Source: Candidatus Doudnabacteria bacterium | Lineage (GTDB): Bacteria > Patescibacteriota > JAQUNI01 | DNA: 64,000 bases | Direction: 5' to 3' | NCBI GenBank assembly: GCA_041644975.1 | Contig: JBAZQX010000001.1 | Location: 39,274-103,273, forward strand | In this document: piece by piece, positions 1 through 64,000 of the stretch | Position numbering within the stretch: position 1 is the stretch's first letter | How the letters are laid out: every line of letters starts with the position of its first letter | Position numbers and translations under genes: made by a program | The notes under the pieces: model-generated | Database searches by the model: none | Seen by the model: the letters and a program-made list of their open reading frames with translations, nothing else | Told to the model about the DNA's origin: nothing

Positions 1-472
1 AATAGGCAATTAAATCACGCGGTGAGGAATGAAAATATTTTTGCATTGCTGAAACGGTTTTTACCCCAATCTCGCGACTCGTGCCTAGCCAGCCGGCATG
101 AGCGAGAGCAACCACTTTTTGTTTTGGGTCATAAAAAAATATACAGACACAATCCGCGGTTAATATAGAAAGGATTACATCAGGTTTGTCAGTAACGATG
201 GCATCGCAGTTTTGGAGGGCGCTTATAGGCTCTTTAGCTCCACGGCCTTTATCTTTTTTCGTGACTATTTTTACCCTGTCACCGTGGGTCTGAAAGCAAT
301 TAACAAGGTTTTCAATTTTAAACCCTAATTTTCGCGCAAAGGCTTTACGGTTAGATAAAATCTTTTTTCTGTCTTTATCAAGGTAAAAATTTAAAGGTCC
401 GCAGGATTTTGTGGAAGAACCGTGGATTAAATTTAGAAAAGAAGAAAGTTTTTGCGATGTAATGATTTTCAT
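1..472 (-). CDS. pgeF: PgeF/YfiH-family (DUF152) protein, N-terminal ~157 codons; the 3' end lies beyond the window start
   Basis: A minus-strand ATG at ~472-470 is not in the ORF track because the ORF is truncated. My translation MKIITSQKL..CFQTHGDRV..LTADCVCIFF..ALAHAGWLGT carries the YfiH hallmarks (Q-HG, ADC, HAGWRG-like). Confidence 0.6.
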   Translation of the reverse strand, partial: MKIITSQKLSSFLNLIHGSSTKSCGPLNFYLDKDRKKILSNRKAFARKLGFKIENLVNCFQTHGDRVKIVTKKDKGRGAKEPISALQNCDAIVTDKPDVILSILTADCVCIFFYDPKQKVVALAHAGWLGTSREIGVKTVSAMQKYFHSSPRDLIAY

Positions 473-525
473 TAAAGTTTATTCCTGATTTCCAATTCCT
501 AATATCTAATTCATTATTCCTGATT

Positions 526-1599
526 TTATTTCGGCGGCGTGCCCATGCCGATTAATCCCACAATCAGGCCAACCAAACATCCCAAAACCGCGATGATCCA
601 GAAGCGCATCACAACTTGAGGCTCGGACCATCCCTTGGCTTCAAAATGATGATGAATAGGGCTCGAGAGAAAAATTTTTTTCTTGAATGCCTTTTTGGCC
701 GTATATTGCAAAATCACGGACGCGGATTCAATCACTAGCACAATGCCAATCAGAGGAAGAACAAGCGCGGAATTGGTAAGCATCGCGATAATTCCTAAAG
801 TGGTCCCGAGGCTCATCGCGCCCGTATCGCCCATAAAAAAGCGCGCGGGATAGATATTAAACCATAAGAAGGCTAGAAGAGCGCCGGCAATGGTGCCGCA
901 AAAGGCGGCTAACTCAATTCTGCCTTTGGCAAAAGCGATGACACCGAAACTGGCAAAAGCGAAAAGGAGAACACCGCCGGCAAGACCGTCAAGACCGTCG
1001 GTTTCATTAGTGGAAAAAGAAGTCGCTACCATAATTAAAATAAAAAGCGGAATGTACCACCAGCCGATAGGAAAATCGCCAATGCCGGGAATGTGAATGA
1101 CGTCCCAGGCAAGTTTGTAATAAAACCACCAGGCGCCGAATATAGCCACAATCGTGTAAAGGATTAACCGATGCCGCATACGCAGTCCTCCTCCTTTGGG
1201 TCCTATCTTAAAAACATTTAAGAGATCATCCACGGCGCCGACCAAAGCCGTCGCGACTAATGCTCCGAGGGGGAGAAGCGTTTGCGGTCGGGTTAAGAAA
1301 TTCAGATAGTGAAAAAGGGGAATATGGGTTAATTTATCCAAGGCAAAGAACAGAATCGCCAGAAATAAAACCGTGATCCAAATCAGCATTCCTCCCATCG
1401 TAGGCGTGCCTTCTTTTTTTTGGTGAAGTTTTGTATAAAGAGGAGCGCCGTCGGTGCGGATGCTCTTGCCAATTTTGTACTTTTTTAAAACTTTGATCAA
1501 GAAAGGGGTCCATAAAATAGCGATCAAGAAAGAAAGTCCGGATAACACAAAAATCTTGGTGAGTCCCGGAAAATATTGCATACCTTGAGTCGTATCCAT
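526..1599 (-). CDS. mraY: phospho-N-acetylmuramoyl-pentapeptide transferase
   Basis: The 357-aa polytopic protein carries HQKKEGTPTMGG and VDDLLN motifs typical of MraY. Confidence 0.9.
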   Translation of the reverse strand: MDTTQGMQYFPGLTKIFVLSGLSFLIAILWTPFLIKVLKKYKIGKSIRTDGAPLYTKLHQKKEGTPTMGGMLIWITVLFLAILFFALDKLTHIPLFHYLNFLTRPQTLLPLGALVATALVGAVDDLLNVFKIGPKGGGLRMRHRLILYTIVAIFGAWWFYYKLAWDVIHIPGIGDFPIGWWYIPLFILIMVATSFSTNETDGLDGLAGGVLLFAFASFGVIAFAKGRIELAAFCGTIAGALLAFLWFNIYPARFFMGDTGAMSLGTTLGIIAMLTNSALVLPLIGIVLVIESASVILQYTAKKAFKKKIFLSSPIHHHFEAKGWSEPQVVMRFWIIAVLGCLVGLIVGLIGMGTPPK

Positions 1600-1700
1600 T
1601 GTTCAACTGTTCTATTGTTCAATTGTCGCATTGTTTTAAAGCCGTGTTCTTTTTCAGAAAAGATTAACAATGAAGCAATGAAGCAATGAAACATTTTCTA
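1600..1700. repeat. intergenic palindrome of tandem units (attgttcaactgttctattgttcaattgtcgcattgtt ... aacaatgaagcaatgaagcaatgaaac)
   Basis: Direct reading. Confidence 0.6.
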
Positions 1701-1743
1701 TATAAAAAGATTAGGATATAATTCTAAAATTTGGATGGCGCGC

Positions 1744-2649
1744 TTATTTCCATTGGTAAGCCCGGAAAGTCCAATTGATTAATCCCTTGGATTCCTGCCA
1801 TTCATTTTTGCTGTTCATTACAACCGTGATAATTTCATGGCCTCTTTTATCCGAAGCTACCTCAATAAGGCAATATCCGGCATTATCCGTGAATCCTGTT
1901 TTACCGCCAATAATATTGAGATAAGAGCTTTGCAATAATTTGTTGCTGTTTTTAAGGAAACGGTCGCGGATATTTGTTGTAAAACCAATAGTGGGAGTAT
2001 TAATGATTTCACGAAAAACTTTTTTCTCTAGAGCATAACGAGTAATCTCGGCCAGATCGTAAGCCGAGGAGTAATGCCCTTCGGCATCAATACCATGCGT
2101 ATTTTTAAAATGGGAATCCTTTAATCCAAGGATGCGCGCTTTTTGGTTCATTAAATCCACGAATTTTGTTTCACTTCCCGCAATGTATTCCCCCAAAGCT
2201 ACTCCCGCGTCATTAGCAGAAGACATTAGAAGACCGCGAAGCAGATTGTAAACCGAGATTTTTTCTCCAGGAGCAAGGCGCATATGCGCGCCTTGCGGCT
2301 GCACGTATGCCGGGCCTTTTCCTACGGTTACGATATCATCGGGTTGCGGGGAGTTATCCATGACTGTTACGGCGGTCATAATTTTAGTCAAGCTCGCTTG
2401 CGGCAGTTTTTGGTGGATGTTCTTCGCGAAGAGCACCTTGCCCGATTCCTTATCCAAAACAATGGCGGCTGTCGCAGTCATTTTTACTCCCAGCATCTTC
2501 GGATTTTTGATTGGTCCTTTTGATGTTTGCGCCGCCAGTATTTCTTGCTTCACGGGTTCTTTCGCTTGGAGCGGCAGACGCGCGCCTTGCGCCGGCATCA
2601 GATAATTAGAAGCGAGGAGAGTGATAAGACTGGTAAATTGAAGTAACAT
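1744..2649 (-). CDS. D-alanyl-D-alanine carboxypeptidase (peptidase S11, low-molecular-weight PBP)
   Basis: It has an N-terminal signal peptide and the SLTK (SxxK), SAND (SxN) and KTGFT (KTG) active-site triad. Confidence 0.8.
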   Translation of the reverse strand: MLLQFTSLITLLASNYLMPAQGARLPLQAKEPVKQEILAAQTSKGPIKNPKMLGVKMTATAAIVLDKESGKVLFAKNIHQKLPQASLTKIMTAVTVMDNSPQPDDIVTVGKGPAYVQPQGAHMRLAPGEKISVYNLLRGLLMSSANDAGVALGEYIAGSETKFVDLMNQKARILGLKDSHFKNTHGIDAEGHYSSAYDLAEITRYALEKKVFREIINTPTIGFTTNIRDRFLKNSNKLLQSSYLNIIGGKTGFTDNAGYCLIEVASDKRGHEIITVVMNSKNEWQESKGLINWTFRAYQWK

Positions 2650-2652
2650 TAT

Positions 2653-2690
2653 AATTAGGAATCAGGAATTAGGAATCAGGAATTATGAAA
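2653..2690. repeat. tandem aggaatcaggaatt repeats. The reverse-complement unit (attcctgatt) occurs at 481-525.
   Basis: Direct reading. Confidence 0.6.
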
Positions 2691-2713
2691 ATAAGTTTCT
2701 GCTTCCTTATTTA

Positions 2714-3232
2714 TTATTCCTCATTCCCTTTGTTAAATTCATTATATTTTGGTAATTTTATAGCCTCGCTTAAACCCAAATGGCGTAGAAAATCGGCAGT
2801 AATTTGGTATTCAACTTTTTTCCCTTTAATTTTTCTTTCCACCAATCCTCGGCGCAAGAGATTACGCAGGACAAAAATTGAATTGACGCCGCGGATTTCT
2901 TCGATTTGATAACGTGAGACAGGGCCTTTGTAGGCAATAATTGCCAGAGTTTCTAGGGCAAGCGTGGAAAGTTCCCCGCGTAAATCCTTTTGCTGATATT
3001 TTTGGATCCAAACAGCGTAATGGGGATTGCTGACCATCTGAATTTGACCATTGTGTTCCAAGATCATTATTCCTCTCCGGGAGCAATCTTTCTTCATCAC
3101 GGCAAGCGCTTCTTCTATATCCTGCGTTTTAACATTTAAAATTCGCGCCAGTTTTTCAATGCTTTCTTTTTGGGTGGACACAAAAAGCATTGCTTCTAAG
3201 ATCGCCGGCAGGTTATTTTGAAGACTATCCAT
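2714..3232 (-). CDS. scpB: segregation and condensation protein B
   Basis: The 172-aa protein has the N-terminal LEAMLFVS signature and the overall ScpB winged-helix pattern. Confidence 0.75.
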   Translation of the reverse strand: MDSLQNNLPAILEAMLFVSTQKESIEKLARILNVKTQDIEEALAVMKKDCSRRGIMILEHNGQIQMVSNPHYAVWIQKYQQKDLRGELSTLALETLAIIAYKGPVSRYQIEEIRGVNSIFVLRNLLRRGLVERKIKGKKVEYQITADFLRHLGLSEAIKLPKYNEFNKGNEE

Positions 3233-3261
3233 ACTATAGATCTTTTACAAAATAACCTTTT

Positions 3262-3310
3262 CTACCCACGCACCAGTCCGCTAAAGGCGGACGGCGCGGG
3301 GTTTCACTGC
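3262..3310. repeat. partial copy of the conserved hairpin + GGGGTTTCAC motif (cagtccgctaaaggcggacggcgcggggtttcac), ~65 nt upstream of the scpB start
   Basis: The hairpin gtccgc/gcggac plus ggggtttcac is similar to copy 1 at 39066-39161. Confidence 0.4.
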
Positions 3311-3409
3311 AATTGCCAGATTTCGTAGCGAAAAATTATTTCGCAAAAGGTCTTATATTTTTATTGTTGATATTAATTATTCTAGCAGAGAAAGAGAGGA
3401 AGATAAATA

Positions 3410-3440
3410 TTGACAAAATATGAATTATGTTGTTTAAAAT
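3410..3440 (+). promoter_or_regulatory. candidate sigma70-like promoter (TTGACA, 17-19 nt spacer, TAAAAT) inside the long divergent intergenic region
   Basis: TTGACA lies at ~3410-3415 and TAAAAT at ~3435-3440. This is the only long (490 nt) spacer at the strand switch between scpB (-) and the glycan operon (+). Confidence 0.25.
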
Positions 3441-3518
3441 GTTAATTTACCTCATTAGAGAAAGTTCATCTCGTTACGAATTCATTTGTAACGGGATGGT
3501 CATCACCACTTAAAGCGA

Positions 3519-3581
3519 GAGAACCGTTAGCCCCTGTTGGAAATAAATTTTTAAACGGGGTTAGAAAATGAGGTTCTCTAA
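3519..3581 (+). other. long imperfect stem-loop (agagaacc...ggttctct outer stem, cccctgtt/aacgggg inner stem); a possible structured RNA or regulatory element
   Basis: The inverted repeats are visible in the sequence. It sits ~100 nt downstream of the candidate promoter and is followed by a T-run at ~3595-3600. Confidence 0.3.
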
Positions 3582-3602
3582 TGGGGTTTATTTGCTTTTT
3601 TA

Positions 3603-3733
3603 GCTAATTTATGGCACAATGTGGAATCTCGTAGTTAGTAATTAGTAATCAGCAATAGAGGTCAATCCGCCGCGAAGCGGCGAAAGTTACTGAGATTACC
3701 GGTTGCTAGTTACCAATTACCAGTTACTATTTT
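3603..3733. repeat. AT-rich inverted tandem repeats (agtaattagtaatcag ... ctagttaccaattaccagttact) flanking a GC hairpin ccgccgcGAAgcggcg
   Basis: Direct reading. The same gtaatcagtaat unit recurs at 9953-9975. Confidence 0.6.
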
Positions 3734-5182
3734 ATGTTCTCCGAACTCAAAAAATTATTCAAGCATTCGGGTATTTATGCGGTTGGTGCGACTGCACAGG
3801 TCGCACTTTCTTTTTTGTTAATTCCTTTTTATACGCGATATTTGAGTCAAGCAGACTATGGACGTTTGGAAATTCTACAAACCCTTTTAAAAGTTTTGTT
3901 GTTTTTAATCCCTTTAGGATTGCCTTCGGCAATTTTAAAGTGTTATCACCGCGATGCCAAAAGCCAGACCGAGCGTAGAATTCTCACGAGCACGGCCTTC
4001 TTTTCCGTTCTTGTGGCGGGGTTGTTGCAGTCTTTGATCTTGCTTTTTTTTGTGCATCCTTTGGGGCAGTTTCTGATTAAAATAAATTTTGGTTTATTGA
4101 TTTATACCGTGCTTGCCACTTCCCTTTTTGCTGCTCTACTGGAATTAGAACTTTCTTTTTTGCGCGCAGAAGAGCGATCTCGCTCCTATACCGTGATTTT
4201 TTTATTACGTTTTATTCTAACTTTGGGAATCACCATATATCTCGTAGTGGGCCTCAAATGGGGTCTTTTTGGCGCTCTTTTGGGTAATTTAGTGGCCCAA
4301 ATTTTCACCTTCCTTACTTTCTTGCCATATCTCAAAAACTATGTTAAAATTAGCTATTCTAAGTTTGCCTTGACAAAATTGTTATCTTTTGGTCTAGCCA
4401 TTTTGCCTGCCTCAATTGCGATGTGGGTTATGGATCTGTCTGATCGTTATTTTTTAAGTCATTTCGGCACTTTGGAGATGGTGGGTGTTTATTCGGTGGG
4501 TTATCGTATTGGTTTTATTTTGGAGTTTGTTTTAGTCATCCCTTTTCAGCTTGCTTGGCCTTCTTTTTCCTTTCGGATTGCCAAACACAAAAATCATCAG
4601 CAGATTTACGCACGCACTTTAACCTATTTTTTCTTCATTGGTATATTTAGCTTTTTAGTTTTATCCTTCTTTGCCCCGGAAATCGTGAAGATTATTGTAC
4701 CAAAGAATTACGCGAGCGCCGCGTTAATTGTTCCCCTTGTCGCTTTGGCTTATGTGTTTTATGGGATGCATTTTGTGGTGGCGCCTGGTATTCATCTAAG
4801 AGGGAAAACAAAATATTATCCCCTGGTGATTGTTTTTCCCGCGGCTTTAAATATTTTTTTAAATTATTTGCTTATTCCTATTTATGGAATGTGGGGCGCT
4901 GCCGAAGCGACCTTGATTGCTTTTATTTTCGTTTTTATCCTGACCTATTTTGTTTCTAACCATTTTTATCCCGTGCGCTACGAATGGAAGAGATTATTGA
5001 AAATTGCGATAACAGGCTTAGCGGTTTTTGGTTTTTCCGTGCTTTATCCTATGTCCCATGCTACGATCGCAGCGATATTGATTAAAATTGGGTTATTAAT
5101 TTTATTTTTAATCTTGCTTTGGGGTGAAAGATTTTTTGAGAAAGAAGAGAGAGAAAAAATAAAAGAATTTCTCAAGCTGTAA
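3734..5182 (+). CDS. polysaccharide/oligosaccharide flippase (Wzx-like, MOP/PST superfamily)
   Basis: The 482-aa protein has ~12-14 predicted TM helices and sits as the first gene of a glycan operon. The composition is typical of Wzx. Confidence 0.55.
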   Translation: MFSELKKLFKHSGIYAVGATAQVALSFLLIPFYTRYLSQADYGRLEILQTLLKVLLFLIPLGLPSAILKCYHRDAKSQTERRILTSTAFFSVLVAGLLQSLILLFFVHPLGQFLIKINFGLLIYTVLATSLFAALLELELSFLRAEERSRSYTVIFLLRFILTLGITIYLVVGLKWGLFGALLGNLVAQIFTFLTFLPYLKNYVKISYSKFALTKLLSFGLAILPASIAMWVMDLSDRYFLSHFGTLEMVGVYSVGYRIGFILEFVLVIPFQLAWPSFSFRIAKHKNHQQIYARTLTYFFFIGIFSFLVLSFFAPEIVKIIVPKNYASAALIVPLVALAYVFYGMHFVVAPGIHLRGKTKYYPLVIVFPAALNIFLNYLLIPIYGMWGAAEATLIAFIFVFILTYFVSNHFYPVRYEWKRLLKIAITGLAVFGFSVLYPMSHATIAAILIKIGLLILFLILLWGERFFEKEEREKIKEFLKL

Positions 5183-5246
5183 TTCGCAACTTAAAAGATA
5201 ATTCACCTTGTGTTTATAAATTATACGTTATAAGTTATAAGAATTT

Positions 5247-6188
5247 ATGACCAAACTCATTGTTATTATTCCGGCTTACAATGAAGAAAGAACCATAGGT
5301 CGTGTGATTACTGAAATCCCGCGGCAGATTCAAGGTATCTCCGAGGTTTTAGTTTTAGTTTCTGATGATGGATCCACTGACCATACCGTAGAGGAAGCAA
5401 GGGCAAGTGGCGCTGATTTTGTGATCTCCCATCCTAACGCGGGTCTTGCTTTTAATTTCAAGATTGCCTTAGAAGAGGCGCTAAAATCAGATGCCGACAT
5501 TATTGTCAATATTGATGCCGATTCTCAGTATAATAGCCAAGAGATTCCGCGTCTCGTTCAGCCAATTCTTCAGAACAGAGCGGAAATTGTGTTGGGAGAT
5601 CGCCAGGTGGCGAAGCTCAAGCATATGCCCTTTGGCAACAAATATGGTAATATATTAGGTAGTTGGTTTATTCGCAGGCTTTTGAATTTAAATATCATTG
5701 ATGCCTCTACCGGCTTTCGGGCTTTCTCACGCGAAGCGGCTTTGCGTTTATCCGTAATGACTCGGCATACCTATACCCACGAAACTTTGATTCAGGCCGC
5801 GGATCAAGGTTTGAAGATGGTGCAGATTCCGATTGAGTTTAGAAGGCGAGCGGGTCATTCTCGTTTAATCTCCAATTTAAGGAGCCATATTGTGAAGACG
5901 GGTTTGACAATTATCCGCACTTTTACAGTCTACAAGCCTTTAAGGGTGATGTTGAGTCTGGGGTTAATTCTTTTCTTAGTTGGTTTTGTTTTTATTGTTC
6001 GGTTTTTTTATTTTTGGATCGTGGCGGAAGGTCAGGGTCATATTCAATCCTTAATTATTGCTTCCGTGTTTATGATGATTGGTTTTCAGACCATTGTCTT
6101 GGGTTTAGTAGCCTCGGCTATTGGTTGGTCGCGTAAAATGATGGAAGAAATTTTGTATCGGATCAAGAAGCAGGAATTTAAATCTTGA
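5247..6188 (+). CDS. GT2 polyprenyl-phosphate glycosyltransferase (GtrB/ArnC/DPM1-like) with C-terminal TM helices
   Basis: It has the N-terminal IVIIPAYNEE, the DDGSTD and DADSQY (DxD) motifs, and two C-terminal TM segments. Confidence 0.75.
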   Translation: MTKLIVIIPAYNEERTIGRVITEIPRQIQGISEVLVLVSDDGSTDHTVEEARASGADFVISHPNAGLAFNFKIALEEALKSDADIIVNIDADSQYNSQEIPRLVQPILQNRAEIVLGDRQVAKLKHMPFGNKYGNILGSWFIRRLLNLNIIDASTGFRAFSREAALRLSVMTRHTYTHETLIQAADQGLKMVQIPIEFRRRAGHSRLISNLRSHIVKTGLTIIRTFTVYKPLRVMLSLGLILFLVGFVFIVRFFYFWIVAEGQGHIQSLIIASVFMMIGFQTIVLGLVASAIGWSRKMMEEILYRIKKQEFKS

Positions 6189-6198
6189 TGTTATATTT

Positions 6199-6633
6199 AT
6201 GTTGCGCATACCAGCAATTATATTTTTGTTAATTATTATTATTGCTCTCGGCGCGTACGCCGCTTGGCAAGGTCCGCGCGGGGAGATTACTTCTTGGGAA
6301 GCCGTGGCCGCTCCCGAAAAGTATGAGGGTCGCGAGATTAAGGCTGGCTACAATCGCATTATCGGAGGGGGAGGCAGCTACTGGACTGTTGGCCCCTTCG
6401 GTCATTATGTTGTTTTAAAAATTGATCCTCGCCTTTCATTGGAGCCGGGGAATTTTATTAGCTACCAAGGTCAAGTCCGAAAAGATGGCTATATTGAAAC
6501 AAACGAAATTTATATTCACAAAGAGCGAGGTTTTAAATATTTAGTCTCGCTGATCCCTTTATTTGTGATTCTATTCTGGTTTGGGAGAGAATATAGGTTT
6601 AATCAGCGCAAGTTTTATTTTGAAGAAAAGTGA
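6199..6633 (+). CDS. hypothetical bitopic membrane protein (N- and C-terminal TM helices with a ~95-aa exported domain)
   Basis: The ORF has this hydrophobicity pattern. No family was recognised. Confidence 0.4.
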   Translation: MLRIPAIIFLLIIIIALGAYAAWQGPRGEITSWEAVAAPEKYEGREIKAGYNRIIGGGGSYWTVGPFGHYVVLKIDPRLSLEPGNFISYQGQVRKDGYIETNEIYIHKERGFKYLVSLIPLFVILFWFGREYRFNQRKFYFEEK

Positions 6634-6785
6634 AGCTCCACGGGTTCACGCTCGTAGTATTTTTTATAATGGGATTTTGTGGAGCGAAACCCCGCACCAG
6701 AAAGCCACCATTCATCCACTAATTTATGAAATACTCTCACTGTGGCACCCGTGGCTTTCTGGTGCGCCGGGTAAGTTTTAAAACT

Positions 6786-7259
6786 ACTATGCCTGATCTA
6801 ATTTCACATTGTTTGGTCAGCAGGATATTATTTTTTGGTAAGTTCAAAAAATATTTACTACTCTTTTTAATTGGCGCCATTCTTCCTGATGTTTTGACGC
6901 GGGCTCCCCTCTTTTTTTTCAGCGGGTGTTATCGTTGCGCTTGGTGGATTGGCGTTTTCCATTCCCCTCTTCCTCTTTTTTTTGTTGTTTTACTTTTTAG
7001 TTTATTTTTCAAAAGAGTGAAAGAGGCTTTTGGAGCTTTGTTTCTAGGCGTTCTCTTGCATTTATTTTTTGATTCTTTCCAGAGACATTTGGGCGGCGGC
7101 TATTACTGGCTGTTTCCTTTTTCTTTTCAGACCGCGGAATGGGGTCTCATCTGGCCGGAAACAAGTTTAAATTTTATTCCTCCACTGTTATTGCTTACTA
7201 TTTTAGTTTATGGCTTTGAATTATATTTTAAAGGGAGAAAGATAAGGCGGGAAAATTAA
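6786..7259 (+). CDS. hypothetical polytopic membrane protein (possibly DUF457-like membrane-bound hydrolase); start taken at the internal Met of the track ORF 6726..7259
   Basis: MPDLISHCLVS...GAILPDVLTR resembles the H...PD pattern of YdjM-like proteins. This is weak. Confidence 0.3.
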   Translation, partial: TMPDLISHCLVSRILFFGKFKKYLLLFLIGAILPDVLTRAPLFFFSGCYRCAWWIGVFHSPLPLFFVVLLFSLFFKRVKEAFGALFLGVLLHLFFDSFQRHLGGGYYWLFPFSFQTAEWGLIWPETSLNFIPPLLLLTILVYGFELYFKGRKIRREN

Positions 7260-7283
7260 TTTACAATTTACAATCAAGTTCCA

Positions 7284-7784
7284 ATGGAGAGCGAGAAAAT
7301 TAAGTCTCAAGCCGAACTTTTGAAGATAATAAATATATTAAGGAAAGAGGGCAAAAGAATTGTTTTCGCGCGCGGCTGTTTTGATTTATTCCACCCGGGC
7401 CATCTTTATTATTTAAAAGAAGCCAAGGCTTTAGGAGATATCCTGGTGGTTTGGGTCAATACTGATCAATCCGTGCGAGAATTAAAAGGGAAAAAGCGGC
7501 CGTTATTTTCCGAACAAGAACGAATGGATTTTTTGGCAAATTTAGAGGTGGTTGATTTCGTTTCCTCCTTTGGTCATCGGGAAGGACTAGATATTATTCA
7601 AAGATTTAAGCCTGAAATAGTGGCATTAAATAGAGTATCGCCAGAATATCAAAGAGCGGTTCAAGCTTGTAAGGGAAAGATTGCGATTATTCTCCTCTTT
7701 AAAAAATATTCTACAACTAAGATTATTAATCAAATCTCAAAAACACTATGGTTAAAAAACCAAAGAAGTCAGCCCCAAAAATGA
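7284..7784 (+). CDS. cytidylyltransferase-fold nucleotidyltransferase, HldE domain II-like (heptose 1-phosphate adenylyltransferase-like)
   Basis: GCFDLFHPGH..YL..A..LGD.L.V.VNTD.SV..LKG..RP...ER..FL..LEVVDFV..F...STT.II matches RfaE/HldE domain II. Confidence 0.6.
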   Translation: MESEKIKSQAELLKIINILRKEGKRIVFARGCFDLFHPGHLYYLKEAKALGDILVVWVNTDQSVRELKGKKRPLFSEQERMDFLANLEVVDFVSSFGHREGLDIIQRFKPEIVALNRVSPEYQRAVQACKGKIAIILLFKKYSTTKIINQISKTLWLKNQRSQPQK

Positions 7785-8743
7785 AAAAGAGCATTCTGAT
7801 TACCGGCAGCGAGGGTTTTGTCGGCTCGCATCTGGTGGACTGGATACTGAAAAATAAAAATGATTATGAGGTTCACGGTATCCGTCATTGGTATCCGCGC
7901 CACACACCCATTTTGCATTTGAATCCTCATGCCATCTATCATAGTTGCGATATTCGGAATATTGAAGAGTTATTTAAAATTTTAAAAAGGGTGAGGCCGG
8001 TTAAAGTTTTCCATTTAGCAGCCCAAAGTTTTGTCCCTCTCTCTTGGGTTTCTCCCGCTGAAACCTTGGAGACCAATATCGTTGGGGAAGCAAATTTATT
8101 TGAGGCAGTGCGTCGGGCGGGCATTGATCCTGTAATCCAGATTGCGGGATCCAGCGAGGAATATGGCTTAGTCAAGAAAAATGAGGTGCCGGTTTCGGAA
8201 ACAAACCCTCTGCGTCCCCTTTCTCCCTACGCCGTGAGCAAGATTGGTCAAGATTTTTTGGGTTATCAATATTTCAAATCCTACGGTCTGAAAATTATCC
8301 GCACCCGCGCCTTTAATCACACGGGTCCGCGCCGTGGCGAGGTCTTTGCGACCAGCGATTTTTCCAAACAAATTGCCGAGATTGAAAAAGGGAAAAAAGA
8401 AGCCGTGCTTCATGTTGGTAATCTAGATGCGGTGCGCGACTTTACGGATGTCAGAGATGTGGTCAACGCCTACTGGTTAGCCACTGAAAAATGCAAACCT
8501 GGCGAGGTATATAACATAGGCTCGGGCAAGGGTTGCAAGATTGGCGATATGTTAAACATCCTGCTTGGGATGAGCCGGAAGAAGATTAGAGTGGAACAGG
8601 AACCGGAAAGGATGCGGCCTTCGGATGTCCCGGTTTTAATCTGCGACGCCCGAAAATTCCGCCAAGCCACGGGTTGGCGCCCCACTATTCCTTTTGAAAA
8701 AACCTTAAGGGATCTATTGAATTATTGGCGAGAACGGGTTTAA
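7748..8743 (+). CDS. GDP-mannose 4,6-dehydratase family short-chain dehydrogenase (Gmd/Rmd-like). The start may be the internal Met at ~7781.
   Basis: It has the ILITGSEGFVGSHL Rossmann motif, PYAVSK (YxxxK), and AFNHTGPRRGEVF...NLDAVRDFTDVRDVV, which closely matches Gmd (FNHESPRRG...RDWG.A.DYV). Confidence 0.7.
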   Translation: MVKKPKKSAPKMKKSILITGSEGFVGSHLVDWILKNKNDYEVHGIRHWYPRHTPILHLNPHAIYHSCDIRNIEELFKILKRVRPVKVFHLAAQSFVPLSWVSPAETLETNIVGEANLFEAVRRAGIDPVIQIAGSSEEYGLVKKNEVPVSETNPLRPLSPYAVSKIGQDFLGYQYFKSYGLKIIRTRAFNHTGPRRGEVFATSDFSKQIAEIEKGKKEAVLHVGNLDAVRDFTDVRDVVNAYWLATEKCKPGEVYNIGSGKGCKIGDMLNILLGMSRKKIRVEQEPERMRPSDVPVLICDARKFRQATGWRPTIPFEKTLRDLLNYWRERV

Positions 8744-8755
8744 TCTATCGTTTGA

Positions 8756-9952
8756 TTGCTTAATTGTTCAATTATTAAATTACCTATGCGCATCCTTTTT
8801 ATTACGCGCAAGCATCCCCCTACTATTGGTGGTATGCAGAACCTGTCCTATAACCTTATTCAAAATTTTCTGAAGCAAGGCAGAGAAAGGGGCGACCAGA
8901 TAGAGACAATTATTCTTAACAAGAGTCAGTGGCATTTATTTTGGTGGTTTCCTTATGCTTTATTCTTAACTTTGGTTAAAGCAAGGACAGTGGATATTGT
9001 TCATTTAGGCGATCCTGTCATTTTTTTAATTGGTTTTTTAGCGCGCGTGTTTTACCATAAAGCCGTCGCGGTAACGATTCATGGTTTGGATGTAACCTTT
9101 AATCTCTTTTTATACCAGTGGTATTTAAAACTTTTTGGTCGAAAGTTTGATCGTTATATTTGCATTTCCAGCTATGCCCGGGAAGAAGCGCGAAAGGTAG
9201 GTTTTTCTCCTTGCGTGGTGATTCCTGTTGGCGTGGACAGCAAGAAGTGCAAAGTGCCTGCCCGCCATCGCTTCGCCCGCCCGCAACGCCTTGCGGCTAG
9301 CATGGCGGGCGCGGCTTCAGGCGAGGCGGGCGGGCAAAGTGCAAAGTGCAAAGTTTTGGAAAAACATTTTTTACAGAAACATTTTTTGCCAATTGCTAGT
9401 TTTAAGTTATTAACCGTAGGGCGGTTGGTAAAACGTAAAGGAGTATTTTGGTTTATTCAAGAAGTTATGCCATGTTTACCCAAAGAGATTACTTATTTAG
9501 TAGTGGGAGAAGGGCCGGAACGTGAGAGAATTAAAATCTTGATTCAAGAGAGAGGTTTAGAGGAAAGAGTTTATCTCTTAGGTAAAGTTTCCGAAGAGGA
9601 TTTAAAAACAGTTTATAGCCTCGCTGATTTGTTTATTATGCCTAATATTAAGGTCCAAGGGGATGTTGAAGGGTTTGGACTTGTGGCTGTGGAAGCGGCT
9701 CAAAATGGTCTACCTGTCATTGCCGCGGGTATTGAAGGCATCCGTGATGCGGTGGTTTCGGGACGTAATGGTATTTTGGTGGAGTCAGAAAACCCTGATG
9801 CTTTTCGGAAGCAGATCTTGGAGTTCTTAAGGAACCAGGAATACAGAAAGAGTTTTGGTTATCAAGCCGCGCAATTCACGATGGAAACCTATGATTGGCA
9901 AATAATCGCCAAGCGGTATTACGAGGAATTTTTAAGGGTAATTAGTAGTTAG
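8756..9952 (+). CDS. GT4-family (GT-B) glycosyltransferase carrying an in-frame GC-rich insertion. The likely start is the Met at ~8786.
   Basis: It has VIPVGVD ... VGRLVKRKG ... EGFGLVAVEAAQNGLPVIA (EX7E). There is a ~30-aa GC-encoded insert between the GVD and VGRL motifs. Confidence 0.75.
   Translation: MLNCSIIKLPMRILFITRKHPPTIGGMQNLSYNLIQNFLKQGRERGDQIETIILNKSQWHLFWWFPYALFLTLVKARTVDIVHLGDPVIFLIGFLARVFYHKAVAVTIHGLDVTFNLFLYQWYLKLFGRKFDRYICISSYAREEARKVGFSPCVVIPVGVDSKKCKVPARHRFARPQRLAASMAGAASGEAGGQSAKCKVLEKHFLQKHFLPIASFKLLTVGRLVKRKGVFWFIQEVMPCLPKEITYLVVGEGPERERIKILIQERGLEERVYLLGKVSEEDLKTVYSLADLFIMPNIKVQGDVEGFGLVAVEAAQNGLPVIAAGIEGIRDAVVSGRNGILVESENPDAFRKQILEFLRNQEYRKSFGYQAAQFTMETYDWQIIAKRYYEEFLRVISS
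9258..9334. repeat. GC-rich palindromic mini-element, family A (core CCTGCCCGCCATCGCTTCGC...CTTCAGGCGAGGCGGGCGGG), lying inside a coding sequence
   Basis: It is >75% GC in an AT-rich gene. It is flanked by the direct repeat caaagtgc (~9250-9257 and ~9335-9342). The core reappears at ~62324-62363. Confidence 0.7.
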
Positions 9953-9971
9953 TAATCAGTAATCAGTAACT

Positions 9972-11006
9972 ATGAAAATTGCCATTATCTTCCCACGGCT
10001 TTCTGGTCCTTATGGTGGGGAAAAAATATTGATTAAGGTGACTGACGAATTAGTTAGATTAGGGCACACAGTCACCCTTTATGTTTATGAATATAATGCG
10101 CTCTGCGCGTCCCATCTTAATCCACACATTACGGTAGTCCATTCACGAGCATTCAAATTCGGACGACATAACCTAGATACCTTTTTTGCTTATTTAGCGA
10201 TGCCCTGGCTGGCCAATAAGATCCTGTGTGATTATGAGCTTATTTTGGGAATGACTTGGCAGGCGGCTTTCGCGCTGTGGTGGCTTCGCAAGGTGCGTAG
10301 ATGTTTTCGTCAAACCCCTTTGGTTTACCATTGTTTTGAGCCGCCGCGTTTTATTTATGATCTTCAAACCGTGACAGGCAACTCTTTACTTGCCCGTTTA
10401 ACCGCTTTTTTTATAAAACGGATTGACCGCACAAGCGTGCGAGCGGCGGATGTGATTATCAGTATTTCTGACTATATCCAAAAACAAGTGAAAAAAGTTT
10501 ATAACCGCGATTCAGTGAAGATTTATCCGGGCGTGGAAATTGAACGTTTTCAAAAATACACGCGGAGAGAGGCCAGGGAGATTTTAAATATTCCTTTGGA
10601 TCGGGAAGTTTTTTTGTCAATCTCAAAGTTACATAAAAGAAAGAGGTTGGATCGAGCCTTGGAAATTTTTCAAAAAAGAAGGAAGGACCAAAACTCGGTA
10701 TTTTATATCGCGGGTCAAGGTCCTGAAGAGGGTAATCTAAAATATTTAGTCAAACAAATGCATTTGGAAAAAGTGGTTAAGTTTATTGGCGTGGTTTTAG
10801 GGGAAAAGACGGTTCAATATATGGCGGCGTGCGATTATTTTATCTTTACTGCCTTAAATGAACCTTTTGGTATCGCCCCCTTGGAAGCCAAAGTGGCGGG
10901 CGCGAAAGTGATTCCCCGAGAGCGTCCTTATCCTATTCTGAATTGGCAAGAATCGGCGGGAAAGATGCACAGAGTATTTTTAAAATTAGTAACTAGTCGT
11001 TCGTAA
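9972..11006 (+). CDS. GT4-family glycosyltransferase
   Basis: It has the C-terminal EPFGIAPLEAKVAGAKVI (EX7E) motif and a GT-B layout. Confidence 0.7.
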   Translation: MKIAIIFPRLSGPYGGEKILIKVTDELVRLGHTVTLYVYEYNALCASHLNPHITVVHSRAFKFGRHNLDTFFAYLAMPWLANKILCDYELILGMTWQAAFALWWLRKVRRCFRQTPLVYHCFEPPRFIYDLQTVTGNSLLARLTAFFIKRIDRTSVRAADVIISISDYIQKQVKKVYNRDSVKIYPGVEIERFQKYTRREAREILNIPLDREVFLSISKLHKRKRLDRALEIFQKRRKDQNSVFYIAGQGPEEGNLKYLVKQMHLEKVVKFIGVVLGEKTVQYMAACDYFIFTALNEPFGIAPLEAKVAGAKVIPRERPYPILNWQESAGKMHRVFLKLVTSRS

Positions 11007-11078
11007 CTGCCTTACTCCTTGAATAAAAGCTGGCGAGGTGAAAAGTGATAGTTCATAAATTCACTATCTACGAGGGAG

Positions 11079-13133
11079 TTGCTTATGAATATGAATTCCT
11101 TAAATCGTCCTAAAAATTTAGAAGATACCATTCAGGAATTTTTTCTGATATTTATTATTTTTTTCTTTATTCTTTTAAGTTTTGCCATTTTAGGGATCTT
11201 TTTCAGATGGTTGGTTTTTTTGGCATTCTTTTTGTTGTTGATGGTGATAGGAGTGAGAATTTGGTATTTGAGGTCCTTCCGTCATATTTTTATTTCGCGG
11301 TGGCACAAGGGAATCTTGTTGCTTTTAATCATTGTAACTTTGTTTAATGCCTTTTATCACCACAGTATTCCTTCTTCGCGGGATAATATCGGGTATTTAA
11401 CCGCCGGCGTGATGCTGGCTCGCCAAGGTAAGTTGCATTTTCAGGATATAATTTCTCGTCCTTATCACCCTTATCGCGAAGTTAATTTAGGTCAAGACGT
11501 GGTGACCTCGCAGTTTTTGCCGGGTTATAACGCCTTTTTAGGATTTTGGTATCACTTGGGGGGTTTAAACTTAGTCTTTTGGGGCAACGCCGTTTTATTT
11601 TTTCTTTTTTTGGTATGCCTTTATGCCGTGGCTTGCAAAATTACAAGACAAAGAAAAATAGCCTTATTATCTTTATTTTTCACGATTACATTTTTCGCTT
11701 TTTTATGGTTTCCGCGGCGGACAAATTCCGAGAATTTATTTATGGTTTTGATTTGGTTTGCAATCTGGCTTTTTTTAAGGGGCATAGAGACTAAAAGTTT
11801 ACGGCGGCTTATTTGGGGTTTCTTGCCGGTTTCTCTCACGATTTTAGTGCGGGGTGAGGGTTTACTTTATCTGGCGACTTTCACTTTAGCTTTTTTATTC
11901 GCGCTTTGGAAACTAAAAAGGCAGATTAAAAAAGAAAGGTTATCCTTTTTAAATTTTCTTTTTCCATTAGCTACTATAATTCTCTTTCTCCGTTATGTTG
12001 TTCTCTATAATGGGAGTTATATCTGGGGTCACGCCGTGTCTATTTTGTACAATTTGGGTGATTTTATTGTCCTCTGGATTCCGGTTAATCTTTTAACTCT
12101 CACTCGTTATGTTGTTCTTTATAAAGTTTTTGTTTTTTTGGGTTTGATTTTAGCCGCGGGAATAATTTACGCGGTCTATTGTTTTAGAATGCGCATCCCA
12201 GTATTCGTCCGGAAATTTTCCGGAGGATTGAATAAGGGACAATTTTTGGCTGCCATAGTTTTAACTTTTCTACTCGCTTTTAACCTTATTCTAATCTCTC
12301 ATTATCATTGGCAGGAATTCGTGAATTGGCAGACCTATCGGATTCAGTATGTTTTTATTATTTTAGGAAAATACTTTTTGCTTCCTTATTTTCTTGTTTT
12401 TTTAATAAGACTTTGGGAGCCACGGTTTTTAGGGAAAGAGGTCTATTATGTCGCTTTAATTTTGCTGCCCATTATCATTTTTATTCTTGACCCTTTCGTG
12501 GGATTGGATCAGCCTTGGTTTTTAAGGCGTTTTTACCCCACCCTGATTCCGTTCCTTTTTGTTTTGGCCGCCTGGGGATTATTTAATTTAAGACTGGGAA
12601 AGAAGGTCAGAGCGACTATCATTGTTTTGCTTTTAGCGATGAACCTTTGGGTTGCGTCACCGGTGCTGTTTTTCCGAGAATATCAAGGAGTGCAAAAGGA
12701 ATTGGAAAATTTAGCTTCCCGTTTTGAAAAGGATAGTTTAATTTTGATGGATCCGGGTTGGCAGTGGCAGCAGTGGGGTTACGCTTTGCATTATATTTAT
12801 GGTCGTGACGTTTTGCCCGAGTATGATCGGTTTTCGGCAGAAGAGATGGAAAAACTCATCCAAGATTATGGGCAAGTTTATGTCATCAGCAAAAAAGGGC
12901 CAGAGGAGGAGAATATCATTGATTATCCTGGTTTTCCTCGGGAGAAACTGCGGTACCTTGATGAAGTCAGGCTTTTTTATCCTGTGCTATTAAGCACGAC
13001 CAATCTTACTGATTATATTCAAGACAAGGAAACCGCGGTCAGCACAGTGATTCTTCTGCAAAAGTATCAAGAGGCTTTGCCGCGAGAAAAGGATATTGAG
13101 GATGTTACACTTTATATATATCGGTACAAGTAA
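11079..13133 (+). CDS. polytopic membrane protein, GT-C-like (PMT_2/ArnT-like) with a ~180-aa C-terminal soluble domain
   Basis: It has ~12 TM helices, a first extracytoplasmic loop with SSRDN and a C-terminal globular domain. The family call is tentative. Confidence 0.4.
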   Translation: MLMNMNSLNRPKNLEDTIQEFFLIFIIFFFILLSFAILGIFFRWLVFLAFFLLLMVIGVRIWYLRSFRHIFISRWHKGILLLLIIVTLFNAFYHHSIPSSRDNIGYLTAGVMLARQGKLHFQDIISRPYHPYREVNLGQDVVTSQFLPGYNAFLGFWYHLGGLNLVFWGNAVLFFLFLVCLYAVACKITRQRKIALLSLFFTITFFAFLWFPRRTNSENLFMVLIWFAIWLFLRGIETKSLRRLIWGFLPVSLTILVRGEGLLYLATFTLAFLFALWKLKRQIKKERLSFLNFLFPLATIILFLRYVVLYNGSYIWGHAVSILYNLGDFIVLWIPVNLLTLTRYVVLYKVFVFLGLILAAGIIYAVYCFRMRIPVFVRKFSGGLNKGQFLAAIVLTFLLAFNLILISHYHWQEFVNWQTYRIQYVFIILGKYFLLPYFLVFLIRLWEPRFLGKEVYYVALILLPIIIFILDPFVGLDQPWFLRRFYPTLIPFLFVLAAWGLFNLRLGKKVRATIIVLLLAMNLWVASPVLFFREYQGVQKELENLASRFEKDSLILMDPGWQWQQWGYALHYIYGRDVLPEYDRFSAEEMEKLIQDYGQVYVISKKGPEEENIIDYPGFPREKLRYLDEVRLFYPVLLSTTNLTDYIQDKETAVSTVILLQKYQEALPREKDIEDVTLYIYRYK

Positions 13134-13446
13134 GTTTAAAATGTAAAATGCAAAATGTAAAATGATAGTGTAAAATTTCAAAATGGGAATTTACCATTTA
13201 AGATTTTATTTAAAATTATTCTAATTAACCTAATTGTTCCTCAGTTAGAACACTTCGTTTCTAACGGGGCAAGCTAATTATTCTAAACCCCGTTAGAAAT
13301 TTTCAATTTCTAAACGGGGTAAATAAGCCCCAATACCCAATACCCAATAACCAATATCTAAAATTAATCTTTGTTATTCCTATTTGGTCATTGGTCATTT
13401 CTTAGGTTAATTAGGTCAATTAGAACAATTAGAATAATTTTTAGAT
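13134..13446. repeat. long AT-rich intergenic region organised as an imperfect palindrome of short tandem units (aaatgtaaaatg x3; aattattctaattaacctaattgttc mirrored by gaacaattagaataatt; ccaataccc x3 mirrored by ggtcattggtcatt)
   Basis: Direct reading. The exact 13-mer ctaattaacctaa pairs with ttaggttaattag. Confidence 0.7.
13257..13320 (+). terminator. candidate rho-independent terminator (stem ttctaacgggg / ccccgttagaa with a ~27-nt loop, then a T-rich tract)
   Basis: It is an 11-bp perfect inverted repeat downstream of the 11079..13133 stop and is followed by attttcaatttc. Confidence 0.35.
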
Positions 13447-14631
13447 ATGTTTTCCCATAATTTAAAAATAGCTATCTTTTCTAACACCTTCGGTCCGCGG
13501 GATGCGATGGGTCAGCATGTGCATTTGATTAAAAAAGTTTTTCCGGAAGCAGAAATCTTTTTAGAACGCGGGAATGAGGATCCGCAAATCGCAGCCCATA
13601 CTTATTATTTCATTAAGCGTTATCCTTGGATGAGTTTGTATATGTTGGAGTGGAGATTGGGGCTGCGGTTGAAGGCGCTGGAATGGGTTTTCAGGCCTTT
13701 TGAAAAGTTAGCTTTCCGGCACGAAGCGAGAAAGCTCGTTAATTATGACATTGTCTTAGTGGAATGGGGTCTTTACCACAAAGCCATTCATCTTTTGCCA
13801 TTCTTGGCGCGTTTAGAAAAAAGGCCGCGTTTGATTTTTGACTATCACGGTGTGACACCGCCAGAACAGATTTTATCGCGAGGGAAAAGACTAATTGCCC
13901 AAAAAACGATTGAGGTCGCGAGAGAGGGCGCGGATTATGCGGATATCTGTTTGGTGCGGTCACAGTTTATGGCCGAGGAGTTAAAAGGTTTTGGTCATCC
14001 CCAAAAAATAGTGTTAAATCCCCTGCCATTTTTAGGGGCTGAATGTTCAGACGCGCATCCCGCGCAATTGCGCCGAAAATATGGACTAGAAAAGAAGAAA
14101 ATTTTGCTTTATATTGGTCGCATCTCCACTCATAAAAATTTGGAAGTGGTGGTTAGAAGTTTAGGGAGCCTTTCGCGGGACGATGTTTATTTTATTGTGG
14201 TAGGCAACAATCGTCACCGTTCTCTAGCCGCGGAAAAAGAAAGATTATTCGCTTTGGCGCGGGATTTGGGAATACCGCATCGGATTATTTTTACGGGTGA
14301 GGTATCGCAAGAAGAGTTAGTGAGTTGGTACCGTGCTTGCGATGTTTTTGTGATGCCAAGTTTCCATGAAGGTTTTTGCTGGCCATTGGTTGACGCAATG
14401 GCTTATGGAAAACCAGTTTTGGCTTCGCATTATGGAGCAATTCCAGAAACTTTGGGTGAAGCCGGTCTTTATTTTGACGCGAAGAATCCTAAGGATTTGG
14501 CGGAAAAGATAAACCAAATATTGGAAGATCAGGACTTGCAAAACAGACTAGCGCAGATGGGTAGGGAGAAGGTAAAGGAGTATAGCTTCAGGCGGTATCA
14601 GAGGGAACTAAAACAGGCCGTGGCGGATTAG
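13447..14631 (+). CDS. GT4-family glycosyltransferase
   Basis: It has EGFCWPLVDAMAYGKPVLAS (EX7E) and a GT-B fold pattern. Confidence 0.75.
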   Translation: MFSHNLKIAIFSNTFGPRDAMGQHVHLIKKVFPEAEIFLERGNEDPQIAAHTYYFIKRYPWMSLYMLEWRLGLRLKALEWVFRPFEKLAFRHEARKLVNYDIVLVEWGLYHKAIHLLPFLARLEKRPRLIFDYHGVTPPEQILSRGKRLIAQKTIEVAREGADYADICLVRSQFMAEELKGFGHPQKIVLNPLPFLGAECSDAHPAQLRRKYGLEKKKILLYIGRISTHKNLEVVVRSLGSLSRDDVYFIVVGNNRHRSLAAEKERLFALARDLGIPHRIIFTGEVSQEELVSWYRACDVFVMPSFHEGFCWPLVDAMAYGKPVLASHYGAIPETLGEAGLYFDAKNPKDLAEKINQILEDQDLQNRLAQMGREKVKEYSFRRYQRELKQAVAD

Positions 14632-14667
14632 TCGTTAATCTACCCATACCCTAGAGTATTAAATCAT

Positions 14668-14705
14668 TGTTCAATTGTTCCATTGTTTCATTGTTATGCT
14701 AGTTG
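14668..14705. repeat. tandem cattgtt(c/t)a repeats (cattgttcaattgttccattgtttcattgtt); the same unit occurs at 1600-1640
   Basis: Direct reading. Confidence 0.6.
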
Positions 14706-14725
14706 CAATAACCAAGCAATAGAAT

Positions 14726-15961
14726 ATGAATATTATTTTTTTAACCAAATACTTCCCTCCTGATTCTATCGGGGGCGGTGAAATCTCGGCTTATTACCTG
14801 GCGTTAGGTCTAGTAGGCAAAGGACATCAAATTACGGTGATCAAGAGAGGCAAGAAGGACCGAGATTATAATGAGAGCAAAAATTTAAAGATTTTAGAGC
14901 GAAAAAAACTTTTCACCACAGAGGTGCCAAATTTTGAAAGACGTTGGGCGAAAAAACAGGCGCAGATTCTAATTCAGGACATCCCGCGGGATACACAAAT
15001 AATTCATAGTCATGACTTCCATTCAGTATTGATTGGCGCGGAGTTAAAAAAGATTATCCCGGACCACCCGTTTTTTATCGCTACTGTGCGGGATTACTGG
15101 CCTGTTTGCGGTTATGGCAAAGTCAAAATAAACGGCGAGGTTTGTCCGGGGTGTAAAAGCCTTCGTGATTTTAAGGATTGTCCAAAGGTTGCTCGGGGCA
15201 ATTTGATCCATAAATATTTAAGAATGTGGCGGTATCATTATAATATTCCCCAAAGACAGGAGAGTCTAAAAAATTTTGATACGGTGGTTTATATTAGTCG
15301 GGCTCTCCGCGATGAGATTAAAAAGTCCCGCAATATTTTTTTTCCTTTTTCTACAGGAAGAGTAATATATAATTCTATTCCCCTAGAAACAGAAGATTAC
15401 ACGTCGAGTTTTAATGGGGAGGGCAAAACAATTTTATTTGCCGGTCTTTTGGATCTTCACAAGGGCGTAGAATTTTTATTAAAAGCTCTAGGCAAGATTG
15501 CTTTAAAGGCTGACTTTCAATGTATTCTAGCTGGCACTGGTCCTCTTTTTGAGCAGTATAAAAAAATGGCAAAATATTTGCGCATTGAAAATAAAGTGAA
15601 TTTTCTAGGCGCTATCCCCTATCGTTTAATGCCGGATTTGTACCGTAAGACGGATCTTGTGGTGATGCCCTCCCTTTGGCCCGAACCCTTTGGTCGCACG
15701 GCTTTGGAAGGTATGGCTTATGGAAAGGCGGTCGTTGCCACGCGCCACGGCGCTCCGCAAGAATTTATACAAAATAACGAAACTGGAATCCTTATTGAGT
15801 CTGGTAATGTTCTGGAGTTAGCCGAGCGCATTATTTTCCTTTTGCAAAGTCCTGATGAGCGGCGCAGAATTGGCGAGAACGCAAGAAAATATGTTTTAGA
15901 AAATTTTCATCCTGCGAAAATCGTGGAAGAATATGAGAGAATTTATTTTAAAAATAATTAA
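14726..15961 (+). CDS. GT4-family glycosyltransferase with a Cys4-containing insertion
   Basis: It has EPFGRTALEGMAYGKAVVAT (EX7E). The insert WPVCGYGKVKINGEVCPGCKSLRDFKDC contains four Cys. Confidence 0.75.
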   Translation: MNIIFLTKYFPPDSIGGGEISAYYLALGLVGKGHQITVIKRGKKDRDYNESKNLKILERKKLFTTEVPNFERRWAKKQAQILIQDIPRDTQIIHSHDFHSVLIGAELKKIIPDHPFFIATVRDYWPVCGYGKVKINGEVCPGCKSLRDFKDCPKVARGNLIHKYLRMWRYHYNIPQRQESLKNFDTVVYISRALRDEIKKSRNIFFPFSTGRVIYNSIPLETEDYTSSFNGEGKTILFAGLLDLHKGVEFLLKALGKIALKADFQCILAGTGPLFEQYKKMAKYLRIENKVNFLGAIPYRLMPDLYRKTDLVVMPSLWPEPFGRTALEGMAYGKAVVATRHGAPQEFIQNNETGILIESGNVLELAERIIFLLQSPDERRRIGENARKYVLENFHPAKIVEEYERIYFKNN

Positions 15962-16030
15962 CGAATTAGATAATTGCGAATTGCGAATTATTTAAAATAA
16001 AATTCGAAATTCACAATTCACAATTAAAAA
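15962..16030. repeat. intergenic palindrome of tandem units (aattgcgaattgcgaatt ... aattcgaaattcacaattcacaatt)
   Basis: Direct reading. aattcgaaattcac resembles aattacgaaattcac at 62254. Confidence 0.65.
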
Positions 16031-16041
16031 TAAATAATTGT

Positions 16042-17205
16042 ATGCTGATCGGCATTGATGCCTCGCGTGGTTTCTTAAAAAAACGCACGGGAGTGGAAGA
16101 ATATTCTTATCAAATCGTGCAGGCGTTAACAAAAGTTGATTCTCAAAATCAATATATTTTGTATTTAAACGGCCAAGAGAACAAGGAAGTGGCGCGAGGG
16201 ATTGCGTGGCCTTCAAATTTTAAATTTAAAAATATCCCTTTTCCAAGGCTTTGGGTGCATCTAGCTTTGTGTTTAATGGCTTGGCGGGATAAGCTTGATG
16301 TTTTGTTTATCCCGGCGCAGGCAATGCCAATTTTTTACCCGCGGAAAACTGTTGTTACTTTGCATGGTTTGGAATATGAGCATTACCCAGAAAGTTATTC
16401 TGTTTTTCGGCGTTTTTACCTCCGTTTTACAACGAAATTTAGCTTAAAGCATGCGGCGAAGATTATTGCTGTTTCGGAGAACACAGAAAAGGATTTGATT
16501 AAAATGTATGGTGGAGATGCGGAGAGAATTAAAGTGGTCTATCATGGTTTTAATATTATATTTCCCTCCCCCTCCATCTCCCCCTCGGGCAGGGGGAGTG
16601 ATAGCCCTCCCCTTTCCAAGGGGAGGTTGGGAGGGGTTCTGGAAATTAAAGACGGGGAAAATGATCAGTTATTTATTTTAACCATTGGCCGTTTGGAAGC
16701 GCGCAAGAATATTGTTAATTTAATTCGCGCTTTTGAACTGATAAAAAGAGAAGGCTGGACCGGGAAGTTGGTTTTAGTCGGTCAGCAGGGTTATGGTTAC
16801 ACAGAGATTAAGAGAGCGATACAAGATTCAGCCTATCAAGAAGATATTATTGAGAAAGGCTTTGTGAGTGAAGAAGAAAAATGGCAGATTTTGCAATCCG
16901 CCACGGCATTTGTTTTTCCTTCTTTTTATGAGGGTTTTGGCATGCCGCTTTTAGAAGCGTTCGCCGCGGATGTGCCGGTTGCGGTATCCAACACTTCTTC
17001 TTTGCCTGAAATTGGAGGAGACGCTTGCGTTTATTTTAATCCCGATAATGTTGACGATATAACGCGAAAGATAAGAGAGGTTTTAGAGAATAAAAACCTG
17101 CGTCAAAATTTGATCCAAAAGGGTCAAATGCGTTTAGCTAATTTTGGCTGGCAAAAGTGCGCTCTAGAGACCTTATTAATATTAGAAATAAGTCACCACA
17201 CTTAG
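16042..17205 (+). CDS. GT4-family glycosyltransferase carrying an in-frame GC-rich insertion
   Basis: It has VVYHGFN ... ILTIGRLEARKN ... EGFGMPLLEAFAADVPV (EX7E). An extra ~25 aa (FPSPSISPSGRGSDSPPLSKGRLGGV) is encoded by a GC-rich palindromic element. Confidence 0.75.
   Translation: MLIGIDASRGFLKKRTGVEEYSYQIVQALTKVDSQNQYILYLNGQENKEVARGIAWPSNFKFKNIPFPRLWVHLALCLMAWRDKLDVLFIPAQAMPIFYPRKTVVTLHGLEYEHYPESYSVFRRFYLRFTTKFSLKHAAKIIAVSENTEKDLIKMYGGDAERIKVVYHGFNIIFPSPSISPSGRGSDSPPLSKGRLGGVLEIKDGENDQLFILTIGRLEARKNIVNLIRAFELIKREGWTGKLVLVGQQGYGYTEIKRAIQDSAYQEDIIEKGFVSEEEKWQILQSATAFVFPSFYEGFGMPLLEAFAADVPVAVSNTSSLPEIGGDACVYFNPDNVDDITRKIREVLENKNLRQNLIQKGQMRLANFGWQKCALETLLILEISHHT
16563..16638. repeat. GC-rich palindromic mini-element, family B (CTCCCCC-N-GGGGGAG hairpins; contains gggcagggggagtg), lying inside a coding sequence
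   Basis: The hairpins are ctccccctcgggcagggggag and cctcccctttccaaggggagg. A 14-mer is shared with ~62414-62427. Confidence 0.7.
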
Positions 17206-17227
17206 CATAAAGTTTTTTTACTTTATA

Positions 17228-18382
17228 CTATTGAATAGTTTCCTGAAACAGAGTTTCTAGCTGCCCAACCATTTTATTCCAATCATACTTCGCCGCTTCT
17301 TTTTTGCCCCTCTCACCCATTTTTTGGCGCAAGGCGGGATCGCTAAGCAGTTTATTGATGTAATAGGCTGTTTTTTTGTAATCACCTACAGGGGTTAAAA
17401 ATCCCGCCTCATTATTCGGCACTAGATATGGAACTGCGGAGTGATTAGTGGACACAATTGGTAGTCCCGCGGCCATCGCTTCGGCAAGGACAATACCAAA
17501 AGCCTCATATTTGGTTGGCAGGCAGAAGAGAGTGGCGTTTTGATAAGCGGAGTGTAGATCTTCCCTTTTTAATTTTCCGAGCCAAAGAAGTTTATCTTGG
17601 ACATTATATTTGATGGCTAGATGAACGAATGTTTCTTTATCGGCAAAGTCAGTGCCGGCAATGGCGACAATGGTATTGGGATGTTTTTTTAAGACTTCAG
17701 GCAGGGCTTTGATTAAAATATCAACCCCCTTGCCATAGCAGATGCGCCCGGCAAAAAAGATAATATTTTCATCTTGTATATTATATTGCTCAAAAACGTT
17801 GTAAGGAATTTTTTGCTTCAGTGCTGATTCAATGCCTGGCGGGATAATGATAATCTTTTTGGGTTTGTAATCTTTTAAGATTAACGCCTTTTCAAATTCT
17901 GAAATTGCGATGACGCAGTCCGCAGCCATAGTTAAGCTGCCGAAAATCTTGCGATAGCAAAACCATTTTTTTGCCTCGCGGCTCTCTAGGTAAAAATAAG
18001 GGTGCAAGATAAATGGCACTCTTTTTATTTTGGAAAGAAGCCAGGCAATATCCGCGGAATAGTAATAAAAATTGTGGGTGTAGATTAAATCTAGGTTTTT
18101 TGTCTGAAGCGCCGCTTTCAGCATACCCTGAAAATAGGGGTAAGGAAACTTGCCCTGGTATTTTGCTCTAAAGCGGCGGACATAGGGAGGGTCATTTTGA
18201 TATTCTTCCGCGGTTAAATACACAGGCGGAATACTATGGCTTCTAAGATTAGAGGTCAAAACTTGGACATTGTGGCCTTTTTTGCTCAAACCTTCAGTGG
18301 ATTGATAAATCATCTCTTCCGCGCCGCCTGGAGCGGGAGGATAGCGGAGACAAGTGGTTAAGATATTGAGTTTCCTTGACAT
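17228..18382 (-). CDS. GT4-family glycosyltransferase
   Basis: It has EAFGIVLAEAMAAGLPIVST (EX7E) and a GT-B layout. Confidence 0.75.
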   Translation of the reverse strand: MSRKLNILTTCLRYPPAPGGAEEMIYQSTEGLSKKGHNVQVLTSNLRSHSIPPVYLTAEEYQNDPPYVRRFRAKYQGKFPYPYFQGMLKAALQTKNLDLIYTHNFYYYSADIAWLLSKIKRVPFILHPYFYLESREAKKWFCYRKIFGSLTMAADCVIAISEFEKALILKDYKPKKIIIIPPGIESALKQKIPYNVFEQYNIQDENIIFFAGRICYGKGVDILIKALPEVLKKHPNTIVAIAGTDFADKETFVHLAIKYNVQDKLLWLGKLKREDLHSAYQNATLFCLPTKYEAFGIVLAEAMAAGLPIVSTNHSAVPYLVPNNEAGFLTPVGDYKKTAYYINKLLSDPALRQKMGERGKKEAAKYDWNKMVGQLETLFQETIQ

Positions 18383-18540
18383 AGATAATGAGATCGTCGT
18401 TGCGAGGAGGAAGGCGAAGCCGAAGCCTGACGACGAAGCAATCTCCTAAAAGAGTAAAGGTTTGTCATCCAAAATTATTTAATTTTATGAGATTGCCGCG
18501 TCGCTCTTTGGGGTCGCTCCTCGCTAATAGACGAGAAGAA
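18383..18540. repeat. GC-rich patch: hairpin cgtcgt-tgcgaggaggaaggcgaagccgaagcctga-cgacg plus a CTCCTCGCTAATAGACGAGAAG copy of the cysN-upstream arm
   Basis: Direct reading. The second part lies within the 3' end of the 18465..19340 CDS and encodes LLARSD. Confidence 0.55.
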
Positions 18541-19340
18541 TTTTGCCAATATTTGATACGGGTAACTGATTCATAAAAAGTTCCAAACAGCGCATAGACG
18601 AAGCCGTGGATGCCATCTTTATATCCTTGATGCCGAAAATAGCGCGAGATAAAAAAGCGCAAAGGGCGGTAAATGAAAAACCAAGCTAAAGACCAAGGAT
18701 TATGCAAAGTCATTTTAATCTCGCGGCCATAACGGTCTTTTTTTGTTTTTACCATTTCCTTTGCGTCAATTTCCGTGTAGCGGATAAATTTTTCAAAATA
18801 GTGATTAACAGTATCAAAAGAATAATGCAAATAGTGATTTTTTAAAAATCCTGAATCTCGATCTTCACGCTTAACAATTCTTCCCTCTTTGTCCGCCACT
18901 TGTTCGTGAACATCACGCACCCAATGGCTGCCATTATTACGGAATAGTCTTAGGTGTGGGCAGGGATACCAAGCTCCATGGCGCAAAGGGTGTCCTAAAA
19001 AATAGGTTTGAAAAGGAATCCAATAGAAATTTTGGGCAGGGTTTTTCAAGATTGCTAAGATTTCAGTTTTAAGCTTTGGGGTTATCCTTTCATCAGGATC
19101 AATCTGTAAAATCCAGTCGCCCGTTGTGTATTGCAAGCCAAAATTCCTTTGTTTGGCGTAAGAATTGTCCCAGCGGCGCGTATAGATTTTATCTGTATAC
19201 GCTTTGACGATTTTTTGTGTCCCATCATCGCTTTCCGCGTCCACAATTATAATTTCATCCGTCCATTGGACGGATTTTAAGCATTCTTTCAGCTTATCGG
19301 CATTATTATAAGTGATGATGAGAGCGGAAATTTTAGGCAT
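18465..19340 (-). CDS. GT2-family glycosyltransferase
   Basis: It has ISALIITYNNADKLKECL, IIIVDAESDDGT and QIDPDE motifs. Confidence 0.7.
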   Translation of the reverse strand: MPKISALIITYNNADKLKECLKSVQWTDEIIIVDAESDDGTQKIVKAYTDKIYTRRWDNSYAKQRNFGLQYTTGDWILQIDPDERITPKLKTEILAILKNPAQNFYWIPFQTYFLGHPLRHGAWYPCPHLRLFRNNGSHWVRDVHEQVADKEGRIVKREDRDSGFLKNHYLHYSFDTVNHYFEKFIRYTEIDAKEMVKTKKDRYGREIKMTLHNPWSLAWFFIYRPLRFFISRYFRHQGYKDGIHGFVYALFGTFYESVTRIKYWQNSSRLLARSDPKERRGNLIKLNNFG

Positions 19341-19425
19341 AGTTGACTCCTCCCCTGATAAGGGGAGGACGGGAGGGGTTATTCGGAAGAGATAACCCCC
19401 TCTAACTCCCCCTTATCAGGGGGAG
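19341..19425. repeat. GC-rich palindromic mini-element, family B, at a gene junction (ctcccctgataaggggag ... gggaggggttattcggaagagataaccccctc ... ctcccccttatcagggggag)
   Basis: It is nested inverted repeats. It supplies the GGAGGAG Shine-Dalgarno sequence 7 nt upstream of the 18465..19340 start and encodes the last ~15 codons and the stop of 19379..20122. Confidence 0.7.
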
Positions 19426-20122
19426 AACTCAATCTTTTTAAAATATACTCCCCTATCACCACTAGGGGCGCAATCCAGAGGTTAAGTTCAGTCAGCTTTT
19501 GTAAGTGTTCCTCAAACGCCTTTGGAGTCACGGTGAAGCGATAATCCGTTTGGCGGCTCGCGACTAAATGATAGGATTCAATCAGCCAGAGATTTTTCCT
19601 AGCCGCTCTCTTTGCCTCTTTATTTAAATCGTTCCAATCCGTTTTTTGATTAGGCACAAAGGATTTGAGGTTGAAAAAGTCAATCGGCGGGATATGATTT
19701 AATTCTTCTTCCACGCCTCTGCCAGCAAAATAATATTTTTTAGCCGTTTCAATTACTCTTTTATCAAAAGCGCCTCCTGGGTAAACAATGGTTTTAGCTT
19801 TCAGAATTTCCTGGGATTCCTTGAGCTCTTTTTCTAGATCCGCATCGGAAGCGTTTTTTAAATTCACGTGGTTAATGCTGTGGCTGGCGATTTCGTGGCC
19901 GAGGGCTTTAATCTTCTTGGCAATTTCCAAGGAAGCCGCGGGTATTTTTTCAGTTTTTTCAATTGCTCGCGGATTAGTCGCGAAAGCAAAAGTGGCTTTG
20001 ATGTTATATTTTTTTAGGATAGGCAGAACATTCACCAATGTCTCTTTATAACCGTCATCAAAAACAAGGGAGCACGCCCCCCGTTTTTGAGAATTTGATT
20101 TTTGAGAAAAGATTTTAAACAT
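19379..20122 (-). CDS. polysaccharide deacetylase (CE4 / NodB homology domain)
   Basis: It has LVFDDGYKETL, HSINHVNL and the NodB motif pattern. The C-terminal tail PPDKGELEGVISSE is encoded by the GC repeat. Confidence 0.7.
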   Translation of the reverse strand: MFKIFSQKSNSQKRGACSLVFDDGYKETLVNVLPILKKYNIKATFAFATNPRAIEKTEKIPAASLEIAKKIKALGHEIASHSINHVNLKNASDADLEKELKESQEILKAKTIVYPGGAFDKRVIETAKKYYFAGRGVEEELNHIPPIDFFNLKSFVPNQKTDWNDLNKEAKRAARKNLWLIESYHLVASRQTDYRFTVTPKAFEEHLQKLTELNLWIAPLVVIGEYILKRLSSPPDKGELEGVISSE

Positions 20123-21165
20123 TATACTAGTTTTAATTTACGGAAGAGTTCTTTATTGCGGCTTACCCAATCCGCAAGTTTTTTTACGCCTTGGCTCGTT
20201 GAGATTTGCGGCTCCCAGCCGAATTCTTTTTTCGCCTTGCGGATGTCGGAAACGTACACCGGCTGATCGCCGGGCCGCCAGGGCGCGAAGCTATATTGGA
20301 TGTCTTTATCAAGCATTTTTTTGAGATAGCTAATAAGCTCTAAAAGGGACATCGTATTTTCTGGTCCGCCGCCTATATTGTAGATTTTACCCGCGGTTTT
20401 ATCAATCATCTTGGTCGCCATCACAAAGGCTTGAATCAAATCTTCCACATACAAAACATCGCGAATCTGCTTGCCGTCGCCGTAAATCGTAATGGGACAC
20501 CCCAAGCTTGCCGCGATCGTAAACCAAGCCACCCACCCTTGATCTTCAATGCCGAACTGCCTTTTGCCGTAGATGCAACTTTGGCGGAAGACTACGGCGC
20601 GCAAGCCATAGATGCGGCTGTAATCACGGACATATTGATCAGCTGCTCCCTTGGAGCAGCCATAAGGAGAATGAAAATCCAAAAGGCGATTTTCAGGGAT
20701 CCCTAAAGGCAGATTTTTATATTCATGGCGATCGCCTTTGTCGGCAATTTCAATATCTTCCATACCGCCGTAAACCTTGTTCGTAGAGGCAAAGATGAGG
20801 ATGGGATTATTCTTGGCGTGGCGGACTGCCTCTAGGACGTTAAAAGTCCCCATGGCGTTAATCATAAAGTCCTCATAAGGGTTATTGACCGAACAGGTGA
20901 CCGCCACTTGCGCGGCGAGATGGTAAACTGTGTCCACTTTTTGAATGAGTTCCAAAAGTTTACTCTTGTCTATGCGGATATCCCCGACAACCATCTCCAA
21001 TTTCTTTCCTTTGTGTTTTTTCTCCAGCCACTTTAGATTTTCAATAGTGCCTTTGCGTGAGAGATTATCAAAAATAATTACCTCCGCATTATTTTGCAAG
21101 AGATAGTCCGCGATATTCGCACCAATAAATCCGGCGCCGCCGATGACTAAAAATTTATTTAACAT
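20122..21165 (-). CDS. NAD-dependent sugar-nucleotide epimerase/dehydratase (SDR; CDP-paratose 2-epimerase-like)
   Basis: It has VIGGAGFIGANIADYL (Rossmann) and YGCSKGAADQY (YxxxK). Confidence 0.65.
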   Translation of the reverse strand: MLNKFLVIGGAGFIGANIADYLLQNNAEVIIFDNLSRKGTIENLKWLEKKHKGKKLEMVVGDIRIDKSKLLELIQKVDTVYHLAAQVAVTCSVNNPYEDFMINAMGTFNVLEAVRHAKNNPILIFASTNKVYGGMEDIEIADKGDRHEYKNLPLGIPENRLLDFHSPYGCSKGAADQYVRDYSRIYGLRAVVFRQSCIYGKRQFGIEDQGWVAWFTIAASLGCPITIYGDGKQIRDVLYVEDLIQAFVMATKMIDKTAGKIYNIGGGPENTMSLLELISYLKKMLDKDIQYSFAPWRPGDQPVYVSDIRKAKKEFGWEPQISTSQGVKKLADWVSRNKELFRKLKLV

Positions 21166-21239
21166 TGATTTCCCCCCTCCACTAAATAATTATTTCTTGT
21201 AACTTATAACTTGTTACAGATTTCAAATTGCAGGAATTG

Positions 21240-23147
21240 CTATTTAAAATATTTGGTCAGCTTTTCTAGGGCGATAAAGAAACCCCGCCCTTCGCGTTGA
21301 TGACCCCGCCAAATTTCCGGAATCCAACCGTATTGATAGTCTTTAAATATTTTTTGGATTTTAGTCCAATCTATGTCCCCTTCCCCGATTTGCAATCCTT
21401 CCTCATCGGTGCCGTAGGCGTCAGAGATGTGCAGTTCGCGGACATAGGGTTTAATCCTTTGGAGTGCAGAATAAAAATCCTCCCCGATGAGATTGTAATA
21501 TAATTTTGCATGTGAAAGATCAAGAGTGCAATTAATGCGAGTCCGTTTGCAGAATTCCCGAATTTCATCCAGATCCACGAAGATGTTGTCTACCCATTGG
21601 CCGCCAAAATACCAAGGCCGGGGCGGCAGATTTTCAGGTAATAATTCCACGCCGCGACTATCTATTTTTTTTAGCGAATTTTCAAGGTTTTTCCAAAGCG
21701 TCCTTCGGCTTTTAATAGGGTCAATACTCATTCCGCCGGGATGAAAAACGATTTTGGGCTTAACAGGGACAAAATATTTTTTCATTTCCCTTGCTCGCTC
21801 TACGGTTTTTCGCATTATGGCAATGGCTTCGTCGCGTAATTCTTTTTCCGGGGAGCAAAGATCATTGATGGAGCGGAAATGATATTCGGGAGCGTGGATA
21901 TAAAGCGCGGCAGGATATTTTTGATTGGGTTTAAATTTGTATTCTAAATCTTTATCCGTAAAATGAAATTCTACCATTTTGGGATTCAAGGCCATCATTT
22001 GATCTAAATTGTGAAAACGTACTTTTAGCCCCCAGAAGGATTGAAAGTTTTTACTGAAATTAGATTGTTTCACTTTATGGATGTCGTTTTCTAAAAAGAG
22101 ATCATCTTTTTTGAAGTTTTTTTGCGCTCGTTTGCCAATTAGTGTATCCAGCAGTTGAGGCGACAAACCTTTGCCTGGGCTCTTAACGGCAATCATTTTG
22201 CGATGGATTATTTCCCCTTTTTTTATTTCTTCCGCGGCGACTAGGCTTTTTCCCAGAACCTCGCGGTTTAAGATTTCACCACGGCTCATATATTTTTTCC
22301 CGTCGCCCAAAGCTTGTTCCGTATAGCGGATATCGCGCACGAGGCGCTTAAAATCTTGGGCTTCTAGACTAGCGGCGTGATCTGGACCTTTCATAGAACG
22401 ATCCAGGGTTAAATGGCGTTCAATAATACTGGCCCCTAGTGTTGCGGCAACAATAGACATTGAAATACCCAGCTCATGACCGGAATAACCGACCGGGACA
22501 TTAAATTTTTGACGTAGGGTTTCTATAAAGCGCAGGTTTAATTTATCCCAGGGCGCAGGGTAAGTGGAAGAGCAATGCAGAAGCGCGAATTGGACCTTTT
22601 TCTTTTCCAAGAATCCTACTGTCTTTTCAATTTCATCTAAATAAGCCATTCCCGTTGCCACAATCATCGGTTTTTTGGTTGCCGCCACTTTTTCCAGAAG
22701 CGCAAAATTAGTAAGATCAGGGGACCCGATTTTGTATGCTGGGACCCGTAACTTTTCTAAAAATTCAGCGCTCTTAAGATCAAATGGCGTGCATAAAAAA
22801 GTAATTCCTTTCCGATCACAATATTTCTTTAAGAAAAAGAAATCTTCCTCCGTGAGTTCAAATTCGCGCAGCAAAGGAATCATGTATTGGAAATTTTGCT
22901 CGCCTAGGTTGGGGTTATCAAGTATTTCCTCGGTATAAATATGTTTCAGGTTTCTTTTTTGAAATTTAACCGCATCGGCCCCCGCACTAATCGCGACATC
23001 AACAAGTTGTTTGGCGATTTGCACCGAGCCATTATGATTGACCCCAATTTCGGCGACGATATAGCAAGGGTGTAGAGTGCCGATTTTTTTATTATCTATG
23101 GTAATCTCTTTGATCATAATATACTTCAAATCATAAATTCTAAGCAC
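21240..23147 (-). CDS. NeuB-family nonulosonic acid (sialic/legionaminic/pseudaminic) synthase fused to a SAF domain and a C-terminal xylose-isomerase-like TIM-barrel domain
   Basis: The N-terminus GTLHPCYIVAEIGVNHNGSVQIAKQLVDVAISAGADAVKFQKR is a NeuB signature. The SAF-like LVAAEEIKKGEII follows. The C-terminal ~280 aa has VEFHF / ELLPEN / LDLSHA / LHISD patterns of AP-endonuclease-2-type TIM barrels. The track start is a GTG; an internal ATG lies at ~23117. Confidence 0.7.
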   Translation of the reverse strand: MLRIYDLKYIMIKEITIDNKKIGTLHPCYIVAEIGVNHNGSVQIAKQLVDVAISAGADAVKFQKRNLKHIYTEEILDNPNLGEQNFQYMIPLLREFELTEEDFFFLKKYCDRKGITFLCTPFDLKSAEFLEKLRVPAYKIGSPDLTNFALLEKVAATKKPMIVATGMAYLDEIEKTVGFLEKKKVQFALLHCSSTYPAPWDKLNLRFIETLRQKFNVPVGYSGHELGISMSIVAATLGASIIERHLTLDRSMKGPDHAASLEAQDFKRLVRDIRYTEQALGDGKKYMSRGEILNREVLGKSLVAAEEIKKGEIIHRKMIAVKSPGKGLSPQLLDTLIGKRAQKNFKKDDLFLENDIHKVKQSNFSKNFQSFWGLKVRFHNLDQMMALNPKMVEFHFTDKDLEYKFKPNQKYPAALYIHAPEYHFRSINDLCSPEKELRDEAIAIMRKTVERAREMKKYFVPVKPKIVFHPGGMSIDPIKSRRTLWKNLENSLKKIDSRGVELLPENLPPRPWYFGGQWVDNIFVDLDEIREFCKRTRINCTLDLSHAKLYYNLIGEDFYSALQRIKPYVRELHISDAYGTDEEGLQIGEGDIDWTKIQKIFKDYQYGWIPEIWRGHQREGRGFFIALEKLTKYFK

Positions 23148-23149
23148 TA

Positions 23150-23260
23150 AATCCTAAACAATATCTAAATTCAGAATCTAAAATTCAAAACTATTTTGAA
23201 TTTAGAGCTTTAGATTTTGAATTTGTTTAGAATTTAGGATTTAGAATTTAGGGTTTCTTT
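23150..23260. repeat. intergenic palindrome of tandem ctaaat/tctaaa units (aatcctaaacaatatctaaattcagaatctaaaattcaaa ... tttgaatttagagctttagattttgaatttgtttagaatttaggattt)
   Basis: Direct reading. Confidence 0.65.
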
Positions 23261-23976
23261 CTTCTTTCCCTCATAATTTGCGTTGTGATTTTGAAATCCA
23301 AGATTGAATCTAAATCTACAGAGTCTTCAAGGCTCATTATCATAGTAACGAGTTTATTCCCGAAAACGCGGTTCTCTTGGAGAATAAATTTCGGTCTGGT
23401 GATATCAATGACCGCGTTTTGCCAATAAATTGGCTCTAATTTTTGCCTCGGCACATCCGGACCATATTTTAAACGAAATGATGTTTTGAGGTATGGTTCT
23501 AAAAATACTCCCTTTTTAATCCGCCACATTTTGTGAGGGTGTTTATCGCTTTGCGCTACGGTTTTTAAGCCATCAGCATTATAATCAATGACTATTTTAA
23601 TTGCTTGGTCTATTTGTTTCGCGGTGCGCAAGGGAGCGGTCGGTCTTAAATTAACAACCAAATCCGGTGCGTAATTTTCCTTATTTTTAAGCCACACTAA
23701 AGCATGGCGGTACCATTCAATGTCTTGGCTTGTGTCGCGGCTAAAACGGCTTGGACGCAGAAAAGGCACTTCGCAGCCATACTTTTTCGCCACAGCCGCG
23801 ATTTCCTTACTATCCGTGGAGCAAATCAAGCGGTCAATATATTTTGACCTTTTTGCTTCTTTGATGGCGTAATAAATAAGCGGTTTGCCGAGAAGGGAGT
23901 GGATATTCTTCTTGGGTACGGATTTAGACCCGCCGCGCGCTGGAATAATAGCTAAGATGTTCTCTTTTTTGTACAT
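23248..23976 (-). CDS. neuA: acylneuraminate (nonulosonic acid) cytidylyltransferase, CMP-sugar synthetase
   Basis: AIIPARGGSKSVPKKNI...GKPLIYYAI is the classic CMP-NeuAc/CMP-Kdo synthetase N-terminus. Confidence 0.75.
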   Translation of the reverse strand: MYKKENILAIIPARGGSKSVPKKNIHSLLGKPLIYYAIKEAKRSKYIDRLICSTDSKEIAAVAKKYGCEVPFLRPSRFSRDTSQDIEWYRHALVWLKNKENYAPDLVVNLRPTAPLRTAKQIDQAIKIVIDYNADGLKTVAQSDKHPHKMWRIKKGVFLEPYLKTSFRLKYGPDVPRQKLEPIYWQNAVIDITRPKFILQENRVFGNKLVTMIMSLEDSVDLDSILDFKITTQIMRERRKKP

Positions 23977-24167
23977 TAAGGATTTTTTTAGCTTAGATTT
24001 TTACAAAAAATTAAGGTAAGGGATTGACTCAATATTAAAACAATGGTCTAATATAAGTTTTTCTTAAAAAGACCAGTGTAGTTTATTTTAATACATTTTA
24101 GTCATTTTAGCAAGGGTTCTAGATAATAAGGACAGTGTGATTAAAGTGTATTATTGGAGAAAATGTC

Positions 24168-26645
24168 TCACTGGTTTTTCCTCTTCATTTTTCCAATAAG
24201 TAAAACACAAAGAATTAGGATGAGACTTGTAGCACTAATTAAAAGTCCCCCTTTAAACCAATTTTGAGGTTCATATTCCAGAGTAAGTTCATTATTTGTT
24301 AATCCTGCGGGGTCAATATAAAAGCCGTTAATTACGGAATATAAAGGAAAACTTTTAATTTCATTTTGGGGGTGAAGAAATATTTTTCGGAAATATTCTT
24401 TTAATCCATTTTGCTTTAAGTCTGTTTTGGGGGTTATGTGCCACCGCTGGTCATAACTTTCAGCAAAAGCAACTACAAAAGGATGATTGGGTTTATTCTG
24501 AAGATCTATTTTAATTTTAGTAGGGTTAATTTTTTGATATTGCAGATGAGGCAGGGAAGGAGTTTCTTTCTCTTCTATTTTTTCCTGTTTTTCTTCCAAG
24601 AATAAAGCATCAATAATATTGATGTCGCTTTCACGGAAGAGTTTAGAATTACTAATTTCAAACCAGGAGTCCTTTTCAGGGTTTGTTTTTGCTTTAAATT
24701 CTATTTTTATATAGTAGGTATTATCAGGAGTGCCAAAAAAGTGGGAAATCTTTTGTGGTTCTAGGTTGTTCTTTCGGTTTTCCATAAAATATTCCACTTT
24801 AAAGGCAGTACGTTGGGTTTGGAGGTCATAGTCTTTGCCATAGAATAAGACACGGGCATCTAAATTTGCTAAATTTTGACCACATAGTTGATACTCTAGA
24901 TAAAAACCCTGATTTTCTTCTACTTGAATTGCATTGGTAATCAGTCTACCTTCTCTATTTGGATTCAGACCATTTTTGGGAATATCAACCATGATACTTT
25001 GAGGTATAGAGCTTTGTTTAGAGGTATTTGATCCCTTGGGGGATTCCTCATTATTACTAAATTTTAGATTTTCAGGATCCAAAATAAAAAAGTTCTTTGT
25101 GGTTAGAAAATTACGCTCTTCTACATTTGCGAGGAGAGAAATCTGATTGTCTGCGGTAAAATATTCTTCACCAATTTGATACCATTTGATTAAGTCCAAG
25201 AAGTAATGCTCAAGGCTATATTGTTTTTTGCCGAAGGTTAGATTTAAAATCCGTGGATTTTCTTTAGCCAGATTTTCATAAGAGATTATTTCTTCTTTTT
25301 GATTTTGGAGTTTATTGATTTGATCGGGATCATTTTTAAATCTGATGAGAACAGTGTATTCATCCCCTTTGGGCAGCTTTAAATTTAAGGGTTCTGTCAT
25401 TTCTGTGGGGTTAATTTTTTGGAGATAAGTTACCGGGGTTTGGGTGATGATTTCTTGAGCTTGCTTTTTGTAACTTTGATATTTTTCCTCTGGCACTAGT
25501 GCTAAAAGATTAACCGCATTAAAACCCACTAGGTTTTGAATAATCAAAAAATGTTTACCTTTTGCGACTTTGCCTAAAGGTATTGTGTTAGTTGTAAATT
25601 TATTGTTAAGATCTAAAGTTTGAATTATTTTTTCCTTATTGCCTTTTTTGATTTTTAATTTGCCCCCATGATTGTTCTGGAAATAACGTACTGTGAGAAT
25701 ATAATCTGTATCTTCAGAGATATAAAATGGGACTTTAATTTCCATATCTTTATCCTCGGAATAAACTAAGCCTTTCCCATAATCGAAATCCCAGTTTGAA
25801 ACTTTGAGTTGGTCAATTACGCGATGCCATTCACCATGCAGAGGTTCTTCTGTGGAAGCTTTTTGCCATTCCCCTATTTTTTCATTGGTTGAGGGAGCGA
25901 TTTCAACAAGATATTGGTTCTCAATCAAGGAAAATATTAAATCTTCAAAGTTTGCATTGTTAAAAATGATATTTTGGAATGTTTGGTTTTTAAAACTATG
26001 CATCAAACCTGGTTCCTGATTTAGGAAAATTAAGCCATTTTGGACAGGGTCAAAATCAGTTTTGGAATTGAGAAGATCAAGAGTTTCCATCCCTCCGATG
26101 ACAGGGATGACTTTTTTTGGTATCCAGACAAGGGGTGCATAATTTTTATTCTCAAAGACTTCTAAATATTCTTCCTGTTTAATTTTTTTTAATCCCGGAT
26201 CTCGTTGCAGGCTTGCTAATAAGCTTGGGCTGTATTCACCCGGTAAATCCTTGCGCAAGATAAGGTATTTGGTATTTAAGATGTCAAAAAATTTGTTGAT
26301 GTTAGGAAAATAGCCAGTGATGCTTTGGAGGAAGAGAAAGTGTAACTTTGAATAAACTGTCTCTGGTCTGATGTTTGGTTTAGCCGAAGAGAGAGTAATA
26401 AAGTCATTTACCTCATGGTCGCGCGCCCAGTCCAAGATTGCAGCGTTATATTGCGCCGGCAGCCAGATAACCTTAAATTCTTCTTCTTGATGAGCCAGCC
26501 AAGTATTTAATCGGAAGAAATCCAATGGAATTTCTATAGGCACGAGATTATGGAAGAGAATTCTATCAGCGGCGCCAAAGAAGTAAATCCAGAAGAACAA
26601 AAGAAATAAACTAAGAATAAGATATAGAGAATATTTTTTAAACAT
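24168..26645 (-). CDS. YfhO-family protein, extracytoplasmic C-terminal part (N-terminal signal anchor, ~770-aa exported region, C-terminal TM plus lysine-rich tail)
   Basis: The C-terminal block FAESYDQRW..VINGFYID..LTLEYEPQ..GLLIS..TM..KKK parallels the C-termini of the 826-aa and 877-aa YfhO-like paralogs in this window. Confidence 0.5.
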   Translation of the reverse strand: MFKKYSLYLILSLFLLFFWIYFFGAADRILFHNLVPIEIPLDFFRLNTWLAHQEEEFKVIWLPAQYNAAILDWARDHEVNDFITLSSAKPNIRPETVYSKLHFLFLQSITGYFPNINKFFDILNTKYLILRKDLPGEYSPSLLASLQRDPGLKKIKQEEYLEVFENKNYAPLVWIPKKVIPVIGGMETLDLLNSKTDFDPVQNGLIFLNQEPGLMHSFKNQTFQNIIFNNANFEDLIFSLIENQYLVEIAPSTNEKIGEWQKASTEEPLHGEWHRVIDQLKVSNWDFDYGKGLVYSEDKDMEIKVPFYISEDTDYILTVRYFQNNHGGKLKIKKGNKEKIIQTLDLNNKFTTNTIPLGKVAKGKHFLIIQNLVGFNAVNLLALVPEEKYQSYKKQAQEIITQTPVTYLQKINPTEMTEPLNLKLPKGDEYTVLIRFKNDPDQINKLQNQKEEIISYENLAKENPRILNLTFGKKQYSLEHYFLDLIKWYQIGEEYFTADNQISLLANVEERNFLTTKNFFILDPENLKFSNNEESPKGSNTSKQSSIPQSIMVDIPKNGLNPNREGRLITNAIQVEENQGFYLEYQLCGQNLANLDARVLFYGKDYDLQTQRTAFKVEYFMENRKNNLEPQKISHFFGTPDNTYYIKIEFKAKTNPEKDSWFEISNSKLFRESDINIIDALFLEEKQEKIEEKETPSLPHLQYQKINPTKIKIDLQNKPNHPFVVAFAESYDQRWHITPKTDLKQNGLKEYFRKIFLHPQNEIKSFPLYSVINGFYIDPAGLTNNELTLEYEPQNWFKGGLLISATSLILILCVLLIGKMKRKNQ

Positions 26646-28326
26646 ATGTGTTATTTTTAACTTTTTGCAACTTCTTTTTCATTTTTCTAATCTTGGAATT
26701 TAATTTTTCAATTTTGAGCTTTTTTTTCTGTGCTTTTTTAGATAAAAAAAGATCAATTTTTTGCCTAAATTCATCTTTAAAGGCCACTCTTGAAAATAAA
26801 AAAGCCAATAAAAAACTATAAGAAAAAGCAAGCAAGCCGTTTATTCGGGAGGATTCCCGAAAGAGCCAGCCAAAATTTTTAAAATAGGGAATGTCAAAAA
26901 GAATTTTTTGATATAAAGTGTAATGCCAAATCGGCATCGTAGACAGAATTGTTGCGAAGACCCCCAAGAGAGAGAAAAAGACTGTGTATTTGTTTCGGAA
27001 AGATGGAAAGAGAGGCAGGAAGAGGAGCAAAGGAAGGATAAAAATTAATTTTCGGAAAATAAAATTTATAATCAAACTGTTTGTCTCTTCACCATTTAGA
27101 GAGAGGGTGAAAAATAAAGTTTTCAGGGGTTCTTGGGGTTTTTCAAAATAGTCTGATGTAAGCATATAATCAGGTGCGTTAGGTTTATTTTCCGAGAGGC
27201 TAATTTGCAAGTAGGGATACAGCCAGTACGCTCCTAGAGTTAAAAAAAATAAAACAAAGATTAAAAGGTAACCCAAATTTCGCGCTAACATTTTGAAGAT
27301 CAGCTTGCAATTTTGTTTTAGGAAAGATTTTTGCACCCAGATCGCGCTTTCTATTAAGATGAAAATTCCCAGCATAATAAAGTTATAAACTAAATAATGT
27401 GGAGAGAAGGAGATAAAATTGAAAAGGAGCGCTAAAATCAGTAGTAGTAGTATTTTTTTTTGCCTTTTAAATTTTAAAAAGACAAGTAGAACCAAGGGTG
27501 TGAGAGTATAACCAATGAAATGGTAGAAGTGGAAGATCCGATTCAGGGCGTAAGGGTTAAATAAATAGAAGGCAGTGGCTAGCAGAGAGGCTAAGTTAAT
27601 ATGTTGCTTTTCTCTTATGACGGCTTGAAAAATCGTTTGCATTAAGAAATAACTAGAGAAGGCGCCACAGAGTAAGATTTCTAAGAGAATAAGTTTAATG
27701 GTTAAATCGCTGGGTAGATTTAGAAGCTGGGTAAATATAGTATTAAACAGACTGATGGGAAAAATATTAGGAGCCAAGGGCCGGTTAAAACTGCCATAAT
27801 CGTTCCATAAAAACCAGACATTCCCCAAAACAGTTTGATTATTTATTGGGAAGTTGAGGTCTCCTGCTTCAATGTATCCTTTTGTAACTAGGACTTTATG
27901 AAAAGGGATCAAGATTAGAAAAATGAGGATGAAAATAGTTATACTGCGTTTATCATCTATTTTTTTAAAGATATTTATAGGCAGACGTTTTTTTTTGCTT
28001 AAGAATATCTTTAATTGAGTAAATATAGTGACGAATAAAAAGAGTAAAGCATAGGCGGCAGCTATATTTGCTAAGTATTCATCTTTTAAGATTGAAAAGA
28101 TTGCTGTGAACACGAGAAGTATCAGTCCGCAGATCAGAGGAATTTTATCCGAAATATTTAGAATTAAGAAGGTTAGAAGGGTACCCCAAAAAAGAAAAGC
28201 ATATAAAGAAGCATTTAAAAGAAAGAGAACAAGAAAGGTTAAAAAAAGCCAGGCTAAATAATAAATTTGAGGCTGGTTTTTTTTGAAGTTGACAATTCCA
28301 TTTTTCAATCTTGAAATAACACCCAT
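26638..28326 (-). CDS. YfhO-family protein, N-terminal polytopic membrane part; 8-nt overlap in a different frame with 24168..26645 (a split or frameshifted gene is possible)
   Basis: It has ~12 TM helices and an overall YfhO-like layout. ATG and TAA are arranged as ATGTTTAA at the junction. Confidence 0.5.
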   Translation of the reverse strand: MGVISRLKNGIVNFKKNQPQIYYLAWLFLTFLVLFLLNASLYAFLFWGTLLTFLILNISDKIPLICGLILLVFTAIFSILKDEYLANIAAAYALLFLFVTIFTQLKIFLSKKKRLPINIFKKIDDKRSITIFILIFLILIPFHKVLVTKGYIEAGDLNFPINNQTVLGNVWFLWNDYGSFNRPLAPNIFPISLFNTIFTQLLNLPSDLTIKLILLEILLCGAFSSYFLMQTIFQAVIREKQHINLASLLATAFYLFNPYALNRIFHFYHFIGYTLTPLVLLVFLKFKRQKKILLLLILALLFNFISFSPHYLVYNFIMLGIFILIESAIWVQKSFLKQNCKLIFKMLARNLGYLLIFVLFFLTLGAYWLYPYLQISLSENKPNAPDYMLTSDYFEKPQEPLKTLFFTLSLNGEETNSLIINFIFRKLIFILPLLLFLPLFPSFRNKYTVFFSLLGVFATILSTMPIWHYTLYQKILFDIPYFKNFGWLFRESSRINGLLAFSYSFLLAFLFSRVAFKDEFRQKIDLFLSKKAQKKKLKIEKLNSKIRKMKKKLQKVKNNTYV

Positions 28327-28343
28327 ACTTTTTAAAGGGATGC

Positions 28344-29801
28344 TTAAGAAAAAATTTCTTTTAAAATGCGGCCGTCTAAATCTTTGGGTAATGGGATGTC
28401 TAAGAGGTGAAGAATTGTTGGTGCAAGATCAAGAATATTTACTTTTTCCAAGACTCTGGAAGTAGAATTGATGTGAGGGCCGGTGATAAGGAAGATGCCA
28501 TTCCTTTTGTGAGTAGCTGACCAACCTTCTTGCGAGTCGCTTAAGATTTGGCCTTGACCTGTTAATCCTGAAATTTCGTATCCTTCTTCCGGCCAGAGAA
28601 TGAAATCAGGAGAATTTTGACAAGGCCCATTATAAATTTGATTTGCCTCCATTATTCTATGTAGAATGACTTTTCCGTGAAATTTCACTTTTTGAAGTTT
28701 GGAAGACAGTTCTTTCTTTAAAGATTGAATTTCTTCGGATGAAAGAATGTTTTGGTTAAAGTAAAGGGGCCCTTCGCTGGTAGCGACAGCTTTGGTTTTT
28801 TCCCAATCCACAATTTGTTCATTTAAACTTTTTCCTGCCTTCATTGAGATTACCTTTAGATTTTTATTTTTCATTCTTTTTTTTGCAAATTCCAGAAGAC
28901 CTAAAAATTTGACCATTTTGCCGATTCTTTCTGCTGAAATTCCCAATTTAAGCAATAAATGGGATAATTTGTCATTTCTTAAGCTAAGATACCCGTTTTT
29001 GCGAAGCCATTCATTGATGAAAAATGTGGCTTTGAGGCTGGTAAAGCCATGATCAGAAAAGAGAATTGTGTAGGTTTGTTGGGGTTCAGGCACTAGTTTA
29101 AGAAGCTCCCCGATTTTTTGGTCAATAAACTGCCAAAAGTTTTGGATTGTGTTTTGAAGGGGATGGTGCGGTTTATCTTGATATTTCCAGAAAAAATGTT
29201 GCAGATCATCAATCATAAAAAAAGTGAACTGAAAGAAATCCCAATCAGAGCGGGTGATGAATTTTTTAGCCGCAGCCACTTTTTTTTCTGTAATAGTATA
29301 TATTTCTTGAATTAATTTTTCTTTTTCCAGTCGGAAATTGGCTTCAGGAAAGAATTGATAATCAGGAAAAAGTGATTGCAACTCTGGAGGGTAGAAGGCT
29401 TTTTCAGGAAAGGCCACTATTGGTCCTGAGATCATAGCACCATTAATTTTTTTCGCTGGGTAAGTGAGGGGCATATTGAGAACATAAGATCGCTTGCCGT
29501 TTTCTGATAATAAATCCCAAATTTCTTTCTCTTTGACGGTTAGGCTTGTATTTAAAACAAATTTTTTGTTTTTAATGTCAACATTTTGCCACCAGTACAT
29601 TCCTAGTTTTCCTGGGTTTTTGCCTGTGGAATAGCATTTCCAAGCTGGTGCTGTGACACTGGGAAGGCAACTTTCTAAATTTGCCCTTACTCCTTGTCGT
29701 AACAGTTTATTTAAGTTTTCCAGCCCCCCTTTTTTGATTAAGGGGTTAATGACGTTCCAACTCCCCCCATCTATGCCGATGACTAAAACTTTTTTTTGCA
29801 T
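28344..29801 (-). CDS. alkaline-phosphatase-superfamily enzyme (type I phosphodiesterase / nucleotide pyrophosphatase family), cytoplasmic
   Basis: VLVIGIDGGSW and CLPSVTAPAW (Thr nucleophile context) are typical of PF01663-type enzymes. There is no signal peptide and no CxPxR formylglycine sulfatase motif. Confidence 0.6.
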   Translation of the reverse strand: MQKKVLVIGIDGGSWNVINPLIKKGGLENLNKLLRQGVRANLESCLPSVTAPAWKCYSTGKNPGKLGMYWWQNVDIKNKKFVLNTSLTVKEKEIWDLLSENGKRSYVLNMPLTYPAKKINGAMISGPIVAFPEKAFYPPELQSLFPDYQFFPEANFRLEKEKLIQEIYTITEKKVAAAKKFITRSDWDFFQFTFFMIDDLQHFFWKYQDKPHHPLQNTIQNFWQFIDQKIGELLKLVPEPQQTYTILFSDHGFTSLKATFFINEWLRKNGYLSLRNDKLSHLLLKLGISAERIGKMVKFLGLLEFAKKRMKNKNLKVISMKAGKSLNEQIVDWEKTKAVATSEGPLYFNQNILSSEEIQSLKKELSSKLQKVKFHGKVILHRIMEANQIYNGPCQNSPDFILWPEEGYEISGLTGQGQILSDSQEGWSATHKRNGIFLITGPHINSTSRVLEKVNILDLAPTILHLLDIPLPKDLDGRILKEIFS

Positions 29802-29811
29802 AAACAGAAAA

Positions 29812-29850
29812 AATGTTGCATGGGTTAAAGCAACAAAAAATTAAGAGGTT
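29812..29850 (-). terminator. candidate rho-independent terminator after cysN (minus-strand stem tgttgc/gcaaca followed by TTTTTTCTG)
   Basis: The hairpin plus U-run read on the minus strand directly after the cysN stop. Confidence 0.35.
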
Positions 29851-29915
29851 TTATTATATTAAAATTTTCAAAAAAATCAACTAAAATTTTGTTCGTTTCA
29901 CCTTTCCTCAACTTT

Positions 29916-31205
29916 TTAGTTGGAAATTATTCCTCCTGCCACCACATCACAGTTACGGACTAAAACAAAGCGACCTAATTCAGGTAAGATGTTGAATTTT
30001 TCAATCACCAATGGATTATTTGCTTGGATTATTACCTCTCCGATTTCTGTCTCCATAAGATGCAGAGCCTCTTCTTCAATGATTTTTAAAGTAGAGGAGT
30101 CTATTCTTTTAATAATTTTCACAATTTTCGCTTTCACTTCCTGGGTAGCGCAATGCAAGATTATTGTTTCATCTCTTTTTAGTTTTTCTTTAGACATCCA
30201 TAAAATACTGGCCTTAAATTCTTGGACGATTTGCGGTTTATTTAGGGGCCCAGAGATTACTTCTCCTCTTTCAATAAATAATGGATCGGTGATAGTAATA
30301 CCAATATTCTGACCTGCGGAGGCTTGTTGTAAATCCTTTTGTAGGAAAATTTCAATAGTTTTTACAGTACTTTCTTTATTGGAAAGAAGGAAAGTAATTT
30401 TATCTCCTATTTGAATTTTTCCTGCTTCTACGCGGCCCGCAATGATTCTTTTATCCCCTACCTTATAAACATCCTGCACAAGATAACGCAATGACTTTTT
30501 TATGGGTAAGGCGCTAGCCTTGAGGTTACCTAAAGCCTCTACAACAGTTGGTCCTTGGTACCAGTGCATTTTGGGGGATAAGGAAACAATATTATCACCC
30601 TCCTTTGCGGAAATAGGGATAATGTAATTAAGATTGAGATTGATTTTTCTTAAAAACGTCTTAAAGCTTTTTTTAATTTCTTTGAATCTTTCAGAGCTAT
30701 AATTCACCATATCCATTTTGTTAATAAGGAGAATAATTTGCTTCAAACCCAGAAGACTTAAGATATAGGCATGCCTTTGGGTTTGTTCTTGAATTCCTTC
30801 TTTAGCGTCAATAATAATCATCGCCGCCTCGGCTTGGGAGGCTCCAGTGACCATATTCTTAATAAATTCTTTGTGACCGGGCGCATCAATAATAACATAA
30901 TTTCTTTTTTTAGTTTTGAAAAAGAATTGAGTGGTGTCAATGGTAATCCCTTGCTCCCGCTCTTCTTGAAGGTGATCAAGAATGAAAGCTAGTTCCAGTG
31001 GTTTTCCAAGTTTGTCACAAGTTTTTTTTATTTCCTCAAGATATCCTTCCGAAAGGGAATTTGTGTCATATAAAAGTCTGCCTATTAAGGTAGATTTGCC
31101 ATGATCCACATGTCCTACGATGATAATTTTTAAATTTTCTCGCTCCATAAATAAAGTTAACCTTAAATTACGAAGCACATCGTCTGTGAGCGAGGGATCC
31201 GCCAT
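29916..31205 (-). CDS. cysN: sulfate adenylyltransferase subunit 1 (GTPase)
   Basis: [37 protein letters not shown] and INKMD match CysN specifically. There is no fused APS-kinase domain (429 aa). Confidence 0.8.
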
Positions 31206-31230
31206 GGGCAGACTCCTCGCTAATAGACGA
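31180..31230 (-). promoter_or_regulatory. 14/16-bp inverted repeat (tcgtctgtgagcgagg / cctcgctaatagacga) bracketing the cysN start codon and Shine-Dalgarno GAGGAG; a possible translational control hairpin
   Basis: Direct reading. The 19-nt loop contains the ATG (31203-31205). The SD lies partly in the 5' stem arm. Confidence 0.4.
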
Positions 31231-31348
31231 AAAGGGAGTTTCGTAATTCATAGAAGTTAATTATTTTTTGTTTTTTGCATTCAATATATGAGCGCCTTAA
31301 ACCACCTTTTTTTTCCTTGTAAAAAAGCATTTTAAAAAGTGGGCGGTT

Positions 31349-32149
31349 TCACATATAGCCAAGGGAGCGCAATTTTTGCATCATATAAGCAGTTTCTTTA
31401 TCTTGAGCTCTACCTGATCGTTCGGCGATTTTAGTAGTTTCTAGCTCCGCCACAATCTCTGCGAGCGTAGAGGCATTGGAATCAATAGGCATACAACAAG
31501 GCTCACAGCCAATACTGCGGTAACGTTTTCCTTCTTTTGCAAAATATAATTTGACGATTGGGATATTTTCTCTTTTTATATAAGCCCAAATGTCTTTTTC
31601 TGTCCAATGTAAGAGAGGGTGCACCCGTATATGTTCCGATTCCTCTTTTTTGTTCTTATATTGATCCCAAAGTTCAGGGGGTTGATTTTTGTAATCCCAG
31701 GTGAATTCCTGATCGCGAGGGGAAAAATATCTTTCTTTGGCTCGGATTCCATGTTCGTCGCGTCGGATTCCCAAAAGAAGAGCGTTCAATTTATGTTCTG
31801 CCATTATTTGCTTTAGCGCATTGGTTTTAAGTTCAGTGCAGCATTCTAGTTTGCCCTTTCCCGGGCAGACACCGCGCCCTAATGCTTCTTTATTTTGGCT
31901 AATAATTAAGCGCAGGTTCCACTCCAGAGCATAATGATCTCGGAATTCATAGATTTCTTTAAATTTAAAGCTGGTATCAATATGAATTACAGGAAAAGGA
32001 ACCTCGCCATAAAAAGCCTTACGGCAAAGCCAAATTAAGGTAGTGGAATCTTTTCCGATTGACCAAAGAGCGGCAATATCATGAAATTGTTTGTAAGCCT
32101 CACGGATGATATAAATACTCTTAGATTCTAATTCATCAAGATGTTGCAT
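31349..32149 (-). CDS. cysD: sulfate adenylyltransferase subunit 2
   Basis: The PAPS-reductase-fold SIGKDSTTLIWL P-loop and its overall length and pattern match CysD. Confidence 0.85.
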   Translation of the reverse strand: MQHLDELESKSIYIIREAYKQFHDIAALWSIGKDSTTLIWLCRKAFYGEVPFPVIHIDTSFKFKEIYEFRDHYALEWNLRLIISQNKEALGRGVCPGKGKLECCTELKTNALKQIMAEHKLNALLLGIRRDEHGIRAKERYFSPRDQEFTWDYKNQPPELWDQYKNKKEESEHIRVHPLLHWTEKDIWAYIKRENIPIVKLYFAKEGKRYRSIGCEPCCMPIDSNASTLAEIVAELETTKIAERSGRAQDKETAYMMQKLRSLGYM

Positions 32150-32197
32150 ATGTTTTGTTTTATAAGTTAAAAACTAAAATGACTGGATCTAGAGACT

Positions 32198-34831
32198 TTA
32201 TGGTTTTATTATATCATTTTTTACTTTTTTGGCTAGGATCCAGACAAGATAGCCGCAGGAGATGATAAAGAAGATACTAGATATAGTAAGACCAAGGTAG
32301 AATAATCTTTGGGGCCAGAATTCTACAGTTAGTGCAAAGTCATAACTACCATCCTGATTTTTAATGCAATTGCTTGGCTGCTCGCAGATTTTTTGAACGT
32401 CAAGCCACCAGGAATTAGCATAACCATTAACAATAAAATGTTGATCTTGAGCGAGGGGCTTCCTTCCCCAAGTTTCCCAGAAGGGTCCCCCTTTCAAATT
32501 TTCGTTTTGGATTGTATCTTGATAATTTTTAGAGATAAAAGCAATCTTATATTTTTCTAAATGATCTAGTTCCTTTTTTTCACTATTCAAAAATTGATAA
32601 TATTTGATCTTTTTTTCCCGACCGTCACCAAGGGTGGAAACCCAACCTTTTTCAATAAAGTGTGAGACTTCTTCTTTTTGCGCTTGATTTTCCTCGTTAC
32701 CCTCTAGAATTTTATAATCTTGAAGCAGTGAATCAAAGGAGTTGTTGTTAGAATAAGACAAATCTATATTTCTTTTGATTTGATATATTTTCCAATCTTT
32801 AGAAAAAGTTTCACTTAAAATGAGGGGAAAATTCTCTCTCGCTTTATGAATAAAAACAATATATTTGGTGGGATTTATCTTTTTGAATTCCAGGATTGGT
32901 TTTTCATTAATTCGCGTGGGTAAAGAACTGGTTTTTTGAGATTGTTCTTTGCTATCCGCAAGATAAATCGCGGTTGGTTTCAGGAGGTTTTGGGAGGATA
33001 GAACTTCGGGCAGATCTTTGGTGAATTGTGACGAAACCTTAATCTCTTCAGGAACATATAAATGAGGTAGAAAATAAACAGAGGAAACTTCATAGAGCTC
33101 AAGGGGGCCAAAAGATTGTACCAGATTAATGTCTTTTTCTTTTTCAAGATTTTCCTTAATTTCGCGCGGAGAATCCGAATTTTCATAAAATTGATCATCA
33201 ACATCATTTTCCAGAATTATGTATTGCATGTTAAAAAAGCCTGCAAGTTTCAATAAGGTATTGAAAAAGTCTTTCTGTTGTCTAATGCTGTAGAGCATTT
33301 GGTAAATAGGGTCAGAGATGCTTTTTTGGTAGGTGGCAAAGAATTTTTCTCCTAGATAGTAATATAAAGGATCTACTCCCTGATAATTCCATTTATAGGG
33401 AGTGAAATAGGTCCATTGCATAGGTAAGGCATAGGCGCGGAAAGCCATCTGTTTTTTATTTAAATAGGTGCTAATTTCGCGATAATAGAGAGGAATTGAT
33501 GTTTTGTTCGTGGCCAGGATGCCACTTTTATAATCTGGCAAGACTTGACCTTGCCAGAAAGGAAGAGCACACAGATGGATTACAAAAAGAGTTAGGAGAG
33601 CAAAAGCAAAGGCGTACTTCAATTTTATTTTTTCCATAATCCTATGGATTGCAATCCCTAGCAAGAGGCTAAAGGCAAAAATAAAGATCATGCCGATTTT
33701 ATCCAGAGGATTACGGAACATTGAAAAGGTCTCAAAGTGACTGAATAAAAATTTATAGATTGATCCTAAAGGTGGGTTGGGGCCATAGAGTAGGGCAAAA
33801 CTGACTAGACTAAGAATGCCGAAGATGAGCGTATATTTTTTATATTTATTCTTAGCGAAAGCAGAATAAGCCAAAATCGGGATTATGAATCCTAAAAGGA
33901 TGAAGAATGGCTGTTCATAAAGTGAACCGTAGGGATAGTAGAGATATCCTTTAAACTTTCCCCAAAATCCCCAGTGTCCCAAAAAGCGAAGACCATCGGC
34001 CATTTTGTAAAAAGAGTTAACCACGGCGATATGTTTGAGATTAGTGTCCGCCATTTGCGCAATCTCTTCTTGTTCATTAAAGAAAGCAGCGGTGTAGGGC
34101 AAGATAATGAGGGACCAGGTAAGAAATAAGGAGCCGCTTAAGAGAAGGAAATGCTGTATTTGTTTTTTTAGATCAACCTTCTTCCTTTGCTTGGATAGCA
34201 AAAGATTCATTAAAAAATAATAGACTACGATGCCAAAGATTAGGAATAAATAAACTGGATTATCTGCCGCGGGTGAGGCGAGAAAAGCGGTCAGCACTAG
34301 GAGGGCGCAGTCTTTTTTGGTAGGACGTTTTAAGATGCGGATGCAGAAGAGCAGAATGAGAGGCAAAAAGCCATAAGCGAAGAGCACCATTGCGCGTGGC
34401 CAAAGGAACAAAAAAGAAAAAACATTAAACATATAAAGATTTGCCGCCAAGAAGGCAGCCAATTCCCTTAATCGTCCTTTCAAAATATGCCTCATCAAAA
34501 TAAAGAAGGCAAAACCCGCGGTTAAAAGCCAGTAGGAAAAAAGTAACCGTTCAATTTCTAGAAGCGGTAGATTGATTTTATGGAGAAGATAAATCGGTAA
34601 TTGGTAAGCGGGCAGTAGAGCTGTACCTCGATCTTGAGCATAGCCCAGATAGACAGGATTCCAGGTAAAGATTCTGGTGCGCAGGGCATCCTCTGGAGAA
34701 AAAGTAAAAGCAAAATCTCCGATAGAAAGCCATAGTGTGTTTAACCAAAAAAAAGGCGCTAGTGCCTCCAAGAAGATTAAAATGAGGAATATTTTAGTTT
34801 GGTGTTTTTGAAGATATTGGTGAATGATCAT
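32198..34831 (-). CDS. YfhO-family GT-C-like membrane protein (N-terminal ~560-aa polytopic domain, extracytoplasmic domain, C-terminal TM)
   Basis: The architecture and the C-terminal block LSETFSKDW..IVNGYANSWWLD..LTVEFWPQ..TM are shared with the other YfhO-like paralogs. Confidence 0.6.
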   Translation of the reverse strand: MIIHQYLQKHQTKIFLILIFLEALAPFFWLNTLWLSIGDFAFTFSPEDALRTRIFTWNPVYLGYAQDRGTALLPAYQLPIYLLHKINLPLLEIERLLFSYWLLTAGFAFFILMRHILKGRLRELAAFLAANLYMFNVFSFLFLWPRAMVLFAYGFLPLILLFCIRILKRPTKKDCALLVLTAFLASPAADNPVYLFLIFGIVVYYFLMNLLLSKQRKKVDLKKQIQHFLLLSGSLFLTWSLIILPYTAAFFNEQEEIAQMADTNLKHIAVVNSFYKMADGLRFLGHWGFWGKFKGYLYYPYGSLYEQPFFILLGFIIPILAYSAFAKNKYKKYTLIFGILSLVSFALLYGPNPPLGSIYKFLFSHFETFSMFRNPLDKIGMIFIFAFSLLLGIAIHRIMEKIKLKYAFAFALLTLFVIHLCALPFWQGQVLPDYKSGILATNKTSIPLYYREISTYLNKKQMAFRAYALPMQWTYFTPYKWNYQGVDPLYYYLGEKFFATYQKSISDPIYQMLYSIRQQKDFFNTLLKLAGFFNMQYIILENDVDDQFYENSDSPREIKENLEKEKDINLVQSFGPLELYEVSSVYFLPHLYVPEEIKVSSQFTKDLPEVLSSQNLLKPTAIYLADSKEQSQKTSSLPTRINEKPILEFKKINPTKYIVFIHKARENFPLILSETFSKDWKIYQIKRNIDLSYSNNNSFDSLLQDYKILEGNEENQAQKEEVSHFIEKGWVSTLGDGREKKIKYYQFLNSEKKELDHLEKYKIAFISKNYQDTIQNENLKGGPFWETWGRKPLAQDQHFIVNGYANSWWLDVQKICEQPSNCIKNQDGSYDFALTVEFWPQRLFYLGLTISSIFFIISCGYLVWILAKKVKNDIIKP

Positions 34832-34837
34832 AGGTAC

Positions 34838-34865
34838 CTTGAATTACGAAATGACCTTAAAATCC
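34838..34865 (-). promoter_or_regulatory. conserved 28-nt element cttgaattacgaaatgaccttaaaatcc located 6 nt upstream of the start codon; a second copy is at 55691-55718
   Basis: 24 of 28 nt are identical between the two copies. The offset from the ATG is identical. It contains the near-palindrome GAATTACGAAAT. Confidence 0.45.
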
Positions 34866-34914
34866 ACTTTTAAAAAGAAAACTTTCCATTTTAATAAGGA
34901 GTAAAAGATGAATT

Positions 34915-36855
34915 TTATAATTCACCGTAGGTAGTAAAGGAGTGCAATTTTTTTGCAATCCCTAAAGAGATTCGGGATATAAAATAAGCGCTAAAGATGG
35001 TAAATAAAGGTATTAAGGGATAGCGGAAACGAGCGTCACCAAAACCTAAAATGATGATGGTGGCGAGGTATAGTAAAATTAAATTTAGGGAAAAGATGGC
35101 AAAAAGATTGTTTTTTGCAAAGAGATTAAAGACAAGACCTAAACTGCCAGTGACAAGGACAAAAAGATAGAGCTTTTGGGCGAGGTAAATAATATAACGG
35201 AAGTATTCTTCAGAGAGTTTGCCTAGATCAGAACGTGTCGGAATATCTACGCTTGGCTTAAAAAGAATCTCTATTTTTTTAATCCCTACTTCAATAAATT
35301 GTTGAGGGTGATTGAAGATATGTTTTATGCCGAGTTTTAAATAAATTTTGTCTGACAAAGCTTCTGCTTGGGGAGAGGTAGGATAACGTAACTCTTTTGT
35401 AATTCCCGCCTCTTGAAGATATTCTTCCGTAGGCCAGTTCCCGATTCCCTGTGACCAAGGGTTATTGCCTAATATTACATTAATCCCTGAAGTGGACACT
35501 AAAACTATTTGGCCGCTCACCAAATAATTGCGTATGGTCCAGGGGGCAATAAGGAGAAGACCAAATAAAGAAACAAAAAAGGTAATCTTTAAACTCCTTA
35601 CAAGATGTTTTTGGTAAAAGAGATAGCTAAAAAATATCACCAAGGGCAGAAAGAAAAAAGCCGGCCTAATCAGAGTGGCTATCCCCCAGAAGAAACCAGC
35701 GGGAATGATGTAGCGCCAATATATTTTTCCGCTTCGCCAGAAACCATGGGTTGCGGCGGGTTTTTTAATTTGATACAGTAAAAATAGAATAAAGAATAAA
35801 AGGAAAAAAACAAAAAGCACCTCGGTCAATAGTGTGGAGATATAAAAGATATTTTCTAAATAAATAGCGTAAATAAGAGAGCCAGCCAAGGCTACTTTTT
35901 GTTTAAAGTACTGCTTGGCAATCAAGTAGACAAGCAAAACATTGATAGCCCCCACAATAATTTGAAGAACGCGGACAAGCTGGTAATTGTCGCGCGAGAA
36001 CATAAAGACTGACGCCAAGAAAAGAGGGTAACCTACAGGGCGGTACATTGAGTGGATTACGCCATAACCACTGTAAGTATGATCGTATGCTATACTGCGC
36101 GCATAATTAACATAAGAAGCAGCATCACTAATTGGTTTCATGGGCAGGATAAAGACCCAGAGGGTATTGATAGTGAGAGCTATACCTAGGATTATACACA
36201 AGTATCCTCGCATTTGCTTTTGAGGAACAAGGTAGATCGTAACTAGAATGAAAATGAAAAGGAGAGGGAGGAAGAGCTTTAATAAGCGGCTAAGCAGTAT
36301 AGATATTGTTCCCCACGGCGAGGTAGCTTCGTAAATATATATTTCGTTGATTTGTTGTAATTTGTCGCTGCTTTCTGTTTTCTGGATCCACAAGCGTATT
36401 TTGTCAGTCTGAATGGGATGGAGAGCAAAAAGGTGTACTTTGTAGTCACTTTTATTATTTTTGACCTCCAGATTATTTTTCCACTGATCGCCGTCCGCTG
36501 CCTGAATTTTATAATTTTGAGCCACGCGCGTTTTAGTAAAAGAAAGGTCTATCTTACTGATTTTGTGAGCCACGGGCCAGTTAATTTCGATCAGGTTGGG
36601 TTCATCGGGCGTCACCTTGCCATACCACCAAGTTTCAGGTGAGCCGTCAATCACACTTTTCACCGCTCCTCCTGTTTCCGGATTATTGCTATCTTGGGTT
36701 TGTTTTGCTCTGATCAGAGAGGATTGTGAAACAATATTTTGAATATCGGGAGTTCCTTTGAAAGTGAGGGTTAAAGTCAGTAAAATGATAACTACTAATG
36801 AAATAAGGAGAATATTCCAGATTTTTTTAAAATTTAAGTTCATGATTCTTTTCAA
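34915..36855 (-). CDS. GT-C family glycosyltransferase (PMT/ArnT-like, PMT_2) with an N-terminal extracytoplasmic discoidin (F5/8 type C) domain
   Basis: It has an N-terminal TM. SVIDGSPETWWYG...NLIEINW is an F5/8-C signature. DAASYVNYARSIAYDHTYSGYG...RPVGYPLFLA is a GT39/GT83-like first loop. It has ~11 TM helices. Confidence 0.55.
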   Translation of the reverse strand: MKRIMNLNFKKIWNILLISLVVIILLTLTLTFKGTPDIQNIVSQSSLIRAKQTQDSNNPETGGAVKSVIDGSPETWWYGKVTPDEPNLIEINWPVAHKISKIDLSFTKTRVAQNYKIQAADGDQWKNNLEVKNNKSDYKVHLFALHPIQTDKIRLWIQKTESSDKLQQINEIYIYEATSPWGTISILLSRLLKLFLPLLFIFILVTIYLVPQKQMRGYLCIILGIALTINTLWVFILPMKPISDAASYVNYARSIAYDHTYSGYGVIHSMYRPVGYPLFLASVFMFSRDNYQLVRVLQIIVGAINVLLVYLIAKQYFKQKVALAGSLIYAIYLENIFYISTLLTEVLFVFFLLFFILFLLYQIKKPAATHGFWRSGKIYWRYIIPAGFFWGIATLIRPAFFFLPLVIFFSYLFYQKHLVRSLKITFFVSLFGLLLIAPWTIRNYLVSGQIVLVSTSGINVILGNNPWSQGIGNWPTEEYLQEAGITKELRYPTSPQAEALSDKIYLKLGIKHIFNHPQQFIEVGIKKIEILFKPSVDIPTRSDLGKLSEEYFRYIIYLAQKLYLFVLVTGSLGLVFNLFAKNNLFAIFSLNLILLYLATIIILGFGDARFRYPLIPLFTIFSAYFISRISLGIAKKLHSFTTYGEL

Positions 36856-36948
36856 ACCTTGGATTAAGAAACGGCATTAAAATACTGTTTTTAGGAAAAA
36901 AATATTTTTTTCTTTATAGCAGATTAGCAAAATAAGACATGTAAAAAA

Positions 36949-37902
36949 TTAAAAGTAGAGTTTTTTCCGACGCATTAGACCGCCACTTTGCAAGAGCAAA
37001 ATAGTGTTGCCTAAGAGAACACCGAACCAAAAGGTACATAGACGGATGATCAGAATAGAACAGCCGGCTTGCGCTTTATTAATTCCGATGGAGGAAAGCA
37101 GGAATAACATAGTTCCTTCCATGGTACCTATTCCTCCAGGGAGAAAAGTAAGTGCTCCGATAATAGTAGAGAGAGAATAAATAAATGTACTCTCTAGGAG
37201 GCTTATGGGGGCCCTTAAACCCTGAAAGATCAAATAGAAGGCACAACTTTCTAAGAACCAGGCGATGACACTGCTACCCAATGCCAAAGAGGTTGATTTT
37301 GGGTTTAGTAATTGATAGGTGCTGAAGTATATTTTTTTGAGTTTTATAGCAATACCAGCTGTAATTTTCTTTTTTGCGAAGAAGCCAATAACACGAAGCA
37401 TTAATTTCCGCCAGCGGATCAAGATCAGGCAAAGGGTGAGAAATAAAAAAAGAAAGAAAGGAAGGACTAAACTGTAATGAAAGGCTAGGGATCCGATGAA
37501 GACGAGGATTACCATTGCTAGTAGGTCGGTTAAACGTTCCACAATGACTATAGGAGCAGACAGACTTATTGGTACCTCATTTTTTTTCTTTAAGAAATAA
37601 GATTTACTGAAATCTCCTAATTTTGCGGGGATAATACCGAGCCCGAAAGAAGCCAGAAAGATGATCAAGCTATCTTTTAAATTAACCTTGATTTTGATAA
37701 CGTGGCAATAATAATGCCAACGTCCAAAGCGGATCAAAGTTCCTGCAGTTATGGCACTTAAAATAAGGAATAAATAGGGCCAAGAGAAATTGTGTAGGGC
37801 TTCTAAAATTTGTTCAAGACCAGCATAAATCATCAAGATCAGATAAATCAAAATTGAGAAGGCTATTACAAACAAAATATTTCTACTGATATTTTTTTTC
37901 AC
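36949..37902 (-). CDS. flippase-like domain membrane protein (UPF0104 / lysylphosphatidylglycerol-synthase TM-region family)
   Basis: The 317-aa protein has 8 TM helices, an N-terminal MKKNISRNILFV... start and a C-terminal basic tail. The family assignment is by pattern only. Confidence 0.45.
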   Translation of the reverse strand: MKKNISRNILFVIAFSILIYLILMIYAGLEQILEALHNFSWPYLFLILSAITAGTLIRFGRWHYYCHVIKIKVNLKDSLIIFLASFGLGIIPAKLGDFSKSYFLKKKNEVPISLSAPIVIVERLTDLLAMVILVFIGSLAFHYSLVLPFFLFLFLTLCLILIRWRKLMLRVIGFFAKKKITAGIAIKLKKIYFSTYQLLNPKSTSLALGSSVIAWFLESCAFYLIFQGLRAPISLLESTFIYSLSTIIGALTFLPGGIGTMEGTMLFLLSSIGINKAQAGCSILIIRLCTFWFGVLLGNTILLLQSGGLMRRKKLYF

Positions 37903-37907
37903 TATTT

Positions 37908-39017
37908 TTATTTATTGATAATTTCAAAGGTTTCGGACCAGATTTCTAAACCTTCCCTGAATTTTTGTAAAAATGTGATCTCTTCGGGACCGAATAACTT
38001 ATCATTACTGAACTCTTGATTAAGATCTCTGACAATTTCTTTGAAGCAACCATGATAGTCTTGTTGGGTGAGTCTAATTTTGCGTAAAATATCCGTAAAG
38101 CGATCCGTAAGTTTGCTTCCCTCTCGTTCTTTATCTAAGTCTTTCCAAATATCATGAGGATTCCTTATTTGACGTACCAGAGGATAACCACAGGTAACAA
38201 AATGTCCTAGATGATCAGCAACTTTTTTCACAATATAGCTTGCCCAGATATCGTCATATCTTCCTATATAAGGACTTAAGAAATAAGCAGGTAATACTTC
38301 GCGGGAGAGTGCTGTATTTTGGGAGTTAAATGGAGACCAAGTTCCTTTGCCCAAAGCAGCCGTAGGCGCGTATTCTGCTTTCATCCATGTGGCTCGTACG
38401 GGATAATTTAGGCGGCTTACTGCATCCACATCAGGATCGTCTAGCCATAAACCAGCATTTACTACTACCTTACCTTTAATTTTTTCCTTAATGAAGTTAG
38501 ATTCCCCTGCCCTACCTTTTTGAGATGAGGGATAACCGCGATGATAGAAACAATTATTGTTAGCTTCTTGAAGGAACTCACAAATGTTGAGCCAGCCTGT
38601 TTTTGAACTATAAGATATGAGTTCTCTTTCCATTCCTATAATACTATGGCTACCCACAAAATCTTGTTCAGAGATTACAAGGTTATCATCATCAATGGTA
38701 ATAATAATATCTGCCCCGCGTTCATAGGCAAAGAGCAGACCTATATTACGTCTTTGGATAGAGTTAAAAGGTAAGTGCTCCCAGAGTTTAGGAAAGCGCT
38801 CAAGATAATTAAATTGGATATCAATGTCTTGATAATAGACGGGATAGTTAAATTTGGTTTGTAGCATAGAACAAAATTTGTGGGTATCCGGTGGACTTTT
38901 TTTATCGCCAATAACTACAAAGAATAGATCTTGATGTCCGTAGTCTTGAGCGTTTTTTGCATAGTCTTTGAGTAAGGTGGGAATATTGATGGTTGTGGTA
39001 ATAATTGCAGTTTTCAT
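37908..39017 (-). CDS. putative GT-A nucleotide-diphospho-sugar transferase, RGP/GT75-like
   Basis: It has the N-terminal IITTTINIP and IIITIDDDN (a DDD motif as in reversibly glycosylated polypeptides). The call is weak. Confidence 0.3.
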   Translation of the reverse strand: MKTAIITTTINIPTLLKDYAKNAQDYGHQDLFFVVIGDKKSPPDTHKFCSMLQTKFNYPVYYQDIDIQFNYLERFPKLWEHLPFNSIQRRNIGLLFAYERGADIIITIDDDNLVISEQDFVGSHSIIGMERELISYSSKTGWLNICEFLQEANNNCFYHRGYPSSQKGRAGESNFIKEKIKGKVVVNAGLWLDDPDVDAVSRLNYPVRATWMKAEYAPTAALGKGTWSPFNSQNTALSREVLPAYFLSPYIGRYDDIWASYIVKKVADHLGHFVTCGYPLVRQIRNPHDIWKDLDKEREGSKLTDRFTDILRKIRLTQQDYHGCFKEIVRDLNQEFSNDKLFGPEEITFLQKFREGLEIWSETFEIINK

Positions 39018-39065
39018 AATGGTATGAATTTATTGATAGGTCGTTGTTGATCTTATGTCTGTTTA

Positions 39066-39170
39066 TGTCCGCTTGAGGCGGATGACACAGGATTTCGCTT
39101 TTCTTAAAAAATCCCTCTTGGAGCCGATGCTTATGAACCGTAAGTCTATGGAGGGTTTCACTTCATAGAG
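39066..39170. repeat. conserved intergenic two-hairpin motif, copy 1 (tccgcttgaggcgga; ggatttcgcttttcttaaaaaatccc; gatgcttatgaaccgtaagtctatggagggtttcac)
   Basis: Related copies are at 51757-51830, 55746-55815 and a partial copy at 3262-3310. The first stem shows compensatory changes between copies (ggattt/aaatcc versus gggtttc/gaaaccc). Confidence 0.6.
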
Positions 39171-39268
39171 CACAATCTTTTTAAAAAAGGATACTTGGAG
39201 GAGTTGCTTTAAAAGAACCCTTTTCAAAATTTTTAGAGGGGAGAATTTGCAAAAATAGAAGCCTCGTT

Positions 39269-40372
39269 TTAACTTAAGTCCCTACCTAATTTTTTTTGAG
39301 CCATCATTAGAACCCGAGTTAAACCTTCTTGGAGAGAAATTTTGGGAACCCAATTTAATTTTTTTCGCATATAATTTATATCCGCATAACGCGAATATAC
39401 TCCAGTGGGTTTATCCACTAGGGGTTTAATTTGGGGTTTATAACCTGCGATTTCAGCATACATCTGTGCCACCTCTTTAAAGGTGGTAATTTTGCCCGAT
39501 CCTATATTAATACCACTACCATCTGTTATCTTTTGAATAGCTAAGAGCATAGCATCAATACAATCTTCAATATGGACAAAATCACGACCCTGGTCGCCTG
39601 ATCCCCAAATTACTACTGGATCGTCGCGCCGGGCTACCCTTTCAGCAATAGCGGGAATGGGATAAGTTAAATCTTGATCTTCTCCATAACCGGAAAAGGG
39701 GCGCACGCATGCTACCTTCAGGCCGTATTTTTCTACCGCAATTTGACTTAAGTATTCCCCTGTTAATTTACTCCAACCATAGGTCATATCTGGTTGGCCA
39801 AGGTTTATATTGAATTGGATATATTTTTCTTTTAGGGCTAGAGCGCGCTTTTTTGCTTGGAGATTGATAGGATAGGCTGCACTGGAGCTAGCATAAAGAA
39901 CGCGATCAATTTTTTGTTTATTTTGTGTAGCCCATAAGAAGAAAGAAGCGTCAATTGCTAAATCAATGGCTACAGCCATAGGATTGCCTTCGATTTTTGC
40001 TCGACCGCCGACGACCGAGGCAAGGTGAAAGACATTACTAAAATTAGGTAGATGATGTGCACGCGTAAAATTGCCCAAGCCCAGTTGTTGACTGAAGAAT
40101 CTTATGGCATCATCTTTAACAAAAGTAATTTTTTGTTTTTTGTTTTGATAAATATAAACATTAGCTTGATGTTTGATGAGGCGGAACTTCTCGGGAAGCC
40201 ATTTGGTGGGGTGCAGACCAGTACTTAAGTCATCAATAATCCAGATTGATTTACCTTGTTTAATTAAACGGTTCACTAAATGGCGTCCGACAAAGCCGCA
40301 ACCACCAGTGACTAGATGAGATTTTGTTTGGGATTGAGCCATAAATTTTGTTAGTTTAATTGTAAAAATCAC
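39269..40372 (-). CDS. NAD-dependent sugar-nucleotide epimerase/dehydratase (SDR)
   Basis: It has VTGGCGFVGRHLVNRL (Rossmann) and YGWSKLTGEY (YxxxK). Confidence 0.65.
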   Translation of the reverse strand: MIFTIKLTKFMAQSQTKSHLVTGGCGFVGRHLVNRLIKQGKSIWIIDDLSTGLHPTKWLPEKFRLIKHQANVYIYQNKKQKITFVKDDAIRFFSQQLGLGNFTRAHHLPNFSNVFHLASVVGGRAKIEGNPMAVAIDLAIDASFFLWATQNKQKIDRVLYASSSAAYPINLQAKKRALALKEKYIQFNINLGQPDMTYGWSKLTGEYLSQIAVEKYGLKVACVRPFSGYGEDQDLTYPIPAIAERVARRDDPVVIWGSGDQGRDFVHIEDCIDAMLLAIQKITDGSGINIGSGKITTFKEVAQMYAEIAGYKPQIKPLVDKPTGVYSRYADINYMRKKLNWVPKISLQEGLTRVLMMAQKKLGRDLS

Positions 40373-40509
40373 AAGTGTTATTTTGATTTTCTTATTAAGG
40401 GAATTGAGAAAAAATCCTCATTATTTTGTGCGTTAATATCAAGCTCAATGGTTTTTTCTAAGAGAAGAGTCACTTTTTGGCTGTAAATAACGCGAGGATT
40501 GCTCACAGT

Positions 40510-41247
40510 TTAATTATTATTTTTTAAAATTTGTTTGCGTTTATATCCCCACACCCGGAAAGCAATAGGGAAGTATTGAAAATTGCGCCAAAAAGAATTA
40601 GAGGATTGACCTTCAGCTCTTGACTGCCAGCGCGAGGGGACCTCTTTGATCCGGCAACCTAGCTTGATGGGTTTGAGCAATGTTTCCAGGAGAAAGGGAT
40701 GTTTTAATTCTTCCCATCGGATGTTTTGGATAAGAGAGGTTTTAAAAAGACGGAAACCATAAGTCATGTCAGTAAAATTTACACCATAGAGCAGGGAAAA
40801 GAACTTTTGAAAAATCCAGTTGGCTATGTATTTAGCCGGGTTGTACCCTTTGAAACCTCCACCTTGGATCCAGCGTGATGCCGTGACTATATCCCAATTT
40901 CCCTTTTTGATCTCCTTGATCATTATAGGAACAGTATCTGGATTTGTTTCCAAGTCACTCGCCATCATCAGGGCATAGTCACCACGTACTATTTGAAAGG
41001 CATCGCGCATCGCTCCTCCTAGGTAGGGCAGCTTCTGTTTATGTATTTTGATTAGTTGGGGAAATTTACTTTTGATCTTTTGGCAAAGGTCTACACTTTC
41101 AGGAATACTCTTGGGCGAGATCATAATGATGATTTCGTAAATGTCTTGAGAATTTGTTTTGAATAATCGCCTTAAGGTTTCTATGAGCGACTTGCGTTCA
41201 TTCATTACCGGTAGGATTATAGAAACTTTAGTTTTCATTTTTTTCAT
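40510..41247 (-). CDS. GT2 polyprenyl-phosphate glycosyltransferase (DPM1-like, soluble type)
   Basis: It has VSIILPVMNERKSL and MASDLE (DxD-type). It is 245 aa without TM helices. Confidence 0.7.
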   Translation of the reverse strand: MKKMKTKVSIILPVMNERKSLIETLRRLFKTNSQDIYEIIIMISPKSIPESVDLCQKIKSKFPQLIKIHKQKLPYLGGAMRDAFQIVRGDYALMMASDLETNPDTVPIMIKEIKKGNWDIVTASRWIQGGGFKGYNPAKYIANWIFQKFFSLLYGVNFTDMTYGFRLFKTSLIQNIRWEELKHPFLLETLLKPIKLGCRIKEVPSRWQSRAEGQSSNSFWRNFQYFPIAFRVWGYKRKQILKNNN

Positions 41248-41411
41248 TTATTTTAGTCATTTTGTAATTTAATCATATTAATGTAAAATATAATTTTATT
41301 TTAATTATGTCAAGGTTTTTATTTTGCCAACGAAAGGGACATTTTATTTTAACCAATTTAACCAAAACATTCTTTTACTCAAGATTCAATCTTTATAAGT
41401 AGTTATAATGT

Positions 41412-43178
41412 CTAAAAATTTATTTTAAGGTTTGCTTTCGGAGTTAATTTTTTCCACTCGCGGAAGGTTAGAAATGTAATAATCAAAAATATGAGGAAGA
41501 ATAAAAATAAACCGCTCCCTATTTGCAAGGCTAAGTGTTTGGAAATAGCTTTTTGGATATATTCGCTAGCAGCATATTTACCAGTAAAAGTAAGGGTATT
41601 GGTTAAAAAATAAAGAGTGAGAATAATTCCAGATAAAACCTTGCACTGGGAAAGCAAGAAATCAAGGGCTAAAAATAAGATCATCAAAGCAGTAAAGTAC
41701 AGATACGCCAGAGGCCCGTGGTAATGATAATAGCCAATCAAGCAAAGGTAAAAGATGAGAGGAAAGATTAAAAAAGCAATAGTGTATTTTTTGTATTTTT
41801 GCCAAGAGGATATAGCGCCATAAATAGTAAATGGAAATAAGAAAACACCTACTGCTCCCCAGAGACAGAATTCAGAAATTAGTTCCATAATTTTCCCTAA
41901 ATTATAGCCGGGAGGTAACATACGCAATTGTGCCAAGGGATTGGGGACAAAGAAAGTCATAAAATTGTAAAATTTATTGGCAATAATTGTTTGTGGAGAT
42001 GTGTGGGTTAAGCTTGAAAATATATTGCGAGGATCTGTCACAAGTTGATCGCTGTTTTGAGCTACAGGATATAAATATATTGAAAGAGCATTATTTTTCA
42101 ATCCTTCATGGAGAAGTATCCAATAGAACCAAGGGAGGAAGAAGATAACGGAAATCAGTAATAAATACTTCAAAGAGAGGAGTATCTTTTTTAGTTCTCT
42201 TGTTTTCAAATAAACAAAAAGATAAATTGCCAAAATGCCAATGATTGAGCAGGTGTGGGTAAAAAGAGATAAAGTAGCGATTGTGCCGATCAAGAAATAG
42301 TCAGCAGCCTTTTTGTTATCCTTTAAGAAAAGATAAAGTAAAGTAAATAAAAAATAGAGCGTTAAAATTTTCTGTGGCGAATAAATAGTCCAACGCAGCA
42401 TAAAAGGGGCGGATAAGGCGAAGAGGCAGCCAATTTTTGCTGTTTTGGGACTGAAGAGTTTAATGAGCAAAAAATAAGCAGGAATAATATAGGTTATATC
42501 AATGGCGAAGCAAAGCATCTGGTAAATAAAAGGATCGTTGCCAAAGATTTTTAAAAAAGGAATAGAGATGATTGCTAAATAAGGCGTGCGAGTTCCAAGC
42601 TGCCAACCACCGACCAGAAAAGACACAGCTTCCCCAGAATAGAGTTTATGGATTAAGGCTTGGGCCACGCCATACATCATATAATAATCAATCTGACCGC
42701 GATAGTGTTTGATACTATTTAGATAAGATGGAAGACCCGGAAAAAACATCTCGGGAACAATGCTGATTATTACCATCATCGTTCCGATGAGTAAAAAGAT
42801 CAGAGCGAGATAAACCCAAACAGGATGGTCAATTTGTTGGTAAAGCTTAAGGAACCATTTATTTTTTAGAAAGAAGAATAGACTAATAAGGCTCAAAACA
42901 AAATAAAGTATACTCCACAGAACAATTTGACCAGAGATGAGACCCAAAAGTGAAAAGATAAAAACGATTAATGTGCCGCACGCAAAACTTAGAATAACTT
43001 TGTCCTGTTCTTTAAAATTTTTGCAAAGTAGATTTAATATTGTATAGCCTGGTAAAAATATAGCAAGAAGAAAAGCTAAAGCAGGCACAAAATATTTCCA
43101 AGCGCCGCTTAAAATACTGGTTAATAGGATTATTAAGACACAGAGACTTAAAGCTGATTTCTTTAATATTATCTTCAT
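41412..43178 (-). CDS. polytopic membrane protein (GT-C-like glycosyltransferase or polymerase candidate)
   Basis: The 588-aa protein has ~14 TM helices. It lies next to the DPM1-like GT2 and the flippase-like protein. Confidence 0.3.
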   Translation of the reverse strand: MKIILKKSALSLCVLIILLTSILSGAWKYFVPALAFLLAIFLPGYTILNLLCKNFKEQDKVILSFACGTLIVFIFSLLGLISGQIVLWSILYFVLSLISLFFFLKNKWFLKLYQQIDHPVWVYLALIFLLIGTMMVIISIVPEMFFPGLPSYLNSIKHYRGQIDYYMMYGVAQALIHKLYSGEAVSFLVGGWQLGTRTPYLAIISIPFLKIFGNDPFIYQMLCFAIDITYIIPAYFLLIKLFSPKTAKIGCLFALSAPFMLRWTIYSPQKILTLYFLFTLLYLFLKDNKKAADYFLIGTIATLSLFTHTCSIIGILAIYLFVYLKTRELKKILLSLKYLLLISVIFFLPWFYWILLHEGLKNNALSIYLYPVAQNSDQLVTDPRNIFSSLTHTSPQTIIANKFYNFMTFFVPNPLAQLRMLPPGYNLGKIMELISEFCLWGAVGVFLFPFTIYGAISSWQKYKKYTIAFLIFPLIFYLCLIGYYHYHGPLAYLYFTALMILFLALDFLLSQCKVLSGIILTLYFLTNTLTFTGKYAASEYIQKAISKHLALQIGSGLFLFFLIFLIITFLTFREWKKLTPKANLKINF

Positions 43179-43215
43179 TTCAATCTTAGGAGGTGTTATG
43201 ATGTATATTTAAATT

Positions 43216-44301
43216 TCATCTTTTGTTTAATAAAATATCCAGAATTCTTTGTCCCGCGTGTCCATCTCCAAAAGGATTACGCCATTTTTTTTCTTTCCGC
43301 CATGCCATCTTTAAAGCGCAATTCAGAATCTTTTGGGGCTCGGTGCCGCTTAAAATATTTGCCCCTATTTCCAGGGTCTCGGGTCGTTCTGTGTTATCAC
43401 GTAGGGTAACGCAGGGCACTTTTAAGATACAAGCTTCTTCTTGGATGCCGCCGGAATCAGTTAAAATGAGTCTGGCGTTTTTTTCTAACAATAAAAAATT
43501 CAGATATCCTAAAGGCGGGATCAACTTTATTTTAGGTGTGATTTTGAGCCCGAAAAACTTGATCATTTTTTGGGTGCGCGGATGAATAGGGTAAACAATA
43601 GGTAAATGAAACTGATGATAAATTAGCTGCAAACCTTGCAGAATGTTTTTTAATCTTAGTGGTTTATCTGTGTTTTCTTGGCGGTGCACTGTGACGAGAA
43701 TGTATTGGCCTTTTTTTATTTTTAAACTTTTGAGGATTTCAGTTTTCCCTTGTTTGATTTTAAGATTTTGTTTTAGGGCATCAACAATGGTATTGCCTGT
43801 CAGAAAAATTTTTTCTTTGGGGATTCCCTCAGATTTTAGGGTTTTAACAGCATTCCTCGTAGGGGCAAAAAGATAATCCGAGCAATGATCAGCAAGGATG
43901 CGGTTAATTTCTTCCGGCATCTGACGGTAATAGCTGCGCAACCCTGCTTCTATATGGCCAAGTTGGATACCATTGAGTTTTGAGACGGCAAGCGCTGCCG
44001 CAAGGACGGTGTTGGTGTCCCCTTCGGTTAAAATAATACTAGGTTTTTCTTTGAGGAGCACCTTTTCAATTCTAATCAACATTTTTCCAGTCGTTTCGGC
44101 ATGTGTTCCTGATCCCACTTTTAAGTTATATTTTGCTTTGGGTAATTTGAGCTCCTGAAAAAAGACCTCACCTAGGTTCTTTGCGTAATGTTGATTGGTG
44201 TGCAGGAGGAAGAACTTAATTTTACGTTTTTGGCACTCTCTGATTATGGGTGACATTTTAATGATTTCCGGTCTTGTGCCTAAGATGATGCCGATTTTCA
44301 T
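43216..44301 (-). CDS. wecB: UDP-N-acetylglucosamine 2-epimerase
   Basis: KIGIILGTRPEIIKMSPI, DTNTVLAAALAVSKLNGIQLGHIEAGLRSY and the epimerase_2 pattern are present. It could alternatively be the NeuC-type hydrolysing enzyme given neuB/neuA nearby. Confidence 0.8.
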   Translation of the reverse strand: MKIGIILGTRPEIIKMSPIIRECQKRKIKFFLLHTNQHYAKNLGEVFFQELKLPKAKYNLKVGSGTHAETTGKMLIRIEKVLLKEKPSIILTEGDTNTVLAAALAVSKLNGIQLGHIEAGLRSYYRQMPEEINRILADHCSDYLFAPTRNAVKTLKSEGIPKEKIFLTGNTIVDALKQNLKIKQGKTEILKSLKIKKGQYILVTVHRQENTDKPLRLKNILQGLQLIYHQFHLPIVYPIHPRTQKMIKFFGLKITPKIKLIPPLGYLNFLLLEKNARLILTDSGGIQEEACILKVPCVTLRDNTERPETLEIGANILSGTEPQKILNCALKMAWRKEKKWRNPFGDGHAGQRILDILLNKR

Positions 44302-44346
44302 GGAAGATTAATGTTTATATACGCCTTCTATAAGGGAGGAATGAAT

Positions 44347-45522
44347 TTATAATTTTTTTAATAAATTGATTTCTGTTTGGGCAATTTTGTTCCAGTCGAA
44401 TTGTTGGACATATTGATAACCAGCCTCTGCCTGTTTCTTTCTTAAAAGATCATTTTTCAGATAATGATTAATCTTCATTGCAAATTCATCTTTTTTGCCC
44501 ACGGGAACAGATATAAAATTATCCTGCCAAACCATTGTTAGCGCCGGCAGAGCATAGGCGATTACAGGAAGCCGGCACGCCATTGCTTCGCCTATGACAA
44601 TTGCCCAATTTTCTTCATAGCTGGGGAGAATAAACAAACGGGCTTGGCTTAAAGTTTTGATCTTACATTCAAAGTCCAGAATCGGTCCTAAAAAGAGAAT
44701 ATTTTTTTCCAATTTTTGTTCTTTGATGCGAGTGCGGAGTGCCTTTTCATCTTCTCCTCCGCCAATAATAATTAATTGAGCATTGGGATTTTTTTGCATC
44801 ACTTGTTGCCAGATAGGAATTAAATCAAATACACCCTTTACTGCTTGGATTCTTTTCATAAACACAGCGGTATATTTTTTTTCGTGAATCTGTGAAGCTA
44901 GATGATTAATTTTTTGCAAATGGATACCGCATTTTACAGGAAAAATTTTTCTATGTGTAATTTTGAGCTTGTAAAGCTGTTCAGCTGTGGTTTCACTTAC
45001 TGCAAATATGGTTTGAGCAAAGTACTTGATTAACAGGACGCTTATTCTTTCGGCAATTAAGAAAAGGAGAGAATAAATAAGTTTTGATTCTTGACGTCGC
45101 CAGAATTTTAAACCGGGAACCCAATGTACGACTGCCGCCCATTTAATTTTTTTGCTCATACATTTAAGCTTTAAGGCAGGAATGATATCCCAAAGCAGTT
45201 CATTGGCGGAGTAAATGACGCCTTCCCGGAATTTTTTAAGTTGTTTTGGTATCCAGAACAATAGCTTTAAACTTAAGAAAACATAATCTAATTTTCCGGC
45301 ATAATTTCTTTTTTGAAATAAATTATAAGTGATTACATTCTTTAGGTTAAAGATACGGCAGAATGTTTCTCCCCCGCTAGAAACCAAAAGATGGGTTTCC
45401 CAATTATTTTTGAGCGCTCCCCTTATTATTTCAGCTAACCGCACTTCTCCCCCGGAAAATCCTCCCTTTGATAATTCTTTAGAAATGCCCGTACAGATAA
45501 AAAGAATTTTATTTTTCATCAT
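44347..45522 (-). CDS. GT-B fold glycosyltransferase (GT4/GT1-like)
   Basis: It has the C-terminal ENWAIVIGEAMACRLPVIA (EX7E-like) motif. Confidence 0.55.
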   Translation of the reverse strand: MMKNKILFICTGISKELSKGGFSGGEVRLAEIIRGALKNNWETHLLVSSGGETFCRIFNLKNVITYNLFQKRNYAGKLDYVFLSLKLLFWIPKQLKKFREGVIYSANELLWDIIPALKLKCMSKKIKWAAVVHWVPGLKFWRRQESKLIYSLLFLIAERISVLLIKYFAQTIFAVSETTAEQLYKLKITHRKIFPVKCGIHLQKINHLASQIHEKKYTAVFMKRIQAVKGVFDLIPIWQQVMQKNPNAQLIIIGGGEDEKALRTRIKEQKLEKNILFLGPILDFECKIKTLSQARLFILPSYEENWAIVIGEAMACRLPVIAYALPALTMVWQDNFISVPVGKKDEFAMKINHYLKNDLLRKKQAEAGYQYVQQFDWNKIAQTEINLLKKL

Positions 45523-45599
45523 TTTTTATTTAACTGTCTCCTTTTGAGTCTTAAGCTCTGGCCTTTCAGCATAGAACAGTAGAGTTTAATGAGAAAGAT

Positions 45600-46709
45600 T
45601 TAGTGGAAATAACTTTTTATTGCGTTCGTGATGTAAATAATTTCTTTTTCTTTTAGTTCGGGAAATAGAGGCAGAGAGAGAATTGTGGTGGCACATTCTT
45701 CCGTGATGGGTAGATCACCCTTTTTGTATTCTAACTCTTTGTAGGCTTTTTGGAGATGGATAGGAACGGGGTAATGAATTAAAGTTTGGATTCCTTTACT
45801 CTCCAGATGTTTTTTAAAGCCATCCCTATCATTTTGGCAACGAATTACATAGAGATGATAAATATGATATCCATATTTTGGTTTTTGAGGCAAGGATATT
45901 TGGGGAACATTTCTAAGCAGCTTTGAATAGAGATTAGCGTGTTTCATCCTTTGTTGATTAAAGGAATCTAAATGTTTTAATTTAAATCTTAAGATCGCAG
46001 CTTGCAGTTCATCTAGACGGCTGTTAGTGCCTTTCATAGTGTAAATATCCCTTTCTTTGCGGCCATAAAAGCGAAGCATTTTAAGCCTTTCGGCGATTTT
46101 TTTCTGATTAGTAACAATCATTCCCCCATCGCCGTAAGCACCGAGATTTTTTGTGGGGTAGAAGCTAAAACAACCAGTGATTCCAAACCCACCTACCTTT
46201 TTGCCTTTGTATTTTGCGCCGTGAGCTTGACAGGCATCTTCAATCACAGCAAGTTTATATTTCTTGGCAACTTTCAGAATGGGTGCCAAGTTACAACTTT
46301 GCCCATACAGATGGACAGGGATAATTGCCCTGGTTTTGGGAGTAATATGTTTTTTTAAAAGATCTGGATTGAGAGTGTAGAATGTCGGGTCAATATCTAC
46401 AAACACAGGTTTGGCATTGATTTGAGAGATTGCTGCCGCTGTTGCTTGGGCTGTATTCGCTACGGTGATTACTTCATCATCCTTGCCGATTCCCAAAACT
46501 TTCAAGGAGAGAGTTAAGGCATCAGTGCCCGAGGCTACGCCGATGGCAAACTTTACACCTATATATCGGGCGAATTCTTCTTCAAATTGTTCTACTTCTG
46601 GTCCTAAAATAAAGCAGTCTTTTTGGAAGACCCTTCGGAGAATACTATTAATTTCTTTACGGAAAATCCGGTATTGTCTTTTTAAAGTGAAGAAAGGAAT
46701 TTGCATCAA
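45600..46709 (-). CDS. DegT/DnrJ/EryC1/StrS-family PLP-dependent sugar aminotransferase (or dehydrase)
   Basis: It has ILGPEVEQFEEEFARYIG, GVASGTDALTLSL and the overall pattern of sugar aminotransferases. Confidence 0.8.
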   Translation of the reverse strand: MMQIPFFTLKRQYRIFRKEINSILRRVFQKDCFILGPEVEQFEEEFARYIGVKFAIGVASGTDALTLSLKVLGIGKDDEVITVANTAQATAAAISQINAKPVFVDIDPTFYTLNPDLLKKHITPKTRAIIPVHLYGQSCNLAPILKVAKKYKLAVIEDACQAHGAKYKGKKVGGFGITGCFSFYPTKNLGAYGDGGMIVTNQKKIAERLKMLRFYGRKERDIYTMKGTNSRLDELQAAILRFKLKHLDSFNQQRMKHANLYSKLLRNVPQISLPQKPKYGYHIYHLYVIRCQNDRDGFKKHLESKGIQTLIHYPVPIHLQKAYKELEYKKGDLPITEECATTILSLPLFPELKEKEIIYITNAIKSYFH

Positions 46710-47719
46710 GATAAATAATATTTTTGATAACGTCGGTAATAGTTAAATGTTTTTCTTAAACCCTCTTTTAGACTGATCCGAGGTTGCCAGTCTAAAGCTT
46801 TTTTGATCTTTTGAAAACTGCAATAGCAGTCGCCAATATCAATTTTTTTCTTTTCGGGTGGAAAGGGTGTTAATTTGTAATTGCCACGGCCATAAATTTT
46901 AATCATCAATTTTGCAATATTTTTGAGGGTAATAGGTTTGGGATGTCCTAGGTTGAAAATCTCACCATTAGTTTTCGGGGAAGCTGCAGCTTTTAAAAAT
47001 GCTTCCACGACATCATCTACATAATTTAAGTCCCGACGTTGCATTCCGTCACCAAAGATATTAATTTCTCCATTGGTCAAAATCTGATGGATAAACCAGC
47101 CGATGAAACCTTGCCGGTTATGTCTGATCAGTTGTCTGGGACCGTAAGTATTCGTTAAGCGGAGAGCAGTGGTGGGCAGGCCGTAAATTTTATTGTAGAG
47201 GATATGATACCATTCCCCTGCCATTTTATTGATGCCATTTATATCTGCAGGCCGCAGAATGTGTTTTTCATCCACAGGAAGATAGTCGGGGTGGCCATAA
47301 ATCTGGCGAGTAGATGCAAAAATAATTTTTACACCAGGATTATATTTGCGACAGGCTTCAAGGAGGGAAAGCTGACTGGCACAATTTATTTCTAGATCTT
47401 TTTGGGGATTTTCCATACTGTCAATATGACTCACTTGTCCGGCAAGATTAAAAATATAGTCACATTTTCGAACCAGGTATGTCATACTATGCTTATCGCG
47501 CATATCCGAAATATTAACTTTGACTTTGCGGCGAATGTCTTTAATATTAAAAATATTGCCTCCATGGTCCGGAACTAGAGAATCTATAATTAAAATTTTA
47601 GCATTAAGTTTTACTAGCCTTTGCGCTAGATTACTGCCAATAAAACCCAATCCTCCTGTAATCATTATTTTTTTGTGGGTAAAGGTATTTTTTAAATTAA
47701 ATTTAGATTTAGGTTCCAT
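46706..47719 (-). CDS. NAD-dependent sugar-nucleotide epimerase/dehydratase (SDR)
   Basis: It has ITGGLGFIGSNLAQRL (Rossmann) and WYHILYNKIYG/YxxxK context. Confidence 0.65.
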   Translation of the reverse strand: MEPKSKFNLKNTFTHKKIMITGGLGFIGSNLAQRLVKLNAKILIIDSLVPDHGGNIFNIKDIRRKVKVNISDMRDKHSMTYLVRKCDYIFNLAGQVSHIDSMENPQKDLEINCASQLSLLEACRKYNPGVKIIFASTRQIYGHPDYLPVDEKHILRPADINGINKMAGEWYHILYNKIYGLPTTALRLTNTYGPRQLIRHNRQGFIGWFIHQILTNGEINIFGDGMQRRDLNYVDDVVEAFLKAAASPKTNGEIFNLGHPKPITLKNIAKLMIKIYGRGNYKLTPFPPEKKKIDIGDCYCSFQKIKKALDWQPRISLKEGLRKTFNYYRRYQKYYLS

Positions 47720-47751
47720 ACTACTGAGTTTTTTTTCTTAATATACAATAT

Positions 47752-48927
47752 TTAAGATATATTGTGATATAGGTTTTGATAAGCCTTCAGAATAAGGCGT
47801 GCAGAGGCATCACTTAATTTGTTAACATGTTTTAGTCCTTTTTGCGCCATTTGTTGAAGCAAGAGAGGATTTTTATAGGCAAGATTAATTTTGTCAGCTA
47901 GAGCTTTTTCTTTTGTTTTGACAATAAAAGCAAAATTCTTGTTTAATGTATAAGGTTTTGCCCCGCGATTGGTGACAATTATTGGTGTGCCACACGCTAA
48001 GGCCTCATTTATGGCACGTGACATATCTTCATGATAGCGTGCCGGATAACAAAAGATATCTGCTGCATTATAATACCATGATAACTGATTGTAAGGGATA
48101 TTGCAGACAAAATTAAAATTCTTCAGTTTTTTCTTAGCATTTTTAATTTGGGGCAGAAGCGGACCCTCATCACCTACTATGAAAAAATTAATTTTCTGCA
48201 ATCTCTTTGCAAGTTTAATAATTAAATCCGCTCCTTTTAAATAGATTAAGCGTCCAATAAAAATGACAGTGAATTTATGGAGGGGCCAGTTTAATTTTTG
48301 ACGCGCCGCATTTTGATTAAGGGGCTGAAAACGTTTTAAGTTAACCCAATGCACAAAGATTTGAATTTTAGAAGGATTAACGCCGATCGTCTCTAATTCT
48401 TTTTTGGAATCCTGCGATTGGGCTAAAATAAGATTATGAGCCGCAAATACTTTTTGTAATAGTCGGGCAAAAAAGGAGCGGGGGCTGAAATTATATATGG
48501 AGTGGGTGCTGGTAATGAGCTTTTTATCCTTAAAAATTTTTTTGAGAATATAACCAATAAAGGCAGCGTTTAAACCATGGCTGTGGATTATATCAATTCG
48601 TTTCCTATTTTTCAACATAAATAAAAAAGAGCGTAAAAGAAGATAGGGGGTGATATATAAGAAGAGTAAGATTTTATGGTTTTCTAAAAGGTGAAAAAGA
48701 TTAAAACCAGGCCAACGGAAGCGATAAATTTCCACTTCACCTCTTTTTTCGTGGGGAGGTCCGGTAGTCCGATTAGTCAGTGGTTGATAGGTCAGAACGT
48801 ACACTTTAAAACTATTTGCATCTAGATAATCACATAAATCATCCAAATGTGTTTCCACCCCGCCCACATTGGGACTAAAACAAGGAGTAAGAATGAGAAT
48901 ATTTTTGCCTCCGTTTTGACATCGCAT
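47752..48927 (-). CDS. GT4-family glycosyltransferase
   Basis: It has the GT-B layout, FIGRLIYLKGADLI and the C-terminal INEALACGTPIIVT. Confidence 0.65.
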   Translation of the reverse strand: MRCQNGGKNILILTPCFSPNVGGVETHLDDLCDYLDANSFKVYVLTYQPLTNRTTGPPHEKRGEVEIYRFRWPGFNLFHLLENHKILLFLYITPYLLLRSFLFMLKNRKRIDIIHSHGLNAAFIGYILKKIFKDKKLITSTHSIYNFSPRSFFARLLQKVFAAHNLILAQSQDSKKELETIGVNPSKIQIFVHWVNLKRFQPLNQNAARQKLNWPLHKFTVIFIGRLIYLKGADLIIKLAKRLQKINFFIVGDEGPLLPQIKNAKKKLKNFNFVCNIPYNQLSWYYNAADIFCYPARYHEDMSRAINEALACGTPIIVTNRGAKPYTLNKNFAFIVKTKEKALADKINLAYKNPLLLQQMAQKGLKHVNKLSDASARLILKAYQNLYHNIS

Positions 48928-48937
48928 AATAATGAGA

Positions 48938-49798
48938 CTAATTGTACTGTTGATCTTTTCGGATAATGGAAATCATTGGCGAATAAAAGCCCATTTTACC
49001 TATTATTTTGAGTAAACCGCGTAATTGGAAGAAATCTAAAAATTTAATTACTTTTACTAAAGCTGGGCTGCGGCTACAGAAATCATTTTGATTTATTAGT
49101 GCCAGCCATTCCTCTAAAGATTTATTGGTACAGATTAATCCTTGTTTTTTCACTTCTTTTTTCAAAGAATGAGGGGTAATAAAGTTTAGAGTATGAAAGA
49201 AGTTCGGGTTTCTTCTTCGTAATTTTAAATACCACCTATTAATTATTCTTGGCAACCAAGGGATGAAAAAAAGATAATAGATATTGCAATACATCACCAT
49301 ATAGTTAATATTGATACAGTAGATTGCACCATTATCCTTGAGTACCCGTTTAAGCTCTTTCCAAAACAAATCTCGGTCTTGCACATAGTCAGCCACATAA
49401 TGCACATTGATAAGGTCAAAAAAGGAGTCTGGGAAAGGCAGATAACCCTTGTTTACTTTCTGAATTTTTTGCTCGTCTTGATTATTATGTCTTAATAAAT
49501 TTTGGGAAATGCCAATAAGTTCATCATCCGTTTCATAGCCATAGCAGTCAAGCCCTCTTTTAAGACAATAAGATATAAAATATCCAAAGCCGCTCCCCGC
49601 ATCAAGGATTTTGTCTTCTTTTTGACGCGGTAAATATCGCGCCATTTGCTGGTATTGTTTTTTCGCTTCTTCAAAATTGTAACCAGTGTCTAATAGCTTT
49701 TGGATGTTTAAATGGGGTGGTAATACTCCTTCATACATTCTCTTAAGATAATGGTACATTCTTTTTCTTAACTTTTGCTCCTGTCTTTTTCTTTCCAT
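48938..49798 (-). CDS. class I SAM-dependent methyltransferase
   Basis: It has ILDAGSGFGYF (GxGxG motif I) and VLKDNGAIY (motif III-like). Confidence 0.6.
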   Translation of the reverse strand: MERKRQEQKLRKRMYHYLKRMYEGVLPPHLNIQKLLDTGYNFEEAKKQYQQMARYLPRQKEDKILDAGSGFGYFISYCLKRGLDCYGYETDDELIGISQNLLRHNNQDEQKIQKVNKGYLPFPDSFFDLINVHYVADYVQDRDLFWKELKRVLKDNGAIYCININYMVMYCNIYYLFFIPWLPRIINRWYLKLRRRNPNFFHTLNFITPHSLKKEVKKQGLICTNKSLEEWLALINQNDFCSRSPALVKVIKFLDFFQLRGLLKIIGKMGFYSPMISIIRKDQQYN

Positions 49799-49968
49799 AT
49801 TTATTTTTTACCTTCCTCCGTTGAAAACTACAGGCGTAAGGTAAGTGGAGCTTACGCGTCTTCTATTTTTGGTTAATATGAAATAAAAACTCGTGTTTTT
49901 TAGAAGAGGAAATAGGTATAGCTATATGCTCTGTTTTAAGCAATTTTCTATTTTTATAAGTAAGGGGG

Positions 49969-51546
49969 TTATCCTGCGTAAGTTCTATTTTTTAAAAGAG
50001 ATTTAAGTTTATATTTAATTAGTTGTTGGGACCAATACAATTCTCCTCGTAAAATTTGAAATGGTAAAAAACCGTGACCTAGGCGCCAATTAAGCCAGAT
50101 TTTGATAATGGGAATAAGGAATAATGGAAGACGTGAAAAAAGGCGAAGCAGCTTTGGGTTTCTGCTTATTTTTTTTGCCGTCTGTATGGGCAAGAGAGGA
50201 AGTGAAGTGAGAAAAAGAGCAAAATTTTTGTAATAGTCGCGAGCCTCTTCACTCTTTTTGGAGAAAATGCCAGTTTCATAAACAATTGATTCCCCTCGCT
50301 CTATTTCAGGTATGTCTTCAAGCCTTAGGTTGCCAGCTTGAAGTGCATAATCAATGATTTTTGCCTTGGGAAAATAAAGAAGATTAAAACAATTAATCAT
50401 ATCAGGACGAATTTCACTATATAAGTTGATTGATTTTTGAATATCAAAATCAAAGGGGATATCAAAGATATGATCAATCATAAATTTTAAATGATACTTT
50501 TTACAGATGTAAGCCGCTCTTTTTATTTCTTTATTGCTTTCATACCGGTGGAGAATTTCTCGTCTGATTTTTTCATCCCCTGATTGAATTCCAAAAGCGG
50601 CCAAGCGGCAACCACTGGCCTTTAGAAGGAAGGCAGTTTTTTCGTCTAATAGTCGTGCGTGGACAAAACAGGTGTAGGGTAAGCGCACCTTTTGACGATA
50701 TAATTTACTAAAATTAGCGAACCAAGCTTTATCCATTGTTAAAACATCATCCACAAAAATTATTTCTTTGATCCGATAATTCTTTTTTAAGAAGAGTAAC
50801 TCATTAATAACAGAGGATACACTTCTTTGTCGAAGATATCGTCCTTTTCCTTGATAAACCTTTCTTTTCTGTTCGTTGCCGCAGTAGGTACAGTTAAAAG
50901 GACAACCGCGGCTTGTTAAAGAGTTAACATTTTGGGTCAAAAATTTTGGAAATTGATTCCAAAAAAGATTACGGTCTAAGAAGGGATATTGATCCAAATC
51001 TTCTTGAAGGGGTCGAGGCATATTCTTTATTATATTTCCTTTGCTCTTAAACCAAATATTAGGGATATCAGTGCGGCCATCCTTTTTTTGAAGACTATTT
51101 ACAAGTTCCAGGAAAGCCTCTTCACCTTCACCGACGCAGACCATATCCACGCAGGGATTCTGGATAACAAGGTCCGGGACTAGAGTGGGATGGACTCCTC
51201 CAAAGATTATGGGGGTATCCAGAACCTTTTTAATTTCTTGCGCAAAGGATAAAGCCCATTGATAAGTGGCGGTAACGCAAGAAAAAGCAATGAGGTCTGG
51301 TTGGAGGGCTTGAATCTTTTCTAAATTTATTCTTTTCCAATCAAAAAACCTCGCTAAGAAAGAGTTGCGGAGATAGGAGCGATCAAACTGTTTAGGGTCA
51401 TAGATTAGGTAAACTGTGTGACCATTCTGTTTAAGGTAGGAAGAAATATATTCCACCCCCAAATTTTCGTCCTCACTAACTGCGAAAACAATCTTCATAT
51501 TCTTTTCCTCGGTTGAATAATCTATTGCAACAGAGGGGAATGCCAA
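49969..51546 (-). CDS. B12-binding-domain-containing radical SAM enzyme (class B radical SAM; possible methyltransferase)
   Basis: It has an N-terminal B12-binding-like fold (KIVFAVSEDE...), SRGCPFNCTYCGN (CxxxCxxC) and is 525 aa. Confidence 0.7.
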   Translation of the reverse strand: MAFPSVAIDYSTEEKNMKIVFAVSEDENLGVEYISSYLKQNGHTVYLIYDPKQFDRSYLRNSFLARFFDWKRINLEKIQALQPDLIAFSCVTATYQWALSFAQEIKKVLDTPIIFGGVHPTLVPDLVIQNPCVDMVCVGEGEEAFLELVNSLQKKDGRTDIPNIWFKSKGNIIKNMPRPLQEDLDQYPFLDRNLFWNQFPKFLTQNVNSLTSRGCPFNCTYCGNEQKRKVYQGKGRYLRQRSVSSVINELLFLKKNYRIKEIIFVDDVLTMDKAWFANFSKLYRQKVRLPYTCFVHARLLDEKTAFLLKASGCRLAAFGIQSGDEKIRREILHRYESNKEIKRAAYICKKYHLKFMIDHIFDIPFDFDIQKSINLYSEIRPDMINCFNLLYFPKAKIIDYALQAGNLRLEDIPEIERGESIVYETGIFSKKSEEARDYYKNFALFLTSLPLLPIQTAKKISRNPKLLRLFSRLPLFLIPIIKIWLNWRLGHGFLPFQILRGELYWSQQLIKYKLKSLLKNRTYAG

Positions 51547-51756
51547 TACCTTTTTCTAAAATAATCTTCTTTTAAGAGGAGATAAAGAAAAATGGATATT
51601 GAATTGCGCTTATACTTTTATTAGGTCTGTCCCCCTTTTTCCTTAATATTTTTTTTCACCCGTGCGTTGCAACAGAAATTTGAAGCTACCATCATAAAAC
51701 TATCCCCAAATCTGTCTTATCCTACACCAGCCTGTCTCTAAGTGCGTATGGTGCAT

Positions 51757-51830
51757 AGTTTCGCCTTCTAAAATTCCGTCTGGACCTGATGCTCATGAGC
51801 TGTCAGGCCGGGGAGGGTTTCACTCTGAGT
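51757..51830. repeat. conserved intergenic two-hairpin motif, copy 2 (agtttcgccttctaaaatt ... gatgctcatgagctgtcaggccggggagggtttcac)
   Basis: See copy 1. It lies ~260 nt upstream of the radical SAM gene start. Confidence 0.55.
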
Positions 51831-51842
51831 TTAAAACTATGA

Positions 51843-52697
51843 TTAAGTAAAGTTTTTGAAGTCCACATCTTCGGGTTTGTATTTTGGTTTCCATCCTTTC
51901 AGTTTTTTGATATTGGCGCGGGAAAACATTTGTTCATTTTGTCTGTATGGTACTGCCCCATAGATAATCCGAGAGTGAGAATGGAGGTTATTTTTAATTA
52001 TTTTGACCAAATTTTTGAGAAACATAGTTTTCCCGGTGCCGATTTGAAATTCTTCAAAAATTTTCTTAAATTTTTGACAGTTTTGGATTAAATGCAAAAT
52101 CGCATCTACACAATCTTTGATATAAATAAAGTCTAAATTTTGTTTTCCCTGCGTCATCTTGATGACTTTATTGCTTCTAAGTTTATCTATGGCAAAAGGG
52201 ATAAATTTTTTTGGGTCATCATTTTTACCGTAAACATATTGCAATTCCAAATTAAATATTTTAATCGGACATAAAGAATATTTTTTTAAAAGAGAGTATA
52301 GAACGTGTTTAGAATAAGCATAGAGATTTATATTATCATTAAGTGCGGAATCAAAATTAAAATAGTATTTAATCTTGAATGCACAGCATTTTTCAATGAG
52401 ACGAAGGGCAAAGACAATATTAGTATCCATAATTTGGCTGGGCAGTGAGTTTTTATTTTTCCCCTGATCTACAGCTAGATTTATTACTAGGTCAATTTTG
52501 TTTTTCTGGAATGGTAGAGCTAGATTGCATTCATCAATATCATAGATTTTAATTTGAGGAATAAATTTTTTAATCCGGGTGAGATCCGAAAACTTTCTTT
52601 TCACTACAATCACCTTATAACGATTTGTAAGAAGGGAGGGCAGAAGGTGACTACCGATAAAACCTGTGCCCCCGGGTATGAGGATCGTCTTAATCAT
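51843..52697 (-). CDS. NAD(P)-dependent sugar-nucleotide reductase/epimerase (SDR)
   Basis: It has ILIPGGTGFIGSHLLPSL (Rossmann) and YAYSKHVLY (YxxxK). Confidence 0.6.
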   Translation of the reverse strand: MIKTILIPGGTGFIGSHLLPSLLTNRYKVIVVKRKFSDLTRIKKFIPQIKIYDIDECNLALPFQKNKIDLVINLAVDQGKNKNSLPSQIMDTNIVFALRLIEKCCAFKIKYYFNFDSALNDNINLYAYSKHVLYSLLKKYSLCPIKIFNLELQYVYGKNDDPKKFIPFAIDKLRSNKVIKMTQGKQNLDFIYIKDCVDAILHLIQNCQKFKKIFEEFQIGTGKTMFLKNLVKIIKNNLHSHSRIIYGAVPYRQNEQMFSRANIKKLKGWKPKYKPEDVDFKNFT

Positions 52698-53815
52698 AGA
52701 GTTTTGGATTTCTGGAAGAAATATTGAATCTGTTGATTTGTGAATTTAGTAATCTCTGCTAGCCTTTTCGGCTTTTGATAGTAATTTTTATACCAATCCA
52801 AAGTAAATTGCAGGCACTCTAGAAAGGTGAGGCGGGGTTGCCATCCTAAAATTGTCTTTGCCTTGGTTGTATCTAACTTCAGTAGCTGCGCTTCATGCTT
52901 CTTTTGATCTCTTTGAATTTTTAATTTACCTTTTCGGATTATTTTCAGGCTGGTTTTTACTAAGTCTTGGACATAAACAAAACTTGCGTCATCGGGTCCA
53001 AAATTCCAAGCTCCTACTAACTGAGTTTGTTTTTCCCATAGTCCTTTAGCTAACATTAGATATCCTTCCAAAGGTTCTAGAACATGTTGCCAGGGCCTGA
53101 TTGCCCTGGGATTACGTATGATAATGGTTTTTTCTTTAATATATATTGCTCGTATGATATCTGGGATGAGGCGATCCGGAGCCCAATCGCCGCCCCCAAT
53201 AACATTTCCCGCGCGAGCAACAGCGATGAGGGTGTTATGCTTTTTATTAAACTCTTTGGGATTAAAAAAAGATTGAATATAGGATTGAGTTGCAATGTCC
53301 GCCGCTGCCTTGCTGGCACTGTAAGGATCGTAACCTCCTAAAGCATCTATCTCGCGATAGGGGTAAATATATTCCTTATTTTCATAAACTTTATCCGTAG
53401 TAATAATGACCGCGGATTTCACTGTATTAATATTGTTTATAGCTTGAAGGAGGTTCACTGTACCTAGAACGTTTGTAGAATAGGTTTTTAGGGGATCATT
53501 ATAACCCTCACGGACCAAGGATTGGGCTGCAAGATGAAAAACAATCTCGGGTTTTTCTTTTTGTAGAATATTTTTTATTTTGGGAAAATCACGGATATCC
53601 ACGAAATGATTTTTGATCTTACCTTTTAATTTCAGAATACTAAATAAGTTCGGATTTTCTATAGATGCCAAAGAAAGGCCAACTATTTTAGCCTTCCAAT
53701 TTAATAGGATTTGAGTAAGCCAGGATCCTTTAAAGCCTGTATGTCCGGTGATTAAAATTTTTTTATTTTGAAAAAAATTCTGCATTTTATTCCTTCCAAA
53801 TTTTCCACATAGCAT
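52694..53815 (-). CDS. rfbG: CDP-glucose 4,6-dehydratase. The likely true start is the Met at ~53785.
   Basis: ILITGHTGFKGSWL is diagnostic of CDP-glucose 4,6-dehydratase. YSASKAAAD (YxxxK) is also present. Confidence 0.8.
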   Translation of the reverse strand: MLCGKFGRNKMQNFFQNKKILITGHTGFKGSWLTQILLNWKAKIVGLSLASIENPNLFSILKLKGKIKNHFVDIRDFPKIKNILQKEKPEIVFHLAAQSLVREGYNDPLKTYSTNVLGTVNLLQAINNINTVKSAVIITTDKVYENKEYIYPYREIDALGGYDPYSASKAAADIATQSYIQSFFNPKEFNKKHNTLIAVARAGNVIGGGDWAPDRLIPDIIRAIYIKEKTIIIRNPRAIRPWQHVLEPLEGYLMLAKGLWEKQTQLVGAWNFGPDDASFVYVQDLVKTSLKIIRKGKLKIQRDQKKHEAQLLKLDTTKAKTILGWQPRLTFLECLQFTLDWYKNYYQKPKRLAEITKFTNQQIQYFFQKSKTL

Positions 53816-54560
53816 TGCCCGTTTGCCAAAGAGTTTCTAATTTATTTTTATCATTTAGAGTGTCCATCGCTTTCCAAAAACCATTGTGATAATAAGCATA
53901 CAAGTTGCCGCTTTTTGCTAAGTTTTCTAAAGGTTCTTTTTCAAAGATTGTTTCATCTCCTTGGATATAATTAAAAACCGCTGGTTCCAGTACAAAAAAT
54001 CCTCCATTAATATAAGATTGGTTATCGGTTTTTTCACTAAAGCAAGTGATACGCGCTCTGTGATTTATATTTAGAACACCAAAACGGCCTTCTGGAATTA
54101 CAGCGGTCAAAGTAGCAATTTTTCCATGTTTCTTATGAAAAGTAAGGAGCTTTTTGATATCAATATTTGCTACTCCGTCGCCGTAAGTCGCCATAAAGGT
54201 TTGCTTGCCGATATATTTTTTAATTCTCTTGAAGCGCCCTCCAGTCATCGTATTATCTCCGGTATCAATTAATGTCACCTTCCATCCCTCTGTCTGGTTA
54301 TTATGAAATTTCACCTGATTATTTTTTAAATCAAACGTGATGTCACTGTGATGAAGATAGTAGTCATTAAACCATTCTTTAATACAATCTCCTTTATAAC
54401 CTAGGCAGATAATAAAATCATTGAAGCCGTAAGAGGAGTAGATTTTCATAATATGCCATAAGATTGGTTTCCCCCCAATTTCAATCATAGGCTTGGGCTT
54501 AATTACCGTTTCTTCACTTAAGCGTGTGCCTAAACCACCTGCTAGAATTACTACTTTCAT
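53787..54560 (-). CDS. rfbF: glucose-1-phosphate cytidylyltransferase
   Basis: MKVVILAGGLGTRLSEETVIKPKPMIEIGGKPILWHIM matches RfbF closely. Confidence 0.85.
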   Translation of the reverse strand: MKVVILAGGLGTRLSEETVIKPKPMIEIGGKPILWHIMKIYSSYGFNDFIICLGYKGDCIKEWFNDYYLHHSDITFDLKNNQVKFHNNQTEGWKVTLIDTGDNTMTGGRFKRIKKYIGKQTFMATYGDGVANIDIKKLLTFHKKHGKIATLTAVIPEGRFGVLNINHRARITCFSEKTDNQSYINGGFFVLEPAVFNYIQGDETIFEKEPLENLAKSGNLYAYYHNGFWKAMDTLNDKNKLETLWQTGNAMWKIWKE

Positions 54561-54610
54561 AAAAATAAGATTATTTTAAGTCAAATTCTATTCCCCCCTT
54601 CTTTAAGATA

Positions 54611-55684
54611 CTATTTGGCAGTGAAGGATTTAAAAATCTTTTTCTTATTTTTTTTCAAGATAAATTTTTGGATTACTACATATCCGTAGGCATATAGAAA
54701 CATCAAACAAACTAAAGGATGCATAAACCAGGCTGCATCTTTTTTTTTCCGAAATCCGCGGCAGGCATCTAAAAAGGGTTTCAATATTGTGAGGGTAAAA
54801 AATATATATTCTACTAATAAAAGATTATCCTTGATATTCTTACTATCGTATATTTTATATCTTCTTCTGTCAACAAGTTTGATGCTATGTTTTTGGAAAT
54901 AATCAATTCTTTTTTTGATAAGCCTGCGGAACGAATCACCCGTTTCATGAATAATGGTATTTTTAACGAAAGCGATATTTTGGTAGCCCAATTTAACTAA
55001 ATCAAAGATAATATCAATATGGAAAAGGTCTTCGGGAATAGTTAAAACTTTTTCTAGCAGCTTTCTTCTCACAAGGAAACCATTGCTTCCAACAGTAGGT
55101 AGATCTTGATCAAATTTTACTTTGTAATATATGCCTTGATCGTGAGCACAGCCCTTTAATTTCCAAGATGAATAATAGTAGGGCAAACGGTCCTGCTTTT
55201 TCAAATAGAGAGCCACTGGATCGTTAGCGCCAAATAGCGCACAATAGCGGTTGAATAGAGTATCATTTTTGCGATAAGCGTAACGTAAGGTTTGGGAAGC
55301 AAAAATTTCAGAATCATTGAGGAAGGGTGTCACCATATCTTTAAACCAAGTTTGATAAGGCAAGAGATTGTCTGTATCAATAATTGCTACGATTTCATTG
55401 CGTGCCTTTTTAATTCCCCAAAAGCGACGTGCTTCTTGATTGTCCTGATATCCTCCCTCAATAAATTCAGCTTTATATTTGCGGGCTATTTCTTGACTTG
55501 TATCAGTTGAACCGCCATCAGTAACTAAAATTTCTATCTTCTCTTGGGAGTAGTCTTGGCTACGAATACTCTGGAGGCATTTCTCTAGTTTAGGTGCGTT
55601 ATTGAAGTTGGCGATAACTACAGATAAAGAAAGCCAGCAAGGCTCTGAGATTCGGTGTTTTATTGGAGATGAATTAATTTCCAT
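54611..55684 (-). CDS. GT2-family glycosyltransferase with C-terminal TM helices
   Basis: It has LSVVIANFNNAPKLEKCL, LVTDGGSTD and a DxD region, plus two C-terminal TM helices. Confidence 0.7.
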   Translation of the reverse strand: MEINSSPIKHRISEPCWLSLSVVIANFNNAPKLEKCLQSIRSQDYSQEKIEILVTDGGSTDTSQEIARKYKAEFIEGGYQDNQEARRFWGIKKARNEIVAIIDTDNLLPYQTWFKDMVTPFLNDSEIFASQTLRYAYRKNDTLFNRYCALFGANDPVALYLKKQDRLPYYYSSWKLKGCAHDQGIYYKVKFDQDLPTVGSNGFLVRRKLLEKVLTIPEDLFHIDIIFDLVKLGYQNIAFVKNTIIHETGDSFRRLIKKRIDYFQKHSIKLVDRRRYKIYDSKNIKDNLLLVEYIFFTLTILKPFLDACRGFRKKKDAAWFMHPLVCLMFLYAYGYVVIQKFILKKNKKKIFKSFTAK

Positions 55685-55690
55685 TATAAA

Positions 55691-55718
55691 CTTGAATTAT
55701 GAAATGTCCTTCAAAAAT
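55691..55718 (-). promoter_or_regulatory. second copy of the 28-nt start-proximal element (cttgaattatgaaatgtccttcaaaaat), 6 nt upstream of the 54611..55684 start
   Basis: See the copy at 34838-34865. Confidence 0.45.
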
Positions 55719-55745
55719 TTACCCCCACCAAAGGTTTTCAGTGCA

Positions 55746-55815
55746 GGGTTTCGCCCTTACTGAAACCCCATTCGGAGTAGATGCTTATGAGCCGTGAAGT
55801 CGTGGAGGGCTTCAC
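55746..55815. repeat. conserved two-hairpin motif, copy 3 (gggtttcgcccttactgaaaccc ... gatgcttatgagccgtgaagtcgtggagggcttcac), overlapping the 3' end of the 55757..56968 CDS
   Basis: The last ~18 codons (EALHDFTAHKHLLRMGFQ) and the stop of the upstream gene are encoded by the motif. Confidence 0.55.
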
Positions 55816-56968
55816 ATTTTTGGATAATAAGGTTAAAGACCCGTTCACTTGACCGACCATCTAAAAAGGTAAGCATTTTTTGACAGGTTTTGCGCCGTCC
55901 TCCCTGGTTCAAATCTGGACGGACTAGATATTGATTAATTGCCGCGAGGAATTGTTTTTTATTTTTAACCACTGTGGTTCCCTGCTCCGTAATGATGTCT
56001 TGATAATGTTCTTTAAAATCGCGGTACACCGCGCTTTTGCGCCAGCGCCAAAAGTCAAATGGTTTACTAAACATTACATTGATGGTCGGCGTGTCGCCGA
56101 GCATTGATTCTATGGCCGCTGTGGAAGAGAAATTGACCATAAGATCGCTATTAATCCAAAGGCTCACGAGCATATACATATCTTGATCCGTAGGATTATA
56201 TTTGAACAAAGGGTGCGGAGTAGAATCCTTTCTGCCAAAGCTATAACGCAGTTTGACTTTATATTTATTCGCATACCGTTCATGTTTAATAATGTTTCCT
56301 CCGGGATGAACCGAACAATAAATTTCCACAGGCATTTTGATTTTTCCTTGATCGCGCGCTTCGGCAATGATTTTGACTACATAGGAGATATCATAAAGTT
56401 CAACCGTCGCAATGTGAATTAACTTTTTTTTGGGGTTAACATTAAGGTAATGGCATAATTCTTCGCGCGAAGGGATTTTATCTTTATGCCAAAAGTAATC
56501 AAGGCGCGGCGAACCAACTATGTGAATTTGGTTGTCTTTGTAGCCAAAGATTCTTTGCGCATGTTCCTTCATCATTTCGTTCCAAACCAAGAGGGTATTC
56601 ACTTTGACCATTTCATTTTGGCGGCGTTCCATTTTCCAGATATTATCCCAGCTTTCTATATAAGTGAGCGTGGGAATTTTGCGTTTTTTTGCTTCCTTTA
56701 GAATAGGGATATCACATTCGTCAAGACCAGTGGTTGTGGAAACAACAAGCGTGGGTTGGTATTGTTTAAAGATAGAAGGTTTCCAGGCAACAAAAATAAA
56801 ACCCGAGCCTTGAAATTCGCGAGTGAGGTCCGGATATCTACTCATCGGGCTGACAATAATTAATTTTATTTTTTGCTCCCGAATTGCTTGTTCAAAAAAA
56901 GGTCGCAACGGTTTAAGAAGCGCGCGGGAGTGAGAGCCCGAGGGAACGGATAAAAAAATGGTCTTCAT
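55757..56968 (-). CDS. GT-B-like protein, possibly CDP-glycerol/CDP-alcohol glycerophosphotransferase (TagF-like) or capsule biosynthesis protein
   Basis: The ~400 aa have a two-Rossmann-like layout. CSVHPGG is an HP motif reminiscent of TagF. The call is weak. Confidence 0.3.
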   Translation of the reverse strand: MKTIFLSVPSGSHSRALLKPLRPFFEQAIREQKIKLIIVSPMSRYPDLTREFQGSGFIFVAWKPSIFKQYQPTLVVSTTTGLDECDIPILKEAKKRKIPTLTYIESWDNIWKMERRQNEMVKVNTLLVWNEMMKEHAQRIFGYKDNQIHIVGSPRLDYFWHKDKIPSREELCHYLNVNPKKKLIHIATVELYDISYVVKIIAEARDQGKIKMPVEIYCSVHPGGNIIKHERYANKYKVKLRYSFGRKDSTPHPLFKYNPTDQDMYMLVSLWINSDLMVNFSSTAAIESMLGDTPTINVMFSKPFDFWRWRKSAVYRDFKEHYQDIITEQGTTVVKNKKQFLAAINQYLVRPDLNQGGRRKTCQKMLTFLDGRSSERVFNLIIQKCEALHDFTAHKHLLRMGFQ

Positions 56969-57093
56969 AGAATATTTTTATCTTTTCAAGAGGGTAAGCT
57001 TTTTCAGCATAGCATAAATTTGGCACTTTTTACAATTAAAAGTTTGACCATTAAAACCGAAATAAAAAGATATTTTAATCAACGTCTTTGTAT

Positions 57094-59574
57094 TTATTTT
57101 TTCTTTTTCCGTAGAGATATTATTCCTATTGTGATGAGGAGCAAAAATGTGGTCGCGGAAATGTAGGCTCCTATTTTGACATTTTTAGGTTCAAACTTGA
57201 AAATCACATTATGTTTTCCTTGGGTCAGGGCCACGCCGCGAGCAAGGTAATTGGCTCGGTAAATTTTATCTTTTTTCCCATCTATATAAACTTGCCAACC
57301 AGGATAATAAAGGTCACTGAAGATTAAAAAGCCATTGTGAGTTAAATTGGTTTTAATACTAATTTGGTTTGGCGTGTATTGAGTGATCATAGCGTAGGAA
57401 TCTTGGAGATCCTGACTTCCTTGTAAATGCGGTGTTTCTTCAAATACGGCAGTTTTCAAAGGGTTAAAAGCGGAATTATTCAAGCGCTCCAATATTTTAA
57501 TATCCTCGGTAATTACTTCTGCTTGAGGAACGAGAAAAACACGGGGCAGGGCTTTTTGATTTTCATAAATTTTAATCTCCTGATTGTAGACTAATTTAAA
57601 GCCTTCATCTTTAATTTTTTGTTCGGGCGGGGTAAGGATATATTTCACGTTAAAAAGATCAAGAAGAGGAGAATTATAGCGGGTGAGCCAAAGATTGGTA
57701 TGAAATTGGTTTGTGAGATTGGCGCGGTCATTGTTTTCAATAAAGCTCATATATTCATCATAGCGCAAGAGGTAGATATTGTATTCCACACCAATGTCGC
57801 TAACATTGTAGTTAGCTAGAGCGTTCGGAAAGATGACATTCCAGCCATCGGTTGAGCTCACGCGGTACAGGCTGTGATCTTGTTTTAAAAAGGCAACCGG
57901 CGGGATCTCCGGGAAGACATCCCCTCGCTTGGTGGGCATAGGGTTATAAAACCAACCAATATAGAAAAGATCCGCGAGGGTAAGAAGTAAAAAAAGAACT
58001 TTAAGAGAGCAAATTTTTACCTTACGCTGGTAGAACAAAATTAAAAGTACAGAAGTGGCAGCAAGGAGCGCTAACGGCGTATAAACACTGGCGTCAAAGA
58101 GACTAAAGTGGTCTTTTAAAATTTGGTACCAATCCAGTAATTCATTCTGGTAATAATTTATTCCTTGCTCTGGATTTGTTTCCAAAAAATACTTCACGGA
58201 AATTTTTTCCCCTGTCTGGAGAAATAAATTTTTGACCCATGGAAGTCTTAGAAAGAGACAAAATGCAAGTAAAATTACCAAGACCGCGCTAAAGCCCTTT
58301 AAAATATTGAAAACTCTTTTTTTGCTTGCCCGAGGCTTTTGGAAAAAATAATTTAAACCATAAGCGACGAGGACAGAAGAGGCGAAGACGTAGATAATAT
58401 TGGCGCGATAGGTATTCCACATCTTACTCACTAAGGGGAGGTGGAGCGCTCCCTTTGCCCAGAGAGGCGTTAAAAGTTGGAGAAGAATTAAAAGAAGAGA
58501 AGCCCAGAAGAAAAATTTGATTTCCAGTTTTTGTCGCATCTTTTTTCCGCAAGCCAAGAGAGCAAAGAGAAGAGGTAAAAAGCCGATATACGGAAGAGAG
58601 ATGGGAGAAAAATCTAGATGGAGAAGATGGAGGGCGTTTCTTTCTATTTTGGCGAAGGTCTGGAAGTTGGTTTGGGTATCACCGAACATCTGCGGCGCTA
58701 AGGCGGTAAGAAGGTGCCAGGGCGTAATCCATTGCGCAAGTTCATTAGGGCTGCGGTGGCCTAAATTTTGGAGCTCAAGCATTGGCAGGAGTTGGACCGC
58801 TGCTAAAGCAGACATTAAGATGAAAGGGAAAATAGCATAAACCAAGAGCCTTTTGAGATTTTTAGCGGCTTTGGATAATCCCGCAAGTTTCATTAAAACA
58901 TACAAGAAAGCAAAGCCGGTGACATAAAATCCCGTCTGAGGGTGGGCGGCAATAAATTGGAGGCTTAAGAAGATAGTCGCCAGAGCGCTGTAGAAAAACT
59001 TGCGGGTTTGGAAGACCTTTTCTAAACAAAAGAAAATAAAAGGAATACTCCAAAGCGTTTGGGTCATCCAAGGGATTTCAAGCTTCAGCATCACAAGTGT
59101 GTTCAGTATATAAGCCAGAGTGCCGAAGATCCCTGCCCAAGCCTTAATTTTGAGGAGTCGCAAATATAGAAAAAAACCTATACCCGCAAGAAAAATCTTG
59201 ATGATAATTGACCATGAATAAGCAATTTCCGGGGCAAAAAAGATGAATAACGGGCTTGTAAAACTAAGCATTAAGCTCGTGCTATTGGCGAAGATAGGAT
59301 AGCCTCCTGTAAGATACGGCCACCAAAGCGGAAAATGACCCTTTTGAAACTCCGCGCCGTAGAATTTAAAAGTGGGAAAATAGACGGTTGAGGAGTCACT
59401 GCTGGTATAGGGCGGACGCTCCCCTTGGAAAAAGGTGGGCAGATAAGCGCTCCAAGGGAGTTTATCGGATAGCGCTGACATATCCACCAGCACGTGGTTT
59501 TCAAAAATCACCTTATAAAAGAAGCCTAGCACTACGAGAAGAATGAAGAAAAATGGTAGAATTTTTTTGAGCAT
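57094..59574 (-). CDS. YfhO-family GT-C-like membrane glycosyltransferase
   Basis: The 826-aa protein has an N-terminal ~500-aa polytopic domain, an extracytoplasmic domain ending FSDLYYPGWQVYIDGKK, and a C-terminal TM plus KKKK. Confidence 0.65.
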   Translation of the reverse strand: MLKKILPFFFILLVVLGFFYKVIFENHVLVDMSALSDKLPWSAYLPTFFQGERPPYTSSDSSTVYFPTFKFYGAEFQKGHFPLWWPYLTGGYPIFANSTSLMLSFTSPLFIFFAPEIAYSWSIIIKIFLAGIGFFLYLRLLKIKAWAGIFGTLAYILNTLVMLKLEIPWMTQTLWSIPFIFFCLEKVFQTRKFFYSALATIFLSLQFIAAHPQTGFYVTGFAFLYVLMKLAGLSKAAKNLKRLLVYAIFPFILMSALAAVQLLPMLELQNLGHRSPNELAQWITPWHLLTALAPQMFGDTQTNFQTFAKIERNALHLLHLDFSPISLPYIGFLPLLFALLACGKKMRQKLEIKFFFWASLLLILLQLLTPLWAKGALHLPLVSKMWNTYRANIIYVFASSVLVAYGLNYFFQKPRASKKRVFNILKGFSAVLVILLAFCLFLRLPWVKNLFLQTGEKISVKYFLETNPEQGINYYQNELLDWYQILKDHFSLFDASVYTPLALLAATSVLLILFYQRKVKICSLKVLFLLLTLADLFYIGWFYNPMPTKRGDVFPEIPPVAFLKQDHSLYRVSSTDGWNVIFPNALANYNVSDIGVEYNIYLLRYDEYMSFIENNDRANLTNQFHTNLWLTRYNSPLLDLFNVKYILTPPEQKIKDEGFKLVYNQEIKIYENQKALPRVFLVPQAEVITEDIKILERLNNSAFNPLKTAVFEETPHLQGSQDLQDSYAMITQYTPNQISIKTNLTHNGFLIFSDLYYPGWQVYIDGKKDKIYRANYLARGVALTQGKHNVIFKFEPKNVKIGAYISATTFLLLITIGIISLRKKKK

Positions 59575-59657
59575 ATTTTAGTATATATTCATTATATTAG
59601 TTTAAGATAAATAAGGGGGGAAATCAAGGTTTTAGATATTTCATTTTCTGTTAGTTT

Positions 59658-60560
59658 GTGCTACCATATGCTTATATTTCAAACAAGCGAAAGAAAGATT
59701 TTATGAAAAAATTGATTATTAACGCGGATGATTTTGGCTTATCGCGAAGCGTCAATCGCGGCATTATAGAGTGTTTCCAAAGGGGTGTTGTCAGGAGCGC
59801 TACTTTAATGCCGAATATGCCGGGATTTGCAGATGCTGTGCGGCTCGCTAGAGAGAATACAGGTTTGGGCATTGGCGCGCATTTGAATATTTATCGGGGT
59901 AGGCCTGTCTTGCCGCGGGATAAAGTTCCCTCTTTGGTGAATAGAGAAGGGATGTTTTTGGCTTCTTTTGCTCTGGTGCGGCGGATTTATTTGGGTCAGG
60001 TGCATCCTCAAGAGGTGGAGGCGGAGTTTAAAGCGCAGATTGCGAAAATCAAAGAAGCGGGCGTGGCCATCACTCACCTGGACAGTGAAAAGCATTTTCA
60101 CGCTCTGCCGAACATTGCGCCGGTGGTGGCTCGTCTCGCGGCTTATTTTAATATTCCGAGGGTGCGTCTGCCGCGGGAAAAGTGGTCGCCCAAACATTTA
60201 TCTGACCTTCTCTCTTCCCAATTCTATAAAATGCAATATTTAGCTTTCCGCTCTCATTTTTTGGCCGCGGAATTTAAAAAACATAAAATCAAATTTGTTG
60301 ACAATTTCTACGGAATATTATATAGTGGAAAGATTAATTTGCAAGGGTTTCTGAAATTATTGGAACAGTTAGGCCTTAATAATTCAGAATTAATGGTCCA
60401 TCCCGGCTATGTGGACGAGGAATTAGAGGATCTTGCTCGCGAACTCAATAATCATCTTGTGGAAACGCGCGAAGAGGAGCTTAAAATTTTGACCCATCCT
60501 TTGGTGCAAGCCAAAATCCAGGAACGAGGGATCGAACTCATAAATTATCGAGATATCTAG
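59658..60560 (+). CDS. ChbG/HpnK (YdjC) family carbohydrate deacetylase. The likely start is the Met at ~59703 (MKKLIINADDFG).
   Basis: LIINADDFGLSRSVNRGIIECFQRGVV..SATLMPNMPGF...GAHLN is the YdjC-family N-terminal signature. Confidence 0.75.
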   Translation: MLPYAYISNKRKKDFMKKLIINADDFGLSRSVNRGIIECFQRGVVRSATLMPNMPGFADAVRLARENTGLGIGAHLNIYRGRPVLPRDKVPSLVNREGMFLASFALVRRIYLGQVHPQEVEAEFKAQIAKIKEAGVAITHLDSEKHFHALPNIAPVVARLAAYFNIPRVRLPREKWSPKHLSDLLSSQFYKMQYLAFRSHFLAAEFKKHKIKFVDNFYGILYSGKINLQGFLKLLEQLGLNNSELMVHPGYVDEELEDLARELNNHLVETREEELKILTHPLVQAKIQERGIELINYRDI

Positions 60561-60578
60561 AATTTTGATTATTAATTT

Positions 60579-61529
60579 ATGTCGTCTCTTAATCTTTCTA
60601 TTATTGTTCCGGTATTGAATGAAGAGAAAAATATTCCCCTGCTCTATAAGCAATTAAAGCAGGTTTTATTTAATTTGCAGAAAAATTGGGAAGTGATCTT
60701 TATTGATGATGGAAGTTATGATAGAACCTTTAAAGTTTTACAAGAATTACACCTTTTAGATCAAGGGGTGAAGGTTATTAAATTTACTCGCAATTTTGGC
60801 AAAGCCGCGGCTTACAGCGCGGGCTTCCGGATGGCGCGAGGCCAGATTATTATCACTATGGATGGCGATTTACAGGATGATCCGCGTGATATTCCTCGTC
60901 TTTTAGAAGCCTTGAGCCAGGGCTATGACTTAGTCACGGGCTGGAAAAATACAGGTAAAAGTTCACCCGCTCAATTTTTAGCCTCTCGTTTTTTTAACCG
61001 TCTTATTACCTTTTTTATGGGTCTTAAGGTTCACGACTTGAATTGTCCTTTAAAAGCTTACCGCGCCGTCGTAGCCAAGCAATTAAATCTTTACGGCGGT
61101 CTTTATCGCTATATTCCGATTTTGGCGCATGATGCGGGTTATCGGGTGGGCGAGATTTCGGTGCAAAATCACCCTCGTAAGTTCGGCAGAAGCAAATACA
61201 AAAGCGGAAAATATTTCAAAAGCCTTTTGGATTTTATCACGATTTATTTCCTTGTTCGCTATTCCCGCAAGCCCTTGCATTTCTTCGGTGTAGCCGGAAT
61301 AGGTTTTGGTTTTTTAGGGACAATAATCGGCTTTTATTTATTGGCAAGAAAATTTATTTATCATATTGAAATTATGAAAGAACACGGGCCCTTGCTCGTG
61401 TTTGCGGTTCTTTTAATAATTGTTGGTTTTCAAATGGTGAGCTTCGGGCTTTTAGCCGAAATGCTGACAAGGATTTATCAGAAAGAAAATCAACAGGAAG
61501 TGTGTTCAGTGGAGAAGGTTTTAGGGTAG
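60579..61529 (+). CDS. GT2 polyprenyl-phosphate glycosyltransferase (GtrB/ArnC-like) with C-terminal TM helices
   Basis: It has LSIIVPVLNEEKNI, FIDDGSYDRT, TMDGDLQDDP (DxD) and two C-terminal TM helices. Confidence 0.75.
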   Translation: MSSLNLSIIVPVLNEEKNIPLLYKQLKQVLFNLQKNWEVIFIDDGSYDRTFKVLQELHLLDQGVKVIKFTRNFGKAAAYSAGFRMARGQIIITMDGDLQDDPRDIPRLLEALSQGYDLVTGWKNTGKSSPAQFLASRFFNRLITFFMGLKVHDLNCPLKAYRAVVAKQLNLYGGLYRYIPILAHDAGYRVGEISVQNHPRKFGRSKYKSGKYFKSLLDFITIYFLVRYSRKPLHFFGVAGIGFGFLGTIIGFYLLARKFIYHIEIMKEHGPLLVFAVLLIIVGFQMVSFGLLAEMLTRIYQKENQQEVCSVEKVLG

Positions 61530-61533
61530 TATT

Positions 61534-62082
61534 TTGCACTTATGGGGAATACAGCATCTTGCATTTTGTTTGTATTGGAAAAGGAGAATTATAATGGAAA
61601 ATAGTGAAGGACGAATTCAGGTGTGGGGCGACACAGCTATTCTTGTCAATCTGGACGCGCCGCCAGAATTGCCTTTTGACAAAGCGATTATTGAACCAAA
61701 GATAGGTAGAGGTAGTGGTTGGGTTAAAGTTGAAAAGTGCGAGGATGGATTGTATATAAATGACCATAGGGTTATTCTGTATCTATCCGAACAGCAGAAG
61801 GGCGGGAAAGTGATTAGCGGCTTCAAGCTGAACGAGGAGCTTTTAGGAAAGCCCGTGCTTCATCCAAATATTTTAGATGCTCTTCTTGAGCATTTAGACC
61901 TCATTCCGGAGGATTGGAAAAAGCGTTACCTCTATATATTTTTTTGGGCAGTCATTTTCCGCGACTCCGATGGCCGTTTCTTTGTCCGTTTCCTATATTT
62001 CGACGGCGAGCGGTGGCAATGGGGCTACAGCGGGATCTACGTTGGCTGGGATAACGACGACCCCGCGGCGTTGCTCGTCTGA
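61534..62082 (+). CDS. hypothetical soluble protein. The likely start is at ~61594, preceded by AAGGAG.
   Basis: It is an ORF with a good Shine-Dalgarno (aaaggagaattataATG). No family was recognised. The 3' half is noticeably GC-richer than its neighbours. Confidence 0.4.
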   Translation: MHLWGIQHLAFCLYWKRRIIMENSEGRIQVWGDTAILVNLDAPPELPFDKAIIEPKIGRGSGWVKVEKCEDGLYINDHRVILYLSEQQKGGKVISGFKLNEELLGKPVLHPNILDALLEHLDLIPEDWKKRYLYIFFWAVIFRDSDGRFFVRFLYFDGERWQWGYSGIYVGWDNDDPAALLV

Positions 62083-62210
62083 AGATCTGGCGTAGCCATG
62101 ACAAGCTGAAAGTCCTGACGGAGGAAGGGTTAGTGCTTTAAGACTTTGTTTCTTGGGTCTTTTGTTTCTTGGAACTAAAGTCCTTGGAATATTGTGCGCT
62201 TACAATTCCA

Positions 62211-62245
62211 GGCCTCACGCAGAAATGCATGAAGCCTTTTTTATT
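62211..62245 (+). terminator. candidate rho-independent terminator (ggcctcacg / catgaagcc stem, then TTTTTTATT)
   Basis: It is an imperfect 9-bp stem followed by a T-run downstream of the 61534..62082 stop. Confidence 0.35.
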
Positions 62246-62247
62246 AT

Positions 62248-62475
62248 CTTAACCTTAAATTACGAAATTCACTTTGTCTATTAGCGAGCGATTTTTTCCT
62301 CCCCTTGACCTGCGGGAGGTTAGCCTGCCCGCCATCGCTTCGCTTCAGGCGAGGCGGGCGGGGAAGGGTCTAATAAATGACTATTCTCCCTCCCCCTCTT
62401 ATCTCCCCGCTCAGGGCAGGGGGAGTGTAATCAAGTTTTTCGCAATGACGACATATTTCGTAATTCATAGTATCT
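62248..62475. repeat. composite repeat region: a copy of the cysN 5' flank (cttaaccttaaattacgaaattcactttgtctattagcgagcg ... tttcgtaattcatag) whose interior is occupied by GC-rich elements (a hairpin at ~62298-62319, the family A core at ~62324-62363 and a family B segment at ~62386-62427)
   Basis: Direct comparison with 31155-31255. The terminal inverted motifs are ATTACGAAA and TTTCGTAAT. Confidence 0.6.
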
Positions 62476-63601
62476 TTAATAATTTTTCTTTTGATTTTGC
62501 GTAATTGTTTTCAGAGAGTTTTTGAGAGGCGAGTTGTTGGATGTTTTGATAAAATGTGGAATCAGAAATTAATTTTTCCGCAAGCTCTATCCCCTGCCCT
62601 GTCCCCGCAATATCGGGAATGGACAGTTCGGGGAAGAATTCTAATTGGTTATTGGCGTTTATGCCGATACTAGGCGTGCCTACGGCGGCGCAATCAGCCT
62701 GTAAGCGACCCAAGGTCCAAGTCTGGTCCGTATTAATTACCAGGAAAAAGCATGCGAGTCTTTTTAAGTTTTCCTGCCACTTTAAGAAAGGAATAATCTC
62801 AAAGCGGGCATGCGCCGTTTTTAGTGGGGCAATATTTGAATGGGGGTAATCTATTACCTGGATCAAAAACTCTGGATATTTTTTTTGGATTTGAACTGCG
62901 GCGAATTGGCCAGCGAGATTATCTGTTCGCTCGGTTTCTCCGGCCACGAGAATAATTTTTTCTTTTTTTTCTCTTTTTTTAAAAAACCGGTCGGCATATT
63001 CAAAGGGATAGAATTGCGGAAAATAAGCTACTTTGGTGTGAAGAAAGGATTGGAGATAATCCTGCGCGTCGCGATTCACATTAATAAAAATATCACAATT
63101 ATTAGCAAAGGTTTTAAAAGCGCGAAATTCATTTTCCTTTTTCCAGACCTCGCGCAACGTTCCTAGAGGACTGACAATGGAACCTAAATAGATCGCGTCA
63201 GGATTGATTTTTTTTGTTTTTCTGATTAAATCTGCCATTAGAGGCATAGAGAAGCTGTGCACCAAGAACAAAATAAGATTAAATTTTTTAAGATAATCCA
63301 AATTGCGATAGATTGGTTTTTTTTGAATCTTTTCCAGGGACAGATCTAGTTTGCGGCCGAGTTTATAGGAAAGAGTATGTGGATTTTGATGGCGGCGCAA
63401 AAAGTTGACTGGGATATGCTCGCCAGAGAGCGCCGATGTCCAACAGCCAAAAGAAGTGGGGTCAATTTCCGTTTCAGGATCGCAGAGATAATTAGGTTTT
63501 TCCGGGGTTGGCCGCCAAATCCTCCCTGTTTTGGTGGAATATTCAATACAGGCAAATCTCATTTTTTCTATAGATTTTTGGAAAATTTTATTCTTGGACA
63601 T
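62465..63601 (-). CDS. hypothetical protein, possibly a GT-B-fold glycosyltransferase
   Basis: It is 378 aa. The C-terminal region TDQTWTLGRLQADCAAVGTPSIG resembles a GT-B donor-binding region. The call is weak. Confidence 0.3.
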   Translation of the reverse strand: MSKNKIFQKSIEKMRFACIEYSTKTGRIWRPTPEKPNYLCDPETEIDPTSFGCWTSALSGEHIPVNFLRRHQNPHTLSYKLGRKLDLSLEKIQKKPIYRNLDYLKKFNLILFLVHSFSMPLMADLIRKTKKINPDAIYLGSIVSPLGTLREVWKKENEFRAFKTFANNCDIFINVNRDAQDYLQSFLHTKVAYFPQFYPFEYADRFFKKREKKEKIILVAGETERTDNLAGQFAAVQIQKKYPEFLIQVIDYPHSNIAPLKTAHARFEIIPFLKWQENLKRLACFFLVINTDQTWTLGRLQADCAAVGTPSIGINANNQLEFFPELSIPDIAGTGQGIELAEKLISDSTFYQNIQQLASQKLSENNYAKSKEKLLKIL

Positions 63602-64000
63602 TGGTTTGGAAGAATTTTTGGTTAATTTTTGCCCGTACCAGTTCTAAAATAAGCTTCATCTCTTTAAGCTTCACCAAATAAGCGCAGAGGAGATAGAGGA
63701 AAGCACTAGAAATAACGACGGCAAGGAGGGCTAAACTTTGATCCCAAAGACGGGAGCGATTAATATGGCTATAAATAAGGGGCTTACTTAAAAAAAGAAA
63801 GATTCCCATCAACAGGCTTGGTAACAAAATTTTAAGATAATATTTATCCCAGAGCACCGATTTTATCTGCGGCAAATAGCGAGTTAAAAAATAAGAATGG
63901 AGGAGGAGAGAAAGAATATTGGTCAGGGAGGTAGCGAGCGCCAACCCTCCGTGAGCCAAGGGTCGGACCAAAAGGAAATTTAAGGCAATGTTAAAAGCAA
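63588..64000 (-). CDS. C-terminal part of a polytopic membrane protein, possibly a MOP-superfamily flippase (MurJ/Wzx-like); the gene start lies beyond the window end
   Basis: It has hydrophobic helices, GGLALATSLTNILSLLL. The track ORF begins at an internal Met; the frame probably continues upstream past 64000. Confidence 0.35.
   Translation of the reverse strand, partial: AFNIALNFLLVRPLAHGGLALATSLTNILSLLLHSYFLTRYLPQIKSVLWDKYYLKILLPSLLMGIFLFLSKPLIYSHINRSRLWDQSLALLAVVISSAFLYLLCAYLVKLKEMKLILELVRAKINQKFFQTNVQE

Follow-up and report, generated by a model that had tools for sequence, protein, structure and literature searches.

In canonical glycan sulfation, cysDN(C) or NodPQ acts together with PAPS-dependent P-loop sulfotransferases such as NodH and Stf, as in the CPS of Vibrio sp. 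KMM 8419 (PMC11641403). A different type of enzyme is described from Halobacterium salinarum, in which Agl30 (VNG1056C) and Agl31 (VNG1057C) are N-glycan sulfotransferases of the AlkP superfamily. Genetics shows that these sulfatase-like proteins sulfate a lipid-linked N-glycan; the sulfate donor was never addressed in that study and linkage to cysDN was not reported (Zaretsky et al., mBio 2025, PMC11980604). A third arrangement is an archaeal cluster of CopG, ATP sulfurylase, DHH pApase, type I phosphodiesterase/NPP and APS kinase, with TauE adjacent. Hosts of this cluster are P. yayanosii (PYCH_17520-17560) as well as T. onnurineus, F. placidus, A. boonei, A. pernix and I. hospitalis. Neither a sulfotransferase nor a PAPS reductase was identified for the P. 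yayanosii cluster (PMC8268124).

The locus analyzed here belongs to a glycan island in the MAG of a CPR bacterium, Candidatus Doudnabacteria, and the whole 64-kb stretch of DNA that was analyzed is referred to as the window. Positions 28344-32149 are occupied exactly by three minus-strand ORFs in tandem. These are cysD (31349..32149), encoding the small subunit of sulfate adenylyltransferase in its short form (266 aa), with the ATP-pyrophosphatase fold, cysN (29916..31205), encoding the GTPase subunit of the same enzyme, and a gene (28344..29801) for a 485-aa NPP-fold AlkP-superfamily enzyme, hereafter AlkP. Gene association, fold and precedent make it reasonably probable that this triad is a glycan sulfation module with AlkP as the candidate sulfotransferase.

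The identities of CysD and CysN, originally predicted from motifs, are confirmed by profile searches. CysD matches PF01507 (E=4e-41, Pfam scan) and exceeds the cutoff of NCBIfam NF003587 (352 bits, cutoff 195), while scoring 263 against TIGR02039, under the cutoff of 396.6. Relative to E. coli CysD, with which it shares 40% identity, it has a deletion of ~29 residues, and it retains the PP-loop SIGKDS; its identity to CysD proteins from DPANN archaea, Omnitrophota, Planctomycetota and other groups is 62-78%. CysN scores above the cutoff of TIGR02034 (369 bits, cutoff 336), matches GTP_EFTU (7e-51), shares 36.5% identity with residues 28-432 of E. coli CysN, and displays the G1 (14 residues) and NKMD motifs in its translation. 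It is, as predicted, a 429-aa unfused protein in which no APS-kinase domain was found.

The predicted absence of cysC, cysH and sulfite reductase also holds within the 64-kb window, where E. coli CysC, CysH and CysI found no match by either tblastn or phmmer. When the window's 53 distinct (non-nested) ORFs of 100 aa or longer were scanned against Pfam, no APS_kinase, no Sulfotransfer family member and no second PAPS_reduct came up. The original prediction had further pointed to Stf/NodH-type sulfotransferases (5'-PSB motif) as worth seeking in the rest of the genome; within the window none was found, a 5'-PSB-like motif occurring in no ORF of at least 80 aa. With a classical sulfotransferase, APS kinase and reductase all absent, AlkP is the sole sulfotransferase candidate seen in the window. 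No sulfate permease is recognizable there either, which counts against a sulfation module.

Between the two Pfam families under consideration for 28344..29801, the Pfam scan places AlkP in PF01663 (E=6e-35), with no match to PF00884. Sequence inspection bears out the predicted lack of the CxPxR sulfatase motif ([CS]xPxR in our search) and of a signal peptide, and detects no hydrophobic N-terminus or TM segment in AlkP. The two motifs read as a Thr-nucleophile context, GIDGGSW (D11) and SVTAPAW (T50), are both present, and D11 and T50 are invariant across 63 homologues. Alongside the predicted Thr50 nucleophile we find the full set of bimetal ligands (D11, D250, H251; D198, H202, H431), in columns that are conserved among homologues and align to ENPP. 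An AF2 model (pLDDT 91.8) has Xac NPP and ENPP4-7 as its best PDB matches. Sequence and model together point to an intact catalytic apparatus in a cytoplasmic protein. AlkP does not group firmly with the hydrolytic nucleotide pyrophosphatases, an outcome that would have spoken against the original prediction: its identity to solved NPPs is no more than 13-15%, and its family is an uncharacterized one with an invariant motif of its own, T-x-P-x-W-K-C-Y-S-T-G-K-N-P-G-K. JGI names this family 'AlkP superfamily phosphohydrolase/phosphomutase'.

The immediate neighbors of the triad are polytopic, with 11-12 TM-like segments, and the two genes that flank it lie on the minus strand. Upstream, an 877-aa protein (32198..34831, 11 TM-like segments) has a faint AftD match in the Pfam scan, and a further neighbor (34915-36855) matches PMT_2. 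Downstream, 17 bp from the AlkP gene, begins the gene for a 562-aa protein (26638..28326) with 12 TM-like segments, a member of a rare family (16 homologues) that has no recognizable sulfate-permease identity and whose AF2 model (pLDDT 70.7) weakly resembles STT3/PglB in Foldseek (E~0.08, TM~0.35). The description of these neighbors as YfhO-like GT-C proteins is therefore retained, weakly, for its GT-C part (AftD, PMT_2, STT3/PglB) and was overstated for YfhO, since the PF09586 match is limited to 57094-59574 in the window. The 562-aa gene overlaps by 8 bp a minus-strand gene for an 825-aa protein (24168..26645), its conserved partner in related CPR loci, which has neither a Pfam nor an NCBIfam match and no assigned function, and which shares 46-49% identity with its counterpart in two of these loci (L148 and L149). 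Several window proteins have no assigned function. The 877-like, 562-like and 825-like genes stand side by side in related CPR loci, with neither cysDN nor AlkP separating them; in L149, which carries no cysDN-AlkP, the 877-aa and 562-aa homologues directly adjoin. Because the flanking genes are contiguous there, cysD-cysN-AlkP behaves as a cassette inserted here between glycan genes, one that is probably self-contained and horizontally mobile.

The same order of short CysD, CysN and PF01663 recurs within glycan clusters of a Chloroflexota MAG, a Diapherotrites/Iainarchaeum MAG and the cultured Calderihabitans maritimus, and the gene neighborhood is conserved in no fewer than 12 lineages of phylum rank, drawn from both domains. 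We classed 60 species-representative loci by the identity of their CysD to window CysD. Where CysD is at least 60% identical, a PF01663-like gene is found in 30 of 46 loci (no more than 500 bp from cysDN in 25 of them), and cysC, cysH and cysI stand beside none of the 46; the informative subset gives 25/33 for AlkP and 0/33 for cysC. The pattern is reversed in the sister clade of CysD (48-55% identity), where 7/7 informative loci carry cysC, fused or adjacent, and 0/7 carry AlkP. Fisher tests give p = 3e-4 and 5e-8, values that overstate significance because the loci are phylogenetically non-independent and many are from Omnitrophota. Next to cysDN, then, AlkP and cysC are mutually exclusive. 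Eight informative short-CysD loci have no AlkP gene within 8-10 kb, which counts against a sulfation module. A sulfur-oxyanion permease gene (TauE/SafE family) travels with the cysDN module; in 11-13 loci it lies next to cysD and cysN or separates them. Divergent AlkP paralogues number 2-4 per locus in four loci (L008, L037, L045 and L005).

These distributions bear on the view that cysDN is the only genomic copy and serves ordinary assimilatory activation, feeding cysC, cysH and cysI elsewhere, with its island position incidental. Both subunits are genuine by their HMM scores, the negatives for the three genes cover the 64-kb window and its homologous loci, and metagenomic surveys have taken sat, cysC and cysN of CPR and DPANN to serve in reducing sulfate to sulfite (PMC7906910). 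We nevertheless regard this explanation as highly improbable, given the absence of all three genes from both the 64 kb and the 46 close-cysD loci, and the occurrence of the cassette within glycan clusters in distant phyla and between glycan genes here. The minimal biosynthetic capacity of CPR bacteria also argues against it.

Seen from the AlkP side, the linkage to cysDN is weak. Among 80 loci anchored on AlkP relatives, cysDN lies within 10 kb in only two, and sulfate-activation genes occur in seven (four have Sat, three CysC and two CysDN, with overlaps), a scarcity that counts against a sulfation module. Most family members reside in glycan clusters that lack sulfate-activation genes in the vicinity; of the AlkP-anchored loci that reach 8 kb or more, 32 of 46 have GT2 or GT4 genes. 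In its paralogues per locus and its GT2/GT4 company, the family behaves like a tailoring enzyme. AlkP relatives are also interleaved with a non-homologous set of Sat, APS kinase, DHH (likely pApase) and TauE genes. The order is AlkP - Sat - DHH - AlkP - APS kinase - NTP transferase - AlkP in L077/L147, where no called gene of L147 has a sulfotransferase Pfam match, and Sat - AlkP - CysC - TauE - AlkP in L133, followed by GT2 and two more AlkP genes. Window AlkP shares 30-38% identity over its full length with these Sat/CysC-linked proteins.

The many glycan clusters that have AlkP and no sulfate genes, the JGI family name and the function-unassigned window proteins would all suit a role in glycan tailoring that has nothing to do with sulfate, as a phosphoryl or phosphodiester transferase, a hydrolase or a mutase. 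On this account cysDN is merely cargo of the same island, and sulfation falls either to a protein that lacks annotation or to a classical enzyme encoded elsewhere. We consider this quite unlikely, as it leaves unexplained the 25 loci with AlkP less than 500 bp from cysDN, the mutual exclusivity of AlkP and cysC, the interleaving with Sat, CysC, DHH and TauE, and the movement of cysD-cysN-AlkP as a single cassette; the 562- and 825-aa neighbors, in addition, are found without cysDN in related loci.

Tight linkage to CysDN and Sat alike would be accounted for if AlkP were an accessory hydrolase of PPi, or of excess APS, PAPS or pAp-type nucleotides, that pulls or regulates either enzyme, with the sulfotransferase and possibly cysC located elsewhere. 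The nearest solved folds are hydrolytic, AMP-binding NPPs, and Jin et al. guessed that the NPP-like PYCH_17550 degrades PPi (PMC8268124). This role is unlikely on several counts: 2-4 divergent paralogues per locus are unexpected for a housekeeping hydrolase, most AlkP relatives lie in glycan clusters and have no sulfate-activation genes near them, neither the called genes of L077/L147 nor the window offer an alternative sulfotransferase candidate, and an enzyme hydrolyzing APS beside an APS synthase powered by GTP would set up a futile cycle. Dedicated PPases are already present in cells, and NPP-type enzymes are not known to have PPase activity.

We therefore favor a glycan sulfation module, for which the original prediction is supported in part. 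Its two linked claims, that cysDN here serves glycan sulfation and not assimilation and that AlkP is the candidate sulfuryl transferase, gain strong and independent support from the gene neighborhoods conserved over at least 12 lineages; the AlkP/cysC exclusivity, the association with Sat, CysC, pApase and TauE and the 2025 genetic precedent (PMC11980604) add to it. That precedent counts less for AlkP because Agl30 and Agl31 come from the sulfatase-like branch and not from PF01663. By homology to E. coli CysDN, CysD would adenylylate sulfate to APS, with GTP hydrolysis by CysN powering this unfavorable reaction. The bimetal centre of the cytoplasmic NPP-fold enzyme may then hold the AMP-sulfate nucleotide while the sulfuryl group is passed to a sugar hydroxyl, either directly or via a sulfo-Thr50 intermediate, like the covalent Thr/Ser of other AlkP-superfamily transferases. 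The acceptor would be a glycan intermediate made by the island's own enzymes; the most likely ones are a nucleotide sugar or a lipid-linked oligosaccharide at the cytoplasmic face, and the end product would be a surface glycan bearing sulfate. APS is the likeliest, putative donor where the cassette has no APS kinase, as here; at the relatives' loci, APS kinase and a probable pAp phosphatase indicate that PAPS is probably the donor. Known NPPs attack phosphorus and not sulfur and would simply hydrolyze APS, and their promiscuous sulfatase activity is tiny; this chemistry counts against a sulfotransferase.

Compared with canonical clusters, the window shares a second or dedicated cysDN copy in a polysaccharide cluster, the hallmark of a sulfated glycan. 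Canonical clusters, however, always include cysC and Sulfotransfer-family enzymes, whereas the window lacks both and has a PF01663 enzyme instead. LtaS and EptA/MCR-1, an analogy drawn in the original prediction, move a group off an activated donor and onto a polymer of the cell envelope via a covalent Thr intermediate. They differ from window AlkP in belonging to the PF00884 branch, in being membrane-anchored with extracytoplasmic catalytic domains, and in using a single metal site and lipid donors. The NPPs (Xanthomonas NPP 2GSN, ENPP1-7) are closer in structure (Foldseek E~3e-18, target-normalized TM about 0.7); Asp/His ligands at both metal sites align, as does the Thr nucleophile, and NPPs bind AMP-containing substrates. 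Unlike these secreted proteins or ectoenzymes, AlkP is predicted to be cytoplasmic, and it has an extra insertion of about 100-150 residues in addition to its own invariant motif.

The P. yayanosii-type cluster resembles the window, by description, in holding an NPP-like PF01663 gene within a sulfate-activation operon, and the metagenomic L077/L147 loci repeat its Sat-DHH-NPP-CysC order. A CopG regulator and a TauE permease accompany the archaeal Sat cluster and the cysDN version alike. The archaeal route runs through PAPS, with a homo-oligomeric Sat, APS kinase and pApase, whereas the window has the GTP-coupled CysDN and none of these. Agl30 and Agl31 are set apart, again by description, as members of the arylsulfatase family whose nearest structures are the sulfatases 5G2U and 6HHM, while window AlkP is PF01663/NPP-like with a Thr nucleophile and no PF00884 match. 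The likenesses are nonetheless several: an alkaline-phosphatase-like core, a gene inside a glycan-assembly cluster and no classical sulfotransferase fold, as well as a soluble, cytosolic Agl31 beside an AlkP predicted to be cytoplasmic (PMC11980604). Agl30 and Agl31 act on the lipid-linked oligosaccharide before flipping and differ in positional specificity (PMC11980604), and the AlkP family likewise has at least two paralogues in some loci. The pairing of cysDN with AlkP across many bacterial and archaeal phyla suggests, from sequence comparison, an unrecognized family of enzymes that sulfate surface glycans, alongside these described systems.

The window, from a metagenome-assembled Candidatus Doudnabacteria (CPR/Patescibacteria) genome, has three ORFs on the minus strand that take up the stretch 28344-32149. 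The first of them encodes a 266-residue CysD at 31349-32149, with matches to PF01507 (4e-41) and NF003587 (352 bits against a cutoff of 195). It falls below the cutoff of the stricter TIGR02039 model (263 against 396.6) because of a deletion of about 29 residues relative to E. coli CysD, to which it is 40% identical; its PP-loop SIGKDS (residues 30-35) aligns with the SIGKDS of the E. coli protein. The cysN gene (29916-31205, minus strand) starts 143 bp downstream of cysD. Its 429-residue product exceeds the TIGR02034 cutoff (369.4 bits against 336.1) and retains intact G1, G3 and G4 GTPase motifs, with a 14-residue segment and NKMD seen in translation. The C-terminal APS kinase domain of NodQ or bifunctional CysN-CysC proteins is absent, and the match to the 632-position bifunctional model extends only over positions 21-430. 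For E. coli CysDN it is established that the equilibrium of APS formation, very unfavourable in itself, is shifted when the reaction is coupled to GTP hydrolysis. From the identity to E. coli CysD and the TauE permeases in the loci of relatives, we infer that the window CysD would convert ATP and sulfate to APS and PPi.

The original prediction of a cysDN pair set in a glycan island with neither APS kinase nor APS reductase is borne out by HMMs, tblastn, phmmer and ORF scans of the 64 kb, through the ORFs themselves, their HMM matches, the surrounding glycan genes and the sulfur-pathway genes absent from the window. No APS kinase, PAPS/APS reductase, sulfite reductase, classical sulfotransferase, TauE-type permease, Sat or DHH pApase is found in the window, and CysC queries (tblastn, phmmer) return nothing from it. 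An incidental, assimilatory cysDN is a highly improbable reading of a stretch that holds a predicted APS-forming pair and neither type of reductase. No hidden classical PAPS-dependent sulfotransferase was found in the window by Pfam or by motif. A Pfam scan that took in all remaining non-nested ORFs of 100 aa or more gave no Sulfotransfer_1/2/3 family; the 5'-PSB-type motif K[STAC]G[TS][TSW] occurs in none of the window ORFs of at least 80 aa, and the model of the adjacent alkaline phosphatase (AlkP) superfamily protein has an AlkP/NPP fold instead. Rfam gives no match in the window, and promoter and terminator counts there are at chance level.

This AlkP protein (28344-29801, minus strand; 485 aa) matches PF01663 at 6e-35 (121.8 bits against a Pfam gathering cutoff of 23) and has no PF00884 match at E<=1e-3, which answers the question of profile left by the original prediction. 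As was also predicted, it lacks both the formylglycine motif of sulfatases (C/S-x-P-x-R) and a signal peptide; it has no TM segment either, unlike the secreted or ecto location expected of NPPs. Approximately 1000 homologues at 35-43% identity are found in Chloroflexota, Asgard archaea, Thermoplasmata, Methanoperedens and other groups, labelled at JGI as 'predicted AlkP superfamily phosphohydrolase/phosphomutase' and none with an assigned function. A sequence search of the PDB gives no match, and NPPs are found only by profile search and by Foldseek, in which the solved folds nearest to the AlphaFold model (pLDDT 91.8, 63-sequence alignment) are those of Xanthomonas NPP and ENPP1-7, with which it shares 13-15% identity. 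The protein is thus NPP-like by fold, yet far from every characterised NPP. In a profile alignment D11, T50, D250-H251 and a C-terminal His fall on the nucleophile and metal ligands of NPPs, and all six Asp/His metal ligands and the Thr nucleophile are accounted for (D11, T50, D198, H202, D250, H251 and H431). D11, T50, H202, D250 and H251 are invariant across the family alignment, and D198 and H431 are present in the window protein. Because of this fold, ligand set and conservation, the protein looks catalytically competent and cytoplasmic.

We further note variation within the family at metal site 1. Residues 198 and 431 covary perfectly in AlkP alignment A1 (D198 with H431 in 38 sequences, N198 with N431 in 25, mixed pairs in 0), which suggests a mono-metal sublineage; in a wider set, N-H-N is found in 32 of 164 sequences. 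The full D-H-H set is present in nearly all of the inspected AlkPs that directly adjoin sulfate-activation genes. The nucleophile is Thr in 102 AlkPs and Ser in 56. Minimal forms of 238-271 aa lie directly 3' of cysN in other genomes (L002:17346-18161, L006:12211-12927, L010:3071-3787 and L028:3069-3785); they match PF01663 weakly and lack a cap-like insertion of about 150 residues, and three minimal forms have a gap at the third ligand column.

Three distantly related hosts have glycan clusters that repeat the order CysD (266 aa), CysN, PF01663 protein: a Chloroflexota MAG (which has B12-rSAM, methyltransferase and GT4 genes in common with the window as well), a Diapherotrites archaeon and the cultured Calderihabitans maritimus. 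A scan with the window CysD, taking one genome per species, gave 60 loci, which were annotated by tblastn, phmmer and a locally built AlkP HMM. Where CysD is at least 60% identical, a PF01663-like gene is present in 30 of 46 loci, within 500 bp of cysDN in 25, and cysC in 0 of 46; when at least 2.5 kb is available downstream, the counts are 25/33 for AlkP and 0/33 for cysC. The hosts of these loci span bacteria (Patescibacteria, Omnitrophota, Planctomycetota, Acidobacteriota, a Blautia and Bdellovibrionota) and archaea (Woesearchaeota, Altiarchaeota, Iainarchaeota, Nitrososphaerota and Methanosarcinales), and CysD identity is 62-78% across both domains of life. In the sister CysD clade, which is at 48-55% identity and comes from Alphaproteobacteria and Bdellovibrionales, all 7 informative loci have CysC, either fused or adjacent, and none of the 7 has AlkP. 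Fisher's test gives p = 3e-4 and 5e-8, statistics that ignore phylogeny and treat phylogenetically non-independent loci. The linkage of AlkP to cysDN is beyond chance.

In many cysDN loci there are between two and four divergent paralogues of AlkP, or else the minimal form. A TauE/SafE-family permease lies between or beside cysD and cysN in 11-13 loci (between the two at L010:995-1819, L018:10829-11671 and about 11 others, from Woesearchaeota, Methanosarcinales and Planctomycetota), and a CopG-like (CopG/RHH) gene lies upstream of cysD in three (for example L014:64-390); the window has neither. TPR-repeat proteins with an N-terminal SGNH/GDSL-like region (L045:5142-6611 and 15 other loci of group A, mostly Omnitrophota) rank fourth in frequency among neighbours of the cysDN-AlkP module.

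Seen from the AlkP side, the linkage is loose. A metagenome scan with the AlkP alignment gave 80 loci, only two of which have cysDN within 10 kb, both with TauE; such looseness is expected if tailoring enzymes share one donor pathway per genome. Sat, an ATP sulfurylase non-homologous to CysDN, is found in four of the 80 loci and APS kinase in three. One arrangement (L077/L147) runs AlkP, Sat, DHH phosphoesterase, AlkP, APS kinase, NTP transferase, AlkP, with no sulfotransferase Pfam match among the called genes of L147; another (L133) runs Sat, AlkP, CysC, TauE, AlkP, followed by a GT2 gene and two more AlkP genes. Along its whole length the window protein shares 30-38% identity with the AlkPs of these loci, and the Sat/CysC-linked members are few and intermixed at that level. 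Among AlkP-anchored loci of 8 kb or more, 32 of 46 have GT2 or GT4 genes. Together, these contexts tie the AlkP family to glycan synthesis and to two systems of sulfate activation that evolved independently. An unrelated phospho-tailoring function for the window protein is improbable: the scarcity of cysDN around its homologues speaks for it, but it leaves the recurrence beside both activation systems unexplained.

Within the window, the triad lies exactly between the genes for an 877-aa protein (32198-34831, minus strand) and a 562-aa protein (26638-28326, minus strand). In related Patescibacteria loci the homologues of these two and of the 825-aa protein (24168-26645, minus strand) stand side by side, with no cysD, cysN or AlkP; by this sequence comparison the triad behaves as a cassette. 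The neighbours had been described as YfhO-like GT-C proteins; they are polytopic and weakly GT-C-like, and 'YfhO-like' is a loose term for those immediately adjoining. The 562-aa 12-TM protein was considered as a missing sulfate permease and rejected in that role, being present without cysDN in related loci and having a model weakly like GT-C (STT3/PglB) rather than transporters. Its family is rare: 5.8 billion proteins include 16 homologues, and those that are named all come from CPR or Nanoarchaeota. The gene overlaps that of the 825-aa protein, which has no Pfam match, and the two form a conserved pair (window 24168-28326, L148 and L149) that in CPR glycan loci is preceded by a polytopic protein of about 870 aa.

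The window as a whole is a single large glycan island. It has a WecA-like initiator and a Wzx-like flippase, GT4 and GT2 genes in large number, several polytopic proteins that are GT-C-like, and nucleotide-sugar enzymes; NeuB with a CMP-sugar synthetase, a TagF-like enzyme, and a methyltransferase with a B12-radical-SAM enzyme are encoded as well. The GC content of its central part (24000-58000) is 0.33-0.38 against 0.40-0.44 in the flanks, which fits horizontal acquisition. At 21240-23976 a nonulosonic acid synthase of the NeuB type carries a fused TIM-barrel (AP_endonuc_2) domain that is xylose-isomerase-like, and its position beside a CMP-sugar cytidylyltransferase gene indicates that this CPR bacterium has a pathway for a sialic-acid-like sugar. 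An RGP/STELLO-like glycosyltransferase, of the plant 'reversibly glycosylated polypeptide' family, is encoded at 37908-39017. A TagF-like CDP-glycerol glycerophosphotransferase (55757-56968) and a TagD-like cytidylyltransferase (7284-7784) are also present, and a glycerol-phosphate-decorated polymer is probably a further product of the island. The B12-binding radical SAM, class I methyltransferase and GT4 genes at 47752-51546 are syntenic with the Chloroflexota locus L002:1-2861; B12-rSAM genes occur near cysDN in five loci, a recurrence which may mean that the same glycan undergoes C- or O-methylation.

The idea of glycan sulfation is substantially strengthened by this conservation of gene neighbourhood, evidence that is purely associative. 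In the proposed route, CysDN would by homology make APS, with GTP hydrolysis pulling the equilibrium; the NPP-fold enzyme would bind this AMP-sulfate nucleotide; and the sulfuryl group would pass to a hydroxyl of a cytoplasmic glycan intermediate, via a sulfo-Thr50 or directly. Known NPPs attack phosphorus rather than sulfur, which counts against the sulfotransferase reading. The NPP-like fold, next to a pair that would form both compounds, could also suit an accessory hydrolase of PPi or APS, a role that we judge unlikely. On this associative evidence, the window protein is best placed with the glycan sulfotransferases recently recognised in the AlkP superfamily, as a variant that is NPP-type and coupled to cysDN. 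Sat modules have both APS kinase and pApase and cysDN modules never do; because Sat depends on the kinase for its pull and CysDN can draw on GTP, APS is plausible as the direct donor for cysDN-linked enzymes, although cysC may lie elsewhere in the genomes. Kinase-free, APS-dependent sulfation is more novel and less certain than the NPP-type classification. More broadly, PF01663/COG3379-type cytoplasmic AlkPs might be widespread unrecognised glycan sulfotransferases, of which the cysDN-linked ones, including that of the window, would use APS directly, without APS kinase, PAPS or pAp recycling, GTP-driven CysDN replacing the kinase as thermodynamic pull; we put this forward tentatively, as possible but doubtful.

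If the APS-direct reading is true, the system would be the first APS-dependent O-sulfotransferase system found in nature, and its two enzymes would form a minimal sulfation pathway that suits reduced CPR/DPANN genomes. As a PAPS-independent route, it would be of practical interest in making sulfated glycans without PAPS regeneration. A sulfotransferase of this kind would also name the one missing from a conserved archaeal sulfate-activation cluster, and supply the missing enzyme in many CPR, DPANN, Omnitrophota and Planctomycetota genomes that have cysDN or sat but no use for the product. CPR/DPANN genome surveys interpret sat, cysC and cysN as sulfate reduction (PMC7906910); the sulfur-cycle genes of ultra-small symbionts in metagenomes would instead mean cell-surface sulfation. 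For enzymology, it would add a second, NPP-type branch beside the newly discovered AlkP-superfamily sulfotransferases. The claim is directly testable with three small soluble proteins.

Four classes of sulfotransferase are recognised, three PAPS-dependent (polysaccharide, cytosolic and tyrosylprotein) and one PAPS-independent (2024 review, PMC11625862), and canonical sulfated-capsule clusters combine cysDNC with classical sulfotransferases (PMC11641403). In the literature on APS-dependent sulfotransferases, COG3379 and AlkP, we found no link of PF01663 to sulfotransfer or cysDN. The nearest precedent is Halobacterium salinarum, where Agl30 (VNG1056C) and Agl31 (VNG1057C), sulfatase-like AlkP-superfamily proteins of which one is membrane-bound and one soluble, sulfate a lipid-linked N-glycan, as established by deletions and Haloferax volcanii expression; their sulfate donor is never mentioned (Zaretsky et al., 2025; PMC11980604). 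By the criteria of that study the window protein resembles them in its AlkP-like core, its place in a glycan cluster and its predicted cytoplasmic location, whereas its assignment to PF01663 rather than PF00884 suggests a different branch. A second comparison is the conserved archaeal cluster of CopG, ATP sulfurylase, DHH pApase, type I phosphodiesterase/NPP and APS kinase, with TauE adjacent, which in P. yayanosii is accompanied by no identifiable sulfotransferase or sulfite-forming enzyme and whose NPP was guessed to remove PPi (Jin et al., 2021; PMC8268124). The window differs from this cluster in lacking Sat, APS kinase and DHH pApase. In both, an NPP-like gene lies among sulfate-activation genes, which are cysDN in the window; homologues of the window protein in L077/L147 and L133 lie among Sat, DHH, CysC and TauE genes. 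The accessory TauE and CopG genes are common to the Thermococcales cluster and the cysDN loci of the window's relatives.

Follow-up and report, generated by a model that had tools for sequence, protein, structure and literature searches.

The 64-kb stretch of DNA analysed here (the window; 38.6% GC), which belongs to the genome of an uncultivated Candidatus Doudnabacteria (CPR/Patescibacteria) organism and consists almost entirely of glycan biosynthesis genes, carries a small family of dispersed repeats of 65-105 nt. The family is a new, lineage-restricted addition to a well-known class, the short palindromic repeats of intergenic DNA, and most likely represents a small DNA element of the selfish or duplicative sort and not a riboswitch-like regulator. 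The reading that we consider best, and to which we give about an even chance, is a dispersed repeat of REP/PATE/MITE-like kind, which is co-transcribed and sometimes serves as an anchor for recombination. The genomes of CPR/Patescibacteria are very small and by most accounts contain few repeats and little mobile DNA; the repeats described below are of some value for understanding both the plasticity of glycan loci and the repeat content of such genomes.

The four sites named in an earlier note on this DNA (c0 to c3 hereafter) were all present as described, and we found a fifth member, c4, which the note had overlooked. Allowing at most one mismatch, GGAGGGYTTCAC matched four times in the window against 0.34 matches expected; the three exact matches, all on the + strand, are c1, c2 and c3. 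GATGCTYATGARCYGT matched three times against 0.12 expected. An independent repeat search grouped c1-c3 as one family (D2) with identities of 73% and 67% over 60 nt, and in leave-one-out nhmmer searches of the 64 kb a profile of two of these copies retrieved the third with E ~1e-12. The leave-one-out profiles also retrieved c4 (E ~2e-4), which was detected in addition by a covariance model built from c1-c3 (22.6 bits, E 8e-4). With the speed filters off, the covariance model found no further members in the 64 kb; in total, ~75 kb of the source genome was inspected. Judged from their right ends, the members form two subtypes, since the end CCCGTGGAGCTTCAC is identical in c4 and in the relative L007: subtype A, the GGAGGGYTTCAC type, comprises c1-c3, and a resident subtype B (GTGGAGCTTCAC) comprises c4 and the related sequences of L007 and L002, two relatives treated below.

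The copies are placed as follows. c1 (39066-39161, + strand) lies in a 251-nt spacer between an epimerase ORF (39269-40372, - strand) and an RGP-like glycosyltransferase (GT) ORF (37908-39017, - strand). c2 (~51726-51823 with a core at 51755-51823, + strand) is flanked by another epimerase ORF (51843-52697, - strand) and a B12/radical-SAM ORF (49969-51546, - strand). c3 (~55723-55815 with a core at 55745-55815, + strand) lies 62 nt upstream of a GT2 ORF (54611-55684, - strand). Of these neighbours, the RGP-like GT, B12/radical-SAM and GT2 genes, as well as scpB beside c0, are those that the earlier note had given. Its description of the copies as intergenic holds insofar as they occupy spacers between genes, except that c3 overlaps the Glyphos_transf ORF (55757-56968, - strand), supplying its stop (55757-55759) and its final 20 codons. 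The subtype-B copy c4 (6630-6693, - strand) takes up most of the 92 nt that separate two + strand ORFs, 6199-6633 and 6726-7259, and the TGA stop of the former (6631-6633) falls within its terminal GTGAAG. c0 (3266-3307, + strand) is a 42-nt GC-rich hairpin, CCCACGCACCAGTCCGC-TAAAG-GCGGACGGCGCGGGG, followed by a tail TTTCAC.

In + strand order, the full unit of c1-c3 consists of an optional hairpin H0, a stem P1, an unpaired stretch that runs to block B (GATGCTYATGARCYGT), eight variable bases and the 3' block GGAGGGYTTCAC. P1 opens with block A (GGRTTTCGC), and the 3' block pairs with TGARCY to form P2 or, alternatively, with GTNAGNNC to form P2'. On the + strand of c1, H0 (tccgc/gcgga) pairs 39068-39072 with 39078-39082, P1 (GGATTT/AAATCC) pairs 39090-39095 with 39109-39114, and P2 (TGAACC/GGTTTCA) pairs 39134-39139 with 39154-39160, block B (GATGCTTATGAACCGT) being at 39126-39141. 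The + strand P1 of c2 (AGTTT/AAATT, 51757-51761 with 51771-51775) contains one G.T pair and its P2 (TGAGCT/GGTTTCA, also + strand) two wobble pairs, while P1 of c3 (GGGTTTC/GAAACCC) joins 55746-55752 to 55762-55768 on the + strand and P1 of c4 reads GGGGTTT/AAATCCC on the minus strand. H0 is GC-rich, intact in c1 and degenerate in c2-c4. We thus recovered the two-hairpin unit proposed earlier, with two imperfect hairpins in the repeated unit and three in c1, as well as the tccgc-N5-gcgga hairpin that had been reported ahead of the c1 core (39068-39082) and that also occurs inside c0 (3277-3291). The units are composed of imperfect palindromes and have a single sharp end, ...(G)GYTTCAC, placed at position 39161 in c1; the terminal TTCAC is invariant in five of five members, and the sequences past it are unrelated. 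The left border of the full copies is ill-defined, which counts against the reading as a mobile repeat. In the alignment of c1-c3, conserved blocks are separated from variable loops, and the 8-nt spacer between the conserved arms is constant in length and wholly different in sequence among copies.

The first stem had been said to show compensatory changes, taken as the mark of a conserved structure rather than a conserved primary sequence. The changes themselves are real (pairs 3-25 and 4-24), and P1 and P2 together carry double-sided changes at three stem positions, in an A-T / G.T / G-C series, with 92% of cells paired. However, only three sequences could be compared and 67 of 500 column shuffles did as well, so that the covariation is not significant; the alternative hairpin P2' is similar in this respect. 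The broader claim did not hold, as the best-conserved columns are the unpaired blocks as much as the stems. RNAalifold energies were weak both ways (-10.1 kcal/mol for the + strand and -7.5 for the - strand), with a covariation term of +0.23 on both strands, i.e., no bonus, and the single-sequence folding z-scores of the full copies were unremarkable.

The folding cannot be assigned to one strand either. Every G.T wobble of stems P1 and P2 (three in c2, one in c4, and one or two in L007) falls on the antisense strand relative to the genes; on the sense strand it would become C.A, and c2 would lose three pairs there. The loop-closing pair 8-20 shows the opposite asymmetry, and the better-folding strand is in every copy merely the G-rich + strand of the window, which for c4 is the sense strand. 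The wobbles, together with a T-run that follows the terminal hairpin on the antisense strand in c3, c4, L007 and L002, would suit a structured RNA or single-stranded DNA made from that strand, such as a cis-antisense sRNA or a terminator of antisense transcription. We consider this very unlikely: no promoter-like site was found upstream on the antisense strand, c1 and c2 have no T-run, pair 8-20 points the other way, and the preference for one folding strand reflects G-richness and falls on the sense strand in c4. An orientation bias tied to the lagging strand (as single-stranded DNA) was also considered, and is weakened by the position of c4 on the other strand while the GC skew stays positive.

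A small conserved ORF on the + strand, ATG CTY ATG ARC YGT ... GAG GGY TTC AC, coding for MLM(N/S)(R/C)xxxEGFT, is scarcely credible. Of four substitutions in the conserved blocks, two would be synonymous in this frame, and in c1 and c3 GGAG precedes the second ATG by 9 nt. Nevertheless, comparable counts of synonymous changes were obtained in other frames, c4 has no ATG, a Shine-Dalgarno-like motif precedes only 6 of 39 genes in the window, and past the common ...EGFT the three peptides have unrelated tails of 1, 5 and 11 residues. We rejected this candidate because the repeat ends ahead of the stop codons and the use of Shine-Dalgarno motifs in the genome is low.

All four full copies are found in spacers between co-directional genes and keep a constant orientation relative to those genes, c4 doing so on the other DNA strand; this orientation is non-random. 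On the sense strand the unit starts with GTGAAR..., at or near the stop of the upstream gene: this stop is inside c4, 20 codons into c3, 19 nt before c2 and 107 nt before c1. The spacing between core and following start codon ranges from 32 nt (c4) to >170 nt (c2). The overlaps with ORF ends in two copies, of which c3 adds 20 codons and c4 donates a TGA stop, matter for annotation, in that the repeats alter the 3' ends of genes and are open to confusion with regulatory RNAs.

Such a placement raises the alternative that the repeats are cis-acting RNA elements in polycistronic glycan mRNAs (sense strand GTGAARCCCTCC...GCGAAAC). They might act as intercistronic hairpins for mRNA processing or stability, or recruit an elongation or antitermination factor, and would then be functional analogues of the JUMPstart/ops or LoaP/UpxY leaders of polysaccharide operons. 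We regard this alternative as the main rival, possible but rather unlikely. A functional RNA would likewise be expected to show the constant orientation of four full copies out of four, c4 included despite its other DNA strand, as well as the A-T / G.T / G-C series of the stems. In addition, the blocks are kept while the loops vary, three stem positions show double-sided changes, and all full copies are in spacers of glycan clusters, with none among the housekeeping genes that occupy 10 kb on the left-hand side. Nevertheless, this association with glycan genes has no comparison background, because the window consists almost wholly of such genes, and spacers of 114-170 nt elsewhere in the same gene array carry no element. 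The distances to start and stop codons are variable, and C.A mismatches cost c2 three pairs on the sense strand, the alifold energy being only -7.5 kcal/mol. The comparison with Rfam that the earlier note had proposed returned no family: there was no match at the gathering score in the whole window, and around c1 and c3 only noise at E up to 10. Neither the ops element GGCGGTAG nor a NusG paralogue was found in the window, and scans for promoter and terminator consensus sequences gave nothing common to the copies.

Further evidence on the nature of the repeats comes from an island and its surroundings. The island (24118-55800) is 31.7 kb long and has a GC content of 0.33-0.39 against 0.39-0.44 in the flanks; its genes are all on the minus strand and are for glycan biosynthesis or sulfate activation only. 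It holds c1 and c2, and its right boundary is exactly at c3, so that all subtype-A copies are within it or at its edge. We ranked the relatives by the identity of the neighbouring YfhO protein: 95% for L007, 90% for L002, and 76% for L003-L006 and L009. The island is absent from these relatives, in which Glyphos_transf is followed directly by CTP_transf_3 and NeuB. DNA homology with L007 ends at 55801 and resumes at 24117, and with L002 it ends at 55809 and resumes at 24132; the stop at 55801-55809 falls within the terminal hairpin of c3. The left junction has no copy of the element, and no integrase or transposase was seen inside the island.

At the orthologous site, the 3' end of Glyphos_transf, the relatives hold only related, eroded sequence. 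The remnant in L007, GATGCcATGgGCtGTacccGTGGAGCTTCAC, has three indels, that in L002 has lost its middle and that in L003 its terminal ~21 nt, with flanks that are still 77-94% identical at the DNA level. The remnant encodes a different short C-terminal tail of Glyphos_transf in each relative. The closest GT2 homologues, at only 67% identity, show tight spacers that lack the element, and a search for Glyphos_transf in GTDB returned one locus, of the 76% type. This erosion and partial deletion in three relatives, despite the retention of the neighbouring genes, also speaks against a cis-acting RNA. The riboswitch or leader that the earlier note had implied is accordingly not supported: no Rfam family matches, the distances to start and stop codons vary, and the comparable site has been eroded by indels and deletion.

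From the sequence comparison, the simplest reading is that the island was acquired horizontally and would have arrived with its own subtype-A copies, and that its right crossover took place within or next to a resident copy. With the right crossover at or within an element, the repeats therefore probably serve also as short portable homology for the reshuffling of glycan modules. If this is true, it would help to explain why surface glycans diversify rapidly among near-identical strains of episymbionts.

A more specific version of such exchange, in which the copies are recombination sites or junction scars of modular glycan cassettes, with an att-like site at the 3' end of Glyphos_transf, seems improbable to us. 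Successive modules (51.8-55.7, 39.2-51.5 and 24.2-39.0 kb) would each have left a copy, in a manner comparable to tandem islands or an integron-like array. The position of c3 exactly at the right junction, the subdivision of the island by c2 and c1 into putative modules of 4-10 genes each, the related sequence at the empty site of the relatives, the sharp TTCAC border and the variable spacer of fixed length (8 nt) between conserved arms would all fit this. On the other side, the left junction has no copy, no integrase is encoded in the 64 kb, c4 and c0 are far outside the island, and the genes on either side of c2 form one functional cluster in other CPR genomes. The 8-nt spacers are wholly different among copies and so do not allow for any recent exchange of copies by a tyrosine recombinase. 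The blocks at the termini, GGGTTTCGC and GGGTTTCAC, form direct rather than inverted repeats and do not fit attC core sites; in a test against the attC consensus (RYYYAAC ... GTTRRRY), the sense-strand ends GTGAAAC.../...GCGAAAC were direct repeats outside the consensus. A tRNA-derived att site was rejected, as a search of the window found neither tRNA nor tmRNA genes.

A bolder variant is no more than a long shot: the sites, folded on the antisense strand, would be portable joints by which CPR bacteria assemble and exchange multi-gene glycan modules in an integron-like manner through an as-yet-unrecognised recombinase, and the 31.7-kb island would be a product of such exchange. The hint behind this variant is the one-sided distribution of the G.T wobbles. 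The copies of the island would, in this view, mark its edge and two internal module borders.

The family is patchily distributed. Searches of ~250 kb from relatives with nhmmer and the covariance model found no copy other than the remnant at the L007 junction, which matched only once it had been included in the profile, and the other copies were confined to contigs of the same genome. A degenerate subtype-A pattern had no matches in 185,579 GTDB species genomes (one genome per species) or in IMG/VR, and its one match in JGI metagenome contigs is inside a coding sequence and is attributable to chance. The c0-type pattern matched only twice, by chance, in GC-rich viral coding sequence, and a subtype-B 14-mer had at least 120 viral matches, with no element-like one among the matches listed. 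Neither a blastn search of plasmids nor the literature on intergenic repeats of CPR bacteria yielded a match or anything relevant, respectively.

Taken together, a dispersed repeat fits better than a riboswitch or leader, as (i) several copies occur in one genome, with lineage-specific subtypes and erosion at the orthologous site, and (ii) there are truncated and nested variants, overlaps with gene ends, and one sharp terminus without terminal inverted repeats (TIRs) or target-site duplication (TSD). We would place the repeats among non-autonomous hairpin-type repetitive DNA of the REP, IS200-IS605-PATE or MITE kind, which may have been spread by an enzyme encoded elsewhere or by recombination. 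Copies would afterwards have been carried along in operons and co-transcribed, and would then have decayed; any effect on expression, for instance through hairpins in the polycistronic transcripts, would be of secondary importance. Neither a transposase nor an integrase or RAYT gene was seen in the window or the flanks examined, and no Y1 TnpA or TnpB in the window or L012 (~75 kb of genome read), so that mobilisation is something we infer entirely. Membership in the REP/BIME or the IS200/IS605 PATE families is not established, and each known system shares some features with the repeats and differs in others.

REP/BIME palindromes and their RAYT transposases are known from E. coli and Pseudomonas; in these REP or REPIN-RAYT systems, a palindrome of 20-40 nt with a conserved head tetranucleotide occurs in many copies, often as inverted pairs. 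Like REP/BIME, the repeats are short imperfect palindromes just past stop codons between co-directional genes, are co-transcribed, and have modular and truncated variants; c0 alone, with its 37-nt GC-rich hairpin and short tail, is very REP-like in size and shape. In contrast, at 65-105 nt the full copies exceed REP palindromes in length and combine two different hairpins with conserved unpaired blocks, and no GTAG-type head, inverted REPIN pair or RAYT gene was seen.

The MITE-like repeats of intergenic DNA that extend over gene ends and are transcribed together with the genes include the Neisseria Correia elements, pneumococcal BOX and RUP, enterobacterial ERIC and the Rickettsia RPE. The repeats resemble these in their length of ~100 nt, their modularity (compare BOX A-B-C), their location inside operons, their lineage-restricted subtypes, and the overlaps with ORF ends that alter a C-terminus or supply stops. 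They differ in having no TIRs, no TA-type duplications and a uniform orientation relative to genes, and in copy number, with five copies seen so far in the ~75 kb read. In the test for a classical (DDE-mobilised) MITE, no copy had an inverted match to the right end GGGYTTCAC on its left side, and blocks A and C are repeated in direct orientation. The JUMPstart/ops leader of enterobacterial polysaccharide operons shares with the repeats a short conserved sequence beside polysaccharide clusters in fixed orientation. The copies are, however, between genes or over an upstream 3' end rather than in a promoter-proximal leader, they are not conserved at the orthologous loci of relatives, and no RfaH-like gene was seen.

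The ends of IS200/IS605 elements and of their gene-less PATE derivatives carry subterminal palindromes on one strand, together with a transposon-encoded terminal motif and a transposon-adjacent motif (PMC10055086). The repeats likewise have no TIR, no TSD (from the borders of c0) and hairpins near the ends on one strand. The invariant terminal TTCAC is comparable to the transposon-encoded motif of PATEs, and a loosely conserved TYTAY to the left of four copies to the transposon-adjacent motif. This left-hand likeness is only suggestive: the flanks read TCTAC (c0), CTTAT (c1), CCTAC (c2) and TTTAC (c3), with nothing clear at c4, and conservation is lacking in the 10 nt that separate motif and hairpin. 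There are also differences. P2 and the terminal TTCAC overlap, whereas in IS608-type ends the hairpin is placed a few bases inward of the terminal motif; the left end is not well defined, neither TnpA nor TnpB was seen, the orientation follows the genes rather than one DNA strand (four copies on + and one on -), and Rfam gave no match to the omega-RNA or IS605-orfB.

c0 is the sole case in which presence and absence could be compared. c0 sits in a host element (3233-3359) of ~80 nt with the terminal inverted repeats GATCTTTT (GAYCTTTT) and AAAAGGTC, which abuts the start codon of scpB. At scpB of L015, a more distant relative, the host element is absent. In L007, a paralogue of the host element abuts the start of YfhO; it lacks c0 and bears a different, GC-rich nested insertion of 190 nt. 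Relative to this paralogue, c0 is an extra 42 nt with exact borders: the unfilled site reads TTTTCTAC|TGCAATT and the filled site TTTTCTAC|...TTTCAC|TGCAATT, with no target-site duplication and at most a 2-nt ambiguity (AC). The two sites are paralogous and not orthologous, so that a deletion in L007 would explain the difference equally well.

c0 is colinear with the portion of c1 from H0 to block A, and is identical to the left part of c1 (at 39067) at 25 of 33 positions, against a maximum of 22 in 200 shuffles. It folds as a strong imperfect 16-bp hairpin (z ~-4.5), in which H0 is 10 nt from the left border and 11 nt from the terminal TCAC. By its sequence, c0 could be the left part of a full copy, or equally a full copy that suffered a deletion between the direct repeats GGGTTTCgc and GGGTTTCac. 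As further signs of the activity of small insertions in this lineage, related GC-rich palindromes occur in the window, one (9258-9337) in frame within a GT4 gene and one at 62322-62365. Small palindromic insertions of at least three families are present in the window, and one family recurs at the operon spacers of cell-surface glycan clusters.

The block at 24118-55800 is a strain-specific surface-glycan island of 31.7 kb with a lower GC content. It is made up of glycan and sulfate-activation genes, all on the minus strand, and its gene content includes B12/radical-SAM, DegT and CysD/CysN-like genes, several GT-C/PMT_2 genes and an RGP-like GT gene. The island was missing in the relatives with YfhO proteins 95%, 90% and 76% identical to that of the window; in these relatives, CTP_transf_3/NeuB is found directly after Glyphos_transf. 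In L010, a distant CPR contig, a GT2 homologue adjoins a 960-aa B12/radical-SAM homologue (6596-9478). The latter bears intein/LAGLIDADG Pfam matches and is a radical-SAM gene containing an intein.

An element of ~80 nt whose terminal inverted repeats read GAYCTTTT/AAAAGGTC was found at 3233-3359 in the window and at 1102-1392 in L007, the locus of the relative with the 95% identical YfhO. The element directly adjoins a start codon in both cases, that of scpB in the window and that of YfhO in L007. It was absent from scpB of the more distant relative L015, as well as from the YfhO site in the window (59575-59657). Both copies carry nested insertions: the one in the window contains c0, a 42-nt hairpin copy of the dispersed repeat, and the one in L007 contains a GC-rich segment of 190 nt.

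A family of GC-rich palindromic elements (CTGCCCGCCATCGCTTCGC...GGCGAGGCGGGCGGG) is represented at 9258-9337 and 62322-62365 in the window and at about 1150-1340 in L007. The GT4 ORF 8756-9952 contains the copy at 9258-9337 in frame, in the stretch that separates its two Pfam GT domains. This copy is flanked by caaagtg heptad repeats and recalls the Rickettsia palindromic elements found within genes.

Among 39 window ORFs of at least 100 aa that were checked (ATG starts, the nested 29920-30312 pair being removed), a Shine-Dalgarno-like motif occurs in the 20 nt before the start in only six, and many of the starts have nothing but AT-rich sequence in front of them. Short tracts of tandem 7-8-nt repeats, belonging to two families, D1 (ATTGTTCA-like; 1594-1632, 8743-8781 and 14662-14692) and D8 (GTAATCA-like; 2658-2682, 3631-3655 and 9945-9969), recur in spacers immediately before the starts of glycan genes.

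A long palindrome at 3628-3732, just upstream of the flippase gene at 3734, comprises GTAATYA-type heptad repeats surrounding a GC hairpin (CCGCCGCGAAGCGGCG). Its central hairpin segment is oppositely oriented in L012, a locus from the same or a near-identical strain, and the arms also differ between the two; the region may be invertible or hypervariable.

Follow-up and report, generated by a model that had tools for sequence, protein, structure and literature searches.

The window, a 64-kb stretch of DNA (64,000 nucleotides) from a tiny uncultured CPR host, Candidatus Doudnabacteria, is mostly taken up by a glycan island. Ten ORFs, all on the minus strand, lie at 43216-54560, with coordinates unchanged from the original prediction (Table 1). 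Domain and family calls are based on Pfam and NCBIfam profile scores relative to their cut-offs. The ten genes that had been named are indeed found in the order given: RfbF, RfbG and WecB score above the NCBIfam cut-offs, the radical SAM enzyme has its CxxxCxxC motif, and RfbG carries the expected ILITGHTGFKGSWL (GHTGFKGSWL) motif, along with TTDKVYE and YSASK. The genes had also been described as a ~11-kb minus-strand operon. They are co-directional, but the "operon" has no clear boundaries and is not a bounded unit: all ORFs of 150 aa or more between 17228 and 59574 are on the minus strand, and nearly all of these are glycan-biosynthesis genes.

Table 1 Features of the gene stretch and its upstream border, in order of transcription
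Feature	Position in the window	Strand	Supporting match or remark
GT2a, GT2 glycosyltransferase	54611..55684	-	PF00535, 72.9 bits
RfbF, glucose-1-phosphate cytidylyltransferase	53787..54560	-	TIGR02623 equivalog, 407 bits (cut-off 300)
RfbG, CDP-glucose 4,6-dehydratase	52694..53815	-	TIGR02622, 467 bits (cut-off 278)
SDR284, short extended SDR, 284 aa	51843..52697	-	PF01370, 104 bits; canonical YxxxK
Non-coding gap, 344 bp	51499..51842	-	Upstream of radical SAM gene; may hold an internal promoter
Class B (B12-binding) radical SAM, 509 aa	49969..51498	-	PF02310, 67.9 bits; PF04055, 58.8 bits
Non-coding gap, 170 bp	49799..49968	-	Between radical SAM and methyltransferase genes
Class I SAM methyltransferase, 286 aa	48938..49798	-	PF08241, 57.5 bits; hydrophobic C-terminal extension
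GT4a, GT4 glycosyltransferase	47752..48927	-	PF00534 and PF13439; other genomes carry it fused to the radical SAM
SDR337, extended SDR, 337 aa	46706..47719	-	Conserved subfamily with Asn replacing catalytic Tyr
DegT-family PLP aminotransferase, sugar C3-aminotransferase type	45600..46706	-	PF01041, 407 bits; Lys186
GT4b, GT4 glycosyltransferase	44347..45522	-	PF00534, 107 bits
WecB, non-hydrolysing UDP-GlcNAc 2-epimerase	43216..44301	-	TIGR00236, 425 bits (cut-off 210)

The stretch contains only two long non-coding gaps, and both flank the radical SAM gene. The remaining junctions, from rfbF-rfbG down to after wecB, are 77 bp or shorter, or overlap, a difference that we count in favor of a modular reading. 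Within the 344-bp gap, no ORF of at least 25 aa is confined, an Rfam search gave no match at E ≤ 1, and the fold z-score is 0.24. Two promoter-like hexamer sites are present there (51718-51691 and 51546-51519), while such matches over the scanned region barely exceed shuffle expectation. A scan of both gaps for terminator-like sites found none; since the genes are also co-directional, the two parts of the stretch could still share one transcript. GC3 is even (0.32-0.355) from GT2a to GT4b; in wecB it is 0.40, compared with that same range in the nine genes upstream.

Upstream of the larger gap, the genes point to CDP-sugar synthesis. GT2a lies outside the reported span, 50 bp from rfbF, and rfbG, which probably starts at an ATG near 53785, overlaps both rfbF and the SDR284 gene (by 4 nt for the latter). 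SDR284 is a probable CDP-4-keto-6-deoxyhexose 4-reductase, and its remote homologs are labelled CDP-paratose synthetase by JGI. A similar arrangement is observed in another locus, L096, where a GT2 58% identical to GT2a directly precedes RfbF (69%) and RfbG (49%) homologs, and an SDR284 homolog (53%) further downstream closes an RfbF/RfbG/E1-like/epimerase set. The sole class B radical SAM of that locus is just 23% identical to the window enzyme. From this synteny, rfbF, rfbG and SDR284 appear to form a module of their own (module A), to which the upstream GT2a would also belong. Module A resembles the CDP-3,6-dideoxyhexose (rfb/asc) pathway in its RfbF and RfbG equivalogs and its short RfbS/RfbJ/AscF-like reductase. 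Unlike in that pathway, there is no E1 dehydrase here, the only DegT being Lys-containing and C3-aminotransferase-like, and neither E3 reductase nor epimerase, so that a 6-deoxyhexose is to be expected instead of a 3,6-dideoxyhexose.

DegT had been put forward as either an aminotransferase or a 3-dehydrase, and only the former assignment holds. In the sequence FSFYPTK186NLG, Lys186 aligns with the QdtB lysine, so that the Schiff-base Lys is kept. The PDB matches are 7b0d (420 bits), QdtB (354), DesV (329), WlaRG (300) and WbpE (270), as compared to about 90-115 bits for E1 (115) and ColD (92). Lys186 and these far higher C3-aminotransferase scores rule out an E1 3-dehydrase. DegT is an aminotransferase closest to sugar C3-aminotransferases, which leaves no 3,6-dideoxy (E1/E3) route.

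The DegT start overlaps the stop of SDR337. In the latter, DINGINK aligns with SPYGxxK of three solved epimerases, N-G-x-x-K is found in 117 of 120 homologs, and the STRQIYG segment does not contain the Asp-Glu pair seen in 4,6-dehydratases. The proposed oxidizing role of SDR337 is uncertain because the catalytic Tyr is absent. Pairs of a Tyr-less SDR dehydratase and a DegT aminotransferase include PglF/PglE and the CapE- and FnlA-type MxxxK enzymes. As in this group, the Tyr-less SDR337 is located immediately upstream of DegT and is translationally coupled to it. However, it has Asn where the CapE/FnlA-type enzymes have Met, and STRQIYG where PglF has a Thr-Asp-Lys motif; it falls in a GalE/tyvelose-epimerase-like branch. 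A DegT ortholog adjoins the SDR337 homolog in every locus compared. The SDR337-DegT pair is a stand-alone cassette, predicted to be for an amino sugar: two Chloroflexi loci (L094 and L095) have it (62-63% and 51-55% identity, respectively) but contain neither a radical SAM nor a 4,6-dehydratase.

The radical SAM enzyme most likely starts at ATG 51498 rather than at TTG 51546. Its CxxxCxxC motif (C199-x3-C203-x2-C206) has all three cysteines invariant in 111 homologs, and its B12-binding domain is canonical (68 bits for PF02310, cut-off 32). The AF2 model (pLDDT 94) was compared using Foldseek to characterized class B structures (probability 1.0, TMq about 0.6). The closest folds are TsrM, MgmA, AprD4, OxsB, CysS and TokK, with which it shares an N-terminal Rossmann B12-binding domain, a CxxxCxxC barrel and a C-terminal helical domain, although identity is only 13-18%. 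Amphipathic/hydrophobic C-terminal helices are specific to the window family; hydrophobic segments in these helices (KD19 1.51) and in GT4a (KD19 1.88) are suggestive of membrane association of both proteins. No NCBIfam model matches above its cut-off, the best being HpnJ (98 bits, cut-off 577) and PhpK (92 bits, cut-off 600), and the top PDB sequence match is the diol-dehydratase AprD4 (53 bits). By NCBIfam, PDB sequence and fold comparisons, the enzyme groups with no characterized family, methylating or non-methylating, and belongs to an uncharacterized one. It is 100% identical to a protein of a Doudnabacteria MAG, and named homologs are from Falkowbacteria, Patescibacteria and Aenigmarchaeota (CPR/DPANN).

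The neighborhoods of its relatives were compared in eight non-redundant loci (homologs 42-56% identical, ±10 kb each). Neither rfbF nor a true rfbG ortholog was found in any of the eight. On the other hand, a DegT gene is found no more than 6 kb away in 7/8 close loci versus 10/83 distant class B loci (Fisher p = 1.7e-5), and a GT4 is nearby in 5/8 versus 10/83 (p = 0.003). True SDR337 orthologs stand beside the radical SAM in just two of the eight, the SDR of the other close loci being RmlB-like, UXS-like or tyvelose-epimerase-like. Among the top 150 homologs, taken as 50%-identity representatives, C-terminal fusions to a GT4 (P0020, P0319, P0324) or to a class I methyltransferase (P0087, P0345, P0360) were identified. 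The N-terminal half of P0020 shares 52% identity with the window radical SAM and its C-terminal half shares 50% with GT4a residues 4-383, the fused domain being the ortholog of GT4a; the GT4 domains of P0319 and P0324 resemble GT4b (68-90 bits). Such fusions of class B enzymes are not mentioned in a 2026 review (PMC12931638). In L003 and L092, a radical SAM/GT4a-ortholog fusion is followed by SDR337 (61-62%), DegT (50-56%), one or more methyltransferases and a GT4b-like gene, the GT4 in the equivalent place being 27-29% identical to GT4b. The recurrent partners of the radical SAM are thus GT4, DegT and methyltransferases, not CDP-sugar genes. The window methyltransferase matches no curated NCBIfam family above cut-off. 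Class I methyltransferases elsewhere adjoin, or are fused to, homologous radical SAMs, but none in the related loci is a clear close ortholog of the window protein, so that this link is at fold level only. wecB occurs in none of the related loci.

The ten genes seem to comprise two or more separate sugar modules within a cell-surface glycan island. The original prediction had instead pointed to an unusual CDP-linked sugar. Worked out as a single pathway for all ten genes, this would have CDP-4-keto-6-deoxyglucose undergo reduction, amination and, by the B12 radical SAM, C-methylation in its CDP-linked form, before the GT4s transfer a branched amino-deoxy sugar. Contiguous co-directional genes, the absence of terminator-like sites between them and the uniform GC3 are in line with it, as are the second-best solved relatives of SDR337, which are CDP-tyvelose 2-epimerases (141-146 bits). 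Moreover, an NTP-transferase and an RmlB-type 4,6-dehydratase lie directly beside GT4, radical SAM and DegT in L001, and a 4-keto-6-deoxy sugar may be linked to the radical SAM family. We nonetheless consider a single CDP pathway improbable. The comparative evidence runs against it: all eight close loci lack rfbF and rfbG, L096 shows module A and GT2a in synteny by themselves, SDR337-DegT pairs occur without any 4,6-dehydratase in the Chloroflexi loci, and the GT4 fusions indicate a role at the transfer step. In addition, a C3-type aminotransferase would require a 3,4-ketoisomerase, which the window does not encode. MoeK5 acts on a lipid-linked sugar, and no class B enzyme is known to act on a nucleotide sugar. 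GenK and GenD1, which are characterized sugar methylases of class B, use glycosides rather than nucleotide sugars (PMC4340712).

Sequence cannot tell methylating from non-methylating class B enzymes, and C-methylation is ranked as the likeliest chemistry on prior grounds alone, since methyltransferases make up the large majority of characterized class B enzymes (PMC12931638). The radical SAM could instead perform other radical chemistry on an amino sugar or glycoside, leaving the class I methyltransferase, always available separately, as the sole methylation step; this is unlikely, but with a real chance of being correct. Its variants, which share that chance between them, are an HpnJ/OxsB-like ring contraction, an AprD4-like 1,2-diol dehydration/deoxygenation completed by an SDR, and a DesII-like C3 oxidation/deamination feeding or following DegT. 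HpnJ and AprD4 as top NCBIfam and PDB matches, and AprD4 and OxsB among the best folds, speak for such chemistry; these likenesses are weak, however, and equal for methylases (PhpK; TsrM and MgmA as top folds), and the B12-binding domain is canonical. The strong DegT association also recalls HpnJ, which acts on a glucosamine conjugate, and the comparable DesI/DesII pairing. Far less probable is action on a lipid carrier or on a non-sugar glycan substituent, such as Fom3-like methylation of a cytidylyl-2-hydroxyethylphosphonate or other CDP-alcohol head group. Genes for a cytidylyltransferase-PEP-mutase fusion, phosphonopyruvate decarboxylase and Fe-ADH in L085 and L003, CDP-alcohol phosphatidyltransferase genes in L001, L003 and L084, and the PhpK-family P-methyltransferase as second-best NCBIfam match would fit it. 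Yet most loci do not show the association with phosphonate genes, the domains fused to the radical SAM are of GT4 and methyltransferase type, and the window ORFs of at least 150 aa include neither a PEP mutase nor a phosphonopyruvate decarboxylase nor a CDP-OH_P_transf gene.

The nearest functional parallel is gentamicin, where methylation by GenD1 and GenK takes place on the glycoside, once the sugar has been transferred (PMC4340712). As in its garosamine-tailoring set GenD2/GenS2/GenN/GenD1, which works with GT4-type glycosyltransferases (PMC4340712), an oxidoreductase, a C3-type aminotransferase, a class I methyltransferase and a cobalamin radical SAM accompany a glycosyltransferase, and the radical SAM-GT4 fusions suggest that the chemistry here would likewise follow transfer. 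The parallel is one of enzyme classes, with step order and substrates in the window being predicted: orthology is not detectable, the window radical SAM matches generic class B models only, the oxidoreductase is an atypical SDR, and the setting is a CPR cell-envelope glycan island rather than an actinomycete antibiotic cluster.

Overall, we favor a mosaic of a CDP-6-deoxyhexose module and a conserved module for a radical-SAM-tailored amino-sugar glycoside, a reading to which we give an even chance. Module A (55684-51843) would convert Glc-1-P to CDP-glucose, CDP-4-keto-6-deoxyglucose and then CDP-6-deoxyhexose, which GT2a would transfer, and WecB would separately supply UDP-ManNAc. Module B (51498-44347; radical SAM, methyltransferase, GT4a, SDR337, DegT and GT4b) would be a conserved CPR unit, in which SDR337 and DegT may turn a common NDP-sugar into an NDP-amino sugar, with amination most likely at C3, and GT4a and GT4b may put sugars onto a membrane-bound acceptor. 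For the radical SAM, we infer methylation at the level of the glycoside rather than of the nucleotide sugar. Together with the class I methyltransferase and in concert with GT4a, it would tailor the glycoside, most likely by methylating an unactivated sugar carbon, along with N- or O-methylation; the C-methylation would probably come after or alongside glycosyl transfer, as for GenD1.

All ten minus-strand genes of the original prediction are present as listed, and each assignment is backed by Pfam and NCBIfam. RfbF (TIGR02623, 407 bits against a cut-off of 300) and RfbG (TIGR02622, 467 bits against 278, including the motif GHTGFKGSWL quoted for it) both score above cut-off and provide the cytidylyltransferase and CDP-glucose 4,6-dehydratase steps of the CDP-3,6-dideoxyhexose pathway. 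WecB is an equivalog-level match to non-hydrolysing UDP-GlcNAc 2-epimerase (TIGR00236, 425 bits against 210), and DegT matches PF01041 with 407 bits. The other ORFs encode an extended short-chain reductase of 284 residues with a normal YxxxK motif (SDR284), a 337-aa extended SDR (SDR337), a class I methyltransferase, two GT4 enzymes (GT4a and GT4b) and the radical SAM protein. The gene identities stand, whereas the interpretation is partly supported: a single exotic CDP-sugar pathway is improbable. The CDP cassette is of the ordinary CDP-6-deoxyhexose type, and it is placed beside a separate, conserved CPR module. At the heart of the latter stands a so far uncharacterised family of class B radical SAM enzymes, fusion-coupled to GT4 and methyltransferases.

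In the radical SAM protein, residues 27-148 of the long ORF form a B12-binding domain (PF02310, 67.9 bits, cut-off 32.1), and there is a radical SAM core (PF04055, 58.8 bits, cut-off 29.5). The three cysteines of its CxxxCxxC motif (C199-x3-C203-x2-C206) are invariant in 111 homologs, as are the GGxHxT and GEGE motifs. The most likely start codon is the ATG at 51498, which is preceded by GAGGA and fits the N-termini of homologs. A Candidatus Doudnabacteria MAG encodes a protein with 100% identity to the enzyme, which places the window in a CPR/Patescibacteria genome. In Foldseek, its AF2 model (pLDDT 94) resembles TsrM, MgmA, AprD4, OxsB, CysS and TokK at a TMq of about 0.6, although the sequences share just 13-18% identity; for TsrM, MgmA, OxsB, CysS and TokK, E-values lie between 1e-14 and 1e-20. 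Judged from domains and model, the enzyme has a bona fide class B architecture and appears to belong to an uncharacterised family.

Neither NCBIfam nor a search of PDB sequences nor Foldseek linked it specifically to any characterised family. No curated class B NCBIfam model reached its cut-off (score/cut-off: HpnJ 98/577, PhpK 92/600, BchE 91/481, BzaD 90/450, HpnR 52/650, KedN5 55/700, AprD4 26/500), and the profile search of PDB sequences returned weak matches to AprD4 (53 bits) and TokK (50 bits). As AprD4 illustrates, a B12-like domain is no guarantee of cobalamin use. The family comprises 3,480 clusters at 50% identity for E<=1e-30, and at least 150 for E<=1e-82; its named close members belong to the CPR bacteria and the DPANN archaea. 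No enzyme linked to glycans or glycosyltransferases figures in a 2026 review of B12 radical SAM enzymes (PMC12931638), and our search of the published literature for B12 radical SAM enzymes linked to CDP-glucose, CPR, polysaccharide or glycosyltransferase found nothing relevant.

The genomic partners of the enzyme were surveyed within +/-10 kb in eight non-redundant loci, whose radical SAM homologs are 42-56% identical to it. In none of the eight did we find a homolog of RfbF or a true ortholog of RfbG. DegT lies within 6 kb in seven of them, versus 10 of 83 loci that hold more distant class B relatives (Fisher p = 1.7e-5), and GT4 is present in five, versus 10 of 83 (p = 0.003). A scan of genome contigs gave 27-37% identical relatives among the matches listed, which served as background set only; the metagenome-contig scan gave one useful locus, a duplicate of L084. 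Two loci, L003 from Falkowbacteria and L092, repeat the window module, with a radical SAM-GT4a fusion, SDR337 (61-62% identity), DegT (50-56%), one or more methyltransferases and a GT4b-like gene.

Fusions tie the same partners together. In the representative P0020, the window radical SAM enzyme is matched at 52% identity by residues 1-497, and GT4a at 50% by residues 505-883, so that this protein joins orthologs of the two. Among the best 150 representatives, GT4 is fused in P0020, P0319 and P0324, the last two being nearer GT4b, and a class I methyltransferase is fused in P0087, P0345 and P0360. The window order of radical SAM, methyltransferase and GT4a genes represents these architectures in unfused form. 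No clear ortholog of the window methyltransferase was found elsewhere, and its orthology to the fused methyltransferase domains is not supported (E = 0.04); its link to the radical SAM enzyme is at enzyme-class level only. A further kind of fusion among the best 150 adds a second radical SAM domain. Some family members, noted in a set made up of P0361, P0410, P0420, P0451 and L087:5770-8484, have such an additional domain of the non-B12 type. P0420 has an HMPTM-type zinc ribbon as well. P0451 carries an intein within its radical SAM sequence, and a carbamoyltransferase neighbour in the Aenigmarchaeota locus is likewise intein-bearing.

The CDP module has a counterpart in another locus, L096. 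There, a GT2 (58% identical to GT2a of the window) is followed in order by RfbF (69%), RfbG (49%), a 431-aa E1-like DegT, an SDR, an RmlC-like epimerase and an SDR284 homolog (53%). From this gene order, the window would carry a trimmed version consisting of GT2a, RfbF, RfbG and a 4-reductase. SDR284 itself has few homologs, the distant ones being labelled CDP-paratose synthetase. The expected product is a CDP-6-deoxyhexose, presumably transferred by GT2a. Near the L096 set there is a single class B radical SAM protein, which shares 23% identity with that of the window.

DegT had been described as an aminotransferase or a 3-dehydrase, and the first description is the one retained. The PLP lysine is kept (FSFYPTK186NLG) and Lys186 aligns with that of QdtB. 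Scores are highest against C3-aminotransferase structures (7b0d 420 bits, QdtB 354, DesV 329, WlaRG 300, WbpE 270), compared with 180-200 bits for the C4-aminotransferases perosamine synthase and ArnB, and 115 and 92 bits for the dehydrases E1 (3bb8) and ColD. Against the RfbH model, DegT reaches 173 bits, below the cut-off of 423. The lysine and this ranking rule out an E1/ColD-type dehydrase and point to an aminotransferase, probably of the C3 type, a regiospecificity drawn from similarity. Since DegT is of aminotransferase type and no E3-like reductase gene occurs among the window ORFs, a 3,6-dideoxy route is excluded.

How DegT obtains its keto-sugar leads to SDR337. The window encodes neither a 3,4-ketoisomerase (cupin), also sought in hidden form, nor a GFO-type dehydrogenase, and SDR337, translationally coupled to DegT, is the sole candidate supplier. 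Yet it has no catalytic tyrosine: aligned to the solved epimerases 4zrm, 9rl0 and 1orr, it reads DINGINK where they have SPYGxxK, so the Ser/Thr-Tyr-Lys triad (YxxxK) of GalE/RmlB-type extended SDRs is absent. It also has STRQIYG where 4,6-dehydratases have an Asp-Glu motif, and lacking both this pair and the tyrosine, it is ruled out as a 4,6-dehydratase. N-G-x-x-K is found in 117 of its 120 best homologs, which are 61-68% identical and in many cases come from Chloroflexi, and the substitution recurs in the L003 and L092 orthologs; asparagine in place of tyrosine thus appears to be a family trait. Proteins of this subfamily, with the motifs PTDVNGINKMAGE and STRQ[IV]YG, share 61-68% identity between CPR and Chloroflexi members. 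A DegT aminotransferase gene lies immediately downstream of SDR337 in every locus examined. L094 and L095, both from Chloroflexi, have an SDR337 ortholog (62-63%) next to a DegT ortholog (51-55%), with no radical SAM or 4,6-dehydratase gene near the pair, which suggests that the two form a self-standing amino-sugar cassette, starting from a common NDP-sugar.

The ten genes do not form the bounded operon originally proposed for 43216-54560: ORFs of at least 150 aa lie without exception on the minus strand over 42 kb (17228-59574). Almost the entire 64-kb window encodes envelope-glycan functions. It holds about eleven GT4 plus GT2 enzymes, three or four GT-C proteins (YfhO, PMT_2, AftD-like), a WecA/MraY-type initiating transferase, a Wzx-like flippase, a TagF-like protein, CysD/CysN, NeuB, a CMP-sugar synthetase, a deacetylase and additional SDRs. 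tRNA genes were sought as island boundaries and none was found. GC3 is 0.32-0.355 from GT2a through GT4b, 0.40 in WecB and 0.43-0.45 in YfhO and TagF; overall GC is 0.33-0.39 over about 24-56 kb versus 0.40-0.44 in the rest of the window. WecB may feed the NeuB/nonulosonic acid route rather than the radical SAM module. The CysD/CysN-like and phosphodiesterase/sulfatase genes hint at sulfated or phospho-modified glycans. The coupling of STELLO-like and LPG_synthase_TM genes is unusual for bacteria; in the Aenigmarchaeota locus L087, an LPG_synthase_TM gene also stands beside the radical SAM homolog. ORFs of 825, 562, 684 and 378 aa (24168-28326, 11079-13133, 62465-63601) have no Pfam match at E<=1e-5.

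Positions of features in the window and of SDR337 orthologs in other genomes
Feature	Position	Remark
WecA/MraY-like transferase	526-1599	
Wzx-like flippase	3734-5182	
NeuB + SAF (nonulosonic acid synthase) fused to xylose-isomerase-like TIM barrel (AP_endonuc_2)	region 21240-23976	635 aa
CMP-sugar-type cytidylyltransferase	23248-23976	adjoins NeuB-SAF fusion gene
Type I phosphodiesterase/sulfatase-superfamily protein	28344-29801	adjoins CysD/CysN-like genes; the three together span 28344-32149
CysN-like, GTP_EFTU	29916-31205	sulfate adenylyltransferase subunit
CysD-like, PAPS_reduct	31349-32149	sulfate adenylyltransferase subunit
LPG_synthase_TM-type membrane protein	36949-37902	5-bp gap to STELLO-like gene
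Reversibly glycosylated polypeptide/STELLO-like (plant) protein	37908-39017	
WecB	43216-44301	
SDR337	46706-47719	
SDR337 orthologs	L003:12662-13648; L092:8828-9868; L094:8001-8996; L095:8001-9020	
344-bp gap	51499-51842	GC 39%, slightly higher than neighbours
GT2a	54611-55684	

Genes inside the span overlap or are separated by at most 77 bp, except for gaps of 344 bp and 170 bp flanking the radical SAM gene. Neither gap contains a confined ORF of at least 25 aa, a terminator-like site, or a riboswitch or structured RNA matching Rfam at the gathering threshold or E<=1; the fold of the 344-bp gap is not significant (z = 0.24). Two promoter-like sites in the longer gap count as weak evidence; promoters of CPR bacteria are uncharacterised. 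A promoter or a lost-gene remnant are candidate roles for it.

We propose that the CDP cassette would make and transfer a CDP-6-deoxyhexose, while SDR337 with DegT would make an NDP-amino sugar. GT4a and GT4b would install sugars on an acceptor, probably membrane-bound, and the glycoside would then be tailored by the B12 radical SAM enzyme and the class I methyltransferase. Hydrophobic segments in GT4a and in the C-terminal helices of the radical SAM enzyme are at most suggestive of a membrane acceptor. The closest functional precedent for the module is the formation of gentamicin X2. After a glycosyltransferase has attached the sugar, GenD2 (oxidoreductase), GenS2 (transaminase), GenN (N-methyltransferase) and GenD1 (cobalamin radical SAM) modify it one after another (PMC4340712). 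MoeK5, whose substrate is a lipid-linked sugar, provides a second precedent for such glycoside tailoring. It is listed as a Csp3-methyltransferase (PMC12931638).

As for the radical SAM chemistry, the prior favours C-methylation, since methylases make up most of the class B enzymes characterised so far; an HpnJ/OxsB-, AprD4- or DesII-type reaction, which would not methylate, is a serious alternative, if a rather unlikely one. One attractive variant, by analogy with DesII, would bridge the two modules through C3 oxidation of CDP-quinovose, feeding the C3-aminotransferase. A single CDP pathway through all ten genes, with C-methylation of the CDP-linked sugar, seems improbable to us, given that RfbF and RfbG are missing within +/-10 kb from the eight close radical SAM loci. 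In its favour, co-transcription of the window genes is compatible with the data, and in L001 the GT4, radical SAM and DegT genes have an NTP-transferase and a dehydratase of RmlB type as neighbours. Least probable is a Fom3-like action on phosphonate or phospho-alcohol substituents. Some homologous loci do carry PEP-mutase, decarboxylase, Fe-ADH and CDP-alcohol transferase genes, but the window has none of them. In L085:17381-21003 and L003:6896-9962 (radical SAM homologs 49-52% identical), a cytidylyltransferase-PEP-mutase fusion is encoded with a phosphonopyruvate-decarboxylase-like TPP enzyme and an Fe-ADH, and L003 additionally has a CDP-alcohol phosphatidyltransferase; these 2-hydroxyethylphosphonate-type decoration genes resemble the Fom1/Fom2/FomC/Fom3 logic of fosfomycin.

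Overall, we tentatively suggest that this large radical SAM family may tailor cell-surface amino-sugar glycans, by C-methylation or rearrangement, at the glycosyl-transfer step. CPR glycan loci often have two to three different B12-binding radical SAM paralogs (L001, L084, L085, L086, L092, L093), each adjoining a GT2 or methyltransferase gene, so the surface glycans of CPR bacteria may generally undergo such tailoring. CPR/Patescibacteria spend their lives attached to host cells, and the glycans on their surface are, to our knowledge, essentially uncharacterised. If the proposal is true, cobalamin radical SAM chemistry would for the first time be assigned to the assembly of envelope glycans, where previous assignments concern antibiotics, cofactors or lipids. 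Glycosyltransferase-coupled, B12-dependent tailoring would be a new type of reaction in glycan biosynthesis, and with the fused GT4, enzymologists would have a new class B subfamily with a built-in substrate clue. The Tyr-less SDR337-DegT cassette, whose conservation between CPR and Chloroflexi exceeds 60% identity, offers another, independent target for defining an uncharacterised amino-sugar route. As far as we know, organisms of the CPR/DPANN type are generally held unable to make B12. Their envelope would then be tied to scavenged cobalamin, with the prediction that these reduced-genome organisms need an external supply of it to build their envelope.
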